From: a virus | Taxonomy: Duplodnaviria; Heunggongvirae; Uroviricota; Caudoviricetes | Reading direction: 5' to 3' (one strand) | DNA: 11,754 nt | Virus record (IMG/VR): IMGVR_UViG_2671181100_000003 | Location: 1 to 11,754 of that record | Shown here: one piece after another, positions 1-11,754 of the stretch | Layout: each line of letters begins with the position of its first letter | How positions within the stretch are numbered: the first letter of the stretch is position 1 | Program-made: the position numbers and the translations under genes | The notes under the pieces: model-generated | The model's database searches: none | What the model saw: only the letters and a program-made list of their open reading frames with translations | What the model was told of the DNA's origin: nothing

Positions 1-179
1 ACACGCCCTTCGTTCTGCCAGAGCCTGAGCCATTTGAAAATAACATTATCATTGACGCCATTTTCACGTGCAATCTGTGCAACACAAGCTCCAGGTTGTG
101 ATGCCAGTTCCACCATACGAAGTTTGAATTCATTCGAATAGTTTTTACGAGGTTCTTTTCGCCAGTCCTGTAATTCCAT
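1..179 (-). CDS. IS-type transposase OrfA-like HTH protein, N-terminal fragment (frame runs off the left window edge)
   Basis: Minus-strand ATG at 179-177 opens a frame that continues to position 1. Translation MELQDWRKEPRKNYSNEFKLRMVELASQPGACVAQIARENGVNDNVIFKWLRLWQNEGRV shows the OrfA-type helix-turn-helix pattern of IS3-family (IS2-like) or IS66-family transposases (EFK..V.....PG..V..IAR..GV......W.....EG). Absent from the ORF track because it is truncated by the window edge. A possible element terminus (minus-strand TGACCGCCG, plus 244-252) lies ~70 bp upstream of the ATG. Confidence 0.4.
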   Translation of the reverse strand, partial: MELQDWRKEPRKNYSNEFKLRMVELASQPGACVAQIARENGVNDNVIFKWLRLWQNEGR

Positions 180-193
180 ACTTAGATGTCCGT

Positions 194-430
194 CTATATC
201 AGATGGGCGTCTAAGTTACCAATTCTCGTCTGATGGCTACATACGGCGGTCAGTTTACGCTTACGTTCAGTTGACACTGGTATTACTTTGTTTTCCTGTG
301 CTGCACATTTAGCTTCAAGCGCATCGAATTTACGCACCAGGTATTCAGCATCTGTTTCATTTACTTTCAGATCTCGCGGTACACATCTCCCACGAAGAAA
401 CCCTTCCATTTCGAAAACATTCATGCGCAT
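194..430 (-). CDS. Small hypothetical protein (76-78 aa) downstream of yfdR-like gene; 3' end possibly altered by the adjacent IS-like element
   Basis: ORF-track frame. Its start overlaps the yfdR-like stop (ATGA at 421-424), suggesting translational coupling with the likely start at 424. No recognisable motif. If the IS-like element ends near 252, the last ~19 codons would be IS-derived. Confidence 0.35.
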   Translation of the reverse strand: MRMNVFEMEGFLRGRCVPRDLKVNETDAEYLVRKFDALEAKCAAQENKVIPVSTERKRKLTAVCSHQTRIGNLDAHLI

Positions 431-957
431 TTGCGTAACTCCGATAACTCGTTAAAGCGTTCCATAAACATCCCGTAGGCATGGCCCGGTGCCAGTGGAA
501 TCACGTTGAACATCTCTGTTGCCGGGATACCTTCCAGTACAGGCCAGAAAGAGCCATCATCAAGCCCGAGATCGCGGCGTTCGGTTGCCAGCATGATGAG
601 ATCGGCATATTTCACGGGCGTACTCATAACTGGGGGTAACCCGTATTTCTCACGGATTACGGCGTCTATTTTTTCTTCCATTTGTTTATAGTCAGGAAGA
701 AGGCGTTTCAGTGGTGCGGGAATGTCCTGGCAATACGCTTCTGTTGCATCATGCATTAACGCTTCAAAAGCAAATTCCTGCGGCACCAGCTGGCTGCAAA
801 GAACCGCATGTTGGGCGACGCTGTAGAAGTGCGAAAGATGACCGGCAAAGCGACAGATATTTGAAAGGGAAACCGCGATATCGTTAATATCGATGTCGTC
901 TTTATTTATCCTGTCATAATAAAAATGCTTCCCGGAAAAAGTTTTAATAAATGACAT
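421..957 (-). CDS. yfdR: HD-domain metal-dependent phosphohydrolase (YfdR-like, putative 5'-deoxynucleotidase)
   Basis: ORF-track frame 421..984 trimmed to the ATG at 957 (MSFIKTF...), which has GGAG ~6 nt upstream, giving 178 aa. HD signature residues are present (AQHAV and LMHDATEAY). Length and sequence match my recollection of the CPS-53 prophage protein YfdR. Confidence 0.75.
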   Translation of the reverse strand: MSFIKTFSGKHFYYDRINKDDIDINDIAVSLSNICRFAGHLSHFYSVAQHAVLCSQLVPQEFAFEALMHDATEAYCQDIPAPLKRLLPDYKQMEEKIDAVIREKYGLPPVMSTPVKYADLIMLATERRDLGLDDGSFWPVLEGIPATEMFNVIPLAPGHAYGMFMERFNELSELRKCA

Positions 958-1052
958 TTTGTTCTCCACGTATATGCGCTGCACCGCGCTGAATTCTGGT
1001 AAAAAGAATCCCTCACCATCCGGCGATTATTGAGTAAATTACGTTTCCATAA

Positions 1053-1070
1053 ATGCCCCCGCAGGGACAT
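1053..1070 (-). terminator. Weak hairpin between yfdQ-like and yfdR-like genes (possible attenuator or partial terminator)
   Basis: Imperfect inverted repeat ATGCCCC/GGGACAT with a 4-nt loop, followed on the minus strand by UUUAUGG. Not a canonical U-tract. Confidence 0.2.
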
Positions 1071-1084
1071 TTGCAGTAATGAAA

Positions 1085-1909
1085 TCAGGCGGTGAAAGTG
1101 CCAATAAAGGTTTCTACTTTGCTGTCCTTGAATTTCTCAACAAGCAGATCACGAAATTCGTTAGCCATTTCTTCCTGCACCGCCTCCAGCTGAATAATGC
1201 GCAGAACCAGTACAGGACGATCGCCAGTGATAATACTGAGGCGTAATTTAAACGGACGTTCTTTCAGACCTTCAAACGGAACGCATTTAAATTCAAATGC
1301 CACTGGCATAATGTCTTTGGTTTTCGCTTCGACAGACTCCATCAGAGAGCGTTTGCCGCTGAAGTCATTGTCTTCAAAATCAGCGGTCTGGTTTGCTTCA
1401 ATCGTGATTTTACGGACAGCCGCAGCCGCTTTTGTTGCCTGAATAGCGTCACCATTAGCATCAAAGCCCACAAGGTAGTCGGCCCAGTCTTCAATCCATT
1501 CTGCTAGTGACTTCTGGGAGTTACGCTCGCCGTTAACAGACAACAGAGCAGAGAACGGTGCTGTCTTTTTCAGTTTGAGTGTGGCGGTGTTATCTGCGTG
1601 ACCTGGTTCATCAATAGTACCTAGGTTAAGCACACTGACGGCACGCATATTATCAGCATCGATAAAGCAGCGGGTGCCTTCATCTGCAAGATCTTTAGAA
1701 TAACGGGTAAAATCATCGATGCTGGCAGTGGAAAGCGCACCACGGAAACGGAAGCGATTTAAATTAAATTTTTCCAGATCATGAATGCGGAAATTCTCAG
1801 GCAATGCCACAGCATCGGCACCAATCTTACTGATAATTTCATTAACACCCTGAGCAGAAATAAGGGCATGGATTTGATTAATTGCGGTTGCGTCTAAGTT
1901 CTGAGACAT
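1085..1909 (-). CDS. yfdQ: DUF2303-family phage early protein (YfdQ-like), function unknown
   Basis: 274-aa ORF with GAGGA 5 nt upstream of the ATG. Length and sequence ([21 protein letters not shown]...) match my recollection of YfdQ from prophage CPS-53. Confidence 0.75.
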
Positions 1910-1974
1910 AATAAGTCCTCACTATATAAAGATATTCAGTGATGAGATAAATAATCAGTTAATTAAAAACGATA

Positions 1975-2337
1975 TTAACGACCTGCTGCGCGGAGTTTTC
2001 CGTCAGGTTCACCGGCAAGAGTCAGCAACTGTCCCTGGTCTTCCTGCAGAATAGTCAGGCGACCACCGCGATTGACATACATCGGCGTTTCGGTGGTGTC
2101 TTCTTCGGAAATTTTCCCGCGGTTAGTCGGGCGAACATATGAGAGTTTGTGTTTGATTTTCACTCGGTTCTCATCAAACGGTTCGATTTCTAGGTTGAGC
2201 GAGACCTTACCTTTGGTTTTCGTGTTCATCACACCGGAAGCGACTTCACTGAGAACTGCGCCGATTTTGGTTTCAAATACGCCGCCGTCCAGCTCCCCGA
2301 TAAATGCCTGCACATCAGTACTGCGTTCGCTAGCCAT
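1975..2337 (-). CDS. yfdP: YfdP-like early protein (120 aa), function unknown
   Basis: ORF-track frame 1975..2655 trimmed to the internal ATG at 2337 (MASERSTDVQ...), which has GAGGAG ~7 nt upstream. The 106 upstream codons are P/G/R-rich read-through of GC-rich non-coding DNA. Confidence 0.65.
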   Translation of the reverse strand: MASERSTDVQAFIGELDGGVFETKIGAVLSEVASGVMNTKTKGKVSLNLEIEPFDENRVKIKHKLSYVRPTNRGKISEEDTTETPMYVNRGGRLTILQEDQGQLLTLAGEPDGKLRAAGR

Positions 2338-2385
2338 TTTGCTGCTCCTCATCATATCGACCCTGCAAGGTCGGTTAGTTTCTCC

Positions 2386-2666
2386 ACAAAACAGAGAAGA
2401 ACACCTGCGGTGACTGCCGCCCGGATGGATTGGGTTATGAGCCCGTCGTCCGGTGATGCTCTTCTCTGTTTTGTAAAAAGGACGGTACCAGCCGGAAGCA
2501 AGGGTACAAGCTGGTACCGCCAAGACTACACACAGCATAAAGTTGTGGTGCCGGGTGCCTCCCGGTGCCTGGCGAAGGTTGCACACCAGGCGGGTGGGTA
2601 TCCACAGAAGGTCGACTGTCAGCCTCAACCTTAACCCGCGTGCGCTGAGCCGCATTCACCACAACG
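2386..2666. other. GC-rich non-coding stretch with nested perfect inverted repeats (candidate structured leader RNA or regulatory element of the leftward early operon)
   Basis: Perfect inverted repeats: 15 bp (2386-2400 ACAAAACAGAGAAGA / 2460-2474), 10 bp (2483-2492 CGGTACCAGC / 2510-2519), 9 bp (2542-2550 GTTGTGGTG / 2657-2665), 7 bp (2575-2581 / 2627-2633), plus short GC hairpins at 2551-2565 and 2567-2591. ORFs open in several frames here encode P/G/R-rich, non-protein-like sequence. Confidence 0.3.
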
Positions 2667-2806
2667 CTAAGGATTCTCTCTGGTTGAAAATACTTAGCTG
2701 TTATGTGCCTGCTTTTAGCCACATCAGGCGAGGTGGACCTAGTTATTCCCCAACAACAAGGATTCGGTTAATCTGGATATCCCCAACAACAATAAGAGTA
2801 TTCAAT

Positions 2807-3322
2807 GTGATCGCTGAATTAACGGCAGCAATGACGGCTATTCGTGAAATCGCCCAGATTGCAAAACTAATGAACGAGGCAAAAACTCAAGCTGAAGTAA
2901 ATGCGGCTATTGGTGAGCTGAACTCAAAGCTTGCGTCTATTCAGCGCGAATGCGTGTCTCTCGTTGAACTGCTGGGCTCTTATCAAGAAATAAATGCTTC
3001 TCTCAAAGCTAAAATTGCAGAATTCGAAAACTTTGAGGCTCAGACGGAAGGCTATATCCTTAACCAACTTGAGTCGGGTACTTTTGTATACTCGAAGGAG
3101 GTAATCGTGAACGGTGACAGCATAACCATGCATCTTTGCCCAAAATGTTTTGGACAAAAGATAGTATCGATACTTCAACCATTCCCGGTTAGCGAAGATG
3201 AGCTTTTTCATAAAAGCAGGTGCCTCCACTGTGAAAATAAGTTTCTGATGAATAAAAATCCAGATTACGTATCGCCTCCATCCATTGAGGAGTTGGCCAG
3301 AAAACTTAACGGCAATCTGTAG
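2807..3322 (+). CDS. Coiled-coil protein with C-terminal CxxC...CxxC zinc-ribbon (accessory gene in the immunity region, function unknown)
   Basis: ORF-track frame 2543..3322 trimmed to GTG 2807 (AAGAG 8 nt upstream) or ATG 2831. The N-terminal ~80 aa are heptad-like and A/E/K/L-rich; the C-terminus carries CPKCF and CLHCENK ~24 aa apart. GC is ~42% against ~52-55% in the replication genes. Convergent with the repressor, own terminator downstream. Confidence 0.55.
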   Translation: MIAELTAAMTAIREIAQIAKLMNEAKTQAEVNAAIGELNSKLASIQRECVSLVELLGSYQEINASLKAKIAEFENFEAQTEGYILNQLESGTFVYSKEVIVNGDSITMHLCPKCFGQKIVSILQPFPVSEDELFHKSRCLHCENKFLMNKNPDYVSPPSIEELARKLNGNL

Positions 3323-3347
3323 ATTGCTACTGTTGTGGATATCCAGA

Positions 3348-3360
3348 TTGTTAAAGAGCG
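3348..3360 (-). promoter_or_regulatory. boxA-like element (minus-strand CGCTCTTTAACAA), candidate nut-type antitermination site
   Basis: Minus-strand 13-mer CGCTCTTTAACAA matches the boxA consensus (rrn boxA TGCTCTTTAACAA; lambda nut boxA CGCTCTTA...) as I recall it. It is flanked by hairpins at 3362-3378 and 3312-3327 and lies downstream of a candidate leftward promoter at 3468-3496. Confidence 0.35.
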
Positions 3361-3361
3361 A

Positions 3362-3384
3362 AGCGTCCTGTAGGGCGCTTTTTT
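3362..3384 (+). terminator. Rho-independent terminator of the coiled-coil/zinc-ribbon gene
   Basis: Stem AGCGTCC / GGGCGCT (7 bp, one G-U) with loop TGTA, followed by TTTTTT at 3379-3384, ~40 nt after the stop codon at 3320-3322. Confidence 0.5.
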
Positions 3385-3465
3385 GTTGCTAACGAATCAT
3401 CCTGGACTTCATATGCCCCAGGCGGCTACTTCGTGGGCGTCCTGCCTGTTCGTTATCTTTGATAT

Positions 3466-3553
3466 AAAATCTAACTTAACTTAGCTATTATGGCAAGAGA
3501 AAACACCAAACTTTTCTTAGTTCGGTGCCTTAGTTAGAGAAGAGAGGTCTTAG
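3466..3553 (-). promoter_or_regulatory. Candidate left operator/promoter (OL/PL-like): leftward promoter flanked by CTTAG half-sites
   Basis: On the minus strand: -35 TTGCCA (plus 3491-3496), 17-bp spacer, -10 TAGATT (plus 3468-3473). CTTAG occurs four times within 3480-3553 (3480, 3516, 3529, 3549), the same pentamer that forms the operators between the repressor and cro. Confidence 0.3.
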
Positions 3554-4176
3554 AGTTCGTATTGAACTCCTTTGACTACACCAATGATAAGGCAATTACC
3601 ATTGATAGGGATGTTGGGATACCGAGGATTTAATGGCACTAAAAACTTTTGAGGGCCATCGATGACTAATTTTTTTACTGTAGCTTCGTTTGTTCCATCA
3701 AGTCGAGCGATGACTATTTTTCCATGACGAGGTTCTGCATCTGGATCTACAATCACTGTTGCGCCTTCTGGTATTGTTGGGAGGCCATTAGGGTTAGTCA
3801 TGGAGTCACCTTTAACCTCTAATGCAAATGAGTTATCACCAACCTTTAATGATGTATCTACCCACTTGTCCACTTCACTAAACACTTCTGCTGCCCTGCA
3901 CTCAGTAAACTGCCCAGCCTGAACCCACGATATTACAGGAACTCTGCGCATGTTTGTGACGAGTTTGCCTTCAAACTCAGCACCATAAAGAATGTAATCT
4001 ATTGACGTATTGAAGAACTTCGCTAATTTCGAAAGTGCCTCCCCACCAGGGGTATTGATGTCTTTCTCCCAGTACCCCACAGCAACGTCGCTTACTCCAC
4101 AAAATTTACCCAATTCTTTCTGGGACGTTCTGGTAACTCTTCTCAGAGCTTTTATACGCTGACCAACCGTTTCCAT
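3550..4176 (-). CDS. Phage repressor, cI/LexA-type (N-terminal HTH + C-terminal S24 autopeptidase domain)
   Basis: 208 aa. N-terminal HTH (QKELGKFCGVSDVAVGYWEKD), candidate Ala-Gly cleavage site (VQAGQF), S24 catalytic motif GDSM and Lys in TVKKL. Divergent from a cro-like gene across an operator region. Confidence 0.9.
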   Translation of the reverse strand: METVGQRIKALRRVTRTSQKELGKFCGVSDVAVGYWEKDINTPGGEALSKLAKFFNTSIDYILYGAEFEGKLVTNMRRVPVISWVQAGQFTECRAAEVFSEVDKWVDTSLKVGDNSFALEVKGDSMTNPNGLPTIPEGATVIVDPDAEPRHGKIVIARLDGTNEATVKKLVIDGPQKFLVPLNPRYPNIPINGNCLIIGVVKGVQYEL

Positions 4177-4195
4177 AGGAGCACCATTTCTTTAA

Positions 4196-4266
4196 TTGCT
4201 AAGTAATCTTAGTTTTTATTGACCAAAGATAGATTTGTAATTAGCATCTAACAAAACTTAGTTTGG
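4196..4266. promoter_or_regulatory. OR-like operator/promoter region between repressor and cro
   Basis: Inverted half-sites CTAAG-TAAT-CTTAG (4199-4212), perfect palindrome AAACTTAGTTT (4254-4264), CTTAGTTT repeated at 4208 and 4257. Rightward promoter candidate -35 TTGACC (4219-4224), 17-bp spacer, -10 TAGCAT (4242-4247), upstream of the cro ATG at 4274. Confidence 0.5.
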
Positions 4267-4273
4267 AGAGCGT

Positions 4274-4474
4274 ATGACAACTGACGATATCGAAAGCTAC
4301 TTCGGCAGTATTGAGAAAGTTGCTGCTTTTTTCGGCATAACAACTGAAGCCGTTTATCAGTGGCGAAACCGTCCGGGCCAGTTAATTCCAAAAGGACGTG
4401 CAGCAGAAGCTGCATATAGAACTTGCGGACGGTTGCCATTTAAACCTGAGCTTTATGAAAAATCTAATGGATAA
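4274..4474 (+). CDS. cro: Cro-type repressor (P22 Cro-like)
   Basis: 66 aa; DIESYFGSIEKVAAFFGITTEAVYQW resembles P22 Cro (DVIDHFGTQRAVAKALGISDAAVSQW). Divergent from the repressor; GGAGAG upstream. Confidence 0.8.
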   Translation: MTTDDIESYFGSIEKVAAFFGITTEAVYQWRNRPGQLIPKGRAAEAAYRTCGRLPFKPELYEKSNG

Positions 4475-5063
4475 ATCGATTAACAGAAACCACAGAACGA
4501 TGAGGCTAACCGTGGGTAAGCATCACTGGAAAGTAGAAAAACAGCCTGAGTGGTACGTGAAAGCTGTCAGAAAAACTATCGCAGCGTTGCCGGGTGGTTA
4601 CGCTGAAGCTGCTGACTGGCTGGATGTAACAGAGAACGCATTATTTAACCGCCTTCGTGCCGATGGCGATCAGATTTTCCCGCTGGGATGGGCAATGATT
4701 TTGCAACGTGCTGGTGGAACTCACTTCATTGCTGACGCTGTGGCGCAGTCTGCAAATGGCGTCTTTGTGTCTCTTCCTGATGTCGAGGATGTGGACAACG
4801 CCGATATCAACCAACGCCTGCTGGAAGTCATTGAACAGATCGGCAGTTATTCAAAACAGATTCGTTCAGCAATTGAAGACGGTGTAGTGGAACCGCATGA
4901 GAAGACAGCAATTAACGATGAGCTGTACCTCTCAATTTCGAAGCTGCAGGAGCATGCAGCACTGGTCTACAAAATCTTTTGCGTTTCAGAAAGTAGTGAC
5001 GCCCGCGAGTGTGCAGCTCCGGGCGCCGTGGCGTGTCGTGACTGTGGAGAAACTAACGCATGA
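4455..5063 (+). CDS. CII-position early regulatory protein (CII/CP76-like by position; start uncertain)
   Basis: ORF-track frame 4398..5063. The GTG at 4398 has no usable SD spacing and overlaps cro by 77 nt; ATG 4455 or ATG 4467 (overlapping the cro stop) are likelier starts. About 200 aa, first gene after cro. Family assignment is by position and vague recollection only. Confidence 0.45.
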
Positions 5064-5398
5064 ACAGTTTAACAACACACTACCGTCGCTCGCAACTGAT
5101 TGCGCTTCCTGTACCGGGTGGAAAAGCGAAGGTGGAGTATTGCTATGCAGTAAATGTACCAGGTGACAGGGAAATTGTAACCCACAGCTTTGCAGAGTGG
5201 GCTGTGGGTGATTTCAACCGGCAGAAGGAGACAGTCCTTTGCGACAAGTTAACCGCTGGTTCAAAGATCACTACGGAGTGCCCGTCAGAGTCATTCGTTG
5301 GGAGCCGGAAACACAACGTGTTATCTACCTCCGCGAAGGCTATGAGCATGAGTGCTTCAGCCCGCTCGAACAGTTTCGTCGTAAATTCAGGGAAATAG
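5060..5398 (+). CDS. Hypothetical protein (112 aa as called); only the N-terminal ~55 aa look protein-like, possible frameshifted or overlapping gene
   Basis: ATGA overlap with the preceding stop (5060-5063). The N-terminal part ([52 protein letters not shown]) looks coding; the C-terminal ~50 aa are S/A-rich low complexity and overlap a better-looking frame (see 5239..5418). Confidence 0.3.
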
Positions 5399-5418
5399 AG
5401 GTCGGTCATGAGCACTAA
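5239..5418 (+). CDS. Small hypothetical protein (59 aa) from a TTG start; alternatively the C-terminal half of a frameshifted gene starting at 5060
   Basis: Not in the ORF track (no ATG). AAGGAG at 5225-5230, 8 nt before TTG 5239. Translation [59 protein letters not shown] is compositionally protein-like. Stop at 5416-5418 overlaps the O-like start. Confidence 0.3.
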
Positions 5419-6364
5419 ATTAACCGGCTATGTATGGGATGGTTGCGCTGCATCAGGCATGAAATTATCCAGCGTGGCAATTATGGCCCGCCTGGCTGAT
5501 TTCAGTAATGACGAAGGTGTGTGCTGGCCATCAATTGAAACCATTGCCCGCCAGATTGGCGCGGGGATGAGTACCGTCAGAACGGCTATCGCACGGCTGG
5601 AAGCAGAAGGCTGGTTAACGCGTAGGGCGCGTCGCCAGGGTAACCGCAATGCGTCGAATGTTTATCAGCTTAACGTTGCGAAGCTTCAGGCAGCGGCATT
5701 TTCTCAACTGTCAGATTCTGACCCGTCAAAATCTGACGCATCAAAATCTGACGCATCAAAATCTGACCCGTCAAAATTTGATGCGTCGAAATCTGGCAAA
5801 AAAGCGGGTTTTCACCCGTCAGAATCTGGTGGGGATCCGTCAGTAAAATCAAAACATGATCCGTCAGATAAAAAAACTTCTCGTCCGGACGCTTCGCAAC
5901 CGGACACGCAGACGGCTGAACAGGATTTTTTAACTCGCCATCCTGATGCGGTTGTATTCAGCCCTAAAAAGCGCCAGTGGGGGACGCAGGATGATTTGAC
6001 CTGCGCACAGTGGCTCTGGAAAAAAATCATCGCCCTGTACGAGCATGCCGCCGAATGTGACGGCGAGGTGGTTCGTCCCAAAGAACCGAACTGGACAGCC
6101 TGGGCAAACGAAATTCGCCTGATGTGTGTGCAGGATGGTCGTACTCATAAACAAATCTGCGAGATGTACAGCCGCGTCAGTCGCGATCCGTTCTGGTGCC
6201 GTAACGTGCTCAGCCCGTCGAAGCTGCGGGAAAAATGGGATGAGCTTTCCCTGCGCTTATCGCCGTCCGTCAGCACGTACACCGAAAAACGCGAAGACCC
6301 GTACTTCAAAGCCAGTTACGACAACGTGGACTACAGCCAGATCCCGGCAGGATTCAGGGGGTGA
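5408..6364 (+). CDS. Replication initiator, lambda O-like (N-terminal HTH DNA-binding domain, repeat linker, C-terminal domain)
   Basis: 318 aa, GAGGT 5 nt upstream. N-terminal HTH (SSVAIMARLADFSNDEGVCWPSIETIARQIGAGMSTVRTAIARLEAEGWL) is typical of phage replication initiators. An internal tandem-repeat block encodes (S/P)KSDA pentapeptides, like the iteron-encoded linker of lambda O. Position after cro/CII. Confidence 0.7.
   Translation: MSTKLTGYVWDGCAASGMKLSSVAIMARLADFSNDEGVCWPSIETIARQIGAGMSTVRTAIARLEAEGWLTRRARRQGNRNASNVYQLNVAKLQAAAFSQLSDSDPSKSDASKSDASKSDPSKFDASKSGKKAGFHPSESGGDPSVKSKHDPSDKKTSRPDASQPDTQTAEQDFLTRHPDAVVFSPKKRQWGTQDDLTCAQWLWKKIIALYEHAAECDGEVVRPKEPNWTAWANEIRLMCVQDGRTHKQICEMYSRVSRDPFWCRNVLSPSKLREKWDELSLRLSPSVSTYTEKREDPYFKASYDNVDYSQIPAGFRG
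5711..5800. repeat. Six tandem 15-bp repeats inside the O-like gene: candidate replication-origin iterons
   Basis: Units TCAGATTCTGACCCG / TCAAAATCTGACGCA (x2) / TCAAAATCTGACCCG / TCAAAATTTGATGCG / TCGAAATCTGGCAAA. Each junction forms the dyad CGTCA-AAATC-TGACG. Degenerate copies and an A-rich stretch follow to ~5880. Confidence 0.5.
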
Positions 6365-6366
6365 TC

Positions 6367-6855
6367 ATGAGTCTTTTGAATGACGTTCAGAAATTCATTG
6401 AAGCCCATCCGGGGTGTACTTCCGGAGACATTGCGGATGCTTTTGCAGGTTACTCACGACAGCGCGTTCTGCAGTCAGCAAGCAAGTTACGTCAGAGTGG
6501 GCGTGTGGCTCACCGTTGTGAAGGGGATACACGCAGACATTTCCCGCGGCTGACTGAGATACCGCAGGAGCCGGAACCGCAACCAGTTCGTGAATCCAGA
6601 CCTGTGCGCAATTTCTATGTCGGCACTAACGATCCCCGGGTGATTTTGTGCCTGACCCGCCAGGCGGAAGAACTGGAGTCCAGGGGCTTATACCGTCGTG
6701 CTGCAACGGTGTGGATGGCGGCATTCCGTGAAAGCCACTCCCAGCAAGAGCGAAACAATTTTCTTGCGCGTCGTGAGCGGTGTTTACGGAAAAGCAGCAA
6801 GCGCGCTGTATCGGGTGAAGAGTGGTATCTGTCAGGGAATTACGTGGGGGCTTAA
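6367..6855 (+). CDS. Putative transcriptional regulator: N-terminal winged-helix-like region plus PerC-like C-terminal motif
   Basis: ORF-track frame 6361..6855 trimmed to ATG 6367 (GGGGG 5 nt upstream, overlapping the O-like stop). The C-terminal motif AEELESRGLYRRAATVWMAAF resembles the PerC/Pch activator signature as I recall it. The size (162-164 aa) matches my recollection of YfdN. Confidence 0.55.
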   Translation: MSLLNDVQKFIEAHPGCTSGDIADAFAGYSRQRVLQSASKLRQSGRVAHRCEGDTRRHFPRLTEIPQEPEPQPVRESRPVRNFYVGTNDPRVILCLTRQAEELESRGLYRRAATVWMAAFRESHSQQERNNFLARRERCLRKSSKRAVSGEEWYLSGNYVGA

Positions 6856-7181
6856 TGACGACGTTAACTCAATGCCAGCAGCAGGTGCTGGATATGCTGA
6901 TTTCTTATCAGAAAGAACGTGGCTTCCCGCCAACCAATCAGGAGGTGGCAACCATGCTGGGATACCGTTCAGTGAATGCAGCGGTGGAGCATCTTCGCGC
7001 ACTGGAGAAAAAAGGCGTCATCACGATAAAGCGTGGCGTGGCCCGGGGCATCACGCTTCATACCGCGGTGAAGGACGACGACAGCGAGGCGGCCGGGATT
7101 ATCCGCGCACTGCTTGCTGGTGAGGAAAACGCCAGGCTGCGTGCAGCCCACTGGTTACATGAGAGGGGCCTGAAAGTATGA
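6855..7181 (+). CDS. LexA DNA-binding-domain-like protein lacking the S24 peptidase domain
   Basis: ORF-track frame trimmed to ATG 6855 (TAATG overlap with the upstream stop; GGGGG upstream). LTQCQQQVLDMLISYQKERGFPPTNQEVATMLGYRSVNAAVEHLRALEKKGVITIKRGVARGITL aligns by eye with the LexA N-terminus ([65 protein letters not shown]). The 108-aa product stops before any protease domain. Confidence 0.75.
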   Translation: MTTLTQCQQQVLDMLISYQKERGFPPTNQEVATMLGYRSVNAAVEHLRALEKKGVITIKRGVARGITLHTAVKDDDSEAAGIIRALLAGEENARLRAAHWLHERGLKV

Positions 7182-7567
7182 AGCTGATCCTGCCTTTTCC
7201 GCCCAGCGTGAACACGCACTGGCGACACCCCAACAAAGGGGCGTTTGCTGGTAAGAGCCTGATAAGCGCGGCGGGGCGAAAATTCCAGAGCGCGGCGTGC
7301 GCAGCAATAGTTGAGCAGTTACGTCGTCTGCCAAAACCAACGTCGGCACCTGCTTCAGTGGAGATCGTGTTGTTTCCTCCGGATAACCGGATCCGCGATC
7401 TGGACAACTATAACAAGGCGCTGTTTGACGCCCTGACCCACGCGGGTGTGTGGGAAGACGACAGTCAGGTGAAAAGAATGCTGGTGGAGTGGGGACCGGT
7501 TATCCCGGAAGGGAAGGTCGAGATCACTATCAGTAAGTACGAGAAACCGGCGGGTGCAGCCGCCTGA
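7178..7567 (+). CDS. rusA: RusA-family Holliday junction resolvase
   Basis: 129 aa with ATGA overlap to the upstream gene. Motifs LPFPPSVN, DLDNYNKALFDALT and GVWEDDSQV match the RusA family. Confidence 0.85.
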   Translation: MKLILPFPPSVNTHWRHPNKGAFAGKSLISAAGRKFQSAACAAIVEQLRRLPKPTSAPASVEIVLFPPDNRIRDLDNYNKALFDALTHAGVWEDDSQVKRMLVEWGPVIPEGKVEITISKYEKPAGAAA

Positions 7568-7586
7568 TTAAGAGGAGAAACGAAGT

Positions 7587-8384
7587 ATGAATAATCTGAT
7601 GGTTATTGATGGTATTGAAGTTCGTCGTGATGCTTATGGGCGTTACAGCCTGAACGATCTGCACAGGGCTGCCGGTTCTCTGGATAAACATAAGCCTGCA
7701 TTCTGGCTCCGCAATGAGCAAACTGAACGTTTAATAAGCGAGTTGCAGATTTGCAACTCGGTCAATATAGAGCCAGTTAACGTTATTCGTGGAGGAAATA
7801 ACCAGGGGACGTATGTCTGCAAAGAACTGGTGTATGCCTATGCAATGTGGATCAGCCCGTCATTCCATCTGAAGGTGATCCGTACTTTCGATATGGTAAC
7901 CAGCACACCGGAAAAATTATCCGGGCAGGCTGCTGACAAGATGCAGGCTGGCGTGATCCTGCTGGACTTTATGCGCCGGGAGTTAAACCTGTCTAACTCT
8001 TCAGTGCTTGGTGCCTGTCAGAAACTCCAGGAGGCTGTTGGCTTACCGAATCTGGCACCGCGCTATGCCATTGATGCTCCTGCTGACGCGCCTGATGGCT
8101 CAAGCCGCCCCACGCTGTCACTGAGTGCACTGCTGAAGCAGTATGGTATCCGCCTGACAGCTAATCAGGCATATCACCAGATGGTGAAGCTGGGGATCGT
8201 CGAGCAGCGCGAACGATACAGCCGTACCGCGATTAACAACATCAAAAAATTCTGGTCACTGACAGCGAAAGGCTGCATGTTCGGCAAGAACATCACCAGT
8301 CCCGCAAATCCGCGCGAGACGCAGCCGCATTTCTTCGAATCCCGATTCCCTGAGCTGTTAAAGCTGCTCGATACCGTTCATTGA
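7587..8384 (+). CDS. KilA-N domain protein (N-terminal KilA-N DNA-binding domain, uncharacterised C-terminal domain)
   Basis: 265 aa with strong RBS AAGAGGAGAAA. N-terminal YSLNDLHRAAG...KPAFWLRNEQTERLI...IRGGNNQGTYVCKELVYAYAMWISPSFHLKVIRTFD fits the KilA-N fold. Confidence 0.8.
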   Translation: MNNLMVIDGIEVRRDAYGRYSLNDLHRAAGSLDKHKPAFWLRNEQTERLISELQICNSVNIEPVNVIRGGNNQGTYVCKELVYAYAMWISPSFHLKVIRTFDMVTSTPEKLSGQAADKMQAGVILLDFMRRELNLSNSSVLGACQKLQEAVGLPNLAPRYAIDAPADAPDGSSRPTLSLSALLKQYGIRLTANQAYHQMVKLGIVEQRERYSRTAINNIKKFWSLTAKGCMFGKNITSPANPRETQPHFFESRFPELLKLLDTVH

Positions 8385-8385
8385 G

Positions 8386-9381
8386 GTGACCGTGAGAGCG
8401 CTACTGACCCCTGAAATTGCCCCGCGTATGGGGATCGTATTGTTCAGGCCAGGTTCAGAGCTGATGCCCCTGTTTATGCAGGGCCGTGTTCTGCTGGAGC
8501 CTGAGCCGGAGCGTTATTCATCTTTCGCCAGTGGTGCCGTTCCTGCGGCATCACAACCGCTGGCGGATGATCCTGCCGTTCTGGCCGTGTTCCGTAATGA
8601 GGCAGTGATTCGTCGTGCTGGTGGGGTGGAATGTCTTGAAAGCTGGTTACTTCGTGAAAAAGGCTGCCAGTGGCCTCATTCCGACTGGCACAGCGAGAAC
8701 ATGACCACAATGCGACACGCGCCGGGCGCAATCCGTCTGTGCTGGCACTGCGATAACCAGCTTCGCGATCAGTTCACGGAACGGCTGGAATCAATGGCAA
8801 CGGATAACTGTGCCCGCTGGGTGTTGTCTGTTGTGCGTCGGGATCTCGGTTTTGATGATAGTCACGTTGTGACAATGCCGGAACTGTGCTGGTGGCTGAT
8901 TCGTAATGATCTGGCAGATGCCTTACCGGAAAGTGCAGCCCGTAAGGCACTGAGATTACCGAAGCCTGTTGTGCCGTCTGTCACCCGGGAAAGTGACCTT
9001 GTGCCTTCGGTTCCTGCCACCAGCATCATCCAGGATAAGGCGAAAAAGGTGCTGGCGCTGAAAGTGGATCCGGAGTCGCCGGAGTCTTTTATGTTACGCC
9101 CAAAACGCCGCCGCTGGGTTAATGAAAAGTACACGCGCTGGGTTAAGACACAGCCGTGTGCATGTTGTGGAAAGCCTGCTGATGATCCCCACCACCTGAT
9201 AGGTCACGGTCAGGGTGGAATGGGTACAAAAGCGCATGACCTCTTTGTGTTGCCTTTGTGCAGAAAGCATCACGACGAGCTGCATGCGGATACCGTGGCA
9301 TTTGAAGAGAAGTATGGCTCCCAACTGGAGCTGATATTTCGTTTTATCGATCGCGCGCTGGCGATTGGTGTGTTGGCCTGA
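8386..9381 (+). CDS. DUF968-like nin-region protein with C-terminal Cys/His-rich (HNH-like) motif
   Basis: 331 aa from GTG 8386 (start uncertain; internal ATG at 8428). C-terminal CACCGKPADDPHHLIGHG...LCRKHHDELH suggests a zinc-binding nuclease-like motif. Family assignment from memory of YdfU-like prophage proteins. Confidence 0.55.
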   Translation: MTVRALLTPEIAPRMGIVLFRPGSELMPLFMQGRVLLEPEPERYSSFASGAVPAASQPLADDPAVLAVFRNEAVIRRAGGVECLESWLLREKGCQWPHSDWHSENMTTMRHAPGAIRLCWHCDNQLRDQFTERLESMATDNCARWVLSVVRRDLGFDDSHVVTMPELCWWLIRNDLADALPESAARKALRLPKPVVPSVTRESDLVPSVPATSIIQDKAKKVLALKVDPESPESFMLRPKRRRWVNEKYTRWVKTQPCACCGKPADDPHHLIGHGQGGMGTKAHDLFVLPLCRKHHDELHADTVAFEEKYGSQLELIFRFIDRALAIGVLA

Positions 9382-9398
9382 TTTGGTGGAGAAAGTTG

Positions 9399-9764
9399 AT
9401 GCGTGATATTCAGATGGTTCTGGAGCGTTGGGGAGCATGGGCGGCGAGTGATAGTTCTGGAGTAGACTATTCGCCTATAGCTGCTGGGTTTAAGGGGCTT
9501 CTTCCCTACACAAGCAAAACACGTCAGGCTTGTTCAGATAGTGATGCATTAATTATTGAAGGTTGTCTTGCTCGTCTAAAGCAAAAAAAGCCAGATGAGC
9601 ACTCGCTGCTTGTGGCACATTATTTATACAGAATATCCAAGCGTAAGATTGCAAAGGTGCGTGGAAAGGATGAAAAATTGGTACGCATAGAAATACAACT
9701 AGCCGAAGGATTTATTGATGGTTGCCTTTCAATGTTGGATGTTAACCTTGAAATGGACGCTTAG
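9399..9764 (+). CDS. Late-gene antiterminator Q (small Q family)
   Basis: ORF-track frame 9396..9764 trimmed to ATG 9399 (GGAG 7 nt upstream). The N-terminal motif DIQMVLERWGAWAA...DYSPIAAGFKGLLP matches my recollection of the small antitermination-Q family. Last gene of the rightward early operon. Confidence 0.7.
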   Translation: MRDIQMVLERWGAWAASDSSGVDYSPIAAGFKGLLPYTSKTRQACSDSDALIIEGCLARLKQKKPDEHSLLVAHYLYRISKRKIAKVRGKDEKLVRIEIQLAEGFIDGCLSMLDVNLEMDA

Positions 9765-9770
9765 GGTTGC

Positions 9771-9800
9771 ACAGGTTGGCCCCATATGAGGCCAACCTGT
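9771..9800. other. Perfect 11-bp inverted repeat (hairpin) between convergent Q and membrane-protein genes
   Basis: ACAGGTTGGCC (9771-9781) / GGCCAACCTGT (9790-9800) with an 8-nt loop. It starts 7 nt after the Q stop and abuts the membrane-protein stop codon (9800-9802). No adjacent U-tract on either strand, so not a canonical intrinsic terminator. Confidence 0.4.
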
Positions 9801-10261
9801 CACAAGTGGGGGAAGATTTTTCGTAACACTAACCAACACCTTCCGAAGGTATATAGCGAAATTATAAGGGAGGATAAGCCTAACAGTATGAATAGGAAAT
9901 CAATAGGTTTGCCCGCAACAATAACATCATCTGGTAGAAACATCGCTATCAATGGAAATATACATGCGACGATGAGAGTTAACCCTGTTGAAAGTAATCG
10001 ATTTACCAGAGTTGGTAACACGTTGTTTTGCTTAAGGGCATTAATTGCTCCTTCCTTATCGCTGTTTGCACTACTAAATATAGATATTGCAGCCAGAACA
10101 AAACCAAACAGGATGCCTGATATAGTCGAGAGCACCCCCGCTGTTGTGAGTACGTCAGCATGCTTCATCGGTTTAAACAGTTTTGTCGCTGCATAGGTCA
10201 ACAGAATCCAGAGGACGCATTTCCAGAGAAAAGTGGCTAATTCTCTCATTGTGTCCTCCAT
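9800..10261 (-). CDS. Small integral membrane protein, four predicted TM helices (second gene of the two-gene cassette)
   Basis: 153-aa ORF; the likely start is the second ATG at 10249 (GGAGG 5 nt upstream), giving 149 aa. Four hydrophobic segments (~residues 10-28, 37-63, 85-109, 120-140) with short loops and no soluble domain. Separated by ~20 nt from the upstream 313-aa gene. Confidence 0.6.
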   Translation of the reverse strand: MEDTMRELATFLWKCVLWILLTYAATKLFKPMKHADVLTTAGVLSTISGILFGFVLAAISIFSSANSDKEGAINALKQNNVLPTLVNRLLSTGLTLIVACIFPLIAMFLPDDVIVAGKPIDFLFILLGLSSLIISLYTFGRCWLVLRKIFPHL

Positions 10262-10270
10262 GCTTGGTTA

Positions 10271-11212
10271 TTAGTCTCTGCTAGCGAGCTCATACTGTGC
10301 AAGATAGTTCGCGTTATCAATTTTAGCAGATATCATCGCCGTTCTGATATCAGAATCGGATGGATAACCGCTTTTGACAATGATTGTCTTTGTACTGACC
10401 AATACTTGGTCAAGTAGACTTTTGGGCGTTCTATTGGATGGCTCTGTTACATCAATTTTTTTAATTTTTAGACCTCCAGAACCTTTTGGAAAAAGTTCAA
10501 GTAGTTCCTTAATAGCATCGGTGACAGAAGTTTTTAGATAGTTAAAACCTTGTTTTTTCGGGCGAATCCGACCTCGCATATTTAATCTTAGATGCGACCC
10601 GCCCATACCAACAACCATGTCAATAATTTCATTAGCTAAAGGGTTTTTAATCTTATAATTAGCTTTGTTAAAGTTTCTTGGAGCAGCAACTATAAGATCG
10701 AAACTACGTAGGATATTTCCGTCCTCAAGCAGTTCCTTCATGCTCTCTTGTTTCCAAATGGCTTCAAAAGTGACGCTTTTTAAATCAGTTTTGTTATACA
10801 AAATGAATGCCAGATCATTTACTTTGGGCCCTATATGGTTGAGGGTCATAGCTAATAAATCCGTTTCGTAGTAATAGATAAAATATGTTCTTTCAACTAC
10901 AGAATCTTTATCATTTAAAGGAATTGTTCTCTCACTACCTGTAGCATCCTCGATGAACGGTAGTAGGCATTCCCTTCTCCACGATACGTAACCAAAGTAA
11001 CATTGCAGTGTGGTATCTTTTTGAAGAATAACTAACTTTAACCCTCGATTTGGGGTGTCTGTTGTGTAAGTTATTGGAAAAGTTACAGTATCTGCTGTGG
11101 TCATTTGCTCAAAGGCTAGTTTTGCAGCAGATGTGCCATCTTTTTTGCTTCCATTACCAGTGAAAAAACCAACTCTCACTCGCCTAGTTTTATTCTTATT
11201 TTCTGTACTCAT
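10271..11212 (-). CDS. Uncharacterised 313-aa soluble protein (first gene of the two-gene cassette)
   Basis: Long ORF with no recognisable catalytic motif by eye (no Walker A, no clear nucleotidyltransferase GS...DxD). K/N/T-rich, GC ~35-42%. Opposite in orientation to all flanking phage genes. Confidence 0.65.
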   Translation of the reverse strand: MSTENKNKTRRVRVGFFTGNGSKKDGTSAAKLAFEQMTTADTVTFPITYTTDTPNRGLKLVILQKDTTLQCYFGYVSWRRECLLPFIEDATGSERTIPLNDKDSVVERTYFIYYYETDLLAMTLNHIGPKVNDLAFILYNKTDLKSVTFEAIWKQESMKELLEDGNILRSFDLIVAAPRNFNKANYKIKNPLANEIIDMVVGMGGSHLRLNMRGRIRPKKQGFNYLKTSVTDAIKELLELFPKGSGGLKIKKIDVTEPSNRTPKSLLDQVLVSTKTIIVKSGYPSDSDIRTAMISAKIDNANYLAQYELASRD

Positions 11213-11227
11213 TATCGATCCGAAATA

Positions 11228-11257
11228 ATTTTAGCAACCGTGTGAAAAATACAACAA
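11228..11257 (-). promoter_or_regulatory. Candidate promoter of the two-gene cassette
   Basis: Minus-strand -10 TAAAAT (plus 11228-11233) with -35 TTGTTG (plus 11252-11257, 18-bp spacer) or TTGTAT (15-bp spacer). Leader to the ATG would be under 15 nt and the RBS is weak, so confidence is low. Confidence 0.2.
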
Positions 11258-11334
11258 AAAAAAGAGGAAATCATTAGCGCGGTCCGCAAAAAACATTGTA
11301 ATCTGTTAAGAGTGGTTACTTCGCCACACAACTT

Positions 11335-11359
11335 AAACCCGCCGCTGAGCGGTTTTTTT
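11335..11359 (+). terminator. Hairpin plus T7 tract (intrinsic terminator-like) on the plus strand upstream of the small ORF at 11481
   Basis: AAACCCGCCGCTGAGCGGTTTTTTT: stem CCGC/GCGG (extendable with a bulge) then seven T. Would terminate plus-strand transcripts that have crossed the cassette antisense; could be a tR'-like site. Confidence 0.35.
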
Positions 11360-11409
11360 GTACCTGTAAACCTGGTGCAGTACAGTAAACACGCTGGTGG
11401 TCGTGAATA

Positions 11410-11436
11410 CTGGCTTTTTATCTTGCTGGCTTTTTA
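11410..11436. repeat. Direct repeat CTGGCTTTTTA x2 (16-bp period) upstream of the 11481 ORF
   Basis: Exact 11-bp copies at 11410-11420 and 11426-11436; candidate regulator binding sites or part of a late promoter/qut region. Confidence 0.3.
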
Positions 11437-11480
11437 GACAAGAGTTATTGGTATGTCATGTTAACCAGAAGGGAAAAAAC

Positions 11481-11684
11481 ATGCTAAAACAGCAAGATAT
11501 GACAGAAACCGCCGCCGCAGTCCTTCATTTCTTACCTGCTGACAAGTGGGTAACGCCACGCATGATGACGAGAACTACCGGAGTAAGCGAAGCCCGGTGC
11601 CAGTTAATACTGACTCAGTTAGTTCTGGCGGGTCTGGCGAAGGATAACGGCGGGTACGGGAATAAATTCAGACGCTGCCAGTAA
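11481..11684 (+). CDS. Small hypothetical protein (67 aa), possibly winged-helix DNA-binding
   Basis: ORF-track frame 11397..11684 trimmed to ATG 11481 (AAGGGA 6 nt upstream). Translation MLKQQDMTETAAAVLHFLPADKWVTPRMMTRTTGVSEARCQLILTQLVLAGLAKDNGG looks like a small winged-helix regulator. Confidence 0.45.
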   Translation: MLKQQDMTETAAAVLHFLPADKWVTPRMMTRTTGVSEARCQLILTQLVLAGLAKDNGGYGNKFRRCQ

Positions 11685-11754
11685 TGGCGGTTTCCTGCTG
11701 TGAAAATGGGCGGCTGGTGGGTGTTGGTAGCACCTGCCAGCCATTCGCTCATGC
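11684..11754 (+). CDS. Possible start of a further gene (partial, runs off the right edge)
   Basis: ATG at 11684 overlaps the preceding stop (TAATG); the frame stays open to the window end (MAVSCCENGRLVGVGSTCQPFAH...). Too short to judge. Confidence 0.2.
   Translation, partial: MAVSCCENGRLVGVGSTCQPFAH

Follow-up and report, generated by a model that had tools for sequence, protein, structure and literature searches.

Insertion sequences of the IS66 family end in terminal inverted repeats of ~20-30 bp that begin 5'-GTAAGCG, and typically duplicate 8 bp of target DNA. The DDE transposase TnpC catalyzes their transposition, and TnpA and TnpB act as accessory proteins. Elements of the IS3 family have repeats with 5'-TG...CA-3' ends, an orfA/orfB arrangement with a programmed -1 frameshift, an rve-type DDE transposase, and target duplications of 3-5 bp. 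The catalogued IS66 element closest to the DNA described here is ISEc23, and its organization can be read from a full 2,532-bp copy in E. coli EcPF18 (NZ_CP054219.1 3409842-3412373; locus L002 1733-4264). This copy contains tnpA (141 aa), tnpB (annotated 'IS66 family accessory protein') and the gene of a 537-aa 'IS66-like element ISEc23 family transposase', in that order; inverted repeats of 24 nt, GTAAGCGTCAACGGAGCACCGTAT and GTAAGCGTAAACTGACCGCCGTAT, form its ends, and on both sides the 8 bp GTTCAGCG are directly repeated. A second full 2,532-bp copy, in GE3 (NZ_CP012376.1; locus L005 5850-8381), is 100% identical to that of EcPF18, and it too is accompanied by an 8-bp duplication, AAAAATGC. 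Of the family features, the GTAAGCG repeats and the 8-bp duplication could be verified on these full copies; a literature search for ISEc23 and for IS66-family features returned incidental mentions only.

We examined a stretch of viral DNA of 11,754 nucleotides, referred to throughout as the window, which from position 265 onward is an SfV/SfIV-like lambdoid prophage. Window 265-11754 aligns with uninterrupted prophages in several E. coli chromosomes, and the uninterrupted thrW prophage of E. coli strain 1283 agrees with these 11,490 bp at all but 5 positions. The strain 1283 prophage is located at tRNA-Thr (thrW), adjoining proA, and its leftward arm contains, in order, yfdP, yfdQ, yfdR, the gene of the 120-aa protein WP_001242749.1, yfdT, an HTH/excisionase-like gene and the integrase gene. 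All 5 differences are inside yfdQ and within 154 bp of each other (1322, 1346, 1351, 1370 and 1475), a cluster that, in place of scattered mutation, suggests a small patch of recombination when the two sequences are aligned. The YfdQ allele of the window is very widespread (39,222 blocks), and the ten places listed all lack the IS described below.

The left edge of the window is occupied by the end of an insertion sequence. Window 1-264 shows 0 mismatches to full 2,532-bp ISEc23 copies in E. coli and is identical to the last 264 bp of the copy in EcPF18. When window 1-270 was used as a megablast query, a match was obtained in 3,102 of 5,426 complete E. coli genomes, and the annotation beneath these matches is consistently 'IS66-like element accessory protein TnpA'. 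On the minus strand, a frame opens with an ATG at 179 and runs off the left edge, which is why it is absent from the list of open reading frames; the 59 codons that remain visible (3-179; MELQDWRKEPRKNYSNEFKLRMVELASQPGACVAQIARENGVNDNVIFKWLRLWQNEGR) agree fully with the beginning of the annotated TnpA WP_000422741.1 and represent the first 59 of the 141 codons of this IS66-family accessory protein, with its N-terminal helix-turn-helix. An initial annotation of the window had recognized an OrfA-type transposase HTH in this frame, and Pfam agrees, with matches of the translation to HTH_Tnp_1 (E=3e-12, 47 bits against a cut-off of 24.1) and HTH_23 (E=1.3e-7); the full-length 141-aa TnpA of EcPF18 gives the same matches. 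Given the gene order, 24-nt repeats and 8-bp duplication of the EcPF18 copy, the 264-bp identity places the element in ISEc23 and in the IS66 family, and every IS66 feature that can be sought in the window is present. By homology, then, window 1-264 (minus strand) is the tnpA-proximal, or IRL, end of ISEc23, with the rest of the element past the left edge; the name rests on the PGAP labels 'ISEc23 family' carried by copies with 0 mismatches in these 264 nt.

The initial annotation had instead proposed an element of the IS3 family, with TGACCGCCG at 252 as the beginning of its inverted repeat. This string does occur on the minus strand, at plus 244-252, its TG start resembles IS3 ends, and an OrfA-like protein with an HTH_Tnp_1 domain is also typical of IS3. 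It is not the end of the element, however: it corresponds to positions 13-21 of the 24-nt terminal repeat, and ISEc23 homology continues to 264. The IRL (241-264, minus strand, GTAAGCGTAAACTGACCGCCGTAT) starts GTAAGCG at 264, and its complementarity to GTAAGCGTCAACGGAGCACCGTAT, the repeat at the opposite end of the full copy, is 83% over 24 nt. This repeat stops exactly where homology to the uninterrupted prophage starts (264/265), so that base 264 is the true IS terminus. The genes downstream of tnpA, moreover, encode TnpB_IS66 and DDE_Tnp_IS66 proteins rather than an rve-type OrfB, and the target duplication is 8 bp. None of the three IS3 hallmarks we looked for (repeat ends, downstream genes and duplication length) was found. 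With the assignment refuted by the genes of the full copies, by those of a metagenome contig described below (PF05717 and DDE_Tnp_IS66) and by the terminal repeats, there is next to no chance that the element belongs to IS3 rather than to IS66.

Between the IRL and the start of tnpA lies an untranslated leader (180-240, minus strand) in which an inverted-repeat search located an imperfect hairpin with 16-nt arms (180-195 / 201-216) that immediately precedes the ATG; the same hairpin is at L002 4180-4195 / 4201-4216 in the EcPF18 copy. As a candidate regulatory hairpin, 180-216 is not unusual, the fold of 160-264 being no better than that of shuffled sequence (z=-0.33), and we assign it no function. 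Neither a sigma-70 nor a terminator consensus was matched in window 1-600.

On the other side of the IS terminus is a phage gene that occupies the position between yfdR and yfdT in the early-left operon. Its upstream neighbor in the same leftward operon, yfdR, encodes a 5'-deoxynucleotidase and is intact (421-957, minus strand; L004 457-993 in the strain 1283 annotation). In its uninterrupted form the gene encodes a 120-aa protein, homologous to SfV orf30 and to WP_001242749.1 ('phage protein'), in which Pfam places DUF551 (PF04448) at residues 50-117 with E=2.7e-4 and 22.2 bits, for a cut-off of 22. The window retains only the 5' part of this gene, 55 codons plus 1 nt (265-430, minus strand), and pairwise alignment with the uninterrupted prophage breaks exactly at 264|265. 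What is left is a chimeric 78-aa ORF (194-430, minus strand) that, on alignment to the intact protein, is identical to it over residues 1-55 and then continues for 23 IS-derived residues, through the IRL and the tnpA leader, to a TAG stop (194-196) that precedes the tnpA ATG by 14 nt. That this ORF fuses an interrupted phage gene to IS codons had been foreseen in the initial annotation, and comparison with intact homologues bears it out, in that full-length homologues do not match across 252; the break proposed near 252 has to be moved to 264/265, and the estimate of ~19 IS-derived codons raised to 23. The 78-aa product has no Pfam match, DUF551 (PF04448) included, because the insertion removed the domain. 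On this alignment the ORF is a disrupted gene whose predicted translation is a pseudogene product that has lost DUF551.

The exact 78-aa protein is recorded only once elsewhere, on an ENA metagenome contig (ERZ27277667 k141_102581; 2,122 bp; locus L003) that overlaps the window with 534/534 positions identical, the junction included. This contig continues beyond the window edge into a complete tnpA, a complete tnpB (PF05717) and 321 aa of tnpC, in which Pfam identifies LZ_Tnp_IS66, zf-IS66 and DDE_Tnp_IS66. As the contig both shares the window junction and carries tnpA-tnpB-tnpC, the transposase body that the initial annotation had sought beyond the edge is present behind this junction; tnpB and tnpC (DDE_Tnp_IS66) also lie downstream of tnpA, in the part of the element outside the window, in the full copies of EcPF18 and GE3. 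The metagenome contig bears as well on whether the junction could be an artefact, created when an IS repeat read was chimerically joined to the end of a prophage contig. Contigs often break or misjoin at IS copies, and the junction is absent from complete genomes. Yet the identical junction was assembled independently in the ENA metagenome, and the break falls exactly at the IS terminus. In addition, a matching complementary junction with the 8-bp duplication exists in another assembly (see below), and no chimera would give rise to such a junction. We therefore consider an assembly artefact very improbable.

Simple insertion makes a specific prediction for the opposite junction: an ORF that starts from a TTG in the other inverted repeat and passes via the 8 bp of the target into residues 56-120 of the DUF551 protein. 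The predicted remnant ORF is 71 aa long and begins MTLTTELPPANES, and this exact protein was found as WP_072292462.1, encoded at the very start of the draft contig LOOH01000024.1 (E. coli, GCA_001575545.1). The contig opens with 18 nt of the other ISEc23 end, TGCTCCGTTGACGCTTAC, followed by AACTGAAC (L016 19-26) and then by TGCCACC... and the rest of the DUF551 gene. AACTGAAC is the reverse complement of window 265-272, so that the 8-bp target site, GTTCAGTT, touches the IS in both records: its two copies, one next to the IRL in the window and one next to the opposite IS end on LOOH01000024.1, make up the target-site duplication. In the uninterrupted gene GTTCAGTT occurs once. Both the second inverted repeat and the target-site duplication, which the initial annotation had suggested looking for, are thus accounted for on this contig. 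Past the remainder of the gene come yfdT, the excisionase-like gene, the integrase gene and thrW/proA; over the 3,008 bp that follow its opening, the contig does not differ from strain 1283, either in the uninterrupted left arm or in the thrW/proA flank. When the window and LOOH01000024.1 are spliced, with the IS and one of the 8-bp copies removed, the intact 363-bp gene is restored exactly.

These observations (a second IS end, the same 8 bp, an intact left arm and the thrW/proA flank) argue strongly for a simple insertion of ISEc23 into the DUF551 gene of an SfV-like prophage with duplication of 8 bp, rather than a decay boundary, and from the sequences compared we hold this with high confidence. 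The two half-junctions do come from different records, the window and the ENA metagenome contig for one and the NCBI draft contig for the other, and on this reading they would belong to one genome; each contig is broken at the IS, in the manner of short-read assemblies. The window itself stops 264 bp into the IS, and the rest of the element and the left junction are outside this molecule; the genome from which the window derives presumably carries the full IS and a left junction like that on LOOH01000024.1.

A different reading of the same edge, put forward in the initial annotation, is that the IS marks a rearrangement or a prophage-decay boundary. In that case an IS-mediated deletion or inversion would have left the far end of the DUF551 gene, together with yfdT, xis and int, either lost or elsewhere. 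IS copies do mediate deletions, inversions and similar rearrangements; the window ends inside the IS, with the far side unseen, and no complete E. coli genome has either junction. Set against this is the exact complementary junction on LOOH01000024.1, with the same 8 bp and a left arm that is intact up to thrW/proA: were the two halves unrelated, a second, independent insertion would have had to hit the identical site in the identical orientation. The prophage part of the window is, furthermore, essentially undecayed. The boundary reading is accordingly unsupported by the comparison, and we regard it as improbable.

The insertion allele is rare. Neither junction was found in any of the 5,426 complete E. 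coli genomes (0/5,426), and consequently no single contiguous record spans the whole insertion. Exact scans with a 40-mer across the window junction gave no match in GTDB species-representative genomes, JGI metagenomes or IMG/VR, and an exact scan for the predicted opposite junction was likewise negative in GTDB species representatives, JGI metagenomes and IMG/VR. BLAST with the composite predicted left junction against complete E. coli genomes returned no true match; the only record that covers 82% of it, from GE3, represents a different, independent ISEc23 insertion beside yfdR, with the duplication AAAAATGC. Sightings of the allele are limited to a single draft genome and a single metagenome contig.

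We propose that the locus arose when ISEc23 (2,532 bp; tnpA, tnpB, tnpC) transposed into codon 56 of the 120-aa DUF551 gene, part of the leftward early operon in an SfV/SfIV-like lambdoid prophage that adjoins proA at thrW. Integration duplicated the 8 bp GTTCAGTT and left the IS oriented with tnpA in the same direction as the leftward phage operon, and the phage protein is cut after residue 55 and extended by 23 IS-derived codons to the TAG. Because essentially nothing else has changed in the prophage part of the window, the insertion is, on sequence grounds, a recent event.

The position and orientation of the IS have possible consequences for both partners. As yfdT, the excisionase-like gene and int are separated from the early-left promoter by the 2.5-kb insert, the insertion may be polar on these three genes when they are transcribed from that promoter. 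Phage early-left transcripts, for their part, would be expected to read into tnpA. Two outcomes can be conceived, a prophage that is 'locked in', its excision genes being off the early-left transcript, and an SOS induction that leads to read-through, possibly with translational coupling, into tnpA; we think it rather unlikely that this full scenario holds, and if it did, read-through into tnpA would link transposition of ISEc23 to prophage induction. The allele offers a possible natural experiment on whether excision of an SfV-like prophage is blocked once an IS sits in its early-left operon.

Several other features of the prophage were observed in passing. Upstream of yfdP, the minus-strand frame at window 1975-2662 encodes 226 aa from an ATG at 2655; in an identical relative, RefSeq lists here a 120-aa YfdP (window 1975-2337) and an overlapping hypothetical pseudogene marked 'frameshifted' (window 2352-2662), and other relatives have a 182-aa YfdP. 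The gene model in window 1975-2662 is uncertain. Between the leftward early genes and the repressor gene, the plus strand carries a gene of 171 aa (2807-3322) with no PADLOC match and only a sub-threshold, coiled-coil-type match in Pfam. Two leftward genes, of 153 aa and 313 aa (9800-11212, minus strand), separate the rightward Q antiterminator gene (9396-9764) from the downstream late region, a position typical of 'moron' cargo; neither has a PADLOC match, and Pfam gives only a sub-threshold DUF4064 for the 153-aa gene.

The full copies elsewhere also offer a view of target choice. In EcPF18, the first six bases of the duplication GTTCAGCG (L002 1725-1732 and 4265-4272) are the same as those of the window target GTTCAGTT, and it is because of these six common bases that several genomes are 100% identical over window 1-270 despite carrying a different insertion, in a DUF5983 gene. 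GTTCAG, common to the two insertions, does not amount to a strict target preference, since the target of the third copy, AAAAATGC, lacks the motif. The GE3 copy adjoins the start of yfdR, in a related prophage that occupies another place on the chromosome, near yejO. With this independent insertion, ISEc23 has struck the same early-left operon at least twice.

In practical terms, the left edge of the window should be annotated as ISEc23 (IS66) with its end at 264, the 78-aa ORF as a disrupted DUF551 pseudogene and 265-272 as the target duplication, and the prophage should not be called decayed on present evidence. The rare insertion allele may be of use for marking a lineage, and beyond annotation its significance is small: ISEc23 is an already catalogued insertion sequence found here in an ordinary configuration, and what is rare is this particular insertion allele only.

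Set beside the known systems, the locus resembles the ISEc23 copies of EcPF18 and GE3 in all 264 of 264 nucleotides, in the start of tnpA, in the 24-nt IRL and in the length of the duplication (8 bp), and differs from them only in the insertion site, which for the window allele is in the DUF551 gene of an SfV-like prophage. The tnpA-tnpB-tnpC order of known ISEc23 copies is likewise retained on the contig that shares the window junction. With IS3-family elements it shares a DNA-binding protein that has HTH_Tnp_1 at its N terminus and whose gene adjoins the left end, whereas the ISEc23 repeats lack TG...CA ends, the downstream genes are TnpB_IS66 and DDE_Tnp_IS66, and the duplication is 8 bp. 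Finally, window 265-1200 is 99.7% identical to SfV and SfIV, the serotype-converting phages of Shigella flexneri; in these phages, and in the E. coli thrW relatives, the 120-aa DUF551 gene is intact, whereas the copy in the window is split by the IS.

Follow-up and report, generated by a model that had tools for sequence, protein, structure and literature searches.

What do the genes of the early-left arm of a lambdoid prophage do when they are neither immunity nor replication genes, and do neighboring ones work together? The question is raised by three adjacent minus-strand genes in a stretch of phage DNA of 11,754 nucleotides (the window). The first-pass annotation had read them as one tightly spaced early operon, in which an HD-domain phosphohydrolase that could remodel nucleotide pools or degrade a nucleotide signal is accompanied by two uncharacterized partner proteins.

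Identity and Layout of the yfdP, yfdQ and yfdR Genes

The proposed sizes and identities of the three genes were borne out by ORF analysis and by RefSeq. The genes and their downstream neighbors are as follows:

1975–2337, minus strand: yfdP, 120 aa; ATG at 2337, with GAGGAG 7 nt 5′ of the start
1085–1909, minus strand: yfdQ, 274 aa; an acidic DUF2303 protein
421–957, minus strand: yfdR, 178 aa; HD-domain phosphohydrolase resembling 5′-deoxynucleotidases
194–430, minus strand: truncated yfdS, 78 aa (K-12: 120 aa), missing the DUF551 portion
1–264, minus strand: end of the insertion sequence (IS) interrupting yfdS; contains the first part of a transposase-type ORF, which encodes an HTH_Tnp_1 domain

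The mechanical ORF of yfdR reaches a GTG at position 984, while the ATG at 957 agrees with RefSeq and with the K-12 annotation. Window positions 265–3600 are 99.8% identical to RefSeq E. coli genomes that annotate the same genes as yfdP, yfdQ and yfdR. Since homologues are conserved across genera, sequence comparison identifies these as genuine genes rather than chance ORFs, and we regard the three names as practically certain to be correct.

The segment belongs to a lambdoid prophage of the CPS-53/SfV/ST64B type, where it makes up the accessory portion of the early-left arm. Its gene order is shared by yfdP-yfdQ-yfdR-yfdS-yfdT of the K-12 prophage CPS-53 (KpLE1) and by orf32-orf28 of SfV, with 98–99% protein identity; compared to CPS-53, YfdP differs at 2 residues, YfdQ at 2 (272/274 are the same) and YfdR at 4 (174/178). 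The yfdPQR cluster is already known and has been partly studied in K-12, and its occurrence here is in itself ordinary, the genes being named, frequent in E. coli genomes and partly characterized.

The window differs from K-12 in two respects. It keeps the immunity region (cI, cro) and a structured leader of ~340 nt, whereas K-12 lost both by a deletion that ends ~25 nt 5′ of the yfdP start. The window yfdS, unlike that of K-12, is interrupted by an IS: the alignment of its product to K-12 YfdS breaks down past ~residue 55, and the DUF551 match of the K-12 protein covers residues 50–117. The translation of the IS ORF, MELQDWRKEPRKNYSNEFKL..., matches HTH_Tnp_1 with E 3e-12. RefSeq prophage matches end at window position 265, and the query matches 13,571 places in 4,501 genomes, plasmids included.

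yfdP and yfdQ Are an Obligate Pair

The spacing of the genes is less uniform than had been described. The term "tightly spaced" is only partly apt: yfdP and yfdQ are separated by 65 nt and yfdQ and yfdR by 127 nt, while the 3′ end of yfdR overlaps yfdS by 10 nt. A first IMG/VR scan returned identical E. coli loci only, and the collection was requeried using Xanthomonas and Vibrio homologues. In all 33 phage loci compared, which span Escherichia to Vibrio, Pseudomonas and Xanthomonas, YfdQ is immediately preceded on its own strand by a YfdP homologue, the intergenic distance ranging from −4 to 65 nt. Four of the 33 also have YfdR. Among phage-collection records, YfdP (180) and YfdQ (184) share a taxon profile. 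That of YfdR (333 records) is unlike theirs and includes, e.g., Bacillus, Caulobacter and Rhizobium phages, and phages carrying YfdR mostly lack yfdP-yfdQ. A K-12 regulon study likewise gives the operon as "yfdPQ".

Because YfdP and YfdQ are always paired, YfdR is mostly found elsewhere, and yfdR overlaps yfdS but lies 127 nt from yfdQ, the locus very probably holds two modules side by side (yfdP-yfdQ, and yfdR overlapped with yfdS) rather than one three-gene system. The idea that YfdP and YfdQ are partners of the HD protein was therefore not upheld. yfdP-yfdQ is an obligate pair in many Gammaproteobacteria phages, usually amid replication and recombination genes, and what this analysis adds is that it stands by itself as a two-gene module widespread among phages. 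Across 17 non-redundant loci, the universal genes are yfdP and yfdQ alone, followed in frequency by genes for exonuclease (7), Erf (5), DnaQ-like protein (4) and SSB (3).

YfdP matches phrog_204 (E 1e-49), and a precomputed match to the YfdP family PF27127 is present in every YfdP homologue among the matches listed. The protein is small, combines helices with a sheet and ends in a conserved tail (~residues 78–105); a search of the PDB for a YfdP homologue found none. The DUF2303 call for the 274-aa protein was confirmed, as YfdQ matches Pfam PF10065 with 309.7 bits (E 2e-92) over profile positions 2–269 of 269, and also matches phrog_210 (E 3e-120). YfdQ was further matched to PDB entry 9o7m, a CP2-like "YfdQ Protein" (E 1e-44, or E 1e-58 with a profile), in which 36 chains, all of one sequence, are contained in a single entry; a literature search for a paper on this entry found none. 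The AF2 model of YfdQ has a pLDDT of 76, the pI is ~5 across the family, and a fold search with YfdQ retrieved no full-length relative. Weak Pfam matches at E ≤ 5, collected for 14 diverse members per family, revealed no consistent second family, and there was no Pfam, PDB-sequence or fold match to phage annealing and recombination proteins (RecT/Redβ, Erf, Rad52, Sak4 etc.). YfdP and YfdQ have no recognizable fold. The description of both as uncharacterized holds only roughly for YfdQ, which has genetic phenotypes and a homologue with a deposited structure.

Given its gene neighborhood, YfdP-YfdQ could be thought of as an unrecognized replication or recombination accessory, e.g., a mediator acting with SSB, an exonuclease or an annealing protein, the effect on oriC described below being incidental. 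Besides the neighbor counts given above, this would agree with SSB genes lying directly 3′ of the pair in two loci, with a replication initiator close by in CP2, with a weak sensitivity of a yfdQ deletion to MMS and H2O2 (PMC4776307), and with the activation of another resident phage by YfdQ overproduction. However, the pair is found together with complete Rec modules; in 314 lambdoid phages surveyed, the genes occurred both with and without such modules, and the survey considered it unlikely that they encode hidden recombination proteins. YfdQ is moreover acidic and displays no nucleic-acid-binding or nuclease fold, and residues that are invariant across the family are mostly structural. We consider an accessory role unlikely.

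Alternatively, these genes may be lysogenic cargo that aids host tolerance to H2O2, acid and MMS through slower initiation rather than serving lytic growth. Stress phenotypes have been reported for CPS-53 and for deletions of yfdQ and yfdS (PMC4776307), and K-12 yfdPQ is expressed under control of the host factor SrsR. That control is probably secondary, since the K-12 deletion joins the phage origin iterons to a point ~25 nt from the yfdP start. In many sequenced phages, the pair is conserved in early lytic-type operons beside replication genes, which indicates a phage function. A benefit to the lysogen is accordingly scarcely probable as the main role.

YfdR Is a Distinct HD-Domain Protein

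The HD-phosphohydrolase call for the 178-aa protein was confirmed by matches to phrog_318, "deoxyribonucleoside 5′ monophosphate phosphatase" (E 3e-110), and to PDB 2gz4, Atu1052 (E 3e-14). The E. coli 5′-deoxynucleotidase YfbR (PDB 2paq) and Atu1052 have the HD fold and share with YfdR the R, H, HD, E, D and D positions. The H...HD...D metal-binding motif is present in YfdR, with H50, H69-D70 and D119 aligned with YfbR and Atu1052 residues, and R36, E73 and D78 are invariant in the alignment to YfbR. The YfbR positions aligned with R36, H50, H69-D70, E73, D78 and D119 are presumably metal-binding or catalytic; Zimmerman 2008 is said to have named YfbR R18, E72 and D77 as catalytic or substrate-binding residues besides the metal ligands. 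Because these positions are kept, YfdR looks catalytically competent in the alignment and is not an obviously dead enzyme.

YfdR is only ~23% identical to YfbR and remains below the thresholds of YfbR-type families (25.0 vs. 25.9 bits for PF12917; 20.5 vs. 122 bits for the NCBIfam equivalog NF003009). These scores place it in an HD subfamily (phrog_318) that is related to, but distinct from, that of YfbR. K-12 YfdR has been described as a low-affinity HD 5′-deoxynucleotidase (PMC4776307), and in the account of Zimmerman 2008 cited there, its nucleotide affinities are far below those of YfbR.

One alternative, raised in the first-pass annotation, is nucleotide-pool remodeling. YfdR would then serve chiefly as an early enzyme that removes phosphate from dNMPs (or CMP/dCMP) and so alters the precursor pools, with YfdP and YfdQ as unrelated neighbors. 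The intact metal and catalytic positions, the PHROG and RefSeq family name, the reported CMP phosphatase activity of K-12 YfdR and the common presence of YfdR-type genes in large lytic phages with other nucleotide-metabolism genes all fit this. On the other hand, deletion of yfdR in an engineered strain did not raise CMP yield, dNMP dephosphorylation would waste DNA precursors of a replicating phage, and YfdR falls short of the YfbR family scores given above. Pool remodeling as the main function is therefore doubtful.

The same annotation had suggested that degradation of a nucleotide signal might serve counter-defense. YfdR would then act on an immune signal (e.g., cyclic oligonucleotides or cADPR isomers), or oligomeric YfdQ would be a sponge or decoy. 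Early expression would suit such a role, as would the acidity of YfdQ and the occurrence of the pair in phages of several genera, which is seen for many anti-defense genes; the 36 chains of the CP2-like homologue may hint at a large assembly. Yet YfdP, YfdQ and YfdR matched no PADLOC family at E ≤ 0.01 (a library of defense, not anti-defense, proteins), and the closest relatives of YfdR are phosphatases that use 5′-monophosphates. A literature search on yfd gene names found no anti-defense report, and the pair lies amid recombination, SSB and exonuclease genes, not in typical anti-defense islands. We consider counter-defense very unlikely.

A Possible Role of YfdR and YfdQ in Takeover of Host Replication

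K-12 YfdR, unlike YfbR, is reported to have an added DnaA-binding activity: it binds DnaA domain I via Phe46, in competition with DiaA and DnaB, and the binding of the purified proteins depends on this residue (PMC4776307). In multicopy, yfdQ and yfdR together with either yfdS or yfdT are the minimal set that suppresses over-initiation at oriC, with yfdP being dispensable (PMC4776307), and oriC replication in vitro is inhibited by extracts containing YfdQRST (PMC4776307). The authors proposed a role in the ancestral phage like that of lambda P. They also reported that the initiation phenotype requires multicopy, that initiation is unaffected when yfdQRST is deleted, and that in pull-downs YfdQ, YfdS and YfdT showed no high-affinity binding to YfdR or DnaA; an over-expression artefact was conceded as possible (PMC4776307).

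By analogy with the K-12 proteins, which are 98–99% identical, YfdR made upon induction would bind the Phe46 surface of host DnaA domain I and compete there with DiaA and DnaB. Together with YfdQ and with YfdS or YfdT, it would suppress new rounds of initiation at oriC. The outcome would be a takeover of host replication analogous to DnaA binding by lambda P, and the weak dNMP phosphatase activity of YfdR would be secondary. Takeover would suit a phage that has an O-type initiator only and no helicase loader. In the window, an O-type HTH initiator with iterons is found 3′ of cro and cII, and no gene for a helicase or helicase loader is present; phages of this type have been described (PMC12315714).

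Lambda P and B. subtilis SirA have the same proposed outcome as YfdR, i.e., a small DnaA binder prevents host initiation, and SirA binding uses the residue equivalent to Phe46 (PMC4776307). Neither is related to YfdR in sequence or fold. Lambda P targets DnaA domain III and doubles as a helicase loader, whereas the YfdR effect is moderate and co-factor-dependent.

We consider DnaA-binding takeover the most likely of the mechanisms, with a probability somewhat short of an even chance. Besides the reservations reported for K-12, what speaks against it is that the conserved unit is YfdP-YfdQ, while YfdP was not needed in the only functional assay; being conserved with YfdQ but dispensable, it suggests that the oriC assay may miss the real function of the module. 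In addition, of the YfdQRST inhibitor set (Noguchi & Katayama 2016), the window has intact yfdQ and yfdR, but yfdS is truncated by the IS and yfdT lies beyond the window end. The truncation may thus leave the set incomplete in this copy.

A Structured RNA Separates yfdP from the Candidate Early Promoter

The three genes had been placed behind a leftward early promoter region. They do not adjoin it directly: the pL-like promoter is ~1.1 kb 5′ of yfdP, with a plus-strand gene and a structured RNA in between. The features of this interval are the following:

2356–2375, minus strand: small hairpin, after the 2386–2474 hairpin and before the yfdP RBS
2386–2474, minus strand: second long hairpin with 25-bp arms, between the RNA terminator and yfdP; an inverted repeat, present in the MFE fold
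2472–2695, minus strand: STnc100-like structured RNA in the yfdP leader; full-length match to Rfam RF02076
2807–3322, plus strand: phrog_1244 gene, 171 aa; ORF and RefSeq CDS (phrog_1244, E 2e-59)
3360–3381, plus strand: strong terminator
3468–3520, minus strand: candidate leftward early promoter TTGCCA-17-TAGATT, from a promoter scan, with two operator-like sites
3550–4176, minus strand: cI-type repressor with Pfam HTH_3 and Peptidase_S24, "LexA family protein" in RefSeq; immunity context

The CTAAG-N4-CTTAG-type sites at 3471–3484 and 3507–3520 resemble the cI-cro sites at 4199–4212 and 4248–4261, although these are consensus-level matches only. No other pL-like promoter has repressor-operator-like sites. 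Between the candidate promoter and yfdP, there are the opposite-strand gene, which is bracketed by a 19-nt inverted repeat (2770–2788/3331–3349), and a structured RNA of ~340 nt that includes a terminator-like hairpin; altogether, two or three terminator-like hairpins separate the promoter from yfdP. No N homologue or N-like antiterminator was found among the window genes. Because of the intervening hairpins, the antisense gene and the lack of such an antiterminator, transcription of yfdP-yfdQ-yfdR from pL is uncertain, which also counts against the takeover mechanism.

The match of the leader to RF02076 is full-length and scores 43.4 bits (E 3e-8), which is under the gathering score of 47; orthologous leaders score 35–41 bits. 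The element shares the core CACCGGGAGGCACCCGGCACCA with the STnc100/PasD prophage sRNAs and ends in a terminator-like hairpin (2481–2520) followed by a U-run (2475–2479). Its folding z-score is −6.3. The same STnc100-like element is found at the same position in SfV, ST64B, 118970_sal3 and phiES15. Compared by blastn, the leaders of the window and ST64B show an overall identity of 78% and contain long blocks without a single change, while the flanking proteins are merely 57–61% identical. Covariation is weak (4 of 46 pairs doubly changed in five sequences), the core being almost invariant. The 2386–2474 hairpin is also kept in ST64B, with compensatory G-C to A-U changes visible in the alignment. 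Described copies of STnc100 lie in late regions, e.g., 75 nt 3′ of stx2, whereas the window copy is in an early-left leader; among IMG/VR elements with the STnc100 core, yfdP follows in only 10 of 128.

Several other readings of the leader were rejected. RefSeq annotates a "frameshifted hypothetical protein" at 2352–2662, but conservation, the RF02076 match and the fold favor a structured RNA over a coding sequence. The 2386–2474 hairpin resembles, by blastn, Klebsiella phage sites annotated as tRNA; a tRNA reading was ruled out, as ARAGORN predicted zero tRNA in the window and the Klebsiella match sits just 3′ of tRNA genes. A relationship to HK022 put was also dropped, the HK022 immunity region giving no STnc100-type match, and a DicF match at 2480–2534 (19 bits, E 0.08) was taken as noise.

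N-less phages of this type have been predicted to need an N-independent antitermination or attenuation element, and the STnc100-like leader could be such an element.

Relation to Other Phages and Implications

The yfdP-yfdQ-yfdR trio is also present in ST64B (sb37-sb36-sb35), LLS (gp39-gp38-gp37) and phiNP, where it lies right behind a long leader 3′ of the repressor. These phages lack N, exo, bet and gam and have an O-only replication module. Their proteins are merely 57–69% identical to those of the window, and the genes 3′ of yfdR differ. The cluster is hosted by a class of lambdoid phages that lack N, a Rec module and a helicase loader (PMC12315714).

It could be that YfdP and YfdQ make up a phage system of two proteins that is complete in itself and has folds unseen elsewhere, in which YfdQ may form a large acidic assembly with YfdP as its small partner. 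Its target in lytic growth would be the host replication machinery (DnaA/DnaB) or another host target. In lambdoid phages that have an O-type initiator only, YfdR and YfdQ might go beyond blocking oriC and steer DnaA or DnaB toward the phage origin. We consider this reading, together with that of the leader as an antitermination or attenuation element, rather improbable.

The strict linkage of yfdP and yfdQ from Escherichia to Xanthomonas, together with a genetic link to the control of host initiation, presents phage biologists with a tractable question. Early transcription and replication of such phages could plausibly be approached through the conserved structured leader and through YfdR with its binding to DnaA.

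Identity and State of the Cluster

The window corresponds to the immunity and early region of an E. coli lambdoid prophage. The first-pass annotation read its left part as a leftward early operon encoding an HD-domain phosphohydrolase and two further proteins. Since gene positions, RefSeq annotation, likeness to K-12 proteins and family assignments all agree, the three minus-strand genes, which were already known, had been correctly identified. Features of this part are as follows:

1-264, end of an insertion sequence that occurs thousands of times among E. coli genomes, with a transposase-type ORF (HTH_Tnp_1)
194-430, interrupted yfdS, whose 78-aa product is cut before the DUF551 domain
421-957, minus strand, yfdR, 178 aa
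1085-1909, minus strand, yfdQ, 274 aa
1975-2337, minus strand, yfdP, 120 aa

Exactly yfdP, yfdQ and yfdR are annotated in RefSeq genomes that are 99.8% identical across positions 265-3600, in the order tRNA-Thr, int, xis-like gene, yfdT, yfdS, yfdR, yfdQ, yfdP, “frameshifted hypothetical protein”, plus-strand gene, cI, cro. The products differ from those of the E. coli K-12 prophage CPS-53 by two (YfdP), two (YfdQ) and four (YfdR) residues. YfdQ matches DUF2303 across its full length (E 2e-92), YfdP belongs to phrog_204 and PF27127, and YfdR belongs to phrog_318, “deoxyribonucleoside 5′ monophosphate phosphatase” (E 3e-110), its nearest solved relative being Atu1052 (PDB 2gz4, E 3e-14). The insertion separates the operon from yfdT (beyond the window), xis and int, which follow yfdS in intact copies of the prophage.

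Early-Left Control Region

Two CTAAG-N4-CTTAG-type sites are present in the cI-cro spacer (4199-4261), and two like sites flank a minus-strand σ70-like promoter just left of cI (3468-3520), about 1.1 kb from yfdP. The latter arrangement is a candidate OL/pL; the sites and the promoter match at consensus level, and the number of motifs, taken by itself, does not exceed chance expectation. No N homologue was found in the window. Features between this promoter and yfdP are as follows:

2386-2474, minus strand, hairpin with 25-bp arms followed by a small hairpin, 3′ of the STnc100-like RNA
2472-2695, STnc100-like RNA
2770-2788 and 3331-3349, 19-nt inverted repeat, 95% complementary, bracketing the 171-aa gene
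2807-3322, plus strand, 171-aa gene (phrog_1244) with its own terminator

The phrog_1244 protein combines a coiled-coil N-terminal part with CxxC...CxxC motifs. Its gene is in antisense orientation and separates the pL-like promoter from the early-left genes, and so could be a moron or else a cassette that inverts or moves.

The pL-like promoter and yfdP are also separated by a highly structured RNA of about 340 nt (minus strand, within 2338-2700; fold z-score -6.3). By blastn, this leader matches Salmonella phage ST64B at the DNA level, with 78% overall identity and long fully conserved blocks, while the flanking proteins of the two phages are only 57-61% identical. The RefSeq frameshifted protein pseudogene at 2352-2662 is thus probably wrong, as a conserved, strongly structured leader occupies this position. 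The STnc100 match covers the whole Rfam model (43.4 bits, E 3e-8, just under the gathering score of 47), and the 3′ end of the RNA carries a terminator-like hairpin and a U-run. With no N homologue present, transcription from pL may continue past the leader hairpins, or yfdP may be served by a promoter of its own. Prophage sRNAs of the STnc100 family have been described before, mostly from late regions. The element occupies the same early-left leader position in SfV, ST64B, 118970_sal3 and phiES15 (in phiES15, upstream of kil-gam); these four phages lack an N antiterminator. At least 120 viral contigs carry the core motif; of 128 elements, only 10 have yfdP next. The leader is missing from K-12 CPS-53, where a deletion reaches to within about 25 nt of the yfdP start on its upstream side.

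The inner part of the second leader hairpin (2418-2468) shares about 82% identity with a stretch of Klebsiella phage GZ7 (2501-2551 of that locus); in several Klebsiella phages this stretch comes directly after the tRNA genes located downstream of Q. Given this resemblance, the same small RNA motif may recur in late-operon leaders.

Early-Right Arm

The phage type to which this one belongs, which lacks N and a Rec module, encodes an O-type initiator with neither helicase nor loader, and is rich in Chi sites, has been described (PMC12315714). Features of the right part are as follows:

5408-9764, early-right arm: O-type HTH initiator, then, in order, PerC-like, LexA-like, RusA, KilA-N, DUF968/HNH and Q genes
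5711-5781, five copies of TCAGATTTTGA with 15-nt spacing, inside the initiator gene
4710, 7480, 8617, 8888, 11393 and 11713 (plus strand) and 9017 (minus strand), Chi sites (GCTGGTGG)
9800-11212, minus strand, two genes of low GC (0.37-0.41) just downstream of Q

No helicase or helicase loader gene was found in the arm. Seven Chi sites fall within 11.7 kb, six sharing a strand, against about 0.2 per strand expected for a random 8-mer; this count fits the Chi-rich lambdoid class without Rec module (PMC12315714). The five TCAGATTTTGA copies are origin iterons and are read in the initiator protein as SKSDASKSD repeats. Since the “SrsR boxes” of the K-12 yfdO/yfdP spacer (PMC9181523) are the same sequences, the K-12 regulatory site is a remnant of the phage origin. 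The genes downstream of Q encode products of 313 aa and 153 aa (the latter hydrophobic by eye), neither with a Pfam or PADLOC match, at a position typical of lysogenic-conversion or defence cargo.

YfdR and Host Replication

In an alignment with E. coli YfbR, YfdR keeps R36, H50, H69-D70, E73, D78 and D119, which we take to match the metal-binding and catalytic positions of YfbR; the predicted enzyme is therefore not obviously inactive. By score, it is no YfbR equivalog, falling below the Pfam YfbR-like cut-off (25.0 versus 25.9 bits) and far under that of NCBIfam NF003009 (20.5 versus 122). Reportedly, CMP yield in an engineered strain was no higher after yfdR was deleted.

[quoted passage not shown] In the same work, purified YfdR bound DnaA in a manner requiring domain I Phe46, and oriC replication in vitro was inhibited by extracts containing YfdQRST; gene deletion had no effect, and the authors conceded possible over-expression artefacts and suggested that, in the ancestral phage, the genes played a part like that of lambda P (PMC4776307). 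Elsewhere, yfdQ deletion conferred weak MMS and H2O2 sensitivity, and YfdQ over-production activated another resident phage (bioRxiv 413146).

In the phage, YfdR would bind domain I of host DnaA, aided by YfdQ and YfdS or YfdT, and the outcome would be takeover of host replication. This is the best-supported role, extended to the phage only from over-expression of K-12 proteins. A nucleotide-signal or counter-defence role, proposed earlier for this operon, found no support. YfdS or YfdT is required for the activity described in the literature; since YfdS is cut here and yfdT lies outside the window, the functional set in this copy may be incomplete.

YfdP and YfdQ Form a Separate Module

When the three proteins were used as queries against phage genomes and IMG/VR contigs, YfdP (180 phage records) and YfdQ (184) were retrieved from nearly the same records, with the same taxon breakdown. 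YfdR was found in 333 phage records with a quite unlike taxon profile that includes phages of Bacillus, Caulobacter, Rhizobium and Stenotrophomonas and several very large phages. All 33 loci examined, drawn from phages of Escherichia, Shigella, Salmonella, Vibrio, Pseudomonas and Xanthomonas and from metagenomic viral contigs, have a YfdP homologue immediately 5′ of YfdQ and in the same orientation (gap -4 to 65 nt); only four of these loci contain YfdR. Among 17 non-redundant loci, only YfdP and YfdQ are universal, the commonest other neighbours being exonuclease (7), Erf (5), DnaQ-like (4), SSB (3) and YfdR (3). In the window, yfdR and yfdS overlap by 10 nt, a gap of 127 nt separates yfdQ from yfdR, and a K-12 regulon study lists the operon as “yfdPQ”. 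On these grounds, we read the cluster as two modules side by side, [yfdP-yfdQ] and [yfdR-yfdS...]. A survey published in 2025 and covering 314 lambdoid phages found yfbR-type, yfdQ and yfdP genes common in early-left operons, both with and without Rec modules, and judged their products unlikely to be hidden recombinases (PMC12315714).

The AF2 model of YfdP is a single long helix packed on three long strands, with a C-terminal tail that is conserved, yet modelled with low confidence; that of YfdQ is an alpha/beta protein (pLDDT 76). For neither model was a convincing relative found in fold libraries with entries to April 2026 (9o7m not included), and neither protein gave a secondary Pfam signal or a PADLOC match. 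The YfdP family comprises 522 representative clusters among 1.84 billion proteins, the matches listed all being small (at most 190 aa). YfdQ is acidic family-wide (pI about 5, net charge -7 to -18), and the positions that never vary in the family are chiefly aromatic or structural, together with E46, R56, an “EDW” motif and R166, a pattern that speaks against a classical enzyme. A single DUF2303 structure has been solved, PDB 9o7m (“YfdQ Protein”), of a Xanthomonas phage CP2-like orthologue; it is nearly identical to CP2 ORF37 (3068-3892 of the CP2 locus) over all 274 residues. A literature search found no paper on it. Its 36 chains may reflect a large YfdQ assembly, as judged from chain count only. 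Of the new points, the most useful is the status of yfdP-yfdQ as an independent, strictly paired and widespread module without a recognisable fold.

Follow-up and report, generated by a model that had tools for sequence, protein, structure and literature searches.

The STnc100 family (Rfam RF02076), which includes EcOnc27/sRNA103 and is related to PasD1/PasD2, consists of gammaproteobacterial prophage-encoded RNAs whose canonical members lie in the late (Q/lysis/stx) region. As an independent transcription unit, a canonical member would be expected to possess a sigma-70 promoter, with the -10 element ending about 8 nt before GGUG, together with an intrinsic terminator. The family has so far been treated only as Hfq-binding sRNAs; the canonical members EcOnc27 and PasD are bound by Hfq, and PasD was confirmed by northern blotting (bioRxiv 10.64898/2026.05.13.724894, PMC12711010). 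DicF is an sRNA-like module inside the early-left operon of a prophage, with an ftsZ-pairing seed directly upstream of its hairpin and an intrinsic terminator at its end. It belongs to the repressor-controlled dicBF operon of Qin in Escherichia coli K-12, where a full-length dicF-dicB transcript was not seen (published dicBF study). RprA is a core-genome sRNA under Rcs control. The put RNAs of HK022, a lambdoid phage in which no N gene is obvious, are structured and encoded in cis; the one in the PL transcript, putL, is about 70 nt long, with two stem-loops located just downstream of the promoter.

In this study, a stretch of 11,754 nt (the window), corresponding to positions 1 to 11,754 of the IMG/VR record IMGVR_UViG_2671181100_000003 (Caudoviricetes), was analyzed around a region at 2380-2666 that an initial annotation had described as GC-rich, non-coding and dense in inverted repeats. 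The G+C content indeed rises up to 0.59 across 2401-2600, versus about 0.43-0.50 in the flanking sequences. All four perfect inverted repeats reported there were found: 15 bp (2386-2400/2460-2474, embedded in 25-nt arms with 84% complementarity), 10 bp (2483-2492/2510-2519), 9 bp (2542-2550/2657-2665) and 7 bp (2575-2581/2626-2632). They correspond to the base of an 89-nt hairpin, the stem of a terminator, the closing stem P1 of a multi-helix domain and a pseudoknot, respectively. The minus strand of 2465-2700 folds with a minimum free energy (MFE) of -100.9 kcal/mol (z = -5.13, equalled by 0 of 200 shuffles), compared with -88.8 (z = -2.52) for the plus strand, and the minus strand of 2338-2480 reaches -59.7 (z = -6.08). 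The structure is thus above chance expectation and its helices are those of minus-strand RNAs. The region does precede yfdP, as part of the leader of the leftward operon of early genes, and the prediction of a multi-stem RNA is supported by fold, covariation and family match; the single element at 2380-2666, however, resolves into two separable ones, and the RNA begins at about 2698.

The first element extends from 2698 to 2472 on the minus strand, which is also the strand of the second hairpin, yfdP, promoter, leader and boxA described below, and is composed of a 5' hairpin, a pseudoknotted multi-helix domain of 125 nt, a 20-nt linker and an intrinsic terminator. The 5' hairpin (GCUAAG..CUUAGC, 2666-2698) was recognized as an inverted repeat, in the MFE fold and inside the Rfam match, and reaches beyond the coordinates initially annotated; ST64B has a different hairpin at the equivalent position. 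The domain itself (2542-2665) was delimited by the Rfam match, a shared 21-mer, a table of helices and covariation. It is closed by P1 (2665-2657/2550-2542), followed by J1/2 AAU (2656-2654), the P2 region GCGGCUCAGCGCACGC (2653-2638) and P3 (2639-2634/2595-2590). The segment AAGGUUG (2632-2626) forms the pseudoknot with CAACCUU (2581-2575), which lies in the loop of P5 (2589-2584/2574-2569), and P6 (2565-2561/2555-2551) carries the invariant loop AGGCA (2560-2556).

The Rfam scan suggested in the initial annotation matched STnc100 on the minus strand at 2695-2472 over the full model (1-206 of 206), with 43.4 bits and an E-value of 4.3e-8. This score is below the curated gathering score of 47 bits, so that the match surfaced only in an E-value scan, and scanning the whole window at the gathering threshold gave no match. 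Relatives of the same subtype score similarly low, from 33 to 41 bits (phiES15 40.6, ST64B 35.1, Qin 34.4 and P1 33.4). The window shares with STnc100 the closing stem GUGGUG/CACCAC, J1/2 AAU, P6 as CCGGG-AGGCA-CCCGG, a variable middle, the pseudoknot between the P5 loop and a 5' segment, the downstream intrinsic terminator and the prophage origin. The exact 21-mer ACCGGGAGGCACCCGGCACCA at 2570-2550 in its 3' part is common to at least 120 genome loci from many enterobacterial genera. Both the 5' block GUGGUGAAU and the 3' block CACCGGGAGGCACCCGGCACCA, which forms P6 beside the closing stem, are present. The CCCCC..GGGG P2 hairpin that follows the 5' block in canonical members is absent here and is replaced by GCGGCUCAGCGCACGCGG, a form seen in 20 of the 142 core-containing instances, versus 111 with the canonical one. 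The RNA specified by 2698-2472 is non-coding and pseudoknotted and belongs to the STnc100/PasD superfamily of prophage RNAs, and the presence of GCGGCUNAGCGCACGCGG in place of the canonical CCCCC/GGGG hairpin defines a distinct subtype, named 'GCGGC'. In a simple consensus scan, the window copy showed no promoter of its own 8 nt upstream. Unlike canonical members, it lies in an early-left operon leader, and many members of the subtype are free of a terminator and directly abut a start codon.

Covariation analysis, also suggested initially, backed every helix of the domain. Across 12 members of the subtype, P1, P3, P5 and the pseudoknot are preserved despite differing sequence. Because the variable middle could not be aligned across subgroups with MAFFT, P3, P5 and the pseudoknot were scored in each sequence by script and enter the formal pair count of 33 sequences only in part; in this count, 88% of cells are paired (79% after shuffling), both partners have changed in 20 pairs, and covariation scores 0.254, compared with 0.124 for shuffled and 0.04-0.07 for slid alignments. 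P6 is paired in 100% of these sequences and covaries between UA (18) and GC (15). The pseudoknot has no counterpart in the Rfam consensus line; it is 81% paired on alignment A3, and family-wide the native Watson-Crick run averages 5.58 against 3.80 after permutation (0 of 5000 permutations). While the helices covary and the middle is variable, P2 and the P6 loop (GGAGGCA, containing the Shine-Dalgarno-like GGAGG) are near-invariant across genera, which points to a specific partner or ligand. If the assignment is correct, the pseudoknot and a cis-leader subtype would be additions to this family.

The subtype was found in SfV, SfIV, ST64B, phiES15, P1 and Qin/Rac-type prophages. In the latter, which account for 4646 of 5426 E. 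coli genomes, it immediately precedes kilR as well as dicB, where it comes after dicF, and the distance from domain to gene is 32-37 nt for both genes. Other genes behind the domain are kil in phiES15, tciA in the P1 ban operon, and yfdP in SfV, SfIV, ST64B and the present phage. Among 135 instances, the downstream genes are mainly DicB (50), yfdP (about 25), KilR (19) and TciA-like (6). Repressor genes are found upstream in the same orientation as the domain. The subtype, as these arrangements show, is a conserved part of the leaders of early-left (PL-type) operons in prophages. A simple consensus scan of the canonical position detected promoter-like sites in none of 16 subtype copies versus 27 of 106 canonical ones, and inspection by eye gave weak candidates only, such as AAGACA-17-TATTTT in SfV. 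Most of the subtype, namely the Qin/Rac-type, P1 and Buttiauxella members, has no terminator, and the domain runs into the gene; about 75 copies are placed 32-40 nt ahead of a start codon in this way, while in other copies a terminator follows. Tandem copies of the domain also occur.

A close relative in K-12 is the dicF-dicB intergenic region of Qin, which contains a subtype domain with the 5' block, the pseudoknot and the P6 loop AGGCA, likewise in a repressor-controlled early-left operon and associated with a DicF-type hairpin/terminator module. The order of the modules is reversed: DicF, domain and dicB in Qin, versus domain, seed with DicF-like terminator, hairpin and yfdP in the window. 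The Qin domain also differs in its P6 (CCUGG/CCAGG), in its 15-bp closing stem, and in lacking a terminator after the domain. Neither the published dicBF study nor full-text searches revealed a place where the dicF-dicB intergenic part is presented as a structured RNA, and no description of the element was found in the literature on ymfH, ST64B sRNAs or dicB/kilR leaders. The e14 copy is overlapped by ymfH, which is co-regulated with e14 genes in an intE-xisE-ymfH operon (PMC12132413).

Downstream of the domain in the window, the single-stranded linker UUUAUGCUGUGUGUAGUCUU (2522-2541) is a candidate seed, of which 16 nt, 2537-2522 (UGCUGUGUGUAGUCUU), match the RprA consensus of Rfam exactly, directly upstream of the terminator as in RprA. 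The linker is kept in the window, ST64B and phiES15 although their terminator hairpins differ, and is different in mEp460_4F5. The similarity to RprA is more extensive in phiES15, with 41 bits on the RprA consensus, 19 consecutive identical nucleotides, a similar terminator and RprA hairpin 2 aligned on P6. The RprA model (RF00034, gathering score 70 bits), on the other hand, has no match in the window up to E = 10, the RprA 5' hairpin and the AACGAAUU segment are missing, and the window RNA belongs to a prophage; common ancestry is a tentative lead. In a search of the window for targets of the putative seed, nothing stood out but the trivial match to its own antisense; the other duplexes (-26 kcal/mol) were within the range of shuffled seeds. 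The terminator (2472-2521) has a stem of 12-13 bp (GGCGGUACCAGC/GCUGGUACCGUCC), a 17-nt loop and UUUUU at 2479-2475, and was assigned from the perfect 10-bp repeat, the fold and the end of the Rfam match at 2472. Its 5' arm GGCGGUACCAGC is similar to that of the DicF hairpin, GGCGGUAUCAGU, and a single-stranded putative seed directly upstream of the hairpin is shared as well; the loop and 3' arm differ, and the seed sequence is unrelated to that of DicF. The DicF model (RF00039) scores 19.4 bits on 2534-2480, against a gathering score of 48 and 76.7 for genuine DicF.

The second element is the 89-nt hairpin (2386-2474) in the 5' UTR of yfdP, built on the 15-bp repeat. It consists of a base stem of about 25 bp with a three-way junction on top, including an anticodon-arm-like GGG-CUCAUAA-CCC, and ARAGORN predicted no tRNA or tmRNA from it notwithstanding this motif. 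The hairpin accompanies yfdP in about 50 phages without an STnc100-like body, and its pairing is retained with changed sequence in ST64B, e14 and Klebsiella Kp4866-6. It is a candidate RNase III-type processing or stability element. Just ahead of yfdP, a small hairpin (2375-2356) and the Shine-Dalgarno sequence GAGGAG (2350-2345) were recognized from sequence and fold. The gene itself, the first downstream, encodes 120 aa (1975-2337; PHROG 204), and its true start is the AUG at 2337-2335 according to the RefSeq annotation of identical DNA.

Upstream of the domain, a promoter scan located a PL-like promoter (TTGCCA-17-TAGATT, 3468-3496) with an operator-like CTAAGTTAAGTTAG, just downstream of a cI-like repressor gene (3550-4176); operator palindromes CTAAGnnnnCTTAG are found in the cI-cro region, and SfV, e14 and ST64B have promoters at the equivalent position. 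The promoter is directly followed by a conserved leader with two stem-loops (3393-3455), which is common to SfV, e14, ST64B and mEp460_4F5 behind promoters of different immunity; RNAalifold predicts 14 pairs in it, three of them with compensatory changes. The only exact match to the boxA consensus in the window, CGCUCUUUAACAA at 3348-3360 in the leftward transcript, is followed by an UGGAUAUCCA palindrome. This leader, a candidate nut/put-like signal, and the boxA are better candidates for antitermination signals than the domain.

Several other explanations for the domain were considered. The initial annotation had allowed for a diverged N-like antiterminator encoded by a basic 95-aa ORF at 2435-2722, and each strand does have open frames, several in all, of 49-106 codons. 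Two of them match PHROG families (the plus-strand one is phrog_3651), K-12 ymfH has been called over the e14 copy, and PGAP reports a 'frameshifted hypothetical protein' here, whereas SfV and ST64B have no call, so that the annotations disagree with one another. Since ORFs on both strands are called, the PHROG families were judged to be annotation artefacts. Counting stop codons over longer segments told little, as these took in downstream genes, and was dropped in favor of the spacing between the invariant 5' and 3' blocks. This spacing varies from 119 to 134 nt among homologues (-6 to +9), mostly by non-multiples of three, and the blocks are identical at each nucleotide across genera, a pattern that is not codon-like. 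Pfam revealed no domain in four ORFs over the element, and substitutions are compensatory. The region is thus non-coding as initially proposed; with no reading frame conserved among homologues, the ymfH-type ORF calls and the N-like protein were rejected, and a coding function, whether for the YmfH-like, the basic or the phrog_3651 ORF, is the least probable of all readings. Only slightly less improbable is an element acting at the DNA level, such as an operator or protein-binding array, a recombination hotspot or a repetitive extragenic palindrome. Mosaic joints at the module edges 2523, 2681 and 2736, and a 14-nt repeat of the promoter/operator region that adjoins the element (2692-2705 versus 3479-3492), would fit it. 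The strong strand asymmetry of folding, and pairing that includes G-U pairs and a pseudoknot preserved by compensatory changes, however, argue for an RNA-level element; the operator palindrome CTAAGnnnnCTTAG is absent inside the domain, and the family contains experimentally detected RNAs. A put-like processive antiterminator, an RNA that would attach to RNA polymerase while being made and permit N-free read-through of early-left terminators, had also been proposed. It is in accord with a conserved structured RNA inside the leftward transcript, with several terminator-like hairpins on the way to yfdP..int, and with no N-like gene being visible. As Rfam has no put family and HK022 gave no match in the Rfam scan, membership was judged by direct comparison: the domain, with 125 nt, five helices and a pseudoknot, has no sequence or architecture in common with putL, and an exact-string search of the HK022 early region for its 5' and 3' block motifs found none. 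The domain lies about 800 nt from the promoter in the window and about 350 nt in ST64B, past the first terminators, and in Qin it stands after, not before, the DicF terminator. In its canonical relatives, termination is efficient, takes place about 33 nt further on and yields discrete sRNAs that accumulate, and the expected put/nut place is taken by the leader at 3455-3393 and boxA. This leader has only two short motifs in common with putL. We regard the put-like reading as highly improbable.

Structured leader or sRNA, as first suggested for the region, is the appropriate class in view of the STnc100 match and the covariation. We hold it to be somewhat more probable than improbable that the early-left operon in the window has a leader RNA terminating as an sRNA-like transcript of about 225 nt, with the conserved domain as a structural module. 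With no sigma-70 promoter recognized at the canonical position of the subtype, transcription would start from the PL-like promoter (3496-3468) upon derepression. The DicF-like intrinsic terminator behind the linker suggests that most transcripts would end at about 2475, as the RNA of about 225 nt or, after processing, a shorter fragment from its 3' side. It may act like DicF in the dicBF operon, as an Hfq-type base-pairing sRNA within the early-left operon, with the linker as seed and the domain as a 5' module for stability, processing or partner binding. Polymerases reading through would pass the 89-nt hairpin (2474-2386) and then transcribe yfdP-yfdQ-...-xis-int, probably depending on the leader at 3455-3393 and boxA at 3360-3348, not on the domain. 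Because most members of the subtype run into a gene without a terminator, the domain cannot have sRNA release as its ancestral or general role. The main rival is a cis-regulatory leader, in which the domain would sense a ligand as a riboswitch-like aptamer or be a platform bound by a protein of phage or host, the ribosome or RNA polymerase, and so control the following gene, which typically encodes a toxic inhibitor of cell division. In the window, ST64B, phiES15 and canonical STnc100 this control would operate via the terminator; for dicB, kilR and tciA it would affect translation or the stability of the mRNA. The 'sRNAs' would then be terminated leaders. One aptamer-like fold with a pseudoknot in front of two downstream arrangements, the near-invariance of P2 and the P6 loop among covarying helices, the tandem copies, the enrichment of dicB, kilR and kil, whose expression has to be kept under tight control, and the unobserved full-length dicF-dicB transcript all speak for it. 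Inspection by eye, however, found no mutually exclusive terminator/antiterminator pairing and no alternative pairing of P1 or P6 with the terminator or a downstream Shine-Dalgarno sequence; many canonical members have their own promoter and are Hfq-bound trans-acting sRNAs with RIL-seq or CLASH targets, and in the window yfdP is reached only after about 200 nt and two more hairpins. The cis-regulatory leader is a possible but rather doubtful alternative to the sRNA-releasing leader. A more far-reaching version, which we consider unlikely, would make the STnc100 superfamily a prophage cis-regulatory class, whose pseudoknotted aptamer-like domain would respond to a signal from the host, or to a bound factor of host or phage, and gate toxic early genes (dicB, kilR, kil, tciA) and late-region cargo; its terminated or processed products would then include STnc100, EcOnc27 and PasD and possibly, as a domesticated remnant, RprA in its 3' half.

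If the assignment is correct, ymfH of E. coli K-12 and many phage 'hypothetical protein' calls would probably be spurious ORFs over a structured RNA, and one RNA domain would be the leader of both dicB and kilR, the prophage cell-division inhibitors. Leaky expression of dicB and kilR lies behind the essentiality of Rho/NusG in K-12, the growth arrest induced by OxyS and the phage resistance mediated by DicB. The covariation-supported structure would offer a direct way into the question of how such toxic genes are restrained. Links of the family with DicF-type modules and with RprA in its 3' half would bear on a possible prophage origin of core-genome sRNAs.

The GC-rich, inverted-repeat region 2380-2666 occupies part of the 469-bp gap upstream of yfdP (1975-2337), which, like yfdT..yfdQ on the same minus strand, was identified from gene calls and the annotation of identical DNA. 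The window represents the early region of an SfV/SfIV/e14/ST64B-type lambdoid prophage, which in an identical stretch of E. coli chromosome is integrated beside tRNA-Thr, adjoining proA. The G+C content reaches its maximum of 0.59 in this region, and the four perfect inverted repeats described in the initial annotation are all present. The minus strand of 2465-2700 folds with -100.9 kcal/mol (z = -5.13; equalled by none of 200 shuffles), against -88.8 for the plus strand (z = -2.52), and the minus strand of 2338-2480 folds with -59.7 (z = -6.08). Because inverted repeats coincide with strand-asymmetric folding, the repeats are helices of RNA read leftward and fall into two separable elements, A (2698-2472, minus) and B (2474-2386, minus). 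The multi-stem RNA predicted earlier is thus retained, but as two elements rather than a single extended structure.

Element A is shown to be a non-coding RNA, conserved and pseudoknotted, that belongs to a leader subtype of the STnc100 superfamily and carries here a seed-like linker and a terminator. Read on the minus strand, a 5' hairpin found by folding (2698-2666) is followed by a 125-nt domain (2542..2665). The domain consists of the closing stem P1 (GUUGUGGUG/CACCACAAC, the 9-bp repeat), the junction AAU, the conserved segment GCGGCUCAGCGCACGCGG, the long-range stem P3, the P5 hairpin, whose loop CAACCUU forms a pseudoknot with AAGGUUG just 3' of P3 (the 7-bp repeat), and the P6 hairpin CCGGG-AGGCA-CCCGG, which directly adjoins the 3' strand of P1. 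From that strand a 20-nt linker leads to an intrinsic terminator, made of the 10-bp repeat and UUUUU. The Rfam scan proposed in the initial annotation reached no family at gathering scores in the window, but by E-value element A matched STnc100 (RF02076) over the full model length (43.4 bits, E 4.3e-8; gathering score 47). Other subtype members tested scored 33-41 bits, all under the Rfam threshold. In the literature, STnc100 (EcOnc27, sRNA103) and the related PasD RNAs are treated as Hfq-associated sRNAs, encoded in the late regions of prophages and with no function assigned (bioRxiv 10.64898/2026.05.13.724894; PMC12711010; PMC12370729).

At least 120 enterobacterial genome stretches contain the 21-mer ACCGGGAGGCACCCGGCACCA of element A, among them stretches from Kosakonia, Enterobacter, Klebsiella, Raoultella, Citrobacter, Pantoea and Erwinia, and some loci carry two or three copies in tandem. 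The canonical form GUGGUGAAU-CCCCCUnnGCGGnGGGG accounts for 111 of 142 instances and the 'GCGGC' subtype of the window, in which the P2 hairpin is replaced, for 20. A sigma-70-like promoter with its -10 ending 8 nt before GGUG precedes 27 of 106 canonical copies versus none of 16 subtype copies. In Superficieibacter and Enterobacter (loci L036, L037, L048, L033, L074), two or three canonical copies stand in tandem at distances of 220-270 nt, and each has a variable middle of its own.

The covariation analysis suggested earlier supports the stems. A per-sequence helix table and inspection of 12 diverse subtype members revealed that P1, P3, P5 and the pseudoknot are all retained with differing sequences, the pseudoknot pairing as AAGGUUG/CAACCUU in the window, AAGGCUG/CAGCCUU in phiES15, UGGUUAU/AUAACCA in phage P1 and AGACUGACA/UGUCAGUCU in locus L098. 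Among 74 non-redundant family members, the P5 loop fits its own upstream segment better than the segments of other members, with a mean Watson-Crick run of 5.58 versus 3.80 when permuted (5.58 was not reached in any of 5000 permutations). Aligned with one another, 33 subtype domains show pairing in 88% of cells, against 79% after shuffling (0 of 500), 20 pairs display both-side changes, and the covariation score is 0.254, compared with 0.124 for shuffled and 0.04-0.07 for slid partners; the variable middle is not reliably aligned, so that P5 and the pseudoknot are undercounted for the subgroup to which the window belongs. One P6 pair is U-A in 18 and G-C in 15 of the 33 sequences (100% pairing), and the P6 loop AGGCA has only three single-base exceptions.

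No reading frame is conserved over the element. Among homologues the invariant 5' and 3' blocks stand 119 to 134 nt apart, a distance that mostly does not vary in 3-nt steps, and the blocks are identical at every position across genera. Four ORFs over the element had no Pfam match, PHROGs places ORF families on both strands, and the PGAP call of a 'hypothetical protein' requires a frameshift. The annotations also conflict, with the e14 copy named ymfH in K-12 and no gene at the element in SfV and ST64B. A protein-coding reading is rejected, and with it the N-like basic protein considered in the initial annotation. The proposal of a structured non-coding RNA, also made there, agrees with the folding, the STnc100 match and the covariation. 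The core of the e14 copy (L005 3193-3316), over which the ymfH ORF lies, is damaged: in CCGGGGGCACCCGACACC the loop has lost an A, and A replaces one G of the stem. Its terminator hairpin also differs, and both features fit decay in a defective prophage.

The linker UGCUGUGUGUAGUCUU is kept in the window, ST64B (one change) and phiES15, whose terminator hairpins are unrelated; mEp460_4F5 has a different linker. Judged from sequence, the layout of this 3' module is that of an Hfq-type sRNA 3' end, with putative seed, hairpin and U-tail. The Rfam consensus of RprA shares a 16-nt identity with the linker at 2522-2537 (minus), just before the terminator. The likeness is greater in phiES15 (L004 3104-3169), where 19 consecutive nucleotides and the terminator match (model 41 bits) and RprA hairpin 2 aligns on P6. 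The stem of the window's terminator resembles that of DicF. No target site complementary to the linker was found within the window.

Scanning viral contigs with the subtype 5' block returned at least 120 loci, mostly of the Qin/Rac type, which lacks a terminator and has a closing stem of 15 bp and CCUGG/CCAGG as P6. The gene downstream, counted over 135 subtype instances, is DicB in 50 (domain end 32 nt before the start codon), KilR in 19 (37 nt before the start), yfdP in ~25 and TciA/TerB-like in 6, with YdaE and the phiES15 Kil among the others; KilR and DicB identities were confirmed with NCBIfam. In K-12 Qin, the domain fills the 175-nt dicF-dicB gap (L252 4844-5070; STnc100 model 34.4 bits): it begins no more than ~10 nt after a genuine DicF (76.7 bits) and ends ~20 nt before the dicB AUG. 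Of 5426 complete E. coli genomes, 4646 show this arrangement, and the median number of copies of the domain is two. The domain forms the 5' UTR of tciA in the ban operon of phage P1; in Lelliottia, Buttiauxella and ST64B it comes 3' of the repressor gene and is read in the same direction. Further GC-rich, apparently structured stretches were seen 5' of the domain in Qin (L252 ~4540-4840, between ydfC and dicF) and in ST64B (L003 ~2740-2965, with its own terminator-like hairpin CTGGCGG..CCGCCAG TTTTT). The early-right region of ST64B (L003 409-597, minus strand of the locus) also encodes two known families, C4 antisense RNA (79.7 bits) and isrK (64.3 bits).

Element B is an 89-nt hairpin whose ~25-bp base stem encloses the 15-bp repeat and whose top is a three-way junction with GGG-CUCAUAA-CCC. 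It accompanies yfdP without the element A body in ~50 phages, Stx2c phages and mEp460 among them, and its pairing is kept despite changed sequence in ST64B, e14 and one Klebsiella phage. The long perfect duplex in a 5' UTR suggests a putative RNase III-type processing or stability site. A partial copy lies 3' of tRNA-Arg, downstream of Q, in Klebsiella phage RCIP0034 (L131 2501-2551). The hairpin top GACGGGCUCAUAAYCCAAUCCAUC..GGG (window 2418-2468), with its anticodon-loop-like CUCAUAA, recurs downstream of gene Q, directly after tRNA-Asn/tRNA-Arg, in Klebsiella phages. The top may be a tRNA-derived or tRNA-associated processing element; ARAGORN called no tRNA on element B.

A promoter scan identified a PL-like promoter, TTGCCA-17-TAGATT (3496-3468, minus), just 3' of the LexA-type repressor gene ymfK (3550-4176, minus), bearing a variant of the operator palindrome found between the repressor and cro-like (4274-4474, plus) genes. 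At this position SfV, e14 and ST64B carry promoters of different immunity, each followed by the same leader RNA (window 3393-3455, minus; L006 ~3925-3985; L005 ~4045-4105; L003 2672-2735), which folds as two stem-loops, with compensatory changes in three pairs (CCUGG/CCAGG, CCGGU/ACCGG, CCCGGU/ACCGGG). This leader is a candidate nut/put-like signal, sharing with HK022 putL only ACGAAC and CAGGAUGA, at similar spacing. The single exact match in the window to the boxA consensus CGCUCUUUAACAA (3348-3360, minus) lies in the leftward transcript, just 3' of the bidirectional terminator of a plus-strand gene and is followed by the palindrome UGGAUAUCCA; no nutR-like partner was found at up to two mismatches. 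That plus-strand gene (2807-3322; 171 aa, coiled-coil-like, PHROG 1244 of unknown function) belongs to what looks like an inserted moron cassette (2706-3478) between the conserved leader RNA and element A; the gene lies antisense within the PL leader. The cassette is bounded by 19-nt inverted repeats (2770-2788/3331-3349, 95%) and by a 14-nt direct repeat ACTTAGCT(G/A)TTATG (2692-2705/3479-3492). SfV and e14 (ymfI) carry other plus-strand genes at this spot. A perfect 13-nt direct repeat TCCCCAACAACAA (2747-2759 and 2780-2792, spacing 33 nt), just 5' of the gene start, could be a regulator-binding or promoter element for it.

We infer that element A is transcribed from the PL-like promoter on derepression, in agreement with the membership of ymfH in the intE-xisE-ymfH operon and the e14 (YmfT) iModulon (PMC12132413). 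Most transcripts would stop near 2475, and the resulting ~225-nt RNA or a processed 3' fragment would act in trans in a DicF-like manner, the conserved domain serving as a structural or partner-binding module, while read-through would pass element B into yfdP..int. The main alternative, that the domain acts as a cis-regulatory element, is plausible but less likely; in its favor, most subtype copies lack a terminator and lie directly 5' of toxic genes, P2 and the P6 loop hardly vary, and the same fold occurs with two kinds of downstream arrangement. For put-like antitermination by element A, another early suggestion, no evidence was found in the sequence: it has no similarity to putL, its position is wrong for put, and its relatives terminate.

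A study of dicBF detected no full-length ydfABC-dicF-dicB transcript (bioRxiv 10.1101/2023.04.14.536235), and kilR is expressed via read-through under lowered NusG/Rho termination (PMC5793797); the former paper does not mention a structured region between dicF and dicB, nor the latter the domain. As far as the searched literature shows, neither the link of the domain with the leaders of dicB and kilR, nor the pseudoknot, nor the RprA/DicF-like 3' module has been described. The 3' half of RprA and this family of prophage RNAs may have a common origin.

Follow-up and report, generated by a model that had tools for sequence, protein, structure and literature searches.

What does the single gene beside the repressor gene of this lambdoid prophage encode, and how might it be controlled? 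The window (the whole stretch of 11,754 nucleotides that we analyzed, IMG/VR record IMGVR_UViG_2671181100_000003) belongs to an SfV/CPS-53-like lambdoid prophage that is integrated beside a tRNA-Thr gene downstream of proA. The first-pass annotation, made from the letters alone, had marked out an AT-rich insert holding one plus-strand gene for a coiled-coil/zinc-ribbon protein, and had proposed that it is an exclusion or defense gene in the position of rexAB or sieB.

A single-gene cassette in an SfV-like prophage

The gene was found to be a stand-alone, single-ORF cassette with its own leader, described below, and its own terminator.

2807 to 3322, plus strand: rip1-like gene, 171 amino acids (RefSeq WP_000559916.1, labeled 'hypothetical protein')
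3360 to 3387, plus strand: intrinsic terminator of the rip1-like transcript (nine-pair stem at 3360-3381, four-nucleotide loop, T-run)

Two start codons had been considered for the reading frame that ends at 3322. We assigned the GTG at 2807 and not the ATG at 2831, because homologs begin MIAEL... at the codon equivalent to the GTG and a Shine-Dalgarno sequence, AAGAG, lies at 2794-2798. The intrinsic terminator was recovered with its stem at 3360-3381 followed by the T-run, slightly displaced from the 3362-3384 given before. The low GC content of the ORF also held (42.6%, against 47.8% for the window), with the restriction that it is AT-rich only relative to flanks of 52% GC (2338-2806 and 4274-9764); the neighboring repressor gene has 43.2% GC.

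Comparison with sister phages supported a single-gene insert, in that homology breaks off and resumes around the gene. Homology to SfIV and 569R4 ends at 2790 and resumes at 3343, and homology to SfV, SfII and mEp460_4F5 ends at 2736 and resumes at 3391. Unrelated genes fill the same slot in sister phages, and the terminator is shared with SfIV and 569R4, which bear a different ORF.

Of 5,426 complete E. coli genomes, 650 carried the gene, in every case labeled hypothetical, and the 171-amino-acid ORF was intact, at 90-100% identity, in 645 genomes. The dN/dS ratio of 0.13-0.31 indicates purifying selection. Carriers among E. coli include O157:H7 strains. Some database entries of the gene are truncated; most of the short ones are labeled 'partial' by their source, and several are on contigs of less than 1 kb.

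A distant but clear Rip1 homolog by sequence and predicted fold

Rip1 (ring interacting pore 1) is a recently described, experimentally characterized prophage defense in which a single protein forms pores in the membrane around the ring-shaped assembly proteins of phages (PMC13434031, section 5, citing Patel et al. 2026, Nature 651:1060), and PDB entry 9oox contains Rip1 of phage HK446 with the T6 small terminase. The first-pass annotation had suggested searching the product by homology and structure. These searches returned Rip1, and no core phage function was matched. The protein belongs to phrog_1244 (E=2e-59), the family that also holds HK446 Rip1 (E=2e-53), HkaP of HK620 and gp30 of JBD30. 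A profile of 37 homologs matched the Rip1 chain of 9oox with E=8.3e-20 over residues 5-151, and the single sequence matched it with E=6e-7, both CxxC motifs being aligned. Identity to the characterized Rip1 proteins is 27-30%. In Pfam, NCBIfam and PADLOC, nothing was matched beyond sub-threshold noise from coiled coils or zinc ribbons; the PADLOC result is uninformative, since that database dates from 2023 and is older than Rip1.

The AlphaFold2 model (pLDDT 91.5) agreed with the sequence matches. Foldseek aligned it to chains L and M of 9oox with E=7e-7 and 1e-6, respectively, each at probability 1.00, and with TM-scores for chain M of 0.55 (query) and 0.71 (target). Beyond the 9oox chains, Foldseek returned no other match at E<0.1 (the next was at E=0.1). 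The parts of the protein map to the gene as follows.

2810 to 3043, plus strand: N-terminal helical amphipathic region, residues 2-79 (AlphaFold2 helices 2-23 and 28-79)
3056 to 3256, plus strand: C-terminal beta-rich domain with a four-cysteine zinc ribbon and an invariant ILQ motif (AlphaFold2 and alignment)
3137, 3146, 3221 and 3230, plus strand: codons of the zinc-ribbon cysteines C111, C114, C139 and C142

The N-terminal part had been described as a coiled coil. Two long helices are indeed predicted there, and we read them as the amphipathic N-terminal helices of Rip1. The hydrophobic moment peaks at 0.52 over residues 8-25, and its mean over residues 1-80 was equaled in 10 of 500 shuffles. 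There is no classical transmembrane or hydrophobic segment (maximum Kyte-Doolittle average over 19 residues, 1.05). The net charge of residues 1-80 is -4, the same as in HK446 Rip1.

The CxxC-x24-CxxC zinc ribbon stood, all four cysteines being invariant in the 37 homologs and aligning with LCAQCY...RCHRCN of HK446 Rip1; what changes is its setting, as it is part of the C-terminal half of Rip1 that contacts the terminase ring in the solved complex. The cysteines and I122-L123-Q124 are invariant among the window protein, HK446, HK620, JBD30 and three enterobacterial homologs, and Q46, L66, Y83, V94 and Y95 are further invariant among the first four of these. Within the family, the protein falls in a small Enterobacterales branch, to which 20 of 2,778 family representatives belong at E≤1e-30. 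On the evidence of sequence and predicted structure, then, the protein is a distant but clear homolog of Rip1, and the gene is a relative of it, in an E. coli prophage, that had not been annotated before. The homology supports the defense reading.

A sieB-type leader upstream of the gene

The DNA directly upstream of the gene is homologous to the leader of sieB in lambda and P22, and its reverse complement corresponds to the P22 antisense RNA sas.

2704 to 2812, plus strand: sieB-type promoter/leader (covariance model)
2707 to 2736, no strand assigned: conserved hairpin, GCCTG (2707-2711) with CAGGC (2725-2729); loop CCAC (2719-2722) is complementary to GTGG (2733-2736)
2747 to 2759, plus strand: direct repeat copy 1 (TCCCCAACAACAA), within a hairpin loop, the stem of which covaries by lineage
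2769 to 2774, plus strand: TAATCT, putative -10 hexamer in the sieB-type promoter; the transcription start would be near 2781
2780 to 2792, plus strand: direct repeat copy 2 (TCCCCAACAACAA), abutting the Shine-Dalgarno sequence AAGAG at 2794-2798

For a covariance model we used only leaders of lambda, P22 and the HK620 type, leaving out the clade of the window; the model matched 2704-2812 over its full length (53.2 bits, E about 1e-11); the runner-up in the window scored 11.5 bits. The leader is identical at 63 of 90 positions to the reverse complement of sas (sequence from PMC13397905, Table 2) and at 62 of 90 to the lambda sieB leader, and in the hairpin core 29 of 34 positions are identical to sas. 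The P22 counterpart of the 2707-2729 hairpin is near the 3' end of sas, and the distance of about 100 nucleotides from hairpin start to start codon is as in lambda and P22. The hairpin pattern occurs once in the window and had no match in 200 shuffles, and its core was found in at least 120 IMG/VR contigs. Homology to SfV-type phages stops exactly after its GGTGG, at 2736. We found no second leader element in the window of the nutL/nutR style.

A short direct repeat had been reported just upstream of the gene. Both 13-nucleotide copies exist, copy 1 one base to the right of the earlier 2746-2758 and copy 2 as given; they are not an isolated feature but belong to the leader. They do not reflect chance, because both are conserved in homologous leaders. 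The two copies vary jointly by lineage: CCCCAACAAC in the window, CCCCTACAG in lambda, P22 and HK446, and CCCCAACAGC in Edwardsiella. The stem around copy 1 is TTCTCG/CGAGAA in lambda and P22 and TTCCTG/CAGGAA or ATCCT/AGGAT in leaders of the window type, with two pairs changed on both sides. One compensatory change was seen in the conserved hairpin (CCGC/GCGG, in Edwardsiella). These covariation counts are modest, and the first hairpin shows no variation because its pattern served to retrieve the loci.

Consensus scans detected no strong sigma-70 promoter upstream of the gene; the -35 region is poor, and there is only the -10-like hexamer. In the alignment the T and A of the -10 column never vary; the hexamer there is TAAAAT in HK620, TATAAT in the leaders L100 and L187, and TAAACT in both lambda and P22. 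In other prophages, at least 20 small, unrelated ORFs stand behind the same leader; those of unknown function include SfIV_36 (phrog_5286), an 81-amino-acid ORF of SfV (phrog_3311) and a member of phrog_3983. A literature search with the leader sequence strings retrieved unrelated primer matches only. Two other identities were considered for the leader. A put-like antiterminator of the HK022 type was rejected, as the early-left region of HK022 does not contain the element, and CsrA-type GGA sites were dropped, as HK446-type leaders have no GGA. A paper on Fc02 exclusion genes proved to concern different genes.

The gene lies inside the leftward early unit

The first-pass annotation had placed the gene outside the leftward operon, between it and the repressor gene. 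We found instead that operators and a PL-like promoter are located between the gene and cI.

3331 to 3349, minus strand: partial leader copy in inverted orientation (AATCTGGATATCCaCAACA), which makes a 19-nucleotide inverted repeat, with one mismatch, with 2770-2788
3391 to 3454, minus strand: 64-bp segment directly downstream of PL, conserved in all SfV-like phages
3468 to 3520, minus strand: PL-like promoter from a promoter scan (-35 TTGCCA at 3496-3491, -10 TAGATT at 3473-3468)
3471 to 3484 and 3507 to 3520, minus strand: OL operators, CTAAG-N4-CTTAG palindromes

The CTAAG-N4-CTTAG palindromes occur only at OL and OR (4199-4212 and 4248-4261). With PL and OL on its right-hand side, the gene is inside the leftward early transcription unit, downstream of PL and antisense to it, a placement common to lambda sieB and HK446 rip1. 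The 3391-3454 segment is 96-100% identical in SfV, SfII, SfIV and 569R4, and immunity-specific DNA starts at 3455. A 19-nucleotide inverted repeat of this kind was found in 0 of 20 shuffles. In 569R4 the equivalent inverted copy leads into a Shine-Dalgarno sequence and the ATG of a minus-strand ORF of 68 amino acids; here, no ORF stands behind the copy.

Comparison with Rip1, SieB and RexAB

The closest relatives are Rip1 of HK446 (HK446_037) and Rip1 of Pseudomonas aeruginosa Mu-like prophages (JBD30 gp30 type), which share PHROG 1244 and a length of 164-171 amino acids with the window protein. They also share the order of parts (N-terminal amphipathic helices, then the C-terminal beta domain with four cysteines and ILQ), and the predicted fold is that of the solved chain. 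As in those phages, a single gene runs opposite to the surrounding phage operon, a layout common to prophages HK446, HK620, HK630 and JBD30 and to Klebsiella and Edwardsiella prophages, and HK446 rip1 has the same sieB-type leader. The window protein differs in its low identity and its separate clade. The gene also differs in location: it comes right after PL, without an intervening N gene, and is convergent with cI, whereas HK446 rip1 is between cIII and N, and the Pseudomonas gene is between the terminase genes and has no such leader. HkaP of HK620, annotated as 'putative superinfection exclusion protein' (Clark et al. 2001), is a Rip1-family protein encoded on the opposite strand behind the same leader; it is 28% identical, and its gene lies between cIII and hkaQ/N.

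With sieB of P22 and lambda, the gene shares a homologous leader (the hairpin, the pair of loop repeats, and a Shine-Dalgarno sequence equally far from the start codon), the slot and the orientation, antisense within the PL operon. The repeat is CCCCAACAAC here and CCCCTACAG in lambda and P22 sieB, changed in concert. In contrast, the protein is unrelated to SieB, and no Esc-like internal start is evident: the internal methionines, Met9, Met22 and Met108, lack conservation across the 37 aligned homologs. The logic of P22 sieB/esc therefore may not transfer.

RexAB of lambda is a prophage-expressed abortive-infection system that adjoins cI and acts on the membrane. Its analogy to the gene is in function and position only, as RexAB consists of two genes co-transcribed with cI, with no sequence or structural relation to the window protein.

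Alternative roles for the protein

Because identity to the characterized Rip1 proteins is so low, the window protein could differ from them in its trigger and even in its effector activity. A Rip1 fold might thus serve a diverged role, in which the protein binds the terminase or portal rings of its own phage and affects the timing of packaging or lysis, or sequesters rings without forming a pore. The small size of the clade and the acidic N-terminal region would fit such divergence. However, the N-terminal helices of HK446 Rip1 are equally amphipathic and acidic, the full-length architecture and all family-invariant residues are retained, and the gene occupies the same moron slot behind the same leader as HK446 rip1; we consider a diverged role unlikely. 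Position and leader, together with the annotation of HK620 hkaP, could also suggest exclusion of the SieB kind, the mechanism of which (a mid-infection shut-off of macromolecular synthesis) is poorly understood. The protein itself argues against this: its similarity to lambda SieB amounts to a BLASTP match of E=0.012 over 39 residues, SieB proteins are in phrog_1301 and phrog_6399, and P22-type SieB has the hydrophobic N-terminal segment that the window protein lacks. We regard a SieB-like activity as very improbable.

A coiled coil followed by a zinc ribbon would also suit a nucleic-acid-binding regulator, such as a recombination or replication accessory factor of the early left operon, since many DNA- and RNA-binding proteins contain zinc ribbons, and a PHROG recombinase family and an SbcC-like family are matched weakly (E=0.007-0.2). 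These matches span the coiled coil only, whereas the strong full-length match is to Rip1; the gene is opposite in strand to the early operon, with a terminator of its own, and its slot holds unrelated genes in sister phages and therefore does not encode a core function. Such a role has, in our estimate, a slightly smaller chance still. Decay into a non-functional moron remnant, to which the inverted leader copy with no ORF behind it and the truncated database entries might point, is the hardest of all to credit, given the ORF intact in 645 genomes, the dN/dS ratio and the 'partial' labels and short contigs that go with most of the short entries.

A proposed mechanism of defense and its control

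We conclude that the locus probably encodes a single-protein abortive-infection defense of the Rip1 family, borne by a lambdoid prophage and perhaps under leader/antisense control. The earlier assignment to exclusion or defense in a rexAB/sieB position is supported by the Rip1 homology and the sieB-type leader. By analogy with characterized Rip1, the protein alone would be harmless. When the small terminase or portal of a superinfecting phage, both ring-shaped assembly proteins, is made, the zinc-ribbon domain at the C terminus would bind around the ring, approximately 12 copies would oligomerize, and the N-terminal amphipathic helices would form a membrane pore. The infected cell would then die or lyse before progeny are complete.

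In the lysogen, the gene would be transcribed from the weak sieB-type promoter, with its putative -10 at 2769-2774. Since the gene is antisense and downstream of PL, derepression of PL, either at induction or in a superinfecting phage with the same leader, would yield a sas-like antisense RNA. This RNA may cover the Shine-Dalgarno sequence and start codon and turn off Rip1 synthesis, as described for P22 sieB and sas (summarized in PMC12197685).

Implications for prophage defense genes

We also propose, as a tentative idea that may well prove wrong, that the sieB/sas-type leader is a portable adaptor for prophage-expressed defense genes with self-silencing, its repeats defining specificity groups and its cargo consisting of defense candidates. 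If so, the leader would give low expression in the lysogen, and antisense RNA from PL would silence the cargo during lytic growth of the phage or of a relative with the same leader. The jointly varying loop repeats (CCCCAACAAC, CCCCTACAG and CCCCAACAGC) would mark specificity groups of leader/antisense pairs, at least 15 unknown cargo families behind the leader would be candidate new defense genes, and a superinfecting phage with a matching leader could disarm the resident Rip1.

The gene is carried by about one in eight complete E. coli genomes, and the homology to Rip1 gives it a testable function and mechanism that bear on phage host range and therapy. That Rip1 genes, including the structurally solved one of HK446, share the classical sieB/sas leader may add something new: it points to a way in which a prophage might keep from setting off its own abortive-infection pore when induced. 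Further small prophage defense genes could be looked for with the conserved leader as a sequence beacon.

The rip1-like gene and its prophage

The window, 100% identical to chromosomal DNA of E. coli strain 1283, spans the early part of an SfV/CPS-53-like lambdoid prophage that is inserted beside a tRNA-Thr gene on the downstream side of proA. The genes are arranged as follows:

Left part, minus strand: integrase, yfdT, yfdR, yfdQ, yfdP
2807-3322, plus strand: rip1-like gene (171 aa)
Next, minus strand: LexA/S24-type repressor gene
Beyond the repressor: cro, ymfL, replication genes, rusA, Q-like antiterminator gene

All of the features described for the rip1-like gene in the first-pass annotation were present. 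The ORF ends at 3322; of the two starts offered, 2807 is retained and ATG 2831 is not, because homologues begin (MIAEL...) at the codon matching GTG 2807 and there is a Shine-Dalgarno sequence (AAGAG) at 2794-2798. A 13-nt direct repeat lies upstream (2747-2759 and 2780-2792), and the gene has its own intrinsic terminator, a stem (3360-3381) followed by a T-run, which is the top terminator-like site of the region. The GC content of the ORF (42.6%) is indeed lower than that of the window (47.8%) and of both wider flanks (~52%). However, the adjacent repressor gene is 43.2% GC, so low GC is a mark of the whole immunity-proximal region and not of the rip1-like gene alone. Of the 5,426 complete E. 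coli genomes searched, 650 carry the ORF (90-100% identity), O157:H7 among them; all of these copies are chromosomal and labelled 'hypothetical protein'. Comparison with homologues at 51-93% amino-acid identity gave dN/dS values of 0.13-0.31.

Elsewhere in the window, a 15-nt unit (TCTGACCCGTCAAAA) is repeated 5.3 times in tandem at 5717-5795, within the replication-initiator-like gene (5408-6364); the array encodes an (S/P)K(S/F)DA-type peptide repeat and is probably a set of origin iterons. Rfam mir-5880 matches in the window arise from this array and are spurious. Directly past the Q-like antiterminator gene, on the opposite strand to it, there is a low-GC (35-42%) two-gene module (9800-11212, minus strand), whose protein products are 313 aa (phrog_7651) and 153 aa (phrog_8552) long. 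Neither had a PADLOC match, the 313-aa protein had no Pfam match, and the 153-aa protein had only a weak, sub-threshold match to DUF4064. The module may be another moron or defence candidate.

Relationship to Rip1

Searches of Pfam, NCBIfam and PADLOC with the rip1-like protein gave nothing above noise. It belongs to phrog_1244 ('unknown function', E=2e-59), its RefSeq entry (WP_000559916.1) is a 'hypothetical protein', and ~120 homologues in a large protein collection are all 'hypothetical' and all from Enterobacterales. When a profile of 37 homologues was compared with solved structures, there was one match, nearly full length (E=8.3e-20), to PDB 9oox, 'ring interacting pore 1 (Rip1)', a cryo-EM structure of Rip1 from phage HK446 with the T6 small terminase. 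A single-sequence search also reached 9oox (E=6e-7, ~27% identity), with both CxxC motifs aligned. In the AlphaFold2 model (pLDDT 91.5), helices at 2-23 and 28-79 precede a beta-rich domain. Foldseek matched the model to chains L and M of 9oox (probability 1.00, TM-score at most 0.71) and gave no other credible match.

The C-terminal CxxC-x24-CxxC motif was borne out: its four cysteines (C111, C114, C139 and C142) are invariant in the 37 homologues. The N-terminal region is amphipathic and lacks a transmembrane segment, as in HK446 Rip1. HK446 Rip1, HK620 HkaP and Pseudomonas phage JBD30 gp30 scored as strongly against phrog_1244 as the window protein did, and in a joint alignment with them Q46, L66, Y83, V94, Y95, an ILQ motif and all four cysteines are invariant. 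Among 1.84 billion representative proteins, a profile search recovered 2,778 relatives at E≤1e-3 and only 20 at E≤1e-30; the gene therefore sits on a small, enterobacterial branch within a large family. The gene almost certainly belongs to the Rip1 family, and is a new, previously unannotated member of it, not a system of a new kind. The proposal that it has an exclusion or defence function is supported by strong remote homology to Rip1 and by the identity of fold.

Rip1 is a single prophage-encoded protein that is non-toxic alone (Patel et al. 2026, Nature 651:1060, via review PMC13434031; also mentioned in passing in PMC13601566 and PMC12908700). In Pseudomonas phages, mutants escaping Rip1 map to the portal; in E. 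coli phages, they map to the small terminase. An 11-mer small terminase is encircled by twelve copies of Rip1, which contact the ring through the C-terminal half; an amphipathic helix makes up the N-terminal part, and the assembly acts as a pore, resulting in premature lysis (PMC13434031). By homology, the window protein would most likely use the same mechanism, and we consider a role as a ring-triggered pore defence probable.

Placement within the leftward early unit

The following features lie between the rip1-like gene and cI:

3455: start of immunity-type-specific sequence
3471-3484 and 3507-3520: palindrome CTAAG-N4-CTTAG, otherwise found only at OR (4199-4212 and 4248-4261)
3496-3468, minus strand: promoter-like site TTGCCA-17-TAGATT, overlapped by the palindrome

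These features place PL and OL between the gene and cI. The gene is therefore beside the repressor on the plus strand, as annotated, but not outside the leftward early operon: it lies antisense inside that unit, at its promoter-proximal end. The same arrangement is found for lambda sieB, which is on the plus strand and abuts N at its 3' end, and for rip1/hkaP of HK446, HK620 and HK630. A Klebsiella homologue (49% identical) is in the same place, beside an S24 repressor, an Edwardsiella homologue (44% identical) lies between recombination genes and N, and the JBD30 homologue is antisense between terminase genes.

An Edwardsiella prophage (CP094321.1) with a Rip1-like gene also has a GmrSD_N-domain gene and a neighbour between N and the repressor (locus positions 8105-9785), which suggests that the whole PL-proximal region gathers defence genes. 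There is no N-like gene between PL and the slot occupied by the rip1-like gene. Directly downstream of the PL-like promoter, a 64-bp segment (3391-3454) is 96-100% identical in SfV, SfII, SfIV and 569R4, with variable flanks on both sides and a CAGGC...GCCTG hairpin inside; a role as leader or as antitermination site is possible. Also inside the PL transcription unit is a minus-strand match (2472-2695; 43.4 bits against a gathering score of 47, E=8e-7) to Rfam STnc100 (RF02076), a prophage sRNA family linked to PasD by a 2026 preprint. It starts immediately left of the conserved leader of the rip1-like gene, and overlaps a RefSeq 'frameshifted hypothetical protein' pseudogene (2352-2662) that may be non-coding.

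A sieB/sas-type leader

Rip1-like genes with saturated synonymous sites share a conserved stretch of ~105 nt ahead of the start codon; in one pair the leader is 90% identical and the ORF 64% identical with dS ~2. This sequence is also upstream of lambda sieB, and matches, as reverse complement, the sas antisense RNA of P22 (sequence as in PMC13397905). A covariance model built solely from lambda, P22 and HK620-type leaders had one hit in the window (2704-2812, 53.2 bits, E ~1e-11; runner-up 11.5 bits). The leader consists of:

Hairpin GCCTG...CAGGC; its loop, CCAC, could base-pair with GTGG downstream of it
Two copies of CCCC(A/T)ACA..., 33-34 nt apart
Shine-Dalgarno sequence

The two copies are the 13-nt direct repeat seen in the window. 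A second hairpin holds the first copy in its loop and has compensatory stem changes between lineages; both copies also vary in concert from lineage to lineage. Between them is a conserved -10-like hexamer (TAATCT in the window, TAAACT in lambda and P22, TATAAT at some loci), from which the mRNA would start near 2781. The sieB promoter, too, was reportedly mapped to the leader region by Ranade and Poteete (1993).

Because PL lies upstream on the minus strand, its transcription would cross the rip1-like gene and leader. In P22, sas pairs with sieB mRNA, shifting translation away from SieB (PMC12197685, PMC7067206). The PL transcript could plausibly supply a sas-like RNA, which would silence the rip1-like gene at induction; we give control by such an RNA an even chance.

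A variable slot and a portable leader

Comparison with related phages agreed with a single-gene insert. Homology to SfIV and 569R4 runs to 2790 and resumes at 3343; the ORF alone is exchanged, for a 144-aa phrog_5286 protein and a convergent 68-aa ORF. Homology to SfV, SfII and mEp460_4F5 runs to 2736 and resumes at 3391. In the 569R4 (locus positions 2007-2670) and SfIV slots, the plus-strand 144-aa ORF and minus-strand 68-aa ORF (phrog_1744) each have their own leader copy, in inverted orientation. In the window, the two arms of a 19-nt inverted repeat, 2770-2788 and 3331-3349, flank the rip1-like ORF exactly (one mismatch, 0/20 shuffles), and the right arm is a partial, inverted leader copy. 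In 569R4 the equivalent copy is continuous with the Shine-Dalgarno sequence of the 68-aa ORF and its ATG, indicating that the slot can house two convergent cargo genes, each with a leader; the window keeps only a remnant of the second leader. In SfV (U82619.2), an unannotated plus-strand 81-aa ORF (locus positions 3477-3722, phrog_3311) follows a short sieB-type leader and overlaps annotated orf33 by 84 nt. The annotated minus-strand 'putative rho-independent terminator' of SfV (locus positions 3456-3488) overlaps the segment from the first leader hairpin to the start codon.

The hairpin core pattern was found in at least 120 IMG/VR contigs. Among 80 contigs examined, 64 have a same-strand ORF at a fixed offset (61-65 or 94-98 nt), and the ORFs fall into at least 22 unrelated clusters, including:

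P22-type SieB (phrog_1301) and lambda SieB
Three divergent Rip1-like clades, one of 136 aa
Many small proteins of unknown function

The third, shorter Rip1-like clade is represented by IMG/VR contig 2675903675_000003, in which an ORF ~96 nt past the leader core encodes a 136-aa coiled-coil and CxxC...CxxC protein (phrog_1244, E=3e-22).

That the classical sieB/sas leader is common to Rip1 genes and many unrelated small ORFs is less expected than the family assignment itself. The shared leader provides a testable self-silencing model and a handle for finding more prophage defence genes.

Follow-up and report, generated by a model that had tools for sequence, protein, structure and literature searches.

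A conserved BoxA without boxB or N in the early-left leader of SfV/CPS-53-like prophages is a candidate site of N-independent Nus factor recruitment

What might a BoxA do on the early-left transcript of a prophage in which no N antiterminator can be recognised? The question is raised by a stretch of viral DNA of 11,754 nt (here called the window) that belongs to a prophage of the SfV/CPS-53-like type in Escherichia coli. Its sequence is identical to a stretch of the strain 1283 chromosome, where the prophage has tRNA-Thr and proA as neighbours and thrW as its integration site. An initial annotation, made from the letters alone, had reported a near-exact boxA on the minus strand at 3348–3360 with a hairpin on either side, and had considered that the site might be N-independent, for instance put-like, or an orphaned nut site. 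The features needed to follow the argument are these:

421–957, minus strand: yfdR (RefSeq annotation map)
1085–1909, minus strand: yfdQ (RefSeq annotation map)
1975–2337, minus strand: yfdP, the first annotated protein gene of the early-left operon
2352–2662, minus strand: pseudogene, labelled 'frameshifted hypothetical' in RefSeq
2472–2695, minus strand: STnc100/PasD-like prophage sRNA (Rfam RF02076), between BoxA and yfdP
2770–2788: left arm of an inverted repeat, in the 5' region of the convergent gene
2807–3322, plus strand: convergent accessory gene of 171 aa (RefSeq WP_000559916.1), antisense to the pL transcript
3312–3327: 6-bp hairpin over the stop codon of the convergent gene
3331–3349: right arm of the 19-nt inverted repeat, AATCTGGATATCCACAACA on the minus strand, abutting BoxA
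3348–3360, minus strand: BoxA, CGCUCUUUAACAA, with the core GCUCUUUAACA at 3349–3359
3360–3387, plus strand: predicted rightward intrinsic terminator (hairpin 3360–3381 plus T6)
3389–3460, minus strand: 72-nt structured leader RNA with covarying helices and an invariant 22-nt core
3468–3496, minus strand: early-left promoter candidate pL, TTGCCA-17-TAGATT (9/12 in a consensus scan)
3471–3484: operator oL, CTAACTTAACTTAG, inside the pL spacer
3550–4176, minus strand: gene of a cI-type (LexA/S24 family) repressor, directly upstream of pL on the same strand
4199–4212 and 4248–4261: operator palindromes between cI and cro, of the same 14-bp family as oL
4274–4474, plus strand: cro
4512–5063, plus strand: cII-like ymfL

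The early-left operon runs in the order yfdP-yfdQ-yfdR and on to xis-int; 3' of ymfL lie replication genes and then, just past the right end of the window, a Q-family antiterminator.

The minus strand at 3348–3360 reads exactly CGCTCTTTAACAA, the only match to this 13-mer in the window even if up to three mismatches are allowed. Within it, GCTCTTTAACA (3349–3359, minus strand) is the sole perfect match in the window to GYTCTTTAANA, the functional BoxA consensus of Baniulyte et al. 2017 (PMC5725501). By our own arithmetic the exact 13-mer would be expected about 3.5e-4 times by chance in 2 x 11.7 kb, and a chance match is ruled out by its uniqueness in the window together with its positional enrichment across related loci (see below). 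The match first reported as near-exact is therefore exact, unique in the window and conserved in its consensus, and judged by these features the 13-mer is a genuine BoxA element of the early-left leader. It lies ~100 nt into the transcript, counted from the estimated pL start, and is predicted to be mostly unpaired within the leader (0.57–0.73).

A leftward promoter candidate had been placed at 3468–3496 among CTTAG operator-like sites; we find it there as TTGCCA-17-TAGATT, with an operator in its spacer and a start estimated near 3461. Palindromes of the form CTAAS-N4-CTTAG occur three times in the window, against a chance expectation of 0.03 from shuffles. Since one of them lies in the pL spacer and the other two between cI and cro, pL can be regarded as the repressor-controlled early-left promoter. 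A promoter is present at the equivalent position in 13 aligned phages, and a simple scan found no other leftward promoter.

Hairpins do stand on both sides of the BoxA, at 3360–3381 (originally given as 3362–3378) and at 3312–3327, and neither has the properties of a boxB. On the plus strand the former consists of 9 bp including one G·U (−12.9 kcal/mol) and is followed by T6, which is the GC-rich hairpin and U-tract of an intrinsic terminator; on the minus strand a C·A mismatch takes the position of the G·U, the hairpin is weaker (−7.2 kcal/mol) and its U-tract is broken up. Across 19 variants of the module its stem is conserved, while the loop occurs in nine forms. We regard it as mainly a rightward terminator of convergent cassettes, predicted to be weak at best in the leftward direction, which would shield pL and cI from the convergent gene. 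The latter hairpin has 6 bp, a loop of 4 nt and an overlap with the plus-strand gene at its stop codon, and neither its sequence nor its loop is conserved in relatives. As boxB both were rejected, the one for its freely varying loop, the other for its overlap with the stop codon and its lack of conservation.

The closeness of BoxA and terminator raises the possibility that the likeness to BoxA is incidental and that the 13-mer is the U-rich distal side of a bidirectional terminator, which would end transcripts of the convergent gene in the rightward direction and, weakly, those from pRM/pL. Indeed, the BoxA abuts the hairpin, with A6 on one side and UUCGCUCUUU on the other, and in most Enterobacteriaceae loci the two occur together. 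However, a Kluyvera locus and five Xenorhabdus loci have a BoxA at this place and no such hairpin, the leftward form of the hairpin is poor (−7.2 kcal/mol, C·A mismatch), and a degenerate U-tract would not need an exact 11-nt consensus, whose GC interruption weakens a terminator. We therefore think this origin of the 13-mer highly improbable.

In the window, only a 3-bp palindrome and the hairpin at 3312–3327 follow the BoxA, and no boxB is found; no N-like arginine-rich ORF is present either, as judged by a search for an N-terminal Arg-rich motif. A rightward BoxA that could be the nutR counterpart is likewise absent from the window, both as a match with up to three mismatches and as a rightward GYTCTTTAANA. 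A hidden N gene was rejected for want of such an ORF and of a tblastn match (see below), and neither the 68-aa first ORF of relatives nor the 171-aa gene has N-like features. For comparison with relatives we assembled 92 stretches of species-representative Enterobacterales genomes that contain the exact 22-nt core of the leader RNA. In 17 of these 92 loci a perfect GYTCTTTAANA follows the leader RNA at 4–82 nt on the same strand, and no further same-strand match exists within 3 kb on either side (92 loci, ~420 kb scanned). Five of the 17 are Xenorhabdus prophages, in which no hairpin precedes BoxA and boxB-like stem-loops follow it: GCGCUGAAAAAGCGC with a lambda-type GAAAA loop in two loci, and covarying stems with a GGCAYUCU loop in two others. 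An ORF with an arginine-rich motif (e.g. MTKVTVIRSDYAARRYERRAAFLAKK) comes after this boxB; its match to Pfam N_peptide has an E-value of 1.7e-4 and 22.4 bits, under the gathering score of 27.9. All five loci have a second BoxA-boxB on the opposite strand 1.1–1.25 kb away, which in the two loci with flanks examined lies ~10 nt past the stop codon of a cro-like HTH gene. By this layout the Xenorhabdus sites are canonical nutL and nutR.

As BoxA, boxB and N occupy the matching position in Xenorhabdus, the BoxA of the window is positionally equivalent to that of nutL, which is the outcome of the alignment with nutL regions of related phages that the initial annotation had proposed. Its remark that no N-like gene is found among the first leftward genes also stands, given the lack of an ORF with an arginine-rich motif and a tblastn search of the window with the Xenorhabdus N-like proteins that gave only E-values above 1. 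With N, boxB and a rightward BoxA all absent, an N-independent or orphaned nut site was the right frame for this locus. The window shares with lambda nutL the BoxA sequence on an early transcript and its place shortly 3' of a repressor-controlled leftward promoter; unlike lambda, this prophage lacks a boxB hairpin whose loop is conserved, an N-like protein and a second site on the rightward side to form a pair.

A lone BoxA in such a place might be an inert leftover of nutL, whose boxB and N were recently lost to the accessory cassettes that replaced them. The absence of boxB, an N-like ORF and a rightward BoxA from the window is what such a relic would look like, the N-bearing relatives show a possible ancestral state, and many relatives manage without any BoxA. 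The distribution of the element bears directly on this. By BLAST and phage alignment, the leader 3' of pL is made up of three modules, namely an RNA of ~60–72 nt, the A6-flanked hairpin and BoxA. The RNA module is common to SfV, SfII, SfIV, mEp460, ST64B, ZF40, YeP1-3 and Pantoea AH07, and it is also found in Klebsiella phages, SPN3UB, SEN34 and phiNP; it spans immunity types and genera and always lies just 3' of a repressor gene and promoter. SfV, SfII and mEp460 have the RNA module and neither hairpin nor BoxA. As BoxA is missing despite the leader RNA from these three, from ST64B and from 53 N-less loci at the species level, it cannot be essential to this phage type.

Where BoxA is present, it is kept with precision. 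In 111 of 118 IMG/VR loci with the hairpin the next 13-mer is AGCTCTTTAACAA, and the CGCTCTTTAACAA of the window is rare; the commonest variant thus starts with A, not with C or U, a base that lies outside the functional consensus. Among 19 distinct variants of the module GCTCTTTA is invariant, the base before the G is A, C or T, the N position of the consensus is C or A, and the consensus is broken in only one. Hairpin-BoxA modules occur in E. coli, Atlantibacter, Kosakonia, Buttiauxella, Scandinavium, Raoultella and Enterobacter, and a Kluyvera locus of the same immunity type as the window has the exact 13-mer with no hairpin. In complete E. coli genomes the module is covered to at least 80% in 1112 of 5426 and annotated in none. 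At least five unrelated downstream contexts start 2–7 nt after BoxA, which places it on the pL-leader side of the mosaic joint. That BoxA might be part of the cassette of the convergent gene was rejected, since the hairpin-BoxA module adjoins at least four unrelated convergent families and also a co-directional ORF.

The 13-mer is thus conserved in related prophages, with GCTCTTTA invariant in the 19 variants and the consensus present in 17/92 loci, and it is this pattern that a relic explains poorly. N-less loci of all seven taxa named above and of Kluyvera have kept the 11-nt consensus intact, next to a hairpin loop, a flanking base and downstream DNA that all vary; the mosaic joints repeatedly spare it, and it is strongly associated with convergent genes. 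Conservation of this kind favours retained function over a dead relic, and we consider an inert remnant unlikely.

What function could be retained depends on the RNA that follows. The initial annotation had traced a leftward route antisense through a coiled-coil gene and across a structured region to yfdP, and the gene map and an STnc100-like match confirm it: from pL, the transcript would run through the antisense strand of 2807–3322, then the structured RNA and then yfdP, with ~1 kb untranslated. Indeed, the 1 kb beyond BoxA in the window has no co-directional ORF and consists of antisense or non-coding sequence. The 171-aa protein encoded on the other strand contains a coiled coil plus CxxC...CxxC and belongs to phrog_1244 (PHROGs 2e-59, function unknown there); it has no PADLOC match. 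The match to RF02076 scores 43.4 bits, short of the gathering score of 47, with an E-value of 7.8e-7, and at the 3' end of the STnc100-like RNA lies a leftward intrinsic terminator at ~2515–2470, with a stem of −20.3 kcal/mol plus U5. The C-over-G ratio, tried as an indicator of rut sites, is 0.8–1.4 along the leftward RNA and was set aside as uninformative.

The same situation recurs in relatives. Counting a convergent ORF of at least 120 aa as directly downstream if its end falls within 350 nt of the leader RNA, we find one in 11/12 N-less loci with BoxA vs 8/53 without (Fisher p = 2e-7, with no correction for phylogeny; as the loci share ancestry, their numbers exaggerate how independent they are). 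A lone BoxA is therefore found where the pL transcript would immediately run antisense through another gene, and the convergent genes of the N-less BoxA loci fall into four unrelated families. The link could also be one of hitch-hiking with the adjacent rightward terminator.

The convergent gene is flanked by a 19-nt inverted repeat (2770–2788 and 3331–3349) whose arms are 95% complementary and whose 13-nt core recurs in other genera at either end of the cassette, with no compensatory changes. Two uses of this repeat were tried and rejected: an invertible switch, as the flipped junction occurs in 0/5426 E. coli genomes, and a long-range RNA helix in the style of the rrn processing stalk, as the variants in other genera are uncompensated.

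BoxA need not act in favour of transcription. At an element like that of suhB, a Nus complex would repress translation of the next gene and promote Rho termination, and the early-left operon would be kept low. In the relatives met most often, of the SfIV, 689R6 and Kati kind (85 loci sampled), a 68-aa ORF that has GAGGAG as its ribosome-binding site starts ~45 nt after BoxA, a distance that falls inside the 50-nt range to the start codon used in predicting suhB-type targets (PMC5725501). As no co-directional ORF follows the BoxA of the window, however, such control would be without a target here, and for this locus we hold it to be very unlikely. The suhB 5'-UTR BoxA (Baniulyte et al. 2017, PMC5725501) and the present one are alike in their perfect consensus and, for SfIV-type relatives, in lying within 50 nt of a start codon; they differ in that the suhB element represses and the window has no downstream ORF to repress.

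A different partner for BoxA might be the RNA that precedes it. Besides its helices P1 and P3, the leader RNA has a 22-nt core that never changes, GGCAGGACGCCCACGAAGUAGC, which is found exactly in 92 species-representative genome stretches. Over 57 distinct sequences, P1 and P3 are paired in 96.8% of the cells (27–45% with the partners slid), and 191 cells have changed on both sides. Columns 37/44 suggest a further 3-bp helix and hence a pseudoknot. The covariance model R1 scores 91.5 bits on the window and finds exactly one copy per locus; no second, rightward copy is present in the window or in the 92 loci. No Rfam match was obtained even at E-values up to 10, and the string of the 22-nt core was not found in the literature searched. 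The 72-nt leader RNA is an undescribed motif with strong covariation.

Its place invites comparison with put. The leader RNA starts within ~10 nt of the estimated pL start, as a put-type RNA would in an N-less phage, and like the put RNAs of HK022 and HK639 it is a structured RNA of ~70 nt right after pL in N-less lambdoid phages. The architecture is different, with a closing helix, two hairpins and the possible pseudoknot, and no similarity to putL/putR in sequence or structure is seen: R1 finds nothing in the HK022 and HK639 genomes at E-values up to 10. On these grounds, and for want of a match in Rfam, its identification as a put RNA or as a member of an Rfam family was rejected. Moreover, in contrast to put, the leader RNA coexists with N/nut in Xenorhabdus; because it precedes a canonical N/nut there, it is not simply a substitute for N. 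Of the put-like idea put forward at the outset, a conserved structured 72-nt RNA just upstream of BoxA is what remains, whereas kinship with HK022/HK639 put and exclusive use in place of N do not.

The RNA could still replace boxB and N by way of RNA polymerase or another factor, with BoxA adding the Nus factors, which would allow read-through of both intrinsic and Rho-dependent terminators. The leader RNA is invariably the first element from pL, with its invariant 22-nt core and strongly covarying helices, BoxA, where present, always lies just 3' of it, and the STnc100-like terminator must somehow be overcome. On the other hand, the RNA also precedes BoxA-boxB-N in Xenorhabdus and most loci have the RNA and no BoxA, so that the two are separable; one copy of the RNA exists per locus and none on the rightward operon, and the failure of R1 to find anything in the HK022 and HK639 genomes counts in the same direction. 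Such a division of labour seems to us doubtful. The same low degree of confidence, somewhat below that given to a relic, applies to the wider proposal that the leader RNA, pseudoknotted and used by a large group of temperate Enterobacterales phages, forms with the lone BoxA, in N-less lineages, a protein-independent processive antitermination site of a third kind beside N/nut and put. If it were true, transcription from pL could cross convergent accessory genes and sRNA terminators.

With about even confidence we favour the reading that the conserved BoxA at the nutL position of the pL transcript, kept without N and boxB, acts by N-independent Nus recruitment against Rho. We infer transcription from pL, Nus binding and counteraction of Rho at BoxA by analogy with known systems. 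The leader cassette has the order pL, 72-nt structured RNA, rightward-terminating hairpin and BoxA. After induction, RNA polymerase from pL would transcribe BoxA ~100 nt from the start; NusB-NusE(S10) would bind it and, with NusA, NusG and SuhB, form a complex of the rrn/CRISPR type with no need of N. This complex would make the polymerase Rho-resistant across ~1 kb of untranslatable RNA, and the polymerase could then reach yfdP and the rest of the early-left operon. Two features are those of an N-independent BoxA: a perfect GYTCTTTAANA on the transcribed strand, and its conservation across species at a fixed place of the transcript.

The closest parallels point the same way. To the BoxA of the rrn leader, UGCUCUUUAACAA, that of the window is identical in 12/13 positions. 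In both no phage protein is needed (in the prophage as proposed here), a long untranslated RNA follows, and a hairpin lies upstream, as rrn boxB does; the hairpin of the window differs, though, in having a free-varying loop and in being a rightward terminator, no boxC was identified, and the context is a prophage early operon. Complexes of the rrn type are said, after Albrechtsen et al. in 1990, to act mainly on Rho and poorly on intrinsic terminators. Given this weakness and the strong STnc100-like terminator, BoxA alone cannot explain early-left expression, and a further factor may contribute to reaching the early-left genes. BoxA guards rRNA and the long untranslated transcripts of CRISPR arrays against Rho, with NusB/E, NusA, NusG and SuhB rendering RNA polymerase Rho-resistant on such RNA (PMC7665894). 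The CRISPR BoxA (Stringer et al. 2020, PMC7665894) likewise stands alone, close to where a long non-coding transcript begins, and is proposed to block Rho; in the window, by comparison, the polymerase would cross the antisense of a convergent accessory gene and an sRNA-like element before coming to protein genes.

Outside rRNA operons, a working BoxA has until now been demonstrated at suhB and CRISPR arrays. N-independent BoxA as such is already known; what is new here is its occurrence in a prophage early leader, and if the proposed action is true, N-independent Nus antitermination would be extended to phage development. The prophages concerned are very common in E. coli and Shigella, including serotype converters of the SfIV type, and roughly every fifth complete E. 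coli genome has the module. The leaders compared here form a natural series, from those of Xenorhabdus with BoxA-boxB-N, through those of Enterobacteriaceae with BoxA alone, to those of SfV and ST64B with neither, and across many genera an unannotated, strongly covarying RNA motif is exposed at the very start of pL transcripts. For the phages themselves, a BoxA that acts against Rho would explain how convergent accessory genes are tolerated between pL and the genes of recombination and excision.

The very start of the transcript from pL, the candidate early-left promoter, is a structured leader RNA, and further elements were located in the early-left region and in the replication gene.

Structured and repeated elements in the window
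3389-3460, minus strand: structured leader RNA, 72 nt
2807-3322, plus strand: convergent gene, 171 aa, phrog_1244
2770-2788 and 3331-3349: 19-nt inverted repeat, either side of the convergent gene
2472-2695, minus strand: STnc100/PasD-like prophage sRNA; Rfam match of 43.4 bits, slightly below the gathering score of 47
5710-5800, plus strand: 15-nt iterons, five to six copies, TCTGACSCRTCAAAA, within the replication gene (5408-6364)

The leader RNA has an invariant core of 22 nt (GGCAGGACGCCCACGAAGUAGC) and two helices with heavy covariation; a pseudoknot is possible. Prophages from many genera of Enterobacterales have it, with one copy at each locus; no Rfam family matches it, and our literature search did not find it. 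In five Xenorhabdus prophage loci (L197, L201, L198, L190 and L150) it directly precedes each nutL; these loci carry canonical nutL and nutR sites accompanied by N-like ARM proteins, and their boxB hairpins differ in specificity, with at least two types, one having a GAAAA pentaloop and another a GGCAYUCU loop.

The protein of the convergent gene, which lies antisense to the pL transcript, combines an N-terminal coiled coil with a C-terminal CxxC...CxxC motif and has no match in PADLOC. The gene stands after pL and ahead of the early-left genes and has a terminator of its own, a placement typical of accessory genes expressed in the lysogen. The core of the flanking inverted repeat is AATCTGGATATCC, within which lies the palindrome TGGATATCCA, and the homologous cassette of other genera keeps the repeat at each end. 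Compensatory changes between its arms were not found, and none of 5426 E. coli genomes carries the cassette in flipped arrangement; candidate roles are a protein-binding site or a cassette boundary. Separately, TCCCCAACAACAA occurs twice upstream of the convergent gene (2747-2759 and 2780-2792), and in SfIV-type, Kluyvera and Xenorhabdus leaders BoxA, the 13-mer downstream of pL, is followed by a C-rich motif that resembles it.

The STnc100-like RNA carries a strong intrinsic terminator. RefSeq annotates an overlapping frameshifted hypothetical protein (2352-2662), probably a structured RNA that was mis-called. The pL-core 14-mer ACTTAGCTATTATG (plus strand, 3479-3492) recurs with one change at 2692-2705, immediately upstream of this RNA's 5' end, a recurrence that hints at a nearby promoter duplicated from or related to pL. 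Between yfdR and yfdQ, at 914-1093 on the minus strand, there is a second STnc100-like match, a very weak one with an E value of 0.9.

The iterons, some of which form an inverted repeat, also produced a spurious Rfam match to mir-5880. They probably constitute the phage replication origin within the initiator gene, as in lambda, whose origin likewise lies inside its initiator gene, O.

Follow-up and report, generated by a model that had tools for sequence, protein, structure and literature searches.

CTAAG/CTTAG dyads on both sides of a P22-type repressor gene as the probable OL and OR operators of an E. coli prophage

The CTTAG and CTAAG pentamers clustered on both sides of the repressor gene in the DNA analyzed here, an 11,754-bp window from the early region of an SfV/e14/mEp460-like lambdoid prophage of E. 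coli, very probably mark the OL and OR operators of a P22-type prophage repressor, which together would form the immunity switch of this prophage. The prophage is integrated at tRNA-Thr, beside proA, and its immunity type was found in 513 of 5,426 complete E. coli genomes (~ 9%) as well as in phages mEp460, LLS, Kati, and others. The elements of a lambdoid switch can be recognized from the sequence, namely a predicted repressor of the HTH and S24 kind, a divergent cro gene, putative OR dyads over divergent promoters, and a putative OL over a leftward promoter. An earlier note on this DNA had likened the pentamers between repressor and cro to an OR and those past the 3′ end of the repressor gene, where it saw a leftward promoter candidate, to an OL, and layout, conservation, and specificity all agree with that reading. 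Reading the layout as a textbook lambdoid immunity switch with its own DNA specificity is almost certainly correct but ordinary, and the immunity specificity is an uncharacterised one of a known kind. No description of these sites was found in the literature searched for mEp460, SfV, and ymfK operators or for the leader RNA described below.

The immunity repressor gene (3550..4176, minus strand) encodes 208 aa with an N-terminal HTH (Pfam HTH_3, E 1.3e-9) and a C-terminal S24 autopeptidase (Pfam Peptidase_S24, E 1.8e-27) whose domain residues are Ala87-Gly88, Ser125, and Lys168; VQAG, GDSM, and KKL are all present when the protein is aligned to the lambda CI C-terminal domain and P22 C2. The closest solved structure for the N-terminal domain is that of P22 C2, to which the whole repressor is 47% identical over 205 aa, and the closest for the C-terminal domain is the lambda CI C-terminal domain (E 5e-28). 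In RefSeq, the protein is labeled 'LexA family protein'. Divergent from it lies a cro gene of 66 aa (4274..4474, plus strand; Pfam P22_Cro, E 4.4e-11), labeled 'Cro/CI family transcriptional regulator'.

A motif search with a weight matrix, as the earlier note had suggested, singled out four positions in the window at 19-27 bits. The matrix was built only from the sites of homologues and then scored on the window; since the homologue sites were picked by likeness to the window pattern, its core columns are partly circular. Of the 42 sites, 36 have A, T, and A, respectively, at positions 1 and 18 in the flanks and 10 in the spacer, which had no part in site selection, and 41 have C at position 3. 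The next independent match, at 6.2 bits, is the predicted OR2, and no position of the window exceeds 5.3 bits except in the two intergenic stretches on either side of the repressor gene. Conservation was followed across ~ 20 homologous loci, mostly from different Enterobacterales species, with repressors 64-90% identical. In nearly all of these, both OR sites lie 49 bp apart and at a fixed distance from the repressor start, and most keep OL1, the PL −35, and OL2, with drifting spacers and flanks. Rouxiella and a Serratia MAG have no OL behind the repressor gene, indicating that members of the family do not all share the OL arrangement. Among 81 near-identical E. coli loci, variable columns numbered 2 of 56 in the operator cores versus 40 of 136 in the other intergenic positions (Fisher P 3e-5).

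On the right side, the putative OR1 (4246-4263, ATCTAACAAAACTTAGTT, core 4248-4261; 25.3 bits) covers the PR start region, and its offset is unchanged in nearly every one of the ~ 20 homologous loci. PR itself, like PL a conserved promoter of predicted sigma-70 type, was located by promoter scan on the plus strand (4219..4247), with the −35 TTGACC at 4219-4224, a 17-bp spacer, and the −10 TAGCAT at 4242-4247; the first base of OR1 is the penultimate base of the −10 hexamer, so that the site overlaps its last two bases. Transcription from PR is predicted to start at ~ 4254. In most homologues the −10 is TAATAT, and both PR hexamers form conserved blocks in the cross-species alignment. The putative OR3 (4197-4214, TGCTAAGTAATCTTAGTT, core 4199-4212; 21.8 bits) has perfect half-sites with 0 mismatches, is invariant in the 81 E. 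coli-type loci, and is kept in nearly all homologues. A third, weak OR site, missing from the earlier note, probably exists at 4222-4239 (ACCAAAGATAGATTTGTA), assigned by position only as an OR2-type operator. It overlaps the PR −35 and spacer, is the best non-overlapping matrix match after the four strong sites, and is partly conserved across homologues and variable within E. coli. The resulting spacing is 25 bp from OR3 to OR2 and 24 bp from OR2 to OR1. A candidate PRM on the minus strand (4206..4234) would have its −10, TAAGAT (4211-4206), in OR3 and a poor −35, ATCTAT (4234-4229), in OR2; it is assigned purely by analogy to P22, in whose annotated PRM a TAAGAT hexamer is located identically within OR3. 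The two dyads that had been claimed between repressor and cro fared differently: the one at 4199-4212 stands, whereas 4254-4264 is only a local palindrome, AAACT-T-AGTTT, around the right half-site of OR1, and the true second dyad is 4248-4261 (CTAACAAAACTTAG).

On the left side, the leftward promoter proposed at 3496-3468 proved real as a consensus match. The promoter scan placed PL on the minus strand (3468..3496), with the −35 TTGCCA at 3496-3491, a 17-bp spacer, and the −10 TAGATT at 3473-3468; this hexamer, like the PR −10, is a moderate match to consensus. Transcription from PL is predicted to start at ~ 3461. Both PL hexamers are conserved across species (the −35 being TTGACC in most), and PL occupies the same position as the annotated PL of P22 and the evident PL of SfV. 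The putative OL1 (3469-3486, ATCTAACTTAACTTAGCT, core 3471-3484) overlaps the PL −10 and spacer and, at 27.0 bits, is the top match of the window. Its 14-bp core is identical in the window, LLS, and nine other loci (Enterobacter, Kosakonia, Kluyvera, Serratia sp. Ag1, Rahnella), and it is invariant in the 81 E. coli-type loci. The putative OL2 (3505-3522, ACCAAACTTTTCTTAGTT, core 3507-3520; 19.3 bits) lies upstream of the PL −35, with conserved half-sites around a 4-bp spacer that differs between species (TTTT, TAAA, TTTA); its left half is CAAAC, which deviates from CTAAG at a base other than the first. The two cores are 36 bp apart (~ 3.4 helical turns), and OL has two good sites, not three.

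This arrangement is that of P22 to within a base pair. The window repressor shares the two-domain build of P22 C2, a type that includes the cI of phage 21, and the cro genes belong to the same Pfam family. Both systems have 18-bp operators with 5-bp half-sites 4 bp apart. Counted from the OL1 core, the −10 is at −3 and the −35 at +20 in both, with OL2 at +35 in P22 and +36 in the window; counted from the PR −35, OR3 is at −20 and OR2 at +5 in both, with OR1 at +28 and +29, respectively. All operator and promoter offsets, including that of cro, match annotated P22 within 1 bp, and on this comparison the window has the P22 architecture. In both, OL directly abuts the 3′ end of the repressor gene, and the −10 TAAGAT of PRM falls inside OR3. 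The window differs in having only two clear OL sites, in having no homologue of gene 24 (N) after PL, and in the distance from OR3 to the repressor ATG, which is 21 bp versus 2 bp in P22, indicating that the repressor mRNA is not leaderless.

We infer actual binding, occupancy order, cooperativity, PRM, and any OL–OR loop in the following scheme. A repressor dimer would bind the 18-bp pseudo-palindromes ATCTAA(G/C)-N4-CTTAGNT. OR1 and the weak OR2 would cover PR, OR3 would cover the −10 of PRM, the repressor's own promoter, and OL1 would cover the −10 and spacer of PL, with OL2 just upstream of the PL −35. In the lysogen, repressor at OR1/OR2 and OL1/OL2 would keep cro, the rightward genes, and the leftward early operon off. 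Repressor bound at OR2 would probably aid PRM, and at high concentration occupation of OR3 would shut PRM off. Upon DNA damage, RecA-stimulated self-cleavage at Ala87-Gly88 would part the DNA-binding domain from the dimerisation domain and both promoters would fire, after which Cro would turn down PRM and the early promoters through the same sites.

Whether the two operators would also be joined by a loop is a separate matter. The window shares with lambda a divergent repressor and cro, a tripartite OR with 24-25 bp spacing over PR and PRM, and second operators at PL, and its C-terminal domain is homologous to lambda CI residues 101-229, including the Ala-Gly site and the Ser/Lys dyad; the N-terminal domain and the operator sequence of lambda, in contrast, are unrelated to those of the window. 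The OL–OR separation, given as ~ 700 bp in the earlier note, measures 692-777 bp centre to centre. This is ~ 0.75 kb compared to ~ 2.3 kb in lambda, the distance being shorter because there are no rex genes, and an OL abutting the repressor gene is the arrangement of the P22/434/21 type. Looping between OL and OR, as the earlier note had predicted, is plausible by extrapolation from lambda. It stands at close to an even chance, in our estimate, that the sites are true operators with OL and OR acting independently on their own promoters, with no repressor-mediated loop. The sequence contains nothing that demands a loop, the two strong sites of OL include no OL3-type partner for OR3, the 36 bp between OL1 and OL2 resembles the 35 bp of P22 rather than the 24 bp of lambda, and Rouxiella-type relatives have no OL at all behind the repressor gene. 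Lambda CI has been shown to form such loops, whereas P22 C2 is not known to do so. Independent action is harder to square with a C-terminal domain clearly homologous to the lambda CI domain that mediates tetramer and octamer contacts (E 5e-28), with a favourable looping distance of 0.7-0.8 kb between the two sets of sites, and with conserved paired sites on both sides, which would permit an octamer.

With or without a loop, the OL assignment given above takes in two of the four pentamers past the 3′ end of the repressor gene. All four (3480-3553) had been taken as operator half-sites. Two hold up, as the right halves of the near-dyads 3471-3484 (CTAACTTAACTTAG) and 3507-3520 (CAAACTTTTCTTAG); the other two, at 3529-3533 and 3549-3553, are unpartnered, unscored, and not conserved, and are probably not parts of operators. 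That all four belong to a single four-site operator array, as the wording of the earlier note implies, seems very unlikely. Four pentamers do lie within 74 bp, and LLS and two Enterobacter loci likewise carry a CTTAG shortly past OL2. Yet a partner half-site 9 bp upstream is missing from both solitary pentamers, and neither gains any score from the matrix. Both are changed in mEp460 and in most species, and both vary within E. coli, where no other part of the region is as polymorphic as theirs; moreover, in LLS the pentamer stands 1 bp out of register with OL2, and the pentamer at 3549-3553 overlaps the repressor stop codon and is created by it.

The specificity of the sites points to the repressor as the protein that would bind them. 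The published P22 operator consensus is ATTTAAGATATCTTAAAT, and V33 of P22 C2 packs against the methyl groups of TTAA (PMC5175364). This valine is kept in the window repressor as V31, within the recognition helix S29-D-V-A-V-G-Y35, which differs from that of P22 C2 by N32D, I35V, S36G, and Q37Y. In the operators, the P22 half-site TTAAG is replaced by CTAAG in every strong site (position 3 of ATTTAAG being C), and the first base is C instead of T in 7 of the 8 half-sites that make up the four strong sites; the window sites do not conform to the imm P22 consensus ATTTAAG-N4-CTTAAAT, with its half-site TTAAG. Across the family, the half-site changes with the recognition helix (SDVAVGYWEK with CTAAG, SHVAISQWEK with TTAAG, NRVTVTGWEK with TGTAGG) while the architecture is the same throughout. 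Because the strong sites carry CTAAG instead of TTAAG and the helix differs at four residues, immunity is predicted to differ from that of P22 and 21, and the window phage should be heteroimmune to both. We consider it scarcely probable that the motifs are bound mainly by another protein, Cro alone or the second LexA-family regulator encoded at 6822-7181, with the real sites of the repressor elsewhere. The binding protein cannot be told from sequence, Cro (P22_Cro family) is expected to share the sites, and the prophage encodes further HTH proteins. Against these points stand the tracking of half-site with repressor helix, the distance from site to repressor start, which is fixed in nearly all homologues, and a layout equal to that of the P22 sites annotated as bound by C2; nor do the two intergenic stretches contain any other repeated dyad.

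The placement of the pentamers, not their number, is what is unusual. CTTAG/CTAAG occurs 14 times in the window versus 17.8 expected, and half of these (7 of 14, with starts at 3480, 3516, 3529, 3549, 4199, 4208, and 4257) fall in the two intergenic stretches around the repressor gene (3323-3549 and 4177-4273), which make up 324 bp or 2.8% of the window. This clustering has a binomial P of 3.5e-8, and a P of 2e-4 under a Markov model trained on the same AT-rich stretches. Five of the seven are parts of four 18-bp near-palindromes with the consensus ATCTAA(G/C)-N4-CTTAGNT. The dyad CTAAG-N4-CTTAG with up to 1 mismatch gave 3 matches compared to 0.27 expected, and with up to 2 mismatches gave 4 matches, all in the two repressor-flanking stretches, where there is no other repeated dyad. 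Functionless clustering as a chance product of AT-rich intergenic DNA, which is hardly credible and already refuted to the extent that sequence can decide, would fit an overall pentamer count and a 2-mismatch dyad count that do not exceed expectation for the whole window, but not the placement statistics, the margin of > 13 bits by which the four sites outscore all other positions, or the conservation of the sites across many species with depleted polymorphism. A further pentamer pair, at 2667-2671 and 2693-2697, was rejected as an operator, having 21-bp spacing and 0.1 bits and lying inside an STnc100-like RNA.

The immunity-specific DNA stops just left of OL1 and PL, where a leader common to phages of other immunities begins. 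SfV, with its cI, and e14, with YmfK, have the same backbone as the window (yfdP/Q/R-type early-left genes, ymfL, and a thrW-type integrase) and PL in the same place, followed at once by the same leader RNA. The stretch separating cI from cro in SfV is annotated as a 'putative operator region'; SfV differs from the window in its repressor and operators, which are GGTAC-type dyads, and in having a terminator between cI and OL.

Downstream of PL and on the same strand, the transcript carries this conserved leader and a boxA. The leader is a predicted structured RNA of 72 nt (3386..3457, minus strand) at the 5′ end of the PL transcript, and it marks where the immunity-specific DNA has its left edge. 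Its core is almost invariant, and two helices are supported by covariation. Its structure emerged only from comparative alignment, the minimum free energy fold of the window sequence alone being no better than shuffles (z = −0.18). The covariance model scored 62-100 bits in 97 copies, and at least 120 viral contigs carry the leader, always as the first part of the early-left transcript and together with dozens of unrelated repressor and operator types; it is also present in e14 of E. coli K-12, upstream of ymfJ, at 1,202,107-1,202,179 of NC_000913.3. Rfam at gathering thresholds gave nothing in the whole window, and with E up to 5 in 2300-3500 gave a near-threshold STnc100 and two weak matches, none at the operators or the leader. 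The covariance model found no second, PR-side copy of the leader in the window.

Here the leader precedes a perfect boxA (CGCTCTTTAACAA; 3348..3360, minus strand), just past a hairpin at 3381-3360, and > 1 kb of untranslated RNA. This boxA is the sole match in the window even with 2 mismatches, which leaves none on the PR side, and its core recurs after the leader in loci of Kluyvera, Kosakonia, and Xenorhabdus. Compared with a nut site, boxA is present, the hairpin precedes rather than follows it, and there is no N-like ORF; in one Xenorhabdus locus, the leader is accompanied by a classical boxA-boxB nut site. When the first ORF downstream of the leader was compared in 125 loci, 47 unrelated clusters resulted, and no conserved protein that might be an N analogue was found encoded at this place. 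The SfV group, which is among the leader carriers, has been reported to be without an N protein. The leader resembles putL of HK022 in its length of ~ 70 nt, its start within the first few nt of the PL transcript, its highly conserved core with helices, and its occurrence in lambdoid phages reported to be without N (PMC3851460; PMC9378689), and differs in helix plan, having a closing helix P1 and internal hairpins. An HK022-type put RNA was rejected as its identity, the covariance model giving no match to putL or putR in the HK022 PL/PR region with E up to 1, and a CAGGAUGA string common to the leader and HK022 put, spotted by eye, is not evidence. As a tentative and rather doubtful proposal, the leader could be a new class of cis-acting RNA for processive antitermination or against Rho that would serve the purpose of HK022 put in a different way. 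This side observation could matter more than the operators. If the proposal is true, the operators would be the switch for an RNA-based antitermination module. The leader itself, widespread, not in Rfam, and present in K-12 e14, could bear on early-terminator read-through in N-less lambdoid phages.

For the operators themselves the value is modest. A predicted operator consensus, promoters, and module boundaries are now defined for an immunity type carried by ~ 9% of complete E. coli genomes, and heteroimmunity and superinfection exclusion among these prophages become predictable. The switch would also offer a naturally occurring counterpart, of different specificity, to the well-studied complex of P22 C2 with its operator, with 1 base per half-site and 4 recognition-helix residues changed and the valine of the 'valine cleft' retained.

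The 208-aa repressor carries HTH_3 and Peptidase_S24 domains and is 47% identical to P22 C2 over its full length; its Ala-Gly cleavage site and Ser/Lys dyad are both present. The nearest solved structure to its N-terminal 65 residues is the P22 C2 N-terminal domain and that to its C-terminal part is the lambda CI C-terminal domain. Among phage repressors, P22, phage 21 and their relatives supply the next-closest (47-49%). The domains show a self-cleaving repressor of the C2/CI type and also a Cro, the divergent 66-aa ORF being a member of the P22_Cro family. The ORF beyond cro is of the CII (CP76) type.

The window contains 14 copies of the pentamer CTTAG or its complement, a total not above chance, and 7 of these lie within the 324 bp of intergenic DNA flanking the repressor gene (binomial P 3.5e-8; P 2e-4 under a Markov model trained on the same AT-rich intergenic stretches), bearing out the earlier note's claim that such half-sites cluster on both sides of this gene. 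The dyad CTAAG-N4-CTTAG was found three times with at most one mismatch, versus 0.27 expected, and four times with at most two, at 3471-3484, 3507-3520, 4199-4212 and 4248-4261. Between the repressor and cro genes, the earlier note's dyad at 4199-4212 stands, and the one it set at 4254-4264 belongs at 4248-4261, because the CTTAG at 4257 pairs with CTAAC at 4248. Two of the four pentamers it counted in 3480-3553 fall within the dyads at 3471-3484 and 3507-3520, and no partner half-site was found for those at 3529 and 3549. When 81 E. coli-type loci from IMG/VR and mEp460 were compared, the stretch with these two solitary pentamers was the most polymorphic part, and variable columns numbered 2/56 in the operator core versus 40/136 in other intergenic DNA (Fisher P 3e-5).

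Conservation was followed further in some 20 homologous loci with repressors 64-90% identical. Most represent separate species of Enterobacterales, the genera being Enterobacter, Kosakonia, Kluyvera, Serratia, Rahnella, Yersinia, Rouxiella, Providencia and Proteus. In nearly all of them a dyad, perfect or almost so, lies ~24 bp from the repressor start and is followed by another 49 bp beyond; the first is absent from the Serratia MAG locus L017. Behind the repressor gene, most loci have an invariant AAATCTAACTTAACTTAG, then a -35 element GGTCAA (TTGACC on the minus strand) and then a second dyad, its half-sites kept and its 4-bp spacer variable across species. A position matrix was built from 42 distinct homologue sites, the window excluded; its core columns are partly circular because the sites were picked by similarity to the pattern. 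The matrix search that the earlier note had suggested, run with these homologue sites, returned OL1 (3469-3486, 27.0 bits), OR1 (4246-4263, 25.3 bits), OR3 (4197-4214, 21.8 bits) and OL2 (3505-3522, 19.3 bits), followed as the next independent match by a candidate OR2 (4222-4239, 6.2 bits), with no score above 5.3 bits outside the two intergenic stretches. The unselected positions 1, 18 and 10 are A, T and A in 36/42 sites, and therefore the predicted operator is an 18-mer, ATCTAA(G/C)-T-W-A-W-CTTAGNT. In L017 (2558-2625) and a Rouxiella-like MAG locus (L026:2634-2700), both in window-like orientation, OL is absent behind the repressor gene. Instead, ~480 bp rightward of OR, each has two further perfect CTAAG-N4-CTTAG dyads spaced 49 bp apart as in OR, which suggests a rearranged or duplicated operator-promoter module.

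An independent promoter scan returned PL at 3496-3468 (minus strand; TTGCCA-17-TAGATT) and PR at 4219-4247 (plus strand; TTGACC-17-TAGCAT), two of only four promoter-like matches in 2.4 kb, and in the species alignment each pair of hexamers forms conserved blocks; as a consensus match, the leftward promoter candidate that had been noticed past the repressor 3′ end holds. The layout was compared with that of P22, whose record annotates PL, OL1-3, PRM, PR and OR1-3 and whose own sites were located by the P22 consensus. Measured from the start of the OL1 core, the PL -10 lies at -3 and the -35 at +20 in both phages, and the OL2 core at +35 in P22 and +36 in the window. From the start of the PR -35, the OR3 core lies at -20 and the OR2 core at +5 in both, the OR1 core at +28 in P22 and +29 in the window, and the cro ATG at +58 and +55, respectively. 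The annotated P22 PRM -10, TAAGAT, lies inside OR3, and the same hexamer is present in the window at 4211-4206. The predicted sites overlap conserved promoters and are of the expected kind, number and position.

By analogy with P22 and lambda, repressor dimers on OR1/OR2 and OL1/OL2 would block PR and PL, repressor bound at OR2 would probably help PRM, and OR3 would mediate negative autoregulation; Cro would use the same sites, and RecA-stimulated repressor cleavage would induce the prophage. We give looping between OL and OR, which is possible, roughly an even chance. The two lie 692-777 bp apart, and the repressor's C-terminal part has homology to that of lambda CI. Nothing specific supports a loop: OL consists of two sites, with 36 bp between them, and is absent behind the repressor gene in some relatives.

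The window is found in E. coli chromosomes with 100% identity and, in strain 1283, is part of a prophage integrated beside tRNA-Thr and proA. The RefSeq order runs from the integrase and yfdT/R/Q/P-type early-left genes through a hypothetical gene (WP_000559916.1; 2807-3322, plus), the 'LexA family protein' repressor (3550-4176, minus) and the 'Cro/CI family' gene (4274-4474, plus) to ymfL, replication genes, RusA, KilA-N, DUF968 and the Q antiterminator. The same 1.2 kb is found in the isolated phages vB_EcoM-689R6, vB_EcoS-569R4 and Kati (99%), mEp460_4F5 (95%) and LLS (77%), and, of 5,426 complete E. coli genomes, 513 have 80% or more of it. The hypothetical gene is an insertion separating PL from the early-left genes. 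It converges on PL, has its own terminator and no Pfam domain in the 163-aa portion scanned, and resembles a moron expressed in lysogens; transcription from PL would cross it antisense. A second, short 'LexA family transcriptional regulator' (6822-7181, plus; 119 aa by ORF listing) lies in the rightward operon beside a PerC-family gene and has only an N-terminal LexA-like DNA-binding domain.

Immunity-specific DNA ends just left of OL1/PL. A few nucleotides past the predicted PL start begins a 72-nt structured leader RNA (3457-3386, minus), whose DNA is common to SfV, SfII, SfIV, ST64B, phiNP and Yersinia, Pantoea and Klebsiella phages with other immunities. Its structure consists of the closing helix P1, an invariant small hairpin and the P3 hairpin, with compensatory changes in 5/6 pairs of P1 and 4/5 of P3 among 99 copies aligned to a covariance model, and 95% of alignment cells are paired versus 22-42% with partners slid. 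A scan for its almost invariant core, AGGCAGGANGCCCAYGNAGTAGCYGC, found at least 120 IMG/VR contigs; among those listed, each has a promoter and its own differing dyads directly upstream, and the repressors are of many types, some of them short and non-S24. Conservation does not extend to the first downstream ORF (47 clusters among 125 loci), no Rfam family matches the leader, and its covariance model has no match to HK022 put. The SfV group is reported to be without N (PMC3851460). The leader may act in antitermination or against Rho, in stability or processing, or as a binding site for a protein. Two IMG/VR loci (L256:3632-3690 and L270:978-1036) have a second, 5′-truncated copy (43 bits) ~670 nt downstream of the full one on the same strand. 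The cryptic prophage e14 of E. coli K-12 also carries the leader, between ymfK (repressor) and ymfJ (NC_000913.3 1,202,107-1,202,179, minus; L287:6108-6180; 80.6 bits), where no RNA feature is annotated, and this copy offers a convenient experimental system.

Directly past a GC-rich hairpin (3381-3360), which doubles as the plus-strand terminator of the converging gene, lies a perfect boxA consensus CGCTCTTTAACAA (3360-3348, minus), an order like that of rrn leaders and unlike lambda nut. The same boxA core follows the leader in several distant loci (Kluyvera, Kosakonia and Xenorhabdus), and one Xenorhabdus locus has a classical boxA-boxB there; no boxA was found on the PR side. Further along the PL operon is a 490-bp GC-rich non-coding stretch (2341-2830), common to SfV, SfII, SfIV, ST64B, mEp460 and Stx2c phages, and the PL transcript would therefore run for more than 1 kb without a leftward ORF ahead of the yfdP-like gene. 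Within this stretch are an STnc100-like RNA (2472-2695, minus; E 8e-8) that at 43.4 bits is below the Rfam gathering score of 47, and a weak DicF-like match (2480-2534).

The P22 consensus is ATTTAAGATATCTTAAAT, and V33 packs among the four T methyl groups of TTAA (PMC5175364). Unlike P22, the window sites have C at consensus position 3, and the recognition helix reads S-D-V-A-V-G-Y rather than S-N-V-A-I-S-Q, with the valine retained. Distant relatives of the same architecture pair SHVAISQWEK with TTAAG (Xenorhabdus, Photorhabdus) and NRVTVTGWEK with TGTAGG/CCTACA (Morganella, Proteus), and an Edwardsiella relative has another helix and the half-site TTTAAA. Across loci L025-L038, the OR/OL architecture is constant and the half-site (CTAAG, TTAAG, TGTAGG or TTTAAA) varies with the helix. 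Such covariation of putative half-site and helix is the behaviour expected of the repressor's operators. No description of these operators was found in the literature. Within the P22 C2-type family the immunity switch has a new, uncharacterised specificity and is otherwise textbook; the half-site and helix variants across the wider repressor family form a natural series for the evolution of HTH specificity.

Follow-up and report, generated by a model that had tools for sequence, protein, structure and literature searches.

The window, which is the whole stretch of 11,754 nucleotides that was analysed, comprises an immunity and replication region of the e14/SfII-type lambdoid kind from Escherichia coli. 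It is 100 % identical to the finished chromosome of E. coli strain 1283, and similar sequence is present in 2,701 of the 5,426 complete genomes searched. Between the genes of the CII-like regulator YmfL and of an O-like replication initiator two open reading frames of the same strand overlap each other (Table 1). The first, ymfM, is joined to ymfL by an ATGA in which the TGA stop codon of ymfL overlaps the ATG of ymfM (5060-5063). The second lies in the −1 frame relative to ymfM, opens after a TGA at 5209-5211 and encodes a protein with the domain DUF4222. From 5212 to 5398 (187 nt) both sense frames are free of stops, the two genes have about 160 bases in common which are read in different frames, and the last 11 nt of the DUF4222 gene are in turn shared with the beginning of the O-like gene. 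A preliminary description of this locus had placed an ATG at 5060, a stop at 5398, an AAGGAG followed after 8 nt by a TTG at 5239, and a second frame at 5212-5418; all these positions hold on direct reading. The same is true for its remark that the late part of the frame starting at 5060 is rich in serine and alanine, as the last 50 or so residues are rich in S, A and T.

Table 1 Features of the overlap region and its neighbours (positions refer to the window)
Feature	Position	Strand	Basis
ymfL, CII-like regulator (Phage_CP76 / NCBIfam YmfL)	4512..5063	+	Pfam PF06892, NF041471; RefSeq annotates the same position
ymfM ORF, 112 codons and TAG	5060..5398	+	ORF listing; phrog_1170 over the full length; K-12 b1148/YmfM of prophage e14
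N-terminal module of ymfM, about 60 codons	5060..5239	+	dN/dS, family alignment, stand-alone homologues, AlphaFold2 (AF2)
Tail of ymfM, 52 codons, +1 frame of DUF4222	5240..5395	+	dN/dS, pLDDT, frame openness, codon avoidance
AAGGAG, Shine-Dalgarno sequence of DUF4222, with an 8-nt spacer to the start	5225..5230	+	sequence read directly
DUF4222 gene, 59 codons, TTG start, TAA stop (5416-5418); small Tudor/SH3-like beta-barrel protein (predicted)	5239..5418	+	
Stop codon TAG of ymfM	5396..5398	+	codon counts at column 56; distance from stop to ATG
O-like replication initiator (HTH_36), same reading frame as ymfM	5408..6364	+	Pfam, annotation, frame arithmetic
Antisense ORF of 90 codons, judged spurious	5143..5415	−	codon-aligned antisense frame of DUF4222

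The counterpart of ymfM in E. coli K-12 (L002, 3167-3505) encodes AAC74232.1 / YMFM_ECOLI, and the window ORF matches phrog_1170 at positions 1-112 of 112 (E = 5e-70). The ymfL-ymfM-O context is identical in both, and the two YmfM proteins differ in three residues of the tail. According to the AlphaFold2 model the protein consists of two parts, an N-terminal module (N module) with a predicted fold of three strands and a helix (residues 10-66, pLDDT 74-86) and a tail that is predicted to be disordered (residues 68-112, pLDDT <40). A search for structural neighbours of the N-module model gave no significant hit. Among related loci the upstream modules belong to several diverged types, yet they can be aligned as one family. 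The intact ORF of 112 codons was found in 79 of 80 viral contigs, representing 53 distinct DNA versions. Truncated YmfM variants of E. coli are rearrangement junctions and not point nonsense mutations.

The second frame matches the Pfam family PF13973 (DUF4222) with an E value of about 1e-19 and a score of 67.3-69 bits, where the gathering threshold is 27, and the match extends over positions 1-52 or 3-52 of the 53 profile positions; the ORF 5239-5418 also corresponds to phrog_1343. In an alignment of the family the start column is occupied by ATG, GTG or TTG in all 48 sequences, the TTG of the window being aligned with the ATG or GTG starts of stand-alone homologues, and 42 of 50 loci have a Shine-Dalgarno-like motif 4-12 nt 5′ of it. 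Together with the substitution pattern described below, this indicates that DUF4222 evolves as a protein-coding gene with a start of its own. AlphaFold2 predicts with confidence a barrel of five strands and a short helix (pLDDT 84). A sequence search of the PDB with DUF4222 gave no match, and since the predicted fold resembles only generic Tudor, SH3 and KOW barrels, no specific function follows from it. In related phages the DUF4222 gene is always found directly before the replication gene, and distant representatives in Serratia, Yersinia, Citrobacter and other phages are likewise situated directly upstream of a replication gene and overlap it. In the E. coli type of the sequence the AAGGAG can pair with a CCUUUG around the TTG start in a 6-bp hairpin; the Klebsiella-type sequence differs. 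The start region (5190-5290) does not fold better than shuffled sequences (z = −0.77), Rfam gave no family match anywhere in the window, and a promoter and terminator scan of the plus strand found nothing inside the overlap.

Public annotation is divided about this locus. RefSeq gives DUF4222 only, instead of ymfM; the records of SfII and vB_EcoM-720R4 give ymfM only, and ymfM is also what is called by GenBank for K-12 and SfII and by PHROGs. The comparative data say that both sense genes are real, though these sources disagree. A third ORF, on the opposite strand (5143-5415), is listed as a gene in certain phage records from Klebsiella and Escherichia and not in the others. We regard it as an artefact, since it corresponds to the antisense frame that is codon-aligned with DUF4222. 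This frame is open in no more than 37 of 50 loci; a stop in it requires that the sense gene uses TTA, CTA or TCA.

For the comparison a search seeded with DUF4222 proteins alone was used, which resulted in 49 loci from more than ten enterobacterial genera (Escherichia, Shigella, Citrobacter, Enterobacter, Kosakonia, Kluyvera, Raoultella, Leclercia, Phytobacter, Atlantibacter and Pantoea). In 49 of 49 loci an upstream ORF of the MNSLT type crosses DUF4222 in the +1 frame. These ORFs have a common end point and a total length of 109-117 codons; the exception are two SfV-type loci, in which the stop is absent and the frame extends to 279-384 codons. Over the length of DUF4222 the +1 frame, i.e. 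the ymfM frame, is open in 50 of 50 sequences. The +2 frame is open in a single one of these 50, and the two antisense frames that are not codon-aligned are open in none. Seven DUF4222 genes which are not preceded by an N module served as controls; five of them have 1-6 stops in the +1 frame, and in the other two it is open, too.

An open double frame in one sequence is not beyond chance. A +1 frame of 52 codons is open in 12 % of equally long stretches of the flanking genes, and it is open in about 10 % of synonymous re-codings of the DUF4222 gene of the window. It is the comparison across loci that makes the openness significant. Given the DUF4222 protein and the local codon usage, the probability of an open +1 frame is 0.03-0.21 (mean 0.086), and 50 of 50 were observed. 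Synonymous differences between pairs of sequences have reached saturation (median pS 0.68), so that relatedness cannot explain the universal openness; 13 sequences are mutually diverged at pS ≥0.6 and 19 at pS ≥0.5. For the 13 saturated sequences the product of the open probabilities obtained by shuffling within genes, by simple multiplication, is about 4e-7.

The way in which stops are avoided can be followed codon by codon. A Val, Leu or Ile codon that ends with a purine makes a stop in the ymfM frame where the next codon begins with A (with A or G in the case of Ile). In this context purine-ending Val, Leu and Ile codons are used 0 times out of 171, compared with 68 out of 227 elsewhere in the gene (p = 2e-19), and within the subset of 13 sequences the numbers are 0 of 52 and 19 of 53 (p = 5e-7). 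Column by column, NTG and NTA are never used at columns 4, 18 and 28 of DUF4222, while GTG, ATA and CTG are in free use at columns 14, 29 and 31. These counts show that the ymfM frame is held free of stop codons by selection across DUF4222.

The selection on the encoded amino acids is different in the three segments, as judged by dN/dS values from Nei-Gojobori counting. The DUF4222 frame is under strong purifying selection with a dN/dS of 0.06-0.13 (about 0.1), the N module of ymfM has values of 0.31-0.42, and the tail of ymfM has values of 1.6-6.9, i.e. no amino-acid constraint. By these values, the constraint on amino acids in the shared stretch is confined to the DUF4222 frame. The synonymous sites of DUF4222 carry no extra constraint overall, as dS is equal in DUF4222 (1.2-1.6) and in the gene that follows (1.44-1.52 for the first 90 codons). 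A small-scale example is the overlap in the window and in K-12: the three base differences (5319, 5340 and 5352) are all at third positions of DUF4222 codons, where they are silent, and exchange V/G, A/V and S/N in YmfM.

Both modules exist also apart from each other. Stand-alone N-module genes of 59-64 codons have no tail, and their stop overlaps the next start or is near to it. The order of genes in such phages is cI, cro, ymfL-like, N module, Rha/Ant, DUF4222 and replication gene; in two loci (L062 and L064) an N module of 59-63 aa and a DUF4222 protein of 59 aa are encoded as separate genes on either side of a Rha/Ant gene. Since other phages carry Rha/Ant between the modules, the e14-type layout looks like the result of a loss of the intervening gene, after which the N-module ORF was read into DUF4222.

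The preliminary description had left the choice between overlapping genes, a −1 frameshift in one ancestral gene and a pseudogene. Only the first of these stands: both frames belong to real genes with separate starts, and the arrangement is conserved across genera. The descent from a single gene was to be recognised by homologues that are single fused ORFs. This is the case in 0 of 49 loci, and the few fused N-module::DUF4222 proteins in the databases (P0030, P0052, P0059 and P0065) are singletons or members of very small clusters with different breakpoints. As observations counting against its proposal, the preliminary description had named two independent genes conserved with the same overlap and, alternatively, conservation of only one frame at the protein level; both are encountered within the overlap.

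A programmed −1 ribosomal frameshift near 5212-5240 that fuses the N module to DUF4222 as a functional product would fit the −1 relation of DUF4222 to ymfM, the opening of the −1 frame at 5212, upstream of the TTG at 5239, and the existence of the few database fusions. However, no slippery heptamer of the type X XXY YYZ occurs in the sequence of 5212-5245, and the RNA structure at 5190-5290 that might stimulate slippage is, as already seen from its z value of −0.77, not significant, so that such a frameshift is unsupported. Moreover, the zero frame runs on for 52 codons without an early stop, the Klebsiella-type locus does not share the junction sequence, and the −1 frame 5′ of the DUF4222 start is closed at variable places. 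DUF4222 also possesses its own Shine-Dalgarno sequence and an ATG, GTG or TTG at the homologous column, the modules are separate genes elsewhere, and their fusions do not share a breakpoint. We therefore consider this explanation hardly credible. Still less can be said for an ancestral single gene broken by a frameshift mutation or by a sequencing error, although two open frames lie side by side in a prophage region and e14 is a defective prophage in K-12. The same layout in all loci and more than ten genera includes functional phages such as SfII and SfIV, almost all viral contigs have the ORF intact, the identity to a finished chromosome speaks against an error of sequencing, and both parts are under purifying selection; the probability of a pseudogene is practically negligible.

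The end of the ymfM frame is fixed in position. In the window the TAG is formed by a rare Ile codon of DUF4222, ATA, and the following G. In 46 of 48 sequences this column (56) of DUF4222 is ATA, TTA, GTA or CTA, all of them rare codons, whichever of the amino acids I, L or V is encoded. The ymfM stop is followed by the ATG of the next gene after 9 nt and in frame in 45 of 49 loci, and after 6 nt in two. By comparison, the position of the DUF4222 stop varies from 11 to 92 nt past the downstream ATG. Across the loci the ymfM stop is followed by a Shine-Dalgarno-like (A/G)GG motif, and in the window it abuts the AGG/GAGG of the O-like gene. The downstream genes have several dissimilar N-termini, and most of them carry HTH_36 and/or Phg_2220_C.

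Could the tail be an unselected accident of reading through, inherited after deletion of the N-module stop and open by chance, with DUF4222 as the only part that matters? The lack of amino-acid conservation in the tail is what one would expect, a single +1 frame is open by chance in about 10 %, and the modules separated by Rha/Ant suggest a deletion origin. On the other hand, the synonymous sites are saturated and yet no lineage has acquired a stop, the avoidance is position-specific, and rare NTA codons place the stop at the same column in nearly all sequences. An accident of this kind is thus very improbable.

The main rival is a functional, disordered C-terminal extension of YmfM, which might be required to inhibit division, to bind a partner or to serve as a degradation tag, and whose frame would be kept open for the peptide. 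The stop avoidance suggests that the frame is indeed translated, disorder is predicted, and the tail contains more S, T, A and G (z = 6.8) and fewer aromatic residues (z = −6.5) than synonymous re-codings predict. A few synonymous sites are unusually fixed as well, for example AAC at column 5 (42 of 42) and GTT at column 28 (46 of 47). However, most of the composition bias is accounted for by a preference for C-ending codons which is common to the downstream gene (0.73 vs 0.66, p = 0.08). Furthermore, the dN/dS of the tail is far from that of a constrained peptide, the synonymous sites of DUF4222 and of the neighbouring gene change at the same rate, the stand-alone N modules do without a tail, and a role of the peptide leaves the position of the stop, so close to the next ATG, unexplained. 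A selected peptide is in our opinion unlikely, but it has to be taken more seriously than the other alternatives.

The arrangement of a coupled gene pair, i.e. a stop codon a few nucleotides from the downstream start together with a Shine-Dalgarno sequence, in a conserved fashion, is present at the ymfM/O-like junction. From this geometry we infer that the tail is mainly a translational bridge to the replication gene. Ribosomes entering at ymfL/ymfM would be carried by the tail across the embedded DUF4222 gene, and those in the ymfM frame would end translation right at the Shine-Dalgarno sequence that serves the O-like gene. Translation of the latter would in this way be coupled to upstream translation, either by termination and reinitiation or by keeping the site open, while DUF4222 starts independently at the TTG at 5239 behind its own AAGGAG. 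The RNA around the O-like start has no significant structure that would need unwinding (z = +1.2). DUF4222, which itself overlaps the O-like start by 11 nt, could also couple translation without the ymfM tail. Altogether the locus is probably best understood as two genuine genes that overlap on the same strand and out of frame, where selection keeps the ymfM frame open and the tail acts as the presumed bridge.

ymfM of the K-12 prophage e14 has been reported as SfiC, which blocks FtsZ-ring formation and leads to filamentation; the cloned ymfM ORF in pBAD24 causes filamentation, and deletion of ymfM shortens the SOS filaments of a sulA mutant (Ansari et al., bioRxiv 10.1101/2020.11.19.390815). 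The material consisted of a clone of the whole ymfM ORF and a whole-gene deletion only, without frame-specific mutants, and ymfM was treated as a simple gene of 112 codons (bioRxiv 10.1101/2020.11.19.390815). Earlier SfiC screens recovered larger fragments. The cloned span includes the Shine-Dalgarno sequence, the start and codons 1-53 of DUF4222, which is the whole fold, and the deletion of the whole of ymfM removes both genes. Because the published clone also carries DUF4222, the inhibitor is not assigned to one frame: it could be the N module, the full-length YmfM or DUF4222. A literature search found no publication naming both ymfM and DUF4222 and none on ribosome profiling that mentions ymfM; DUF4222 as such is named in only five of the papers searched. 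A more far-reaching reading combines both aspects, in that the tail would be open purely to let ribosomes cross DUF4222 and restart at the replication gene, without selection on the peptide, and that the SfiC activity may belong to the N module of 60 residues or to DUF4222. It is put forward tentatively, as a conjecture that may well fail.

The candidates are separable by single base changes: C5245T would stop DUF4222 and leave the YmfM sequence as it is, and T5250G would turn codon 64 of YmfM into TGA without altering the DUF4222 protein. This is of interest as ymfM has been proposed to settle the 35-year-old question of the SfiC gene of e14, and the fragment on which the evidence is based encodes three candidate products. 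Beyond that, Bacteria and their phages seldom have long overlaps on the same strand that are conserved between genera, and a frame that is guarded against stops while its amino acids are free to change is an unusual signature. Whether selection can favour the translation of an ORF as such, and not its product, is a question for which the ymfM tail offers a clean case.

Both ORFs were individually known, but their conserved overlap and the signature of selection appear to be undescribed. YmfM/SfiC of e14 is the same gene as the window ORF, and DUF4222 is absent from the published accounts of ymfM that were examined. Like other members of PF13973/phrog_1343 the DUF4222 gene of the window is situated directly upstream of a replication-initiator gene and overlaps it; unlike the family, it is also read in a second frame by the upstream gene. 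With the −1 frameshifting of lambda G/GT and dnaX the locus has in common two open frames in a −1 relation at a gene junction, but it differs by the missing heptamer and conserved stimulator, by the long zero frame and by the independent second start. To systems with coupling by termination and reinitiation such as trpB-trpA and the ATGA overlaps of phages correspond the ymfL-ymfM ATGA, the ymfM stop 9 nt before an ATG and beside a Shine-Dalgarno sequence, and the overlap of 11 nt between DUF4222 and the gene that begins with this ATG; here, however, the upstream ORF reaches the restart site only after passing through the whole of a second, independent gene that is read in a different frame, and the coupling is proposed from the layout. 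The Rz/Rz1 pair of lambda is a same-strand, out-of-frame overlap of a small gene with a larger ORF that is conserved among relatives. In that pair Rz1 is entirely contained within Rz, and the proteins of both frames are constrained and interact with each other. ymfM and DUF4222 resemble this pair as a same-strand, out-of-frame overlap of lambdoid phages, whereas the overlapped part of ymfM avoids stops and is otherwise free of amino-acid constraint.

Synonymous divergence is saturated over most of the DUF4222 gene, in contrast to two of its codons which are fixed. Asn5 (alignment column 5, window 5251-5253) is encoded by AAC in all of the 42 sequences and Val28 (column 28, window 5320-5322) by GTT in 46 of 47. 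As a result of these two codons, a threonine and a leucine are fixed in the overlapping ymfM tail, where they form part of the motifs LT and LS. The tail residue itself, the context of initiation or an RNA element could be the cause of the codon fixation.

At the start of DUF4222 the E. coli type can form a hairpin of 6 bp with a loop of 5 nt (window 5223-5241), in which GAAGGA of the Shine-Dalgarno sequence pairs with UCCUUU, and the latter arm extends into the UUG start. Such a hairpin could tie the initiation of DUF4222 to the passage of ribosomes that translate the ymfM frame. The hairpin did not reach significance in comparison to shuffled sequences, and the Klebsiella type has a different sequence at this position.

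The annotation of the overlap is uneven. In both RefSeq records checked (one from strain 1283, the other from an O16:H48 strain resembling K-12) DUF4222 is given and ymfM is left out; some fragments are named 'cell division inhibitor YmfM, partial' by NCBI. An ORF antisense to DUF4222, which several phage records (Klebsiella and Escherichia) list as a hypothetical protein, is most likely a mis-annotation: it corresponds to the codon-aligned antisense frame, and only 37 of the 50 loci keep this frame open. The ymfL frame is already open from GTG 4398 on, 4398-4511 preceding the RefSeq start at 4512, and the cro-like gene (4274-4474) ends inside this extension.

The stop of the ymfM frame is absent in the SfV, ST64B and Stx-phage types. 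There the ORF comprises 279-384 codons and runs through DUF4222, which carries no annotation in these loci, into sequence that is labelled 'transcriptional regulator', 'antirepressor' or 'Rha'. A stretch of about 100 codons separates the ymfM tail from the Rha domain, and it is conserved when SfV is compared with the L053 locus.

Long ymfM-frame and antisense ORFs at the overlap
Feature	Record	Positions	Strand	Remark
Long ymfM-frame ORF	L056	1352-2188		phage SfV orf37
Long ymfM-frame ORF	L053	1349-2503		without the usual stop
Antisense ORF over DUF4222	window	5143-5415	-	codon-aligned antisense frame of DUF4222
Antisense ORF over DUF4222	L003 (comparison record)	1709-2056	-	

Most downstream genes of the 49 related loci share one ATGAG as their start (near position 1670 in each locus), which lies within conserved His-Glu codons of DUF4222. 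Since their N-termini are nevertheless dissimilar (MSTKL..., MSLLM..., MSQIFE..., MNTLIQ..., MKNHE...), the sequences suggest that a joint of mosaic recombination coincides exactly with the downstream start codon.

Within the O-like gene, about five tandem repeats of 15 bp (window 5717-5795; consensus TCTGACCCGTCAAAA) encode the SKSDASKSD repeats of the protein. They look like origin iterons such as those of lambda, where the ori is likewise located inside the O gene.

Follow-up and report, generated by a model that had tools for sequence, protein, structure and literature searches.

Bacteriophage lambda is independent of host DnaC, and its replication module pairs a two-domain initiator, O, whose iterons lie within the O gene itself, at the junction of the two domains, with a P gene that overlaps the O stop codon by 4 nt; both genes follow cro and cII in the rightward early operon. 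The Rac prophage (YdaU-YdaV), Gifsy-1/2, and Shigella phage 75/02 Stx ('Eru4') code for initiators that end in ...PDxxIPxGFRG and, 2–6 nt past the initiator stop, for a DnaC paralogue of their own, with 49–51% full-length identity to host DnaC; in some of these initiator and DnaC-like modules the initiator body combines an HTH_36 winged helix with a lambda-O-type C-terminal domain (CTD). The E. coli dnaT-dnaC operon resembles these loader-encoding phage modules, as the gene that codes for the tail lies 2 nt upstream of dnaC. Host dnaC was domesticated from a phage (PMC5109545), DopC-DopE is a domesticated lambda O/P-like pair (Brezellec et al. 2017, PMC5509034), and the parallel between O-P, DopC-DopE, and DnaT-DnaC has already been drawn (PMC5509034). 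The mechanism by which DnaT brings in DnaB/DnaC is described as unknown (PMC13377028; PMC5778457), and a 2026 preprimosome paper favors the DnaT N-terminal domain, and not the tail, as the recruiter (PMC13377028).

The locus described here lies in a window of 11,754 nt (the whole stretch of DNA that was analyzed), which matches a CPS-53/KpLE1-like prophage of E. coli strain 1283 with 100% identity, and the RefSeq annotation agrees. The replication module itself is common and already catalogued: it is shared, with 94–97% nucleotide identity, by SfII/SfIV/SfV, CPS-53 (KpLE1), and the 'Eru6' Stx-phage region, and the papers that report its sequence and annotation ('O protein family', 'primosomal protein', yfdN) list the genes only, discussing neither the missing loader nor the DnaT-type tail (PMC3851460; PMC8951638). 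The Eru6 representative differs in that IS629 sits in its PerC gene and in carrying a dam methylase and an additional Rha/antirepressor gene; the module also turns up in some Stx phages and in serotype-converting phages of Shigella. What is new lies in the final nine residues of the initiator, SQIPAGFRG. From sequence comparisons we lean toward the view that this is an initiator-only module of the lambda-O family that uses the host helicase loader, recruiting host DnaC-DnaB through mimicry of DnaT.

The initiator gene (5408–6364, rightward transcribed; 318 aa) is positioned as the sequence-only reading had claimed, and its O-like character is borne out by a full-length match to phrog_391 ('replication initiation O-like', E = 2e-134) and by BLASTP similarity to lambda O (30% identity over 216 aa, E = 2e-26) that spans residues 70–282, the linker and CTD. 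RefSeq names the product a 'helix-turn-helix domain-containing protein', and RAST-style records call it 'Primosomal protein I'. Its N-terminal domain has a winged-helix DNA-binding core (residues 23–70; 5474–5617, rightward) identified by Pfam HTH_36 (E = 4e-11) and matched weakly over the same stretch by GntR, PaaX, DnaD_N, and RP-C; this departs from lambda O, whose N-terminal domain is Phage_rep_O (PF04492; E = 6e-36 in the same library), a domain that Pfam does not find in the initiator. A PDB sequence search with the initiator returned weak MarR-type matches on the winged helix and nothing else.

The O-like CTD had been placed at about residues 190–318, and structure prediction, which had been proposed for it, narrows this extent. 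The AF2 model has a globular domain of six helices at residues ~187–285 (5966–6262, rightward; pLDDT ~90), and residues 286–318 (6263–6361, rightward; pLDDT 40–60) form a low-confidence tail that is variable in sequence among homologues save at its very end. Window residues 187–282 align with lambda O residues 187–270 in the same BLASTP match, with the conserved pattern WG..DL..A.W ... NW..WAN.IRLM..DGR.H...C ... FW..N.LSP.KLR.KW, and a lambda-O-type CTD is present in all 82 close loci (phmmer, E = 3e-23); a profile search with the domain collects 7864 clusters at 50% identity. Foldseek matches of the CTD model in BFVD are phage replication proteins only, and in the PDB there is nothing below E 1; the fold is without a solved relative, and a DnaD-like or DnaT-like globular fold is unsupported. 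Pfam, run on the isolated C-terminal half of the initiator at E up to 10, reports no family.

Between the two domains lies a candidate origin (5696–5880), with six to seven iteron-like 15-bp repeats at 5696–5795 (TRF: period 15, 5.3 copies, score 102), extra copies at 5809–5828 and 5848–5866, repeat families D1-D3, internal dyads I1-I9, and a flanking A-rich stretch at ~5836–5880. The array corresponds to the linker between the protein domains, a position equivalent to that of the lambda ori iterons inside O, and it probably works as a replication origin. Several iteron plasmids (P1, F, and pSC101) load helicase via host DnaA, and by analogy the initiator here could simply open the origin, with DnaA recruiting DnaB-DnaC and the tail being irrelevant. 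We find DnaA-dependent loading improbable, as no DnaA box (TTWTNCACA) lies within the initiator gene or close to it, the sole match in the window (at 11241) is at chance expectation, and it would be left unexplained that the terminal peptide is conserved when the preceding 25 residues vary freely.

The rightward operon that carries the initiator is headed by a cro-like gene (4274–4474, rightward; Pfam P22_Cro, E = 4e-11), and a PR-like promoter match at 4219–4247 reflects the consensus alone, such matches being expected by chance. The place of the initiator in this operon is the one that O takes in lambda. A leftward-transcribed gene codes for a CI/LexA-type repressor (3550–4176; Pfam HTH_3 and Peptidase_S24), which would hold the replication operon off in a lysogen, and Q is at 9396–9764. 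Immediately after the initiator, and overlapping its stop codon by 4 nt, is a gene for a YfdN-like winged-helix and PerC-family regulator (6361–6855, rightward; 164 aa) that is translationally coupled to the initiator; its RefSeq name is yfdN, PerC family regulator. Because this gene sits in the position of P, with an overlap like that of P with O, and is found in all 82 close loci, where the initiator still keeps its lambda-O-type CTD, it could stand in for P as a non-canonical adaptor or loader. However, its product matches Pfam PerC (PF06069) at residues 100–152 with 39.1 bits against a cut-off of 22.6, and also phrog_1324 ('transcriptional activator'), and the AF2 model, an N-terminal winged helix (residues 1–62) followed by a C-terminal three-helix domain, resembles ArsR/SmtB, BlaI/MecI, MarR, PadR, and DriD regulators in Foldseek, with no loader-like fold among the PDB matches; it is a transcription-factor winged helix unlike any solved loader. 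(Pfam on the N-terminal half, at E up to 10, gives no family.) Moreover, IS629 splits the gene in Stx2a_WGPS2, a prophage that may or may not be viable, and in the 44 other loci that have a DnaT-type tail but no loader the next position is taken by a Ren-like or unrelated gene, so that no partner is conserved. An adaptor role for the YfdN-like protein is thus very doubtful, and the earlier description of the gene as a winged-helix/PerC regulator, of predicted activity, and not a loader is supported by both the Pfam score and the modeled fold. A 140-aa ORF found after many of the loader-less initiators was also considered as a loader, and it is Ren-like (phrog_142) and just the next gene.

Searches for a helicase loader were negative throughout. 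The ten rightward ORFs from cro to Q contain no member of the AAA+/IstB/DnaC, lambda P, or DnaB families by Pfam, PHROGs, or NCBIfam, nor do the other ORFs by Pfam, and phmmer with E. coli DnaC and DnaB, lambda P, and three phage DnaC-like proteins found no match in any stop-to-stop frame of the window, so the claim that no loader lies between cro and Q holds. A loader in the adjacent prophage, or one hidden in an uncharacterized ORF and recognizable by profile search, had been named as the result that would overturn the sequence-only reading, and none was found in a search of 811 kb in total, comprising the window, the complete SfIV genome, and 80 close relatives. The 80 close IMG/VR relatives have no loader within ~5 kb on either side, and for SfIV neither the annotation of the whole 39.7-kb genome nor phmmer, nor a Pfam search of the unknown ORFs, reveals a loader or helicase. 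Using the CTD alignment to look for related loci recovered only loci that are 98–100% identical, all of them loader-less.

The related K-12 elements CPS-53 and e14 are defective, and the window spans only 11.7 kb, so the module might be a decayed remnant, or its loader might be elsewhere in the prophage. We give these possibilities hardly any credence. SfIV, which is UV-inducible, plaque-forming, and lysogenizing (PMC3851460), carries the same module with an initiator C-terminus identical to that of the window, and it does so with no loader in its whole genome; furthermore, the window ORFs are intact, and the stretch is matched in 3388 of 5426 complete E. coli genomes. The suggestion that a loader is encoded elsewhere is rejected on the strength of viable SfIV and of the 80 relatives, and as far as sequence searches reach, the replication module of this prophage does lack a helicase loader of its own.

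The very end of the initiator is a DnaT-type terminal peptide, SQIPAGFRG (residues 310–318; 6335–6361, rightward), which runs up to the stop codon and shares eight of its nine residues with SQIPPGFRG, the exact C-terminus of E. coli DnaT; in contrast, lambda O ends in ...LDLTNTDWIYGVDL. The DnaT C-terminal peptide is invariant as S-x-P-D-x-x-I-P-x-G-F-R-G-COOH, with I173, P174, G176, F177, R178, and G179 as invariant residues. Close homologues of the initiator, when compared with the DnaT C-terminus, end in RCVNHISEPDTEIPPGFRG or RDVNAISEPDNTIPEGFRG, and the window protein keeps I-P-x-G-F-R-G-COOH although the S-x-P-D part, present in those close homologues, is absent. The window tail has only the last 7–9 residues of the DnaT motif and does not match the pattern that we used to search IMG/VR (see below), and its probable assignment to the DnaT type rests on IPxGFRG together with the 82 loader-less close loci.

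Homology with DnaT is restricted to this end. When the initiator is compared with the DnaT family by hhalign, the last 20 columns align and nothing else does (probability 94%, E = 1.4e-7); DnaT residues 1–159, comprising the N-terminal oligomerization/PriB-binding domain and the acidic linker, give no alignment to the initiator, and there is no Pfam hit to the DnaT domain PF17948 in its C-terminal half at E up to 10. The rep protein of Salmonella phage SPN1S, our positive control, does match PF17948 (E = 4e-18), and unlike the window initiator it has a full DnaT domain as well as the tail. As hhalign reports no similarity beyond those 20 columns, the database name 'primosomal protein I' is, judging from this alignment, a tail-only artefact. 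DopC is similar to the window initiator in being an O-like HTH_36 protein with a DnaT-derived C-terminal sequence, but it is reported to have a DnaT C-terminal domain and a P-like partner (PMC5509034), whereas the initiator here has a lambda-O-type domain, a DnaT-like terminal peptide only, and no loader gene. Literature searches with the PGFRG motif returned collagen papers only, and those on DnaT and phage initiators turned up nothing that describes the tail.

Scanning IMG/VR for the pattern P-D-x-x-I-P-x-G-F-R-G-stop gave 120 matches, all 120 at the true C-termini of initiator-like proteins of 260–400 aa, and the bodies (N-termini) of the initiators that bear these DnaT-type tails are of at least 20 different kinds. 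There was sufficient flanking sequence for loader scoring in 109 loci (~10 kb per locus), 65 of which have a DnaC-like gene, usually starting 2–6 nt past the initiator stop, and 44 of which have no loader; lambda P or DnaB was found in none of the 109, anywhere in the ~10-kb locus. For comparison, the control tail LDxxNTDWxxG (that of lambda O; NTDWxYGV) has a P-like gene downstream in 101 of 103 loci, and the HWNSxEAWE tail in 101 of 101, and HWNS, considered as a possible signal for a DnaB-helicase partner, proved to be a second P-associated tail. With both non-DnaT tails pooled, a lambda-P-like gene is next in 202 of 204 loci, although the covariation of tail and loader is partly confounded by linkage and the sampled loci are not independent. 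As the tail codons adjoin the loader gene, mosaic recombination could move the two together with no functional coupling.

Tail and loader also change together within three initiator families at ≥50% identity. In the cluster that has HTH_36 and the lambda-O CTD, the body type of the window initiator, all 10 loci with an HWNS tail have P, and a DnaT tail is accompanied by DnaC in 16 loci and by no loader in 14, and alignments confine the switch to the last 15–25 residues. Among GTDB genomes the DnaT-type tail is found almost only in Enterobacterales; 83 matches are host DnaT (dnaC is directly downstream in 78, and the other five have insufficient flank) and 35 are prophage initiators, 27 of them with a DnaC-like gene and six with none. 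This tail-loader rule appears to be undescribed in the literature, and it suggests that the tail may be a loader-specific docking peptide. The proposal of the sequence-only reading that the CTD recruits host DnaB/DnaC therefore gains comparative support in part: the informative element is the terminal ...IPxGFRG and not the W/C-rich globular domain, which is uninformative because lambda O has the same domain yet works with P.

DnaT acts as a hub with PriA, PriB, PriC, and ssDNA as binding partners, and the DnaT-type tail could engage a DnaT partner other than DnaC (PriA, PriB, PriC, an SSB-tail-type pocket, or DnaB), in which case helicase would be loaded by way of the restart primosome or by capturing DnaB directly. 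With its acidic stretch ahead of I-P-x-G-F, the tail loosely recalls the SSB C-terminal DDDIPF peptide. Additionally, removal of DnaT residues 154–179 lowers the cooperativity of ssDNA binding (PMC4132743), and the DnaT tail may consequently act in DNA binding or oligomerization. We nevertheless consider another partner unlikely. P-type and DnaC-type loaders bring the same host DnaB and work alongside the same PriA, PriB, and PriC, yet the DnaT-type tail is never found with P, in contrast to the two P-associated tails, which points to the loader itself; and in the cryo-EM preprimosome it is the globular C-terminal domain of DnaT that touches PriA and the linker that touches PriB.

Under DnaT mimicry, we predict that derepression leads to transcription of the rightward operon, with cro, a ymfL/cII-like gene, a small ORF, and the initiator. 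The N-terminal HTH_36 winged helix would bind the 15-bp iterons in its own gene (~5696–5866), and the initiator would oligomerize there and open the adjoining A-rich DNA, like lambda O at ori-lambda. At the step where lambda O passes on to phage P by its C-terminal end, the initiator here would instead present ...IPAGFRG-COOH, as DnaT does, which would dock on DnaC or on the DnaB6-DnaC6 complex; we infer every protein-protein contact of this mechanism. In this way the initiator would bring host helicase to the origin without a phage loader, copying the supposed recruitment of DnaB-DnaC by DnaT in restart, although PriA/PriB target DnaT to forks and the initiator would use its own sequence-specific winged helix. 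With no P gene, the module, unlike lambda, is predicted to need host DnaC, and the window lineage differs from Rac, Gifsy-1/2, and 75/02 in having no DnaC paralogue. We found no paper describing an 'initiator-solo' class.

More broadly, and more tentatively, with the chances a little short of even, we speculate that interchangeable C-terminal peptides of 10–20 residues constitute a 'loader code' in lambda-O-family and other enterobacterial phage initiators, with ...PDxxIPxGFRG-COOH directing them to DnaC-family loaders, phage or host, and ...NTDWxYGVxL-COOH and ...HWNSxEAWExxL-COOH to lambda-P-family loaders. The DnaT tail would then be the DnaC-docking element of the restart primosome, and dnaT-dnaC a domesticated phage initiator-loader pair. 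If true, loader-less temperate phages start replication by copying the terminal peptide of host DnaT, which would provide a handle both on how the PriA-PriB-DnaT preprimosome recruits DnaB-DnaC and on the part of lambda O that contacts P, and the tail-loader rule would make the DnaT-DnaC recruitment step testable. Host-factor dependence could be predicted from sequence, as a DnaT-type tail with no loader would make a phage dnaC(ts)-sensitive, unlike lambda. This would bear on prophage induction, including that of Stx phages of the same replication type, and a peptide that blocks DnaC docking might be designed from the tail.

The O-like initiator gene (5408-6364, + strand) lies in the 11.7-kb early region of a temperate enterobacterial phage, to which a CPS-53/KpLE1-like prophage of E. 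coli strain 1283 is 100% identical, with a RefSeq annotation that agrees with the gene calls. The CI/LexA-type repressor gene (3550-4176) is the only - strand gene in the series; it is followed on the + strand by a P22-Cro-like gene (4274-4474), a YmfL/CII-like gene ending at 5063, two small ORFs, the initiator gene, a winged-helix plus PerC gene (6361-6855), and genes for a LexA-DNA-binding-domain protein (6822-7181), RusA (7178-7567), a KilA-N protein (7587-8384), a DUF968/HNH protein (8386-9381), and the antiterminator Q (9396-9764). SfII, SfIV, mEp460, and several ECOR-derived phages share 94-97% identity with the replication-module stretch, Stx2a and Stx2c prophages share ~95% identity across 65-68% of it, and positions 5408-6855 are matched in 3388 of 5426 complete E. 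coli genomes. The arrangement is widespread and has been catalogued before, in SfII, SfIV, SfV, CPS-53 (yfdO/yfdN), and the 'Eru6'-type Stx replication region.

The small ORFs (5060-5398 and 5239-5418, both +) overlap in different frames and each has family support, the first matching phrog_1170 (E 5e-70) and the SfIV orf40 call, and the second Pfam DUF4222 (E 9e-19) and the RefSeq call; probably one of these annotation traditions is in error, unless the first gene is in fact as short as ~63 aa (phrog_20047). The conserved LexA-domain gene after the PerC gene encodes 119 aa with only the LexA DNA-binding domain (PF01726, E 4e-19) and no S24 peptidase domain, and could supply an uncleavable occupant of LexA boxes; its translation probably begins at the ATG at 6855, which overlaps the stop codon of the PerC gene. 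Between the DUF2303 gene (yfdQ) and the repressor gene, the long ORFs at 2543-3322 (+) and 1975-2655 (-) have no convincing family, and RefSeq annotates nothing there beyond yfdP, a frameshifted pseudogene, and one hypothetical protein of 171 aa (~2807-3322). The long ORF calls are probably partly spurious. Just past Q, two leftward ORFs (9800-11212, -) encode a predicted membrane protein of 153 aa and a protein of 313 aa without a Pfam family; their GC content is 0.37-0.41 versus ~0.55 in the adjoining DNA. The region has the appearance of a cassette acquired for accessory (moron) or defence functions.

The assignment of an O-like initiator in the sequence-only reading is borne out in three ways: the protein matches phrog_391 ('replication initiation O-like') at E 2e-134, its residues 23-70 form an HTH_36 winged helix, and BLASTP aligns its linker and C-terminal domain with lambda O (E 2e-26, 30% identity across 216 aa); the lambda Phage_rep_O domain was not found in its N-terminal domain. 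The predicted model comprises a winged-helix domain (residues 1 to ~95), a low-complexity linker with SKSDA repeats (~96-186), a six-helix domain (~187-285, pLDDT ~90), and a low-confidence C-terminal stretch (286-318) that is variable among homologues save at its extreme end. The six-helix domain has no relative among solved structures, and in BFVD it is neighboured only by phage replication proteins; a search with its profile yields 7864 clusters at 50% identity, in which it nearly always forms the C-terminus of proteins of 270-380 aa. The linker DNA forms a 15-bp array, with six to seven copies at 5696-5795 and more at 5809-5828 and 5848-5866, in which each repeat has internal dyad symmetry, and an A-rich stretch follows. 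Because the lambda ori iterons occupy the same place inside O, we take this array as a candidate origin. Helicase loading that depends on DnaA would be a rival explanation; no DnaA box was found in or near the initiator gene, and we consider it very improbable.

The gene directly downstream, which overlaps the initiator stop by 4 nt, encodes a regulator and not a loader, as first proposed: the product matches the PerC family (39.1 bits, cut-off 22.6), and its AF2 model (pLDDT 76), an N-terminal winged helix plus a helical C-terminal domain, has ArsR/SmtB, BlaI/MecI, MarR, PadR, and DriD regulators among its PDB neighbours and no helicase loader. That this YfdN-like protein is a hidden adaptor is very improbable given its regulator fold, its lack of conservation among other loader-less modules, and its disruption by IS629 in one Stx prophage. 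The insertion, in Stx2a_WGPS2 (AP012537.1; L002:4264-6065), splits the PerC-like gene downstream of the initiator.

No ORF in the window matches the DnaC/IstB AAA+, lambda P, or DnaB families in Pfam, PHROGs, or NCBIfam, and phmmer found neither loaders nor the helicase in any reading frame, confirming that the module has no recognisable loader. The suggestion that one is encoded elsewhere did not hold up. The 39.7-kb SfIV genome has the same module, with an initiator C-terminus identical to that in the window, and no helicase or loader was found there by annotation, phmmer, or Pfam searches of the unknown ORFs; nor does any of 80 close IMG/VR relatives have a loader within ~5 kb on each side, one marginal AAA+-like match aside. 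That match (L088:7129-7675, E 5e-4), the only one to the DnaC references in 82 close loci, sits ~1.7 kb downstream of the initiator, where the contig ends, and could be part of an unrelated AAA+ or IstB gene. SfIV is UV-induced, forms plaques, propagates, and lysogenises (PMC3851460), and since it and the relatives lack a loader, the module appears to be a working initiator-only replication module; a remnant module, or a loader located elsewhere, is extremely unlikely.

The window initiator ends SQIPAGFRG and E. coli DnaT ends SQIPPGFRG, with eight of nine residues identical and both at the exact C-terminus; close homologues end RCVNHISEPDTEIPPGFRG or RDVNAISEPDNTIPEGFRG. In profile-profile comparison of the initiator and DnaT families only the last 20 columns align (probability 94%, E 1.4e-7), which rules out the initiator as a DnaT homologue, and the database label 'primosomal protein I' arises because it bears the DnaT tail only. 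Invariant in DnaT are S167, P169, D170, I173, P174, G176, F177, R178, and G179, of which the window protein keeps IPxGFRG without the upstream S-x-P-D. By tblastn the tail also ends initiators of Rac (YdaU), Gifsy-1/2, SPN1S-like, Shigella 75/02 Stx, mEp460, and Klebsiella phages, all of which infect Enterobacterales; the next gene encodes a DnaC homologue in Rac, Gifsy-2, and 75/02 and does not in SPN1S. The SPN1S-type replication protein (L007:1748-2563 in Salmonella phage SPN1S; also L146/L165), beside whose gene no loader gene was found, has a PF17948 DnaT domain (E 4e-18) as well as the tail, and seems to be DnaT in phage form, joined to a DNA-binding module at its N-terminus. A 290-aa relative in IMG/VR (L156), whose gene is followed by a PerC-like gene, shares the N-terminal domain and SKSDA/iteron linker of the window initiator, has an unrelated C-terminal domain, and ends in a canonical DnaT tail, ...RDINAISRPDTTIPPGFRG; this relative and the window initiator indicate that the globular C-terminal domain is exchangeable without a change of tail type.

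We searched IMG/VR with three C-terminal motifs; phmmer with E. coli DnaC and DnaB, lambda P, and three phage DnaC-like references then served to classify each locus over ~10 kb on both strands. Every one of the 120 matches to the DnaT type (PDxxIPxGFRG-stop) marks a genuine protein C-terminus, and the N-terminal bodies that precede it are of 20 or more kinds. Among the 109 with enough flank, 65 have a DnaC-like gene, mostly starting 2-6 nt past the initiator stop, 44 have no loader, and none has a lambda-P-like or DnaB-like gene. The lambda O type (LDxxNTDWxxG(+3)-stop; LDLTNTDWIYGVDL in lambda O itself, L089:887-1786) is accompanied by a lambda-P-like gene in 101 of 103 loci and by none in two, with no DnaB-like gene and no DnaC-like gene downstream, although two loci contain a DnaC-like gene elsewhere. 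HWNSxEAWExx[LI]-stop is accompanied by a lambda-P-like gene in all 101 loci, and by no DnaC-like or DnaB-like gene. These two peptides, which end many unrelated bodies and precede a lambda-P-family gene in 202/204 loci, may be P-docking peptides.

Because the loci are not independent, we clustered the initiators at ≥50% identity into 27 clusters. The DnaT tail occurs with DnaC in 10, without a loader in six, and with P in none, and the lambda-O-type and HWNS tails occur with P in 18 cluster instances. Three clusters mix both tail kinds, and the loader switches with the tail in all three. One has the body type of the window initiator, HTH_36 plus lambda-O-CTD, with P in 10/10 HWNS-tailed loci, and with DnaC in 16 and no loader in 14 DnaT-tailed loci. 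In alignments the bodies are colinear to ...KLREKWDEL..RL (Gifsy type: ...YQGLFKPKF) and only the last 15-25 residues are exchanged; linkage of adjacent tail codons and loader gene in mosaic exchange contributes to the association. In loader-less DnaT-tail loci the next gene is Ren-like or unrelated, and the phage DnaC-like proteins share 49-51% identity with E. coli DnaC along their whole length. The DnaT-type pattern gave 120 hits in GTDB contigs (one genome per species), including 83 host DnaT genes, with dnaC directly downstream in 78 and the other five short of flank; 35 prophage initiators, with a DnaC-like gene in 27 and none in six; and three chance matches outside Enterobacterales.

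P-type and DnaC-type loaders share a host background, and the DnaB that they deliver is the host's in both cases. The simplest reading of a terminal peptide that follows loader type this strictly is therefore that it would dock on the loader, or else on a surface peculiar to the complex of loader and DnaB. The DnaT literature examined assigns no partner to residues 154-179; the tail may contribute to cooperative binding of ssDNA or contact a different primosomal protein, and we think it unlikely that PriA, PriB, PriC, or DnaB is its partner. Where, as here, a DnaT-type tail occurs and the phage has no DnaC, host DnaC is the only DnaC-family protein available, and the host has its own protein with the same tail, DnaT, encoded beside dnaC. 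We propose that the window phage would bring host DnaB6-DnaC6 to its origin through DnaT mimicry. Of the two alternatives in the sequence-only reading, recruitment of host DnaB/DnaC by the O-like C-terminal domain is favoured by the comparative association of tail and loader. The proposal fits the domestication of dnaC from phage (PMC5109545) and the parallel between O-P and DnaT-DnaC drawn by Brezellec et al. 2017, who found DnaT-derived sequence in a domesticated O-like protein (PMC5509034). It differs from a 2026 preprimosome paper, which suggests the DnaT N-terminal domain as the DnaB/DnaC recruiter and calls the mechanism unknown.

The absence of a loader is real. We found no description of the DnaT-type terminal peptide or the tail-loader rule in the literature searched, although earlier treatment of initiator-only modules or C-terminal covariation may exist. 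The value lies in this peptide and rule rather than in the gene arrangement, and they bring the long-standing problem of the handover from DnaT and phage initiators to the helicase loader within reach of simple experiments.

Follow-up and report, generated by a model that had tools for sequence, protein, structure and literature searches.

In phage lambda, the replication origin lies within the initiator gene O, where four 18-bp iterons with a spacing of 20–24 bp are followed by an A+T-rich region, and additional iterons lengthen the O protein in Stx phages (PMC7466680). Gene 18 of P22 holds four repeats of about 20 bp and that of phage L six imprecise 11-bp repeats; both sets have been read as origins from the sequence, and repeats inside gene-18/O-type genes are routinely taken as such (PMC8022706). 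P22 and phage L also have an adjacent gene for a DnaB-type helicase (gene 12). In iteron plasmids, the units are typically 17–22-bp direct, non-palindromic repeats that lie about two helical turns apart and are bound by Rep monomers, and in repABC plasmids oriV is found inside the initiator gene repC.

Here we describe a related element in a stretch of viral DNA of 11,754 nucleotides (hereafter the window). Judged from the sequence, positions 5711–5884 are probably the replication origin of a lambdoid prophage, of the lambda type and embedded in the initiator gene. The parts on which this reading draws are given below, with the strand where one applies.

5408–6364, plus strand: replication-initiator gene, 318 amino acids (open reading frame list and translation)
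5408–5698, plus strand: winged-helix N-terminal domain, amino acids 1–97, presumed iteron reader (Pfam HTH_36 at amino acids 23–70, E = 4e-11)
5711–5785, no strand: iteron-like units 1–5, abutting, 15 bp each, with an 11-bp palindromic core TCARAWTYTGA and a 4-bp variable spacer
Start 5711: unit 1, TCAGATTCTGACCCG, encoding SDSDP
Start 5726: unit 2, TCAAAATCTGACGCA, encoding SKSDA
Start 5741: unit 3, TCAAAATCTGACGCA, encoding SKSDA
Start 5756: unit 4, TCAAAATCTGACCCG, encoding SKSDP
Start 5771: unit 5, TCAAAATTTGATGCG, encoding SKFDA
5786–5800, no strand: unit 6, degenerate, TCGAAATCTGGCAAA, encoding SKSGK; in register, its core with two mismatches
5807–5884, no strand: block in which synonymous sites are frozen (median same-codon fraction 1.0), spanning codon offsets −7 to +18 relative to the GGDPS motif
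5819–5829, no strand: isolated seventh core-like site, TCAGAATCTGG, 33 bp past the last tandem unit, one mismatch
5834–5848, no strand: first GATC-containing 15-mer, GATCCGTCAGTAAAA, a direct repeat
5842–5881, no strand: candidate DNA-unwinding element, A+T-rich (72% A+T), the least stable 40-mer of the gene in a nearest-neighbour stability scan
5858–5872, no strand: second GATC-containing 15-mer, GATCCGTCAGATAAA, 24 bp past the first
5930–6253, plus strand: C-terminal domain, amino acids 175–282, homologous to the lambda O C-terminal domain

The gene sits in an early-right operon of the order cI, cro, cII-like gene, initiator, RusA and Q-type gene; on its 3' side follow a PerC-like gene (6361–6855) and then LexA-DBD, RusA, KilA-N and DUF968 genes. 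At the nucleotide level, it is 97% identical to the replication genes of phages SfIV, SfII, PhiR29 and Kati, and it is the full-length counterpart of the truncated gene beside yfdN in the CPS-53/KpLE1 element of E. coli K-12, where the copy is annotated without its N-terminus. A scan for promoter-like sites between 5300 and 6500 found none; over the same interval, three weak terminator-like hairpins appear on the minus strand.

The preliminary description had placed the repeats in the linker-coding part of an O-like initiator gene. The domain scan, PHROG and BLASTP bear out this position, while the label “O-like” holds for one half of the protein only. The full length matches PHROG 391, “replication initiation O-like” (E = 2e-134), and BLASTP against lambda O gives E = 2e-26 with 30% identity over a 216-residue alignment. 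The latter begins at amino acid 70, although real similarity starts from about amino acid 175, and it contains the motifs WGT.EDLT, WAN[DE]IRLM, DGR.H and NVLSP.KLR.KW; the C-terminal domain thus has the homology to the P-interacting domain that marks the lambda O family. The N-terminus, on the other hand, is HTH_36, and Phage_rep_O (PF04492), the N-terminal mark of that family, is absent from the Pfam scan, which makes the protein a chimera. Weaker Pfam matches in the initiator are to GntR, MarR, DnaD_N and RepC-N (RP-C N-terminal, E = 0.0036). A sequence search against solved structures returned only marginal winged-helix matches (MarR and PaaX), and NCBIfam gave no significant match for the initiator. 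Some phage records use the label “primosomal protein I/DnaT”; this label reflects the similarity of a C-terminal tail of about 20 residues (E = 0.004 in a Rac-like relative).

The repeat itself is real and lies far above chance expectation. Tandem Repeats Finder detects one array at 5717–5795 (period 15, 5.3 copies, 85% matches) and no second one in the replication module, and a repeat search recovers copies in register every 15 bp from 5696/5701 to 5795 together with a separate copy at 5809–5828. This confirms the earlier claim of tandem 15-bp units at 5711–5800: six stand head-to-tail (codons 102–131 of 318), five of them with the core and the sixth degenerate. At lag 15, 62 of 75 positions match, against a mean of 33.6 and a maximum of 44 when the codons of the gene are shuffled 2000 times and the best of lags 6–30 is taken. 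The core TCARAWTYTGA occurs in 5711–5829 as five exact copies and one with a single mismatch, and the rest of the 11.7-kb window holds just one further single-mismatch match; the resulting count of seven was reached in none of 200 shuffles. In unit 1, the core is a perfect palindrome (TCAGA-T-TCTGA). Each junction had been said to form CGTCA-AAATC-TGACG. The dyad symmetry is real, but the exact 15-mer CGTCAAAATCTGACG is found once only (5723–5737); the other junctions deviate from it at the outer positions, and the robust dyad is the 11-bp TCA-RAWTY-TGA.

Whether such a repeat is kept for the protein or for the DNA can be read from its codons. We compared 66 distinct homologues from many Enterobacterales genera, ranging from Escherichia to Proteus, Providencia, Yersinia and Pantoea, and took for every column the fraction of sequence pairs that use the same codon for the same residue. 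In the N-terminal domain, this fraction has a mean of 0.44 (91 columns) and a median of 0.40, with synonymous sites near saturation, whereas the 26 linker columns reach a mean of 0.92 and a median of 1.0 (Mann–Whitney, p = 5e-13); synonymous sites are nearly frozen from the repeats on, as far as about 5884. Among the 302 units pooled from these genes, the first serine is TCA in 272 of 280 cases, lysine is AAA in all 187 and the third-position serine is TCT in 214 of 235; GAA (61/61) and GTA (65/65) are fixed as well. The fifth codon of each unit, however, varies freely at all three positions. The corresponding weight table gives 1.1–2.0 bits for positions 1–11 and 0.4–1.2 bits for positions 12–15. 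Since codon 5 is free while synonymous sites elsewhere are fixed, the constraint tracks the 11-bp palindrome rather than the codon structure. On this comparison, the repeat region is old enough for saturation wherever it is unconstrained, and the codon pattern indicates selection at the level of the DNA, in excess of the needs of the protein. Part of the constraint may still be on the protein, as the SKSDA/P peptide repeat, which an in-frame period of 15 bp entails, is likewise conserved.

These data bear directly on a simpler view, in which the repeats are slippage-prone, low-complexity code for a flexible Ser/Asp/Lys/Pro linker and have no function as DNA. A period of exactly five codons, an S-K-S-D-A/P pentapeptide conserved across genera, a copy number that ranges from 3 to 9 units per gene and the slippage-like lack of one unit in most E. 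coli copies relative to the window would all fit. We nevertheless consider it very improbable: synonymous positions are near-invariant in the same 66 genes whose N-terminal domains are near saturation, the only codon per unit that varies freely is one that alters the amino acid, so that the palindrome rather than the peptide is constrained, and where relatives differ in the N-terminal domain, their repeats at this position are out of frame, with 22–24 bp each. An overlapping gene was rejected as the source of the constraint, as none of the alternative frames stays open across the block in every homologue. Frames +1, +2 and −0 are never free of stops, the most open one (−2) is stop-free in 29 of the 66, and the ATG of the window's 65-amino-acid +1 reading frame is found in only 31 of 70 genes checked.

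A constraint on the mRNA, be it a secondary structure, a codon-based translational pause or an sRNA target in the linker-coding region, is the alternative to which we give the least credence of all. Neighbouring palindromic units are complementary to each other and could form long hairpins (for example, the arms 5735–5758 and 5764–5787, 83%), and several of the frozen codons, such as TCA and GTA, are infrequent. Yet it is the sequence itself that is kept, not pairing through compensatory changes, and the common codons AAA and GAA are frozen as strictly as the rare ones. Rfam yielded zero matches over the whole window at the gathering threshold, and the unrelated, out-of-frame arrays of the relatives suit recognition of DNA by a protein better than a shared RNA fold.

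Downstream of the array, the conservation continues. The isolated seventh site (5819) is kept in all relatives examined, phiP27 and EKP1 included, and its codons TCA GAA TCT are invariant in 39–64 homologues. In the first GATC 15-mer, the codons GAT CCG TCA GTA are invariant in 56–66 of the 66 homologues, and the second 15-mer aligns with lambda ...ATTCGTCAGAGAAT..., which lies on the right-hand margin of the A+T-rich region there. An A-rich stretch past the repeats had been pointed out before. It is present, as an A6 run at 5798–5803 and as the 72% A+T 40-mer, but it is modest, since the latter ranks only 402nd in instability among the 11,715 40-mers of the window.

The array travels with one end of the protein. 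N-terminal domain and array occur together with at least four C-terminal types (lambda-O-like in 14, TIGR02220-like in 53, as well as the phiP27 and EKP1 types), and 362 of the 363 core matches in such genes fall inside the linker. C-terminal types were assigned by motifs, single-linkage clustering of the tails being uninformative as a shared terminal motif merged every type. Conversely, mEp460 and KY178 share the C-terminus at 97% nucleotide identity but have another N-terminal domain and, at the same place, other repeats: 4–5 copies of “CATCGGGTCAAAATG.CC” with a period of 23–24 bp, followed by an A-rich 12-bp repeat. As these are out of frame, they are unambiguously a DNA-level feature. Distant HTH_36 homologues (34–42% identity) have their own 22–23-bp arrays at the same gene position. 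Breakpoints of the mosaic lie immediately to the right of the conserved block (query 449–470, that is, window 5856–5877), and the upstream DUF4222 gene and the downstream PerC-like gene are found with both N-terminal/array types. From these gene comparisons, we conclude that the array is co-inherited with the N-terminal domain of the initiator, whichever C-terminal domain follows. In a Rac-like relative (L006), the conserved part of the unit is shifted to TTGACCCGTCAA, which makes the exact register of the putative binding site provisional. A link through this relative to the known oriJ of the E. coli K-12 Rac prophage was rejected, as K-12 ydaU encodes a DUF1376 protein of a different type.

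Constraint and palindromes show that the duplex is read but leave its consequence to be argued. The array could be a cis-acting site other than an origin, such as an operator by which the initiator, or another phage or host protein, controls transcription across the gene, or a site for copy control, packaging or partition. Initiators that bind iterons, as in iteron plasmids, often autoregulate as well, and the conserved GATC pairs could be regulatory. We give this reading a small chance. The array varies in step with the N-terminal domain of the initiator itself and not with the flanking genes, its layout of repeats, A+T-rich tract and breakpoint copies that of ori-lambda, and an initiator needs an origin, for which the replication module offers no other repeat array; autoregulation, moreover, would be compatible with an origin function. 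What favors the origin is the combination expected of an ori-lambda-type element: at least four dyad repeats in mid-gene, an A+T-rich segment to their right, co-variation with the N-terminus and selection at the DNA level.

The likeness to ori-lambda within gene O, proposed earlier, is supported by the equivalent gene position (codons 117–145 of the 299-codon O, against codons 102–131 of 318 here), by the dyad-symmetric iterons in the linker-coding middle and by the low-stability segment after them, and both have a mosaic breakpoint just right of the origin. A gain of units that lengthens the protein is likewise a feature shared with the Stx phages. There are also differences. Lambda has Phage_rep_O where this protein has HTH_36, and four 18-bp iterons at a spacing of 20–24 bp where six 15-bp units with an 11-bp palindromic core abut here, so that the period is, as had been claimed, shorter than that of lambda. 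In addition, this period is in frame and yields a pentapeptide repeat, the A+T-rich segment is weaker and holds the two conserved GATC 15-mers, and no P gene follows the initiator.

Among the other systems, the genes 18 of P22 and phage L are similar in being distantly related O-type initiators, each with its own distinct set of in-gene repeats, but they differ in repeat sequence and N-terminal domain, and the window has no counterpart of their helicase gene. The mEp460 and KY178 initiators occupy the same operon position (in KY178 also with the same PerC-like gene next) and have an array of repeats as well as an A-rich tract in the corresponding part of the gene, yet their out-of-frame period is far nearer to the lambda geometry. 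With the iteron plasmids pPS10, F and R6K, the locus shares a winged-helix initiator, whose binding is presumed here, and tandem repeats beside an A+T-rich element. Unlike plasmid iterons, the units are palindromic and 15 bp apart rather than direct, non-palindromic repeats of 17–22 bp, and a site scan found no DnaA boxes within the initiator gene, in or near the array.

By analogy with lambda O and ori-lambda, the observed anatomy, constraint and co-inheritance suggest the following course of events. The initiator would be made from rightward early transcription (cro, cII-like gene, orf, initiator), and dimers of its HTH_36 winged helix would bind the TCARAWTYTGA cores, five of them good, one degenerate and one 33 bp downstream. 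The resulting nucleoprotein complex could then destabilize the adjacent conserved A+T-rich segment (about 5834–5881), after which the lambda-O-like C-terminal domain would recruit the replicative helicase. The latter is presumably supplied by the host DnaB–DnaC, because no phage P or DnaC gene follows the initiator in the window. Indeed, no gene for a P-type or other phage-encoded helicase loader adjoins it there, a further departure from the lambda O family, whereas some relatives do have replication partners (a DnaC-like protein in L006, DnaC and a helicase in phiP27, and a toprim protein in EKP1). The lack of a loader beside the gene, unlike in lambda (P), L006 and phiP27, makes the later steps of this model uncertain.

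The geometry invites a bolder proposal. Palindromes of 11 bp that abut every 15 bp are about 1.4 helical turns apart, and with this spacing successive initiator dimers would sit on nearly opposite faces of the helix. It is conceivable, though in our view unlikely, that such dimers line up in a straight coat like a filament instead of forming the wrapped O-some of lambda, that sites and linker are coupled and that, in this lineage, the lambda-O-like C-terminal domain loads host DnaB without a phage-encoded loader of the P or DnaC type. As the array is in frame, the gain or loss of a site also changes the protein linker by five residues; if the proposal is true, this coupling would tie the number of sites to the reach of the initiator.

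The element is widespread: of 5426 complete E. coli genomes, 1979 (about 36%) carry the array. Nonetheless, none of the 43 matching phage records annotates an origin, and we found no paper or database record that does so here, although an earlier description in the SfV or oriJ plasmid literature is possible. An origin goes unmentioned in the published account of the SfIV genome, and the initiator/array module falls outside the coverage of the Eru typing paper for Stx phages (PMC8044961). The array is thus an unannotated instance of a known and ordinary type of element, and it leaves the present view of replication initiation in lambdoid phages unchanged; the interpretation given in the preliminary description is supported, having held in every part that can be tested computationally. 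What is gained is the location, at base resolution, of a likely origin for a very common enterobacterial prophage family, to which the Shigella serotype-converting phages SfII and SfIV belong, as does the CPS-53/KpLE1 remnant of E. coli K-12. This may be of use in prophage annotation, in the design of compatible or incompatible phage-derived replicons and in reading copy-number polymorphism in the initiator gene. Finally, the locus offers a clean example of the same bases writing both a DNA element and a protein linker, and of “origin plus reader domain” cassettes that are exchanged modularly among initiators.

The repeats lie in an open reading frame of 318 amino acids (5408-6364), matched over its full length by PHROG 391, "replication initiation O-like" (E=2e-134). 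Pfam places an HTH_36 winged helix at residues 23-70 (E=4e-11), with weaker GntR, MarR, DnaD_N, and RepC-N matches, and finds no Phage_rep_O domain in the protein; the BLASTP similarity to lambda O (E=2e-26) is carried by the C-terminal domain (residues 175-282). The initiator is therefore chimeric, with an HTH_36 reader domain joined by a Ser/Asp/Lys/Pro linker to a C-terminal domain of the lambda-O type. Its surroundings are those of a lambdoid early-right operon:

3550-4176, minus strand: cI-like repressor
4274-4474: Cro
4398-5063: CP76/cII-like gene
5060-5398: small ORF directly before the initiator
6361-6855: PerC-like gene directly after the initiator
after the PerC-like gene: genes for a LexA-DBD protein, RusA, KilA-N, and DUF968

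The initiator gene is 97% identical to replication genes of the Shigella phages SfIV and SfII and of several E. coli phages, and matches a prophage of E. coli strain 1283 at 100% identity. The KilA-N gene opens with a short 9-bp tandem repeat (7597-7618, 2.3 copies of TGATGGTTAT).

The tandem 15-bp repeat proposed in the preliminary description is real. Tandem Repeats Finder reports one array (5717-5795, period 15, 5.3 copies), and a repeat search finds in-register copies at every 15 bp from ~5696 to 5800 and a separate copy at 5809-5828. In the register of the surrounding ORF, the units read as follows:

5711, unit 1: TCAGATTCTGACCCG, encoding SDSDP
5726, unit 2: TCAAAATCTGACGCA, encoding SKSDA
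5741, unit 3: TCAAAATCTGACGCA, encoding SKSDA
5756, unit 4: TCAAAATCTGACCCG, encoding SKSDP
5771, unit 5: TCAAAATTTGATGCG, encoding SKFDA
5786, unit 6: TCGAAATCTGGCAAA, encoding SKSGK

At lag 15 the array matches itself at 62 of 75 positions, whereas 2000 codon shuffles of the initiator gene, each scored at its best lag between 6 and 30, gave a mean of 33.6 and a maximum of 44. The core TCARAWTYTGA has five exact copies and one one-mismatch copy (5819) in the region and a single further one-mismatch match elsewhere in the 11.7-kb window, a count reached in none of 200 shuffles. The dyad claimed for each unit junction needs rewording: the perfect 15-mer CGTCAAAATCTGACG is present only once, and the dyad that holds up is that of the 11-bp core, which in unit 1 is perfectly palindromic (TCAGA-T-TCTGA). 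Likewise, the A-rich stretch said to follow the repeats exists but is modest, as 5842-5881 is 72% A+T and ranks 402nd among the 11,715 40-mers of the window. It is nonetheless the least stable 40-mer of the initiator gene, and it shares the block right of the array with the core site at 5819 and two GATC-containing 15-mers (5834, 5858). Between the tandem array and this seventh site, the minus strand carries a terminator-like hairpin (5805-5818, CGGGTGAAAACCCG followed by CTTTTTT), whose stem is weakly conserved among relatives.

Because 15 bp equal five codons, the window alone cannot separate a DNA element from a peptide linker. We therefore collected 80 loci, from one genome per species, that code for N-terminal-domain relatives; together with loci fetched earlier they gave 66 distinct usable full genes (Escherichia, Citrobacter, Kosakonia, Enterobacter, Kluyvera, Buttiauxella, Yersinia, Rahnella, Pantoea, Providencia, Proteus, and others). 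For each codon column, we determined how often sequence pairs sharing a residue also share its codon. Most columns of the N-terminal domain have values of 0.2-0.55, which is close to saturation (mean 0.44, 91 columns), whereas the block 5807-5884, from 7 codons before to 18 after the GGDPS motif, has a mean of 0.92 and a median of 1.0 (Mann-Whitney p=5e-13). Here codon usage is almost fixed: TTT 64/64, GAA 61/61, GAT 66/66, CCG 65/66, TCA 56/56, GTA 65/65, and AAA 43/43. The same holds for 302 pooled repeat units (Ser1 TCA 272/280, Lys AAA 187/187, Ser3 TCT 214/235), except that unit codon 5 is free at all three positions and changes its amino acid (GCA, CCG, GCG, GGG, ACA, ACG, and others). 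In the weight table, positions 1-11 (TCARAWTYTGA) are information-rich and positions 12-15 low. The constraint therefore tracks the 11-bp palindrome rather than the codon structure, and the segment has had time to diverge wherever it is unconstrained.

These results rule out a purely protein-level explanation. An overlapping gene is an unlikely cause, since no other frame stays open across the block in every homologue, and so is a known RNA family, as there is no Rfam match; no promoter-like site was found either. The GATC (Dam) sites at 5834-5837 and 5858-5861, inside conserved 15-mers (GATCCRTCAGWAAAA), vary little or not at all among the 66 homologues. A phage N6-adenine methyltransferase gene stands directly after or near the initiator in many relatives (fetched loci L002, L004, L005, and L007; K-12 yfdM) but is absent there in the window and SfIV. 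Methylation control of initiation through these sites is possible.

Across mosaic relatives, the array is co-inherited with the N-terminal domain. E. coli Nissle has query 1-449 (window 5408-5856) in common at 80% identity and then a TIGR02220-type C-terminal domain; among the surveyed genes, 14 have a lambda-O-type and 53 a TIGR02220-like C-terminus. phiP27 L17 and the Elizabethkingia phage EKP1 each have yet another C-terminus, and both retain TCAGAWTCTGA units. In the surveyed genes, 362 of 363 core matches fall within the linker. mEp460 and E. coli KY178 share the flanking genes and the C-terminal half (97% nucleotide identity from window ~5868) but have a different N-terminal domain, and their array at the corresponding position consists of 4-5 copies of CATCGGGTCAAAATG.CC with a period of 23-24 bp (L003 2849-3007; L007 2341-2498), with three A-rich 12-bp repeats behind it. 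Since this period does not keep the reading frame, the array must be a DNA feature; it has the look of a second candidate type of origin, a lambda-like one. DUF4222 and PerC-like flanking genes occur with both array types and are thus not specific readers; the candidate reader would most simply be the initiator's own N-terminal domain.

Distant HTH_36 homologues (34-42% identity; Phlomobacter, Thorsellia, a MAG contig) bear arrays of their own immediately behind the domain, with repeats spaced 22-23 bp. The contig, binned to a Nitrososphaerota MAG (L085 1808-1889), has three copies of ATTCCCGACCGGCAGAATCTGCCGGT in the linker, with starts 33 and 23 bp apart and the CAGAATCTG centre in common with the enterobacterial core; this contig may be bacterial or viral and mis-binned. 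A Rac-like prophage (L006 2365-2531, in a racR-ydaS-ydaT setting) keeps the 15-bp period at ~60% N-terminal identity, with the constant/variable pattern reversed relative to the window: its variable part is A-rich and its constant part is TTGACCCGTCAA, so the recognition register within the unit stays provisional. K-12 Rac itself (L092) has a ydaU of the different, DUF1376 type. The K-12 CPS-53/KpLE1 gene beside yfdN is an N-terminally truncated form of the window's intact gene. This remnant (L008 2502-3209) has kept array, conserved block, and C-terminal domain and lost the first ~78 codons, i.e., the reader domain, a loss that would leave an orphan candidate origin without its cognate binding domain.

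The proposed likeness to ori-lambda holds for placement. The lambda O gene (299 codons) has four 18-bp iterons at codons 117-145, with starts 20, 24, and 23 bp apart and an A+T-rich region right after them (PMC7466680); in the window, the units span codons 102-131 of 318, and the conserved block with its low-stability segment comes next. O binds the lambda iteron, an imperfect inverted repeat of 19 bp, and unwinding takes place in the A+T-rich tract (PMC7466680). The 15-bp period is indeed shorter, giving ~1.4 turns per site versus roughly two in lambda. Gene 18 of P22 has four ~20-bp repeats and that of phage L six 11-bp repeats, both inferred origins (PMC8022706).

In the alignment, the lambda counterpart of the second GATC 15-mer (5858) is ...ATTCGTCAGAGAAT..., on the right margin of lambda's A+T-rich region, the point from which all these initiator genes are homologous; as this is coding sequence for homologous proteins, the likeness is not independent evidence. 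Lambda sequence right of that region (L091 655-700, TTCGTCAGAGAATTCTGGCGAATCC) also resembles CCGTCAGAATCTGGTGGGGATCC and GATCCGTCAGATAAA of the window (5819-5880), and the iteron core of window-type initiators looks like lambda's right-hand ori palindrome. The likeness may reflect either shared ancestry of origin parts or merely protein homology.

On top of the observed anatomy, DNA-level constraint, and co-inheritance of array and reader domain, a mechanism can be proposed. HTH_36-domain dimers would bind the palindromic cores, the packed complex would promote melting of 5834-5881, and the lambda-O-type C-terminal domain would bring in the helicase. Neighbouring dimers, 15 bp apart, would sit on nearly opposite helix faces, which may yield a higher-order complex different from lambda's. 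No P, DnaC, or DnaB gene follows the initiator in the window (6361-7567: PerC-like, LexA-DBD, RusA), whereas relatives sharing the N-terminal domain and array or the C-terminal domain have the following genes after theirs:

L006 (Rac-like prophage), 3008-3748: DnaC-like ATPase gene
L089 (phiP27), 3208-5113: DnaC-like and helicase genes
L090 (EKP1), from 2657: toprim protein gene

The helicase partner is likely host DnaB-DnaC, although this is speculation. Matches of 8 of 9 positions to the DnaA box TTATCCACA number eight in the window versus 2.5 expected (0/200 shuffles reach 8); they lie in 2380-5051 and 7679-7854, and none is inside the initiator gene.

Repeat number varies among related prophages, with 3-9 in-register units per gene across genera (mode 4). 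Of 5426 complete E. coli genomes, 1979 contain the 251-bp segment, most of them by far as a 236-bp version that is one unit shorter; ~90 records with a match of >=95% fit the six-unit allele of the window, and a 206-bp version occurs in one of the genomes sampled. None of 43 matching phage records annotates an origin or binding feature at the segment, the SfIV genome paper does not mention an origin, and an incomplete coverage of the literature on yfdO/ydaU, the SfII/SfIV replication origin, and lambdoid initiator-gene iterons yielded no description.

The array region is a real, strongly constrained cis element. Its DNA-level constraint, its co-inheritance with the reader domain, and its ori-lambda-like layout support the origin reading of the repeats, and we consider it very probable that the region is the phage's replication origin. 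The element is very probably a previously unannotated case of a well-known kind, an origin embedded in an O-type initiator gene, and is unusual in its repeat geometry, in being coded in frame, and in lacking a loader gene.

Follow-up and report, generated by a model that had tools for sequence, protein, structure and literature searches.

Introduction

Besides E. coli LexA itself, three systems are closest to the gene described here. The only characterised phage protein that we found to consist of a LexA DNA-binding domain alone is gp6 of GIL01, a Gram-positive tectivirus of Bacillus in which lysogeny is held by host LexA. This truncated LexA homologue of 66 aa recognises a non-LexA palindrome, GaCACAnnTGTGaC, and activates the late promoter P3, its site overlapping the -35 element. 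Among host proteins, the N-terminal fragment of LexA keeps some SOS-box binding and repression, and its removal by ClpXP is needed for SOS induction (PMC10584840), while the non-cleavable LexA of lexA3 (Ind-) strains blocks Gifsy induction (PMC3121763). In the Gifsy prophages, the repressors are not cleaved, and an operon of dinI and an antirepressor gene, controlled by LexA, is required for prophage induction (Lemire et al. 2011, PMC3121763).

The gene that we studied lies in an 11,754-nt stretch of phage DNA (the window, which here means the whole stretch that was analysed) and encodes a LexA-like protein of the family phrog_362. Its relatives carry annotations such as "LexA family transcriptional regulator", "LexA DNA binding domain protein" and "transcriptional repressor". 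A survey of Stx phages lists a pham containing only pfam01726, with no functional comment. In the full-text literature we found no experimental study of the enterobacterial phrog_362 family; only GIL01 gp6 and the pham listing of the Stx survey turned up. The gene family is already known and annotated, and differs from LexA proper as well as from gp6. What is new here is the conserved C-terminal tail, the purifying selection, the linkage to RusA, the two regulatory contexts of the family, and an SOS box just past the end of the window.

Results

Position of the LexA-like gene in the early region of a lambdoid prophage

We observed that the window was the early region of a lambdoid prophage. 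Positions 265-11754 were 99.96% identical to a prophage of E. coli strain 1283, which is integrated beside tRNA-Thr and proA and in which RefSeq calls the same CDS. The features that define the locus were as follows.

6855 to 7181, + strand: LexA-like CDS, 108 aa and stop codon, phrog_362 (ORF list, sequence)
6361 to 6855, + strand: PerC/YfdN-like gene, upstream neighbour (PF06069, E 9.2e-10)
7178 to 7567, + strand: gene for the RusA Holliday-junction resolvase, downstream neighbour (PF05866, E 8.6e-15)
4219 to 4247, + strand: PR-like promoter of the early right operon that holds the LexA-like gene (TTGACC-17-TAGCAT upstream of cro)
3550 to 4176, - strand: CI repressor gene (S24 domain, E 1.8e-27)

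From PR onwards, the order on the + strand was cro, CII-like, DUF4222, O-like replication gene, PerC/YfdN-like, LexA-like, rusA, KilA-N, DUF968/HNH and Q. The LexA-like gene sits in the nin-like part of this early right operon, with the replication genes on one side and Q on the other, which is where the first-pass annotation had placed it. Its start codon (ATG at 6855) shares bases with the TAA that ends the PerC-like gene (TAATG), its TGA likewise shares bases with the rusA ATG at 7178 (ATGA), and no consensus promoter was found directly upstream of 6855. Because of these overlaps and the lack of a consensus promoter directly upstream, the gene of the window is read, from its sequence context, as belonging to the PR operon, with delayed-early expression. 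The PerC-like and LexA-like genes of mEp460 and SfV are separated by a dam gene.

As the gene follows the O-like gene, we considered a substitute for a missing helicase loader; this was rejected, since relatives with a lambda-P or DnaC-type loader carry the gene too. Membership in a defence system was also rejected, since a PADLOC search gave a negligible match only.

The protein has a LexA-type DNA-binding domain and no S24 domain

The 108-aa protein could be divided into a DNA-binding domain, a linker and a tail.

6855 to 7049, + strand: LexA-type winged helix-turn-helix DNA-binding domain, aa 1-65 (PF01726, Foldseek)
6972 to 7010, + strand: predicted recognition helix, aa 40-52, VNAAVEHLRALEK (model helix, aligned to LexA)
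7020 to 7058, + strand: beta-hairpin wing, aa 56-68, including R64-G65-I66 (model strands 56-58 and 66-68)
7059 to 7076, + strand: variable acidic linker, aa 69-74, predicted disordered (pLDDT <50 at residues 71-75)
7077 to 7178, + strand: conserved C-terminal two-helix tail, aa 75-108 (model helices, conservation)

It had been claimed in the first-pass annotation that the first ~65 residues align with the winged-helix domain of LexA. The Pfam profile PF01726 (LexA_DNA_bind) matched residues 1-65 over its full length (1-65/65), with an E-value of 2.9e-19 and 69 bits against a gathering cut-off of 23.7 bits. When we searched the PDB with phmmer, the best sequence matches were E. coli LexA structures (E about 1e-15). 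The AlphaFold2 monomer model of the protein, a single chain built on an alignment of 28 family sequences, had a pLDDT of 84 and a pTM of 0.57, with helices at residues 6-22, 28-35 and 40-52 and a beta hairpin at 56-68. Its top Foldseek match was DNA-bound E. coli LexA (3JSO), which it fits with an rmsd of 1.0 Å over 68 residues at 50% identity. Both the profile and the structural comparison bear out the claim.

In LexA, the residues of helix 3 that contact bases are S39, N41, A42, E44 and E45 (PMC3091678). The window protein keeps S39, N41, A42 and E45, and has Val in place of E44; together with S39, its recognition-helix motif reads S-V-N-A-A-V-E-H. We observed that position 44 was never Glu in any family member. 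Position 45 was Leu, Thr, Ser or Ala in most proteins of a sister clade described below (NAVLLH, NAVALH), so that the DNA specificity of at least those proteins may be shifted. The wing residues R64, G65 and I66 were invariant throughout the family. The likeness to E. coli LexA (PDB 3JSO, 1LEA) comprises the same winged-helix domain, these four contact residues and the RGI wing.

The C-terminal half was different from that of LexA. A profile search for Peptidase_S24 gave no match in the 108-aa protein, while the CI repressor of the window scored an E-value of 1.8e-27 in the same search, and the protein stops at residue 108. Compared with E. coli LexA, it lacks the S24 peptidase/dimerisation domain, the Ser119/Lys156 dyad and a conserved counterpart of the self-cleavage site Ala84-Gly85 in the linker. 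Instead it ends in a two-helix tail of 33 residues, and it is encoded by a phage, in a PR operon. Since the S24 domain is missing, RecA-stimulated self-cleavage is not expected. The earlier statements that the protein stops short of any S24 autopeptidase domain and could not be inactivated by such cleavage hold up on structural grounds.

An Ala-Gly pair, A88-G89 (LLAGEE), is present in a predicted helix of the tail, and HMMER aligned it weakly, with low posterior probability, to VAAGEP of the LexA cleavage region. The pair is replaced by ANEE in Citrobacter variants and by AEEPG or DDQPG in the sister clade. As it is not conserved, a conserved pseudo-substrate is excluded, and a trans-cleavage site in the tail was ruled out for the same reason.

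The C-terminal tail is conserved and the gene is under purifying selection

The model showed two tail helices, at residues 75-88 and 93-102, with a pLDDT of about 90. The tail was placed on the DNA-binding domain without confident packing, as the pTM of 0.57 indicates, and the linker in front of it differs in sequence and length between homologues. Residues 76-108 of the tail follow the pattern EAxGIIRALLAGEENARLRAxHWLHERGVKV, which was kept in all close homologues. Relatives from Enterobacter, Cedecea, Klebsiella, Kosakonia, Citrobacter and Salmonella, at 40-50% identity, still showed it in recognisable form, and the tail was conserved in both clades of the family, down to about 40% identity. 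L86, L87, A97 and L101 were invariant in an alignment of six sequences reaching 43% identity (alignment A4). The whole protein matched phrog_362 over its full length (residues 1-108 on profile positions 1-106/106, E 1.2e-58), and the tail alone matched positions 74-106 of this profile with an E-value of 2.3e-11.

We further estimated the selection acting on the gene from a set of 50 alleles, in which that of the window was compared with each of the other distinct ones. The dN/dS of the whole gene was 0.07. The DNA-binding domain had 200 synonymous differences and 3 non-synonymous ones, which gives a value of about 0; the value for the tail was 0.16. The LexA-like gene is under strong purifying selection. 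It encodes a working protein of two modules, in which the tail is a selected module and not a stub. The tail is a candidate dimerisation or partner-binding module, and by analogy with other repressors of the winged-helix type it is most simply read as an oligomerisation module that would replace the S24 domain.

The gene is widespread and belongs to two clades with different regulatory contexts

Near-identical genes were found in 51 phage records, including mEp460 gp46, SfV orf42, SfII, SfIV, cdtI, 2H10 and Stx2a/Stx2c phages. Among complete E. coli genomes, 2233 of 5426 (41%) carried the gene. Members from at least seven enterobacterial genera, with identities down to 40%, had the full-length architecture, and P0180 of the sister clade also matched phrog_362 (E 3e-41). 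Many other short phage proteins in BFVD share the same fold, and many truncated or fused LexA-like variants are present in the databases.

When we compared the protein with gp6 of GIL01, we observed that the best PHROG of gp6 was phrog_3502 (E 1.8e-21), whereas that of the window protein was phrog_362, and BLASTP of gp6 against the window protein gave no alignment at E <= 100. Both are phage-encoded LexA DNA-binding domains without a cleavage domain, expressed early in lytic growth; gp6 has 66 aa and no tail, whereas the window protein has 108 aa and a conserved tail.

The neighbourhood of the gene was also conserved. At 40-50% identity, the order [DNA methyltransferase] - LexA-like - RusA - [KilA-N or Rha/ANT] - DUF968 - antiterminator was kept. 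Of 100 carrier loci, 98 had a RusA start no more than 1.2 kb downstream, and in 95 RusA was the immediate neighbour; two lineages, from Kosakonia and Enterobacter, carry the LexA-like gene with no RusA. A DNA methyltransferase gene lies directly upstream of the LexA-like gene in mEp460 and several diverged relatives.

The two clades differed in the regulatory context of the gene. In 70 of 74 loci of clade A, to which the window belongs, we found a cleavable CI of the S24 type encoded upstream on the minus strand, and the LexA-like gene forms part of the PR operon. Clade B, the sister clade, is found in Klebsiella, Enterobacter, Cedecea and Salmonella, and a profile search of 66 of its loci found an S24 repressor in none of them. 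About 67-69 of 73 clade-B loci had a canonical SOS box no further than 1.5 kb upstream of the gene, and the boxes were of 24 distinct sequences. The layout there is a rho-independent terminator, a -35 element and a -10 element overlapping the box, followed mostly by a DinI homologue, a 75-100-aa ORF (phrog_1813) and the LexA-like gene. Across 62 distinct clade-B promoter regions, conservation of at least 90% was limited to the -35 element and the LexA box, and no conserved non-LexA palindrome was found. The lexA gene is preceded by one or more SOS boxes, for autoregulation; a box ahead of the gene is absent for the window copy and present in clade B. In some clade-B loci a second SOS box is followed by an ORF whose product begins MGFPSP. 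This ORF looked like UmuD', but gave no match to the S24 profile.

The Gifsy operon resembles clade B in its terminator, LexA-box promoter, dinI and small ORF, and in a repressor without S24. It differs in that a LexA-like gene is missing from Gifsy-2, where the third position is held by an unrelated irsA homologue of 200 aa. We had considered that our gene might be Salmonella irsA, which comes third in the LexA-controlled operon of Gifsy, and rejected this on both grounds. The window's clade lies outside such an operon. The small ORF phrog_1813 had no detectable similarity to GftA of Gifsy-2, so that it could not be taken for a GftA homologue; its position beside dinI, as in SPN3UB, is what suggests a possible antirepressor role.

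An SOS box lies just past the window

It had also been reported that the window has no canonical SOS box. The exact sequence CTGT-N8-ACAG was absent from all 11,754 nt. Sites with one mismatch numbered 8, against 4.2 +/- 2.1 expected. The best PSSM score in the window was 9.7, against a median maximum of 9.5 in shuffled sequences; real SOS boxes score at least 13 with this PSSM, and the two controls, the experimentally defined LexA box of Gifsy-2 and the SPN3UB box upstream of dinI, scored 24.3 and 26.4. The exact, one-mismatch and PSSM searches were all empty or at chance level, in agreement with the report. A few CTGT/ACAG palindromes of different spacing turned up, most of them inside genes.

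In the same prophage, 89 nt past the right end of the window, we found the SOS box TACTGTAAAAATAAACAGTG, with a PSSM score of 22.3. It begins 8 nt into the ORF of a late-region N6/N4 methyltransferase. The same position holds the box in mEp460 and in phages of E. coli, Kosakonia, Enterobacter and the Salmonella type. One of the Kosakonia phages encodes TVNLN there instead of TVKIN, and yet CTGT/ACAG and an A+T-rich spacer are retained. That the box is kept while the encoded residues change points to selection on the DNA.

We then asked how often box and gene occur together. There were 39 IMG/VR contigs in which the methyltransferase box has 6.5 kb or more of sequence upstream; 30 of them carried a LexA-like gene 2.7-6.4 kb upstream of it and 9 did not. 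Since the box can occur without the gene, host LexA alone may use it.

Near the gene itself, at least one box scoring 17 or more was present in 47 of 103 clade-A loci; the SOS-box counts for both clades are frequencies within gene-carrying loci. A strong box near the gene was absent in 29 of the 51 near-identical loci with full flanks, and in 5 of 12 independent diverged lineages. Some other carriers had a strong box within a cI gene of the mEp460 type. With about half of the carriers having no strong box nearby, a phage-borne operator is frequent and not obligatory. The association between box and gene is confounded by common descent and close linkage.

Discussion

A possible RecA-insensitive LexA surrogate

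The first-pass annotation had left two possibilities, a non-cleavable SOS-box binder and a dedicated phage regulator. The comparative evidence, drawn from sequences, favours the former: a LexA-box operon holds the gene in just those phages without a cleavable repressor, an SOS box lies close to this window, and the window protein has kept four contact residues and the RGI wing. Our preferred reading, which we hold tentatively as one that may quite possibly be right, is that the protein is a RecA-insensitive LexA surrogate, re-occupying LexA operators once host LexA has been destroyed.

The mechanism would be as follows. A LexA-type winged helix that keeps most of the base-contact residues is joined by a flexible acidic linker to a two-helix tail, which would stand in for the S24 domain as the dimerisation module. 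As a delayed-early product of the PR operon, the protein would be made only after induction or infection, at a time when host LexA would be cleaved or in the course of being cleaved. It may then bind CTGT-N8-ACAG operators and restore repression there. The candidate targets are the methyltransferase SOS box, the host SOS regulon, and the LexA-controlled antirepressor or colicin genes of co-resident elements; the phage would presumably benefit. In the phage of the window, the protein would act in trans during lytic growth. In clade B it would provide a negative feedback, in which LexA cleavage switches on the operon of dinI and the small ORF and the operon's own product switches it off.

The behaviour of known LexA derivatives is consistent with this mechanism. 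LexA fragment 1-84 and the lexA3 protein are likewise LexA DNA-binding domains without a functional cleavage module, and can still repress SOS genes; they differ in being host-gene products or mutants. Since the LexA fragment still represses, a stable, dimerising phage version would be expected to repress LexA operators regardless of RecA*. Fragment 1-84 exposes a degron, whereas the phage protein ends in ...ERGLKV and carries a selected tail.

We counted the LexA fold, the contact residues, the selection, the methyltransferase box, the clade-B operon and the behaviour of the LexA fragment for the surrogate reading. Counted against it were the changes at positions 44 and 45, the carriers without a box, the box without the gene, and the confounding by linkage and descent, together with the precedent of gp6, an activator with a non-LexA site.

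A wider proposal is that temperate phages of enterobacteria carry their own stable LexA replacement, proof against RecA, which takes the place of the cleaved host repressor at LexA operators. In clade B, with phages induced through a LexA-controlled antirepressor, it would shut its own operon of dinI and the small ORF and so make the SOS signal a self-limiting pulse; in the phages with cleavable CI, it would silence host SOS during lytic growth, along with the LexA-dependent induction of rival prophages and colicin plasmids. We consider this somewhat doubtful.

Alternative explanations

The gp6 precedent leads directly to the first alternative, a dedicated phage transcription factor with its own non-SOS operator, which would activate or repress a phage promoter in the way that gp6, bound to its own palindrome, activates P3. 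The variation at helix-3 positions 44 and 45 would fit such a factor, as would the lack of a nearby SOS box in half of the carriers and of any in the window. PHROGs also labels phrog_362 a transcriptional repressor, though this is annotation only. The gp6 parallel is weakened by the fact that gp6 is of another family (phrog_3502), with no BLASTP similarity and no tail. The search for a different operator came out the other way, with no conserved non-LexA palindrome and with the LexA box as the sole conserved operator in the 62 sister-clade promoter regions. The window protein has kept S39, N41, A42 and E45, and the late genes of its phage are already served by the Q antiterminator. We regard a dedicated factor of this kind as unlikely.

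The conserved neighbourhood suggests a second alternative, in which the protein would be a DNA-binding accessory of a recombination/modification module (methyltransferase, LexA-like, RusA, DUF968/HNH), either targeting or timing RusA or coupling the translation of rusA. Nearly all loci (98 of 100) have RusA downstream, and the stop codon of the LexA-like gene usually overlaps the rusA start; the methyltransferase gene stands directly ahead in mEp460 and several diverged relatives, and the gene order is maintained at 40-50% identity. Such synteny in mosaic phages may be mere block inheritance, however, and the Kosakonia and Enterobacter lineages do have the gene without RusA. RusA is also widespread without a LexA-like gene, for example in DLP12 and phage 82. 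The sequence holds no hint of branched-DNA binding, and the strong selection on the LexA recognition helix fits the binding of duplex DNA in a sequence-specific manner. An accessory role of this type seems improbable.

In a third alternative the tail, and not the DNA-binding domain, would do the work: it would contact host LexA, RecA* or RNA polymerase and tune SOS in the manner of GIL01 gp7 or DinI, the winged helix serving as a DNA tether. The conserved tail does expose a hydrophobic set (L86, L87, A97 and L101) with no confident packing on the DNA-binding domain, and the sister-clade gene is co-transcribed with a DinI homologue. The weak HMMER alignment of LLAGEE to VAAGEP could be read in the same direction, but its posterior probability is low and the Ala-Gly pair is not conserved. 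We give protein contacts as the main function only a slight chance.

A functionless, decaying fragment of a captured lexA, suggested by the resemblance to the first half of lexA and by the many truncated or fused variants in the databases, has a negligible probability, given a dN/dS of 0.07 over 50 alleles, an architecture kept at 40% identity in at least seven enterobacterial genera and the presence of the gene in 41% of complete E. coli genomes; a dead remnant is excluded by the selection data.

Significance for lambdoid phages and their hosts

The meaning of the gene depends on whether its product binds SOS boxes. If it does not, the gene is one more small regulator of the nin region, and an ordinary finding. 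If it does, the DNA-damage switch of the host could be overridden during prophage induction by a gene that about two in five sequenced E. coli strains carry, and that is found on Stx2 phages and Shigella serotype-converting phages too. The strength of toxin-phage induction by SOS-triggering antibiotics would be affected, as would competition among co-resident prophages and mutagenesis after damage. The protein would also be a natural case in which the DNA-binding domain of a repressor has been fitted with a new, minimal module for oligomerisation, and a gene of about 40% of E. coli genomes would be one that actively rewires the SOS response.

SOS boxes within coding sequences

Past the right end of the window, at a distance of 89 nt, the prophage (locus L012) carries TACTGTAAAAATAAACAGTG, a strong SOS box of canonical form. 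The box is positioned 8 nt into the ORF of the late-region N6/N4 methyltransferase and was kept across genera, including in copies where the encoded amino acids differ.

L012 24989-25008 (would be window 11843-11862): SOS box in the methyltransferase ORF
L001 5690-5709: SOS box within the cI gene of mEp460
L007 2836-2855: SOS box within cI
L095: SOS box within cI

S24-type cI repressor genes of the mEp460 immunity type also carried near-perfect SOS boxes in their coding sequence (PSSM scores of 24-27), at roughly 165-230 nt from the start of cI. The window's own cI had no SOS box.

A structured element before the late-region methyltransferase gene

Just 5' of the late-region N6/N4 methyltransferase gene we found a non-coding element, roughly 110-120 nt long, that is structured and conserved across phages.

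Window 11707-11754, running past the right end (L012 24853-24960): structured non-coding element

The element had a minimum free energy of -57.8 kcal/mol (z of -3.6 against shuffles) and matched no Rfam family. A comparison of the E. coli, Kosakonia, Enterobacter and Salmonella-type phage copies showed a compensatory change, from TTCGCT..AGCGAA to TTAGCT..AGCTAA.

Neighbourhoods in the sister clade and other prophages

Among the sister-clade phages, whose LexA-like genes almost always lie behind an SOS-box promoter, some had an additional such promoter, located about 0.5 kb 5' of the first one and driving an ORF that begins MGFPSP; this ORF did not match the S24 profile.

L303, L309, L311, L315, L319, L324: second SOS-box promoter, ~1.1 kb upstream of the clade-B (sister-clade) gene
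L005 5863-7232 (-), Enterobacter prophage: bacterial RNase-A-like toxin gene (PF18431) and adjoining gene
L009 11794-13390 (-), sister-clade Salmonella prophage: AcrVA2-like and Cas1-domain genes

The toxin gene, with a faint CdiI_2 immunity-like gene next to it, is an insertion immediately upstream of the SOS-box operon. In the Salmonella prophage, the AcrVA2-like and Cas1-domain genes are flanked by Q and lysis genes.

Gene order and repeats within the window

At position 6855, the PerC-like gene (6361-6855) and the LexA-like gene (6855-7181) are fused stop-to-start. In mEp460, SfV and most relatives, a dam-type methyltransferase gene separates the two; this gene is missing from the window, as it is from phage 2H10.

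Window 5717-5795: tandem repeat, 15-bp unit TCTGACCCGTCAAAA, 5.3 copies, within the O-like replication gene
Window 9771-9800: 30-bp palindrome
Window 9800-11212 (-): two-gene cassette between Q and the late region

The 15-bp repeats encode SDASK repeats of the O-like protein, and probably represent the iterons of the origin of replication. The palindrome, which looks like a bidirectional terminator, flanks the cassette. The cassette encodes a 313-aa protein, for which no family was found in Pfam or PADLOC, and a 153-aa predicted membrane protein; this pair may be a moron or a defence cassette.

Follow-up and report, generated by a model that had tools for sequence, protein, structure and literature searches.

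The prophage gene yfdN, located behind the replication initiator of a lambdoid early region, encodes a PerC-family protein with a predicted N-terminal winged helix

The early region and the yfdN gene

The window, i.e. the whole stretch of 11,754 nucleotides analyzed here (IMG/VR virus record IMGVR_UViG_2671181100_000003), corresponds to the early part of a lambdoid prophage of the SfIV/SfII/CPS-53 type. Its features are listed in Table 1. From cro through Q, all genes are encoded on the plus strand with ends that overlap or nearly abut. A consensus scan lists no plus-strand promoter- or terminator-like sites within 4247-7568, and an Rfam scan of the window returned no RNA family. The pR-like match upstream of cro is the probable source of the yfdN transcript, an assignment that follows from the lambdoid gene order.

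As judged from DNA identity, the flagged gene is the already known and annotated prophage gene yfdN. Its 489-bp open reading frame is 100% identical to the yfdN loci of CFT073, IHE3034, NCTC86, APEC O18 and others, and the RefSeq name of the product is 'PerC family transcriptional regulator'. A yfdN match is present in about half of the complete E. coli genomes (2,674/5,426). The gene is among the commonest E. coli prophage genes, and its carriers include uropathogenic, avian-pathogenic and Stx2a-phage strains. The block from the initiator gene to rusA (5408-7567) is found at 96-98% identity in phages SfII, SfIV, SfV and mEp460 as well as in several ECOR13-derived phages and Stx2a-converting phages, and some of these phage records already tag yfdN as PerC family. 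Uhlich et al. described yfdN as 'the K12 unique PerC homologue' and deleted it to obtain a clean background (PMC5931665). No functional experiment was found in the literature on yfdN. The other mentions come from screen or transcriptome lists and give no mechanism, namely a glycogen screen, a region in a filamentation screen, a nitric oxide transcriptome and a predicted interactome. What is contributed here is the persistence of the two-domain architecture, the counts of initiator adjacency, and the accessory status of yfdN.

That the reading frame is a real gene, well beyond chance, is confirmed at the sequence level by the PerC profile score of 39.1 bits, the phrog_1324 match, 205 database relatives and a dN/dS below 1 in both domains. 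The gene extends from an ATG at 6367 to a TAA at 6853-6855. RefSeq chooses an in-frame GTG at 6361 instead, which yields 164 aa. The ATG appears to be the better supported start, since all distant homologues start with MS(L/I/M), their ATG overlapping the stop codon of the initiator. In the window, the initiator ends with a TGA at 6362-6364, just 5' of the yfdN ATG, and the translation of yfdN appears to be coupled to that of the initiator gene. The first-pass annotation had placed the gene immediately after the replication initiator and within the early right operon. The former agrees with the positions of these two codons, the latter with the cro-to-Q order on the plus strand and with the lack of intervening promoter- or terminator-like sites on this strand.

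At its 3' end, the yfdN stop overlaps, as read from the sequence, the ATG (6855) of the gene for a protein consisting of a LexA DNA-binding domain (TAATG). This gene in turn overlaps the start of rusA as ATGA (7178-7181), and is translationally coupled to both neighbors by these junctions. The LexA-type protein has a short tail and lacks the S24 peptidase domain, so that it could occupy SOS boxes without being cleaved. The initiator gene carries five tandem 15-bp iterons (5696-5795, consensus TCTGACCCGTCAAAA) and one inverted copy (5809-5828). The iterons encode a repetitive SDASKSD peptide, and the array is probably the phage origin, located within the initiator gene as in lambda O.

Table 1 Features of the early region, with yfdN and its predicted domains
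Feature	Position	Strand	Evidence and remarks
cI-like repressor	3550-4176	-	
pR-like promoter match, TTGACC-17-TAGCAT, 5' of cro	4219-4247	+	consensus scan alone
cro	4274-4474	+	
cII-like	to 5063	+	
small ORF	5060-5398	+	
HTH_36/DnaD-type replication initiator, O-like	5408-6364	+	Pfam HTH_36; phrog_391, E 2e-134
Shine-Dalgarno-like AGGGGG	6356-6361	+	read from the sequence; 5 nt 5' of ATG 6367, within the final codons of the initiator
yfdN-type gene, predicted wHTH + PerC domain, 162 aa	6367-6855	+	ORF list; PF06069; phrog_1324; 100% DNA identity to yfdN
N-terminal winged-helix domain (predicted), residues 1-60	6367-6546	+	AlphaFold pLDDT 82-92; Foldseek; profile; phrog_1687 MarR, E 1e-4
Pro/Glu-rich linker, residues 61-89	6547-6633	+	predicted disordered, pLDDT 45-47
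PerC/ANR-like three-helix domain, residues 90-150	6634-6816	+	PF06069; BLASTP to EPEC PerC; AlphaFold; Foldseek
C-terminal tail EEWYLSGNYVGA, motif L-x-G-x-[YF]-x-G	6817-6852	+	alignments A2, A3; pLDDT ~54
LexA DNA-binding-domain-only protein, 108 aa	6855-7181	+	PF01726, 69 bits; phrog_362
RusA	7178-7567	+	
KilA-N protein	7587-8384	+	
DUF968/HNH	8386-9381	+	
Q	9396-9764	+	

Domain architecture and family membership

The AlphaFold model of YfdN was built on 20 relatives and has a mean pLDDT of 80. It resolves into an N-terminal winged helix (residues 3-60) and a three-helix PerC/ANR-like domain, which are joined by a disordered linker. The predicted winged helix is composed of helices 3-13, 19-25 and 31-44 and a beta-hairpin at 47-60, with a pLDDT of ~90. 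In a Foldseek search of the PDB, the first ~60 residues superpose on SmtB/ArsR, YgaV, MarR, BlaI, MecI and SqrR at 1.5-3 Å (probability 1.0), and the family profile matches BlaI (1p6r) with an E-value of 2e-4 and MarR with 1.5e-3. None of the Pfam wHTH families reaches its cut-off with YfdN, and the few relatives that match Penicillinase_R, MarR_2 or HTH_24 all do so below threshold. The winged-helix assignment thus derives from the model together with weak profile matches. Residues S39, K40, L41, R42, R46, R57 and H58 of helix 3 and the wing, several of them basic, are invariant in alignment A1, and both folded domains of YfdN are basic (pI 9.4 and 11.3). Given the predicted fold and these basic side chains, the N-terminal domain most likely binds DNA. 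A link to phase-variation regulators of the PapI/FaeA type was hinted at by a match to PDB 2htj (E 0.003), a FaeA match in one relative and the adjacent Dam methylase in many relatives. It was set aside, as the similarity of the winged helix to this type is not stronger than that to BlaI or MarR. The linker varies in length and sequence; in alignments A1 and A2 it is poorly conserved and interrupted by indels.

The helices of the PerC domain (90-105, 109-122 and 126-149) are modeled with a pLDDT above 90. Residues 98-150 (6658-6816) match positions 5-57 of the 90 positions of the Pfam PerC model PF06069 with 39.1 bits (E 9e-10) at a gathering score of 22.6. The motif AEELESRGLYRRAATVWMAAF corresponds to residues 100-120 (nt 6664-6726). 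As authentic PerC, the 89-aa protein from plasmid pMAR2 of EPEC E2348/69 was used for comparison. BLASTP aligns residues 98-153 of YfdN to residues 6-61 of PerC at 30% identity (17/56, E 1e-6), pairing AEELESRGLYRRAATVW with AKYLEEKGFYRRAADRW and RRERCL with KRAFCI, and the region common to both proteins is the N-terminal core of PerC. The PerC/Pch-like C-terminal motif seen on first inspection therefore holds up in the profile search and in the alignment to EPEC PerC. The winged-helix-like region proposed to be fused to it is likewise supported, by the three helices and beta-hairpin modeled at ~90 pLDDT, by Foldseek, and by the BlaI profile match. With 162 aa, including the added winged helix and the linker, YfdN departs from the single-domain PerC norm of about 90-105 aa, and it is a variant architecture inside the Pfam PerC family. 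Among PHROGs, phrog_1324 ('transcriptional activator') covers residues 1-161 (E 1e-77), and the two halves also match separate groups, phrog_23071 (residues 1-103) and phrog_2608 (residues 80-162). YfdN is 99% identical to protein cluster P0001.

A second family, ANR, matches the same part of the protein. The NCBIfam model NF033650 (ANR_neg_reg) is matched by residues 96-142 with 24.0 bits (E 2.5e-5), below its cut-off of 32. In a Foldseek search of viral models, the C-terminal bundle (residues 90-149) superposes on A0A4Y5TXW2, an Aeromonas phage protein of 60 aa named 'ANR family transcriptional regulator', with an rmsd of 0.6 Å over 57 columns and a target TM-score of 0.92. The ANR-type three-helix fold of ~60 aa is present in residues 90-149 of YfdN only. 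None of the solved structures searched by sequence profile matches the PerC domain.

The closest known counterparts, YfdN of the K-12 prophage CPS-53/KpLE1 and yfdN of CFT073 (c3191), represent the same gene with the same length and two-domain layout. The K-12 copy resides in a degraded prophage, whereas the window is an apparently intact early region. PerC (EPEC pEAF/pMAR2) and PchA/B/C (EHEC prophages) have in common with YfdN a homologous core of ~55 residues (K-A-x-x-L-E-x-x-G-x-x-R-R-A-A-x-x-W ... R-R-x-x-C), and all three are borne on mobile elements. However, PerC (89 aa) and Pch (104 aa, from 315-bp genes, PMC5931665) have a single domain, and their sequences start at the core motif, while YfdN additionally has a 60-residue predicted winged helix, a linker and the conserved LxGxYxG tail and lacks the C-terminal 30 residues of PerC. 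The gene positions also differ: PerC/Pch genes are located in virulence operons or at cargo positions of prophages, yfdN in the early operon after the initiator. The ANR family, exemplified by Aar of EAEC, resembles the PerC domain of YfdN in its small three-helix fold and in detectable sequence similarity. ANRs are anti-activators of ~60 aa without a DNA-binding domain, in contrast to YfdN with its predicted wHTH, and Aar is linked functionally to H-NS-family proteins (PMC5570504), a link that may extend to YfdN by analogy. PerC-like proteins of PICIs (EcCIMP1_025; EcCIEDL933, EcCICFT073) belong, like YfdN, to the PerC family and are encoded on phage-related mobile elements of E. coli, but on another type of element and at another gene position, and they are likened to YfdN by family, not by sequence. 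They demonstrate that family membership need not mean LEE1 activation (PMC11773190).

Conservation and gene neighborhood

An exhaustive search of 1.84 billion representatives yielded 102 relatives, comprising full-length two-domain proteins of 140-165 aa with identities down to ~25% as well as PerC-only proteins of 80-95 aa. The two-domain architecture is retained to ~25% identity in prophages of Phytobacter, Kosakonia, Enterobacter and Pantoea (Enterobacterales). All 30 distant two-domain relatives that were aligned match PF06069 (E ≤0.01). Among the aligned relatives, only L103, R111, A112 and C139 are invariant. The L-x-G-x-[YF]-x-G tail is shared by the two-domain family and three short proteins of 90-92 aa; the PerC-type short proteins, whose sequences start at the K-A-E-E-L-E core, do not have it. 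The dN/dS of yfdN ranges from 0.08 to 0.6 in both domains and is highest in the linker (0.4-0.6).

A comparison of the window gene with a Shigella allele (L030, 3001-3480) gave a dS of ~2.8 for the wHTH half and 0.37 for the PerC half. These unequal values point to a recombination joint inside yfdN, with wHTH alleles that would have been exchanged separately and domains that would differ in their histories.

For the gene neighborhood, IMG/VR loci were combined with loci in Shigella, Phytobacter, Kosakonia, Enterobacter and Pantoea genomes; the narrower alignment A4 yielded 16 genome loci, and a locus search with P0149 found nothing. Upstream DNA is retained in 19 loci, and in 18 of these the wHTH-PerC gene is encoded directly 3' of an HTH_36/DnaD-type initiator, in most cases with the two genes overlapping as ATGA; one of the 18 has an initiator fragment at the contig edge. 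Typically, a methylase (Dam or MT-A70), a LexA-domain gene and RusA are found further 3' in these loci. Of the 20 wHTH-PerC loci with scannable downstream DNA, 12 also contain the LexA-domain gene. In mEp460, SfV and Stx2a phages, yfdN and the LexA-like gene flank a Dam methylase gene (L027 4567-5220, L028 4567-5220); this gene is missing at the 6855 junction of the window and likewise in SfIV and CFT073. Distant relatives have another methylase family, MT-A70, in this slot.

The C-terminal tail of the initiator (..VDYSxIPxGFR(G/S), window 6290-6361) is kept in divergent alleles, including P0262, P0309 and P0284, and is conserved whether a PerC gene, a DnaC-like loader or nothing comes next. 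The tail is a candidate docking peptide for a host factor. A different arrangement is found in Enterobacterales bacterium CwR94 (L043, 2141-3883), where an intact wHTH-PerC gene is located directly between a cI-like repressor and Q. This remnant is devoid of cro, cII, initiator, LexA-like gene and RusA.

Possible roles of YfdN and other features of the window

We give about an even chance to the reading that yfdN is an accessory early prophage gene whose product is tethered to DNA and modulates either silencing by nucleoid proteins or another regulator. After induction or infection, the cro-side promoter would drive rightward transcription of the gene, and its translation would be coupled to that of the replication initiator gene. 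As modeled, the protein consists of two folded parts on a flexible linker. Its basic winged helix would bind DNA, and its basic PerC/ANR-type domain would, by analogy, disturb silencing complexes of the H-NS family or another regulator. As long as the early operon is on, YfdN would act on silenced, AT-rich DNA of the phage or the host. Of this scheme, the analysis establishes the identity and family membership of the gene, its domain architecture, its place in the operon and its conservation, while DNA binding, the connection to H-NS, the targets and the sign of regulation are what we infer. A repeat search revealed no inverted or direct repeats in or beside yfdN as a binding site, and PADLOC gave no defense-system match for YfdN. 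A winged helix tethered to a PerC/ANR module is a reasonable entry to the poorly understood mechanism of PerC and Pch.

The analogy is drawn from several characterized relatives. Pch lifts the silencing of LEE1 by H-NS/StpA/Hha and thereby activates it, and is present on DNA at many loci (PMC4764244), and the ANR protein Aar, which is similar in structure, binds directly to H-NS and AraC-type regulators (PMC5570504) as well as to AggR (PMC5570504, PMC4983702). Fukui et al. did not co-precipitate H-NS with PchA (PMC4764244), and the H-NS link may for this reason be indirect. Other members behave differently: PchD and PchE do not activate LEE1 (PMC5931665) and barely affect ler, PchE represses csgD (PMC6265319), and a PICI PerC-like protein represses LEE1 and shows no activation (PMC11773190). 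Since family members differ in sign and target, the function of YfdN is not transferable from PerC, and a control of host virulence loci by YfdN would not be a safe conclusion by analogy to PerC.

The position of yfdN might alternatively mark its product as the hidden second component, in the lambda P position, of a replication module that seems to have only one protein, and as a helper of the initiator at the origin. The adjacency to the initiator persists even at 24-37% identity, no helicase or helicase-loader gene is located 3' of the wHTH-PerC gene in these modules, and mosaic joints keep the last ~75 bp of the initiator together with yfdN. This reading is nevertheless regarded as very unlikely and was downgraded because close initiators (59-73% identity) occur without any downstream PerC gene. 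A Klebsiella initiator (73% identical) is followed by a methylase and RusA, an E. coli initiator (59%) by an IstB/DnaC-type loader, and a Pantoea initiator (61%) by a ParB-like gene. The tail IPxGFRG is also present in initiators that lack a PerC gene, which identifies it as a feature of the initiator and not as a docking site specific to YfdN. Conversely, the CwR94 remnant has the wHTH-PerC gene without an initiator, the K-12 yfdN is intact although its prophage is defective, and PerC-family relatives such as perABC on pMAR2 and the PICI copy are regulators unlinked to replication genes. As related initiators occur without yfdN and the remnant has a wHTH-PerC gene without an initiator, yfdN is, from its genomic context, an accessory gene and not a replication partner. 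The gene could also be a decaying passenger without current function that is carried along by prophage mosaicism. Many database entries are truncated or fused, the gene is split by a frameshift at one IMG/VR locus (L025), and yfdN has no known phenotype. Such decay is highly improbable in view of a dN/dS far below 1 in both domains, full-length two-domain proteins that persist in several genera at identities as low as 25% and keep invariant core residues, and intact yfdN copies that are 100% identical in many unrelated strains.

Among regulatory roles, YfdN could act as an ANR-like anti-regulator whose PerC/ANR domain sequesters the H-NS family or AraC/XylS-type regulators purely by protein contact, which is considered rather unlikely. 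That the outcome would then be net repression or a retuning of host regulators instead of promoter-specific activation, with the winged helix serving for dimerization or partner binding and not for DNA binding, is likewise judged somewhat improbable. The ANR_neg_reg match, the close superposition on the 60-aa ANR family protein and the direct binding of Aar to H-NS and AggR speak for such a role, as does the LEE1-repressing PICI protein of the PerC family, which its authors suspected to be ANR-like (PMC11773190). However, the ANR score falls below its cut-off whereas the PerC score exceeds its own, ANRs are single-domain proteins of ~60 aa, and a well-folded basic wHTH that is retained throughout the two-domain clade argues for DNA contact. 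Distinctly unlikely is a dedicated anti-silencer, i.e. a DNA-tethered wHTH-PerC protein that strips H-NS-family proteins from AT-rich phage DNA or rewires H-NS-silenced loci of the host, with PerC and Pch as its truncated, domesticated descendants. If true, this widespread prophage lineage would make the anti-silencer together with its initiator, and the origin, late region or cargo genes would be examples of its phage targets; the rewiring of host loci would occur during induction, and the virulence regulators PerC and Pch would derive from an ordinary phage early protein.

Two further features were observed outside the early right operon. Downstream of Q, an AT-rich (36-43% GC) cassette of two genes is encoded on the minus strand (9800-11212). 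Its products, a predicted membrane protein of 152 aa (phrog_8552) and a protein of 312 aa (phrog_7651), have neither a Pfam match above the curated cut-off nor a PADLOC match. The cassette occupies the position of cargo genes and may be a defense or exclusion system; SfIV has a similar minus-strand pair between Q and the lysis genes. Between the early-left genes and the repressor, a plus-strand gene (2849-3322, phrog_1244) encodes a 157-aa protein with a coiled-coil N-terminus and two CxxC pairs (CPKC ... CLHC).
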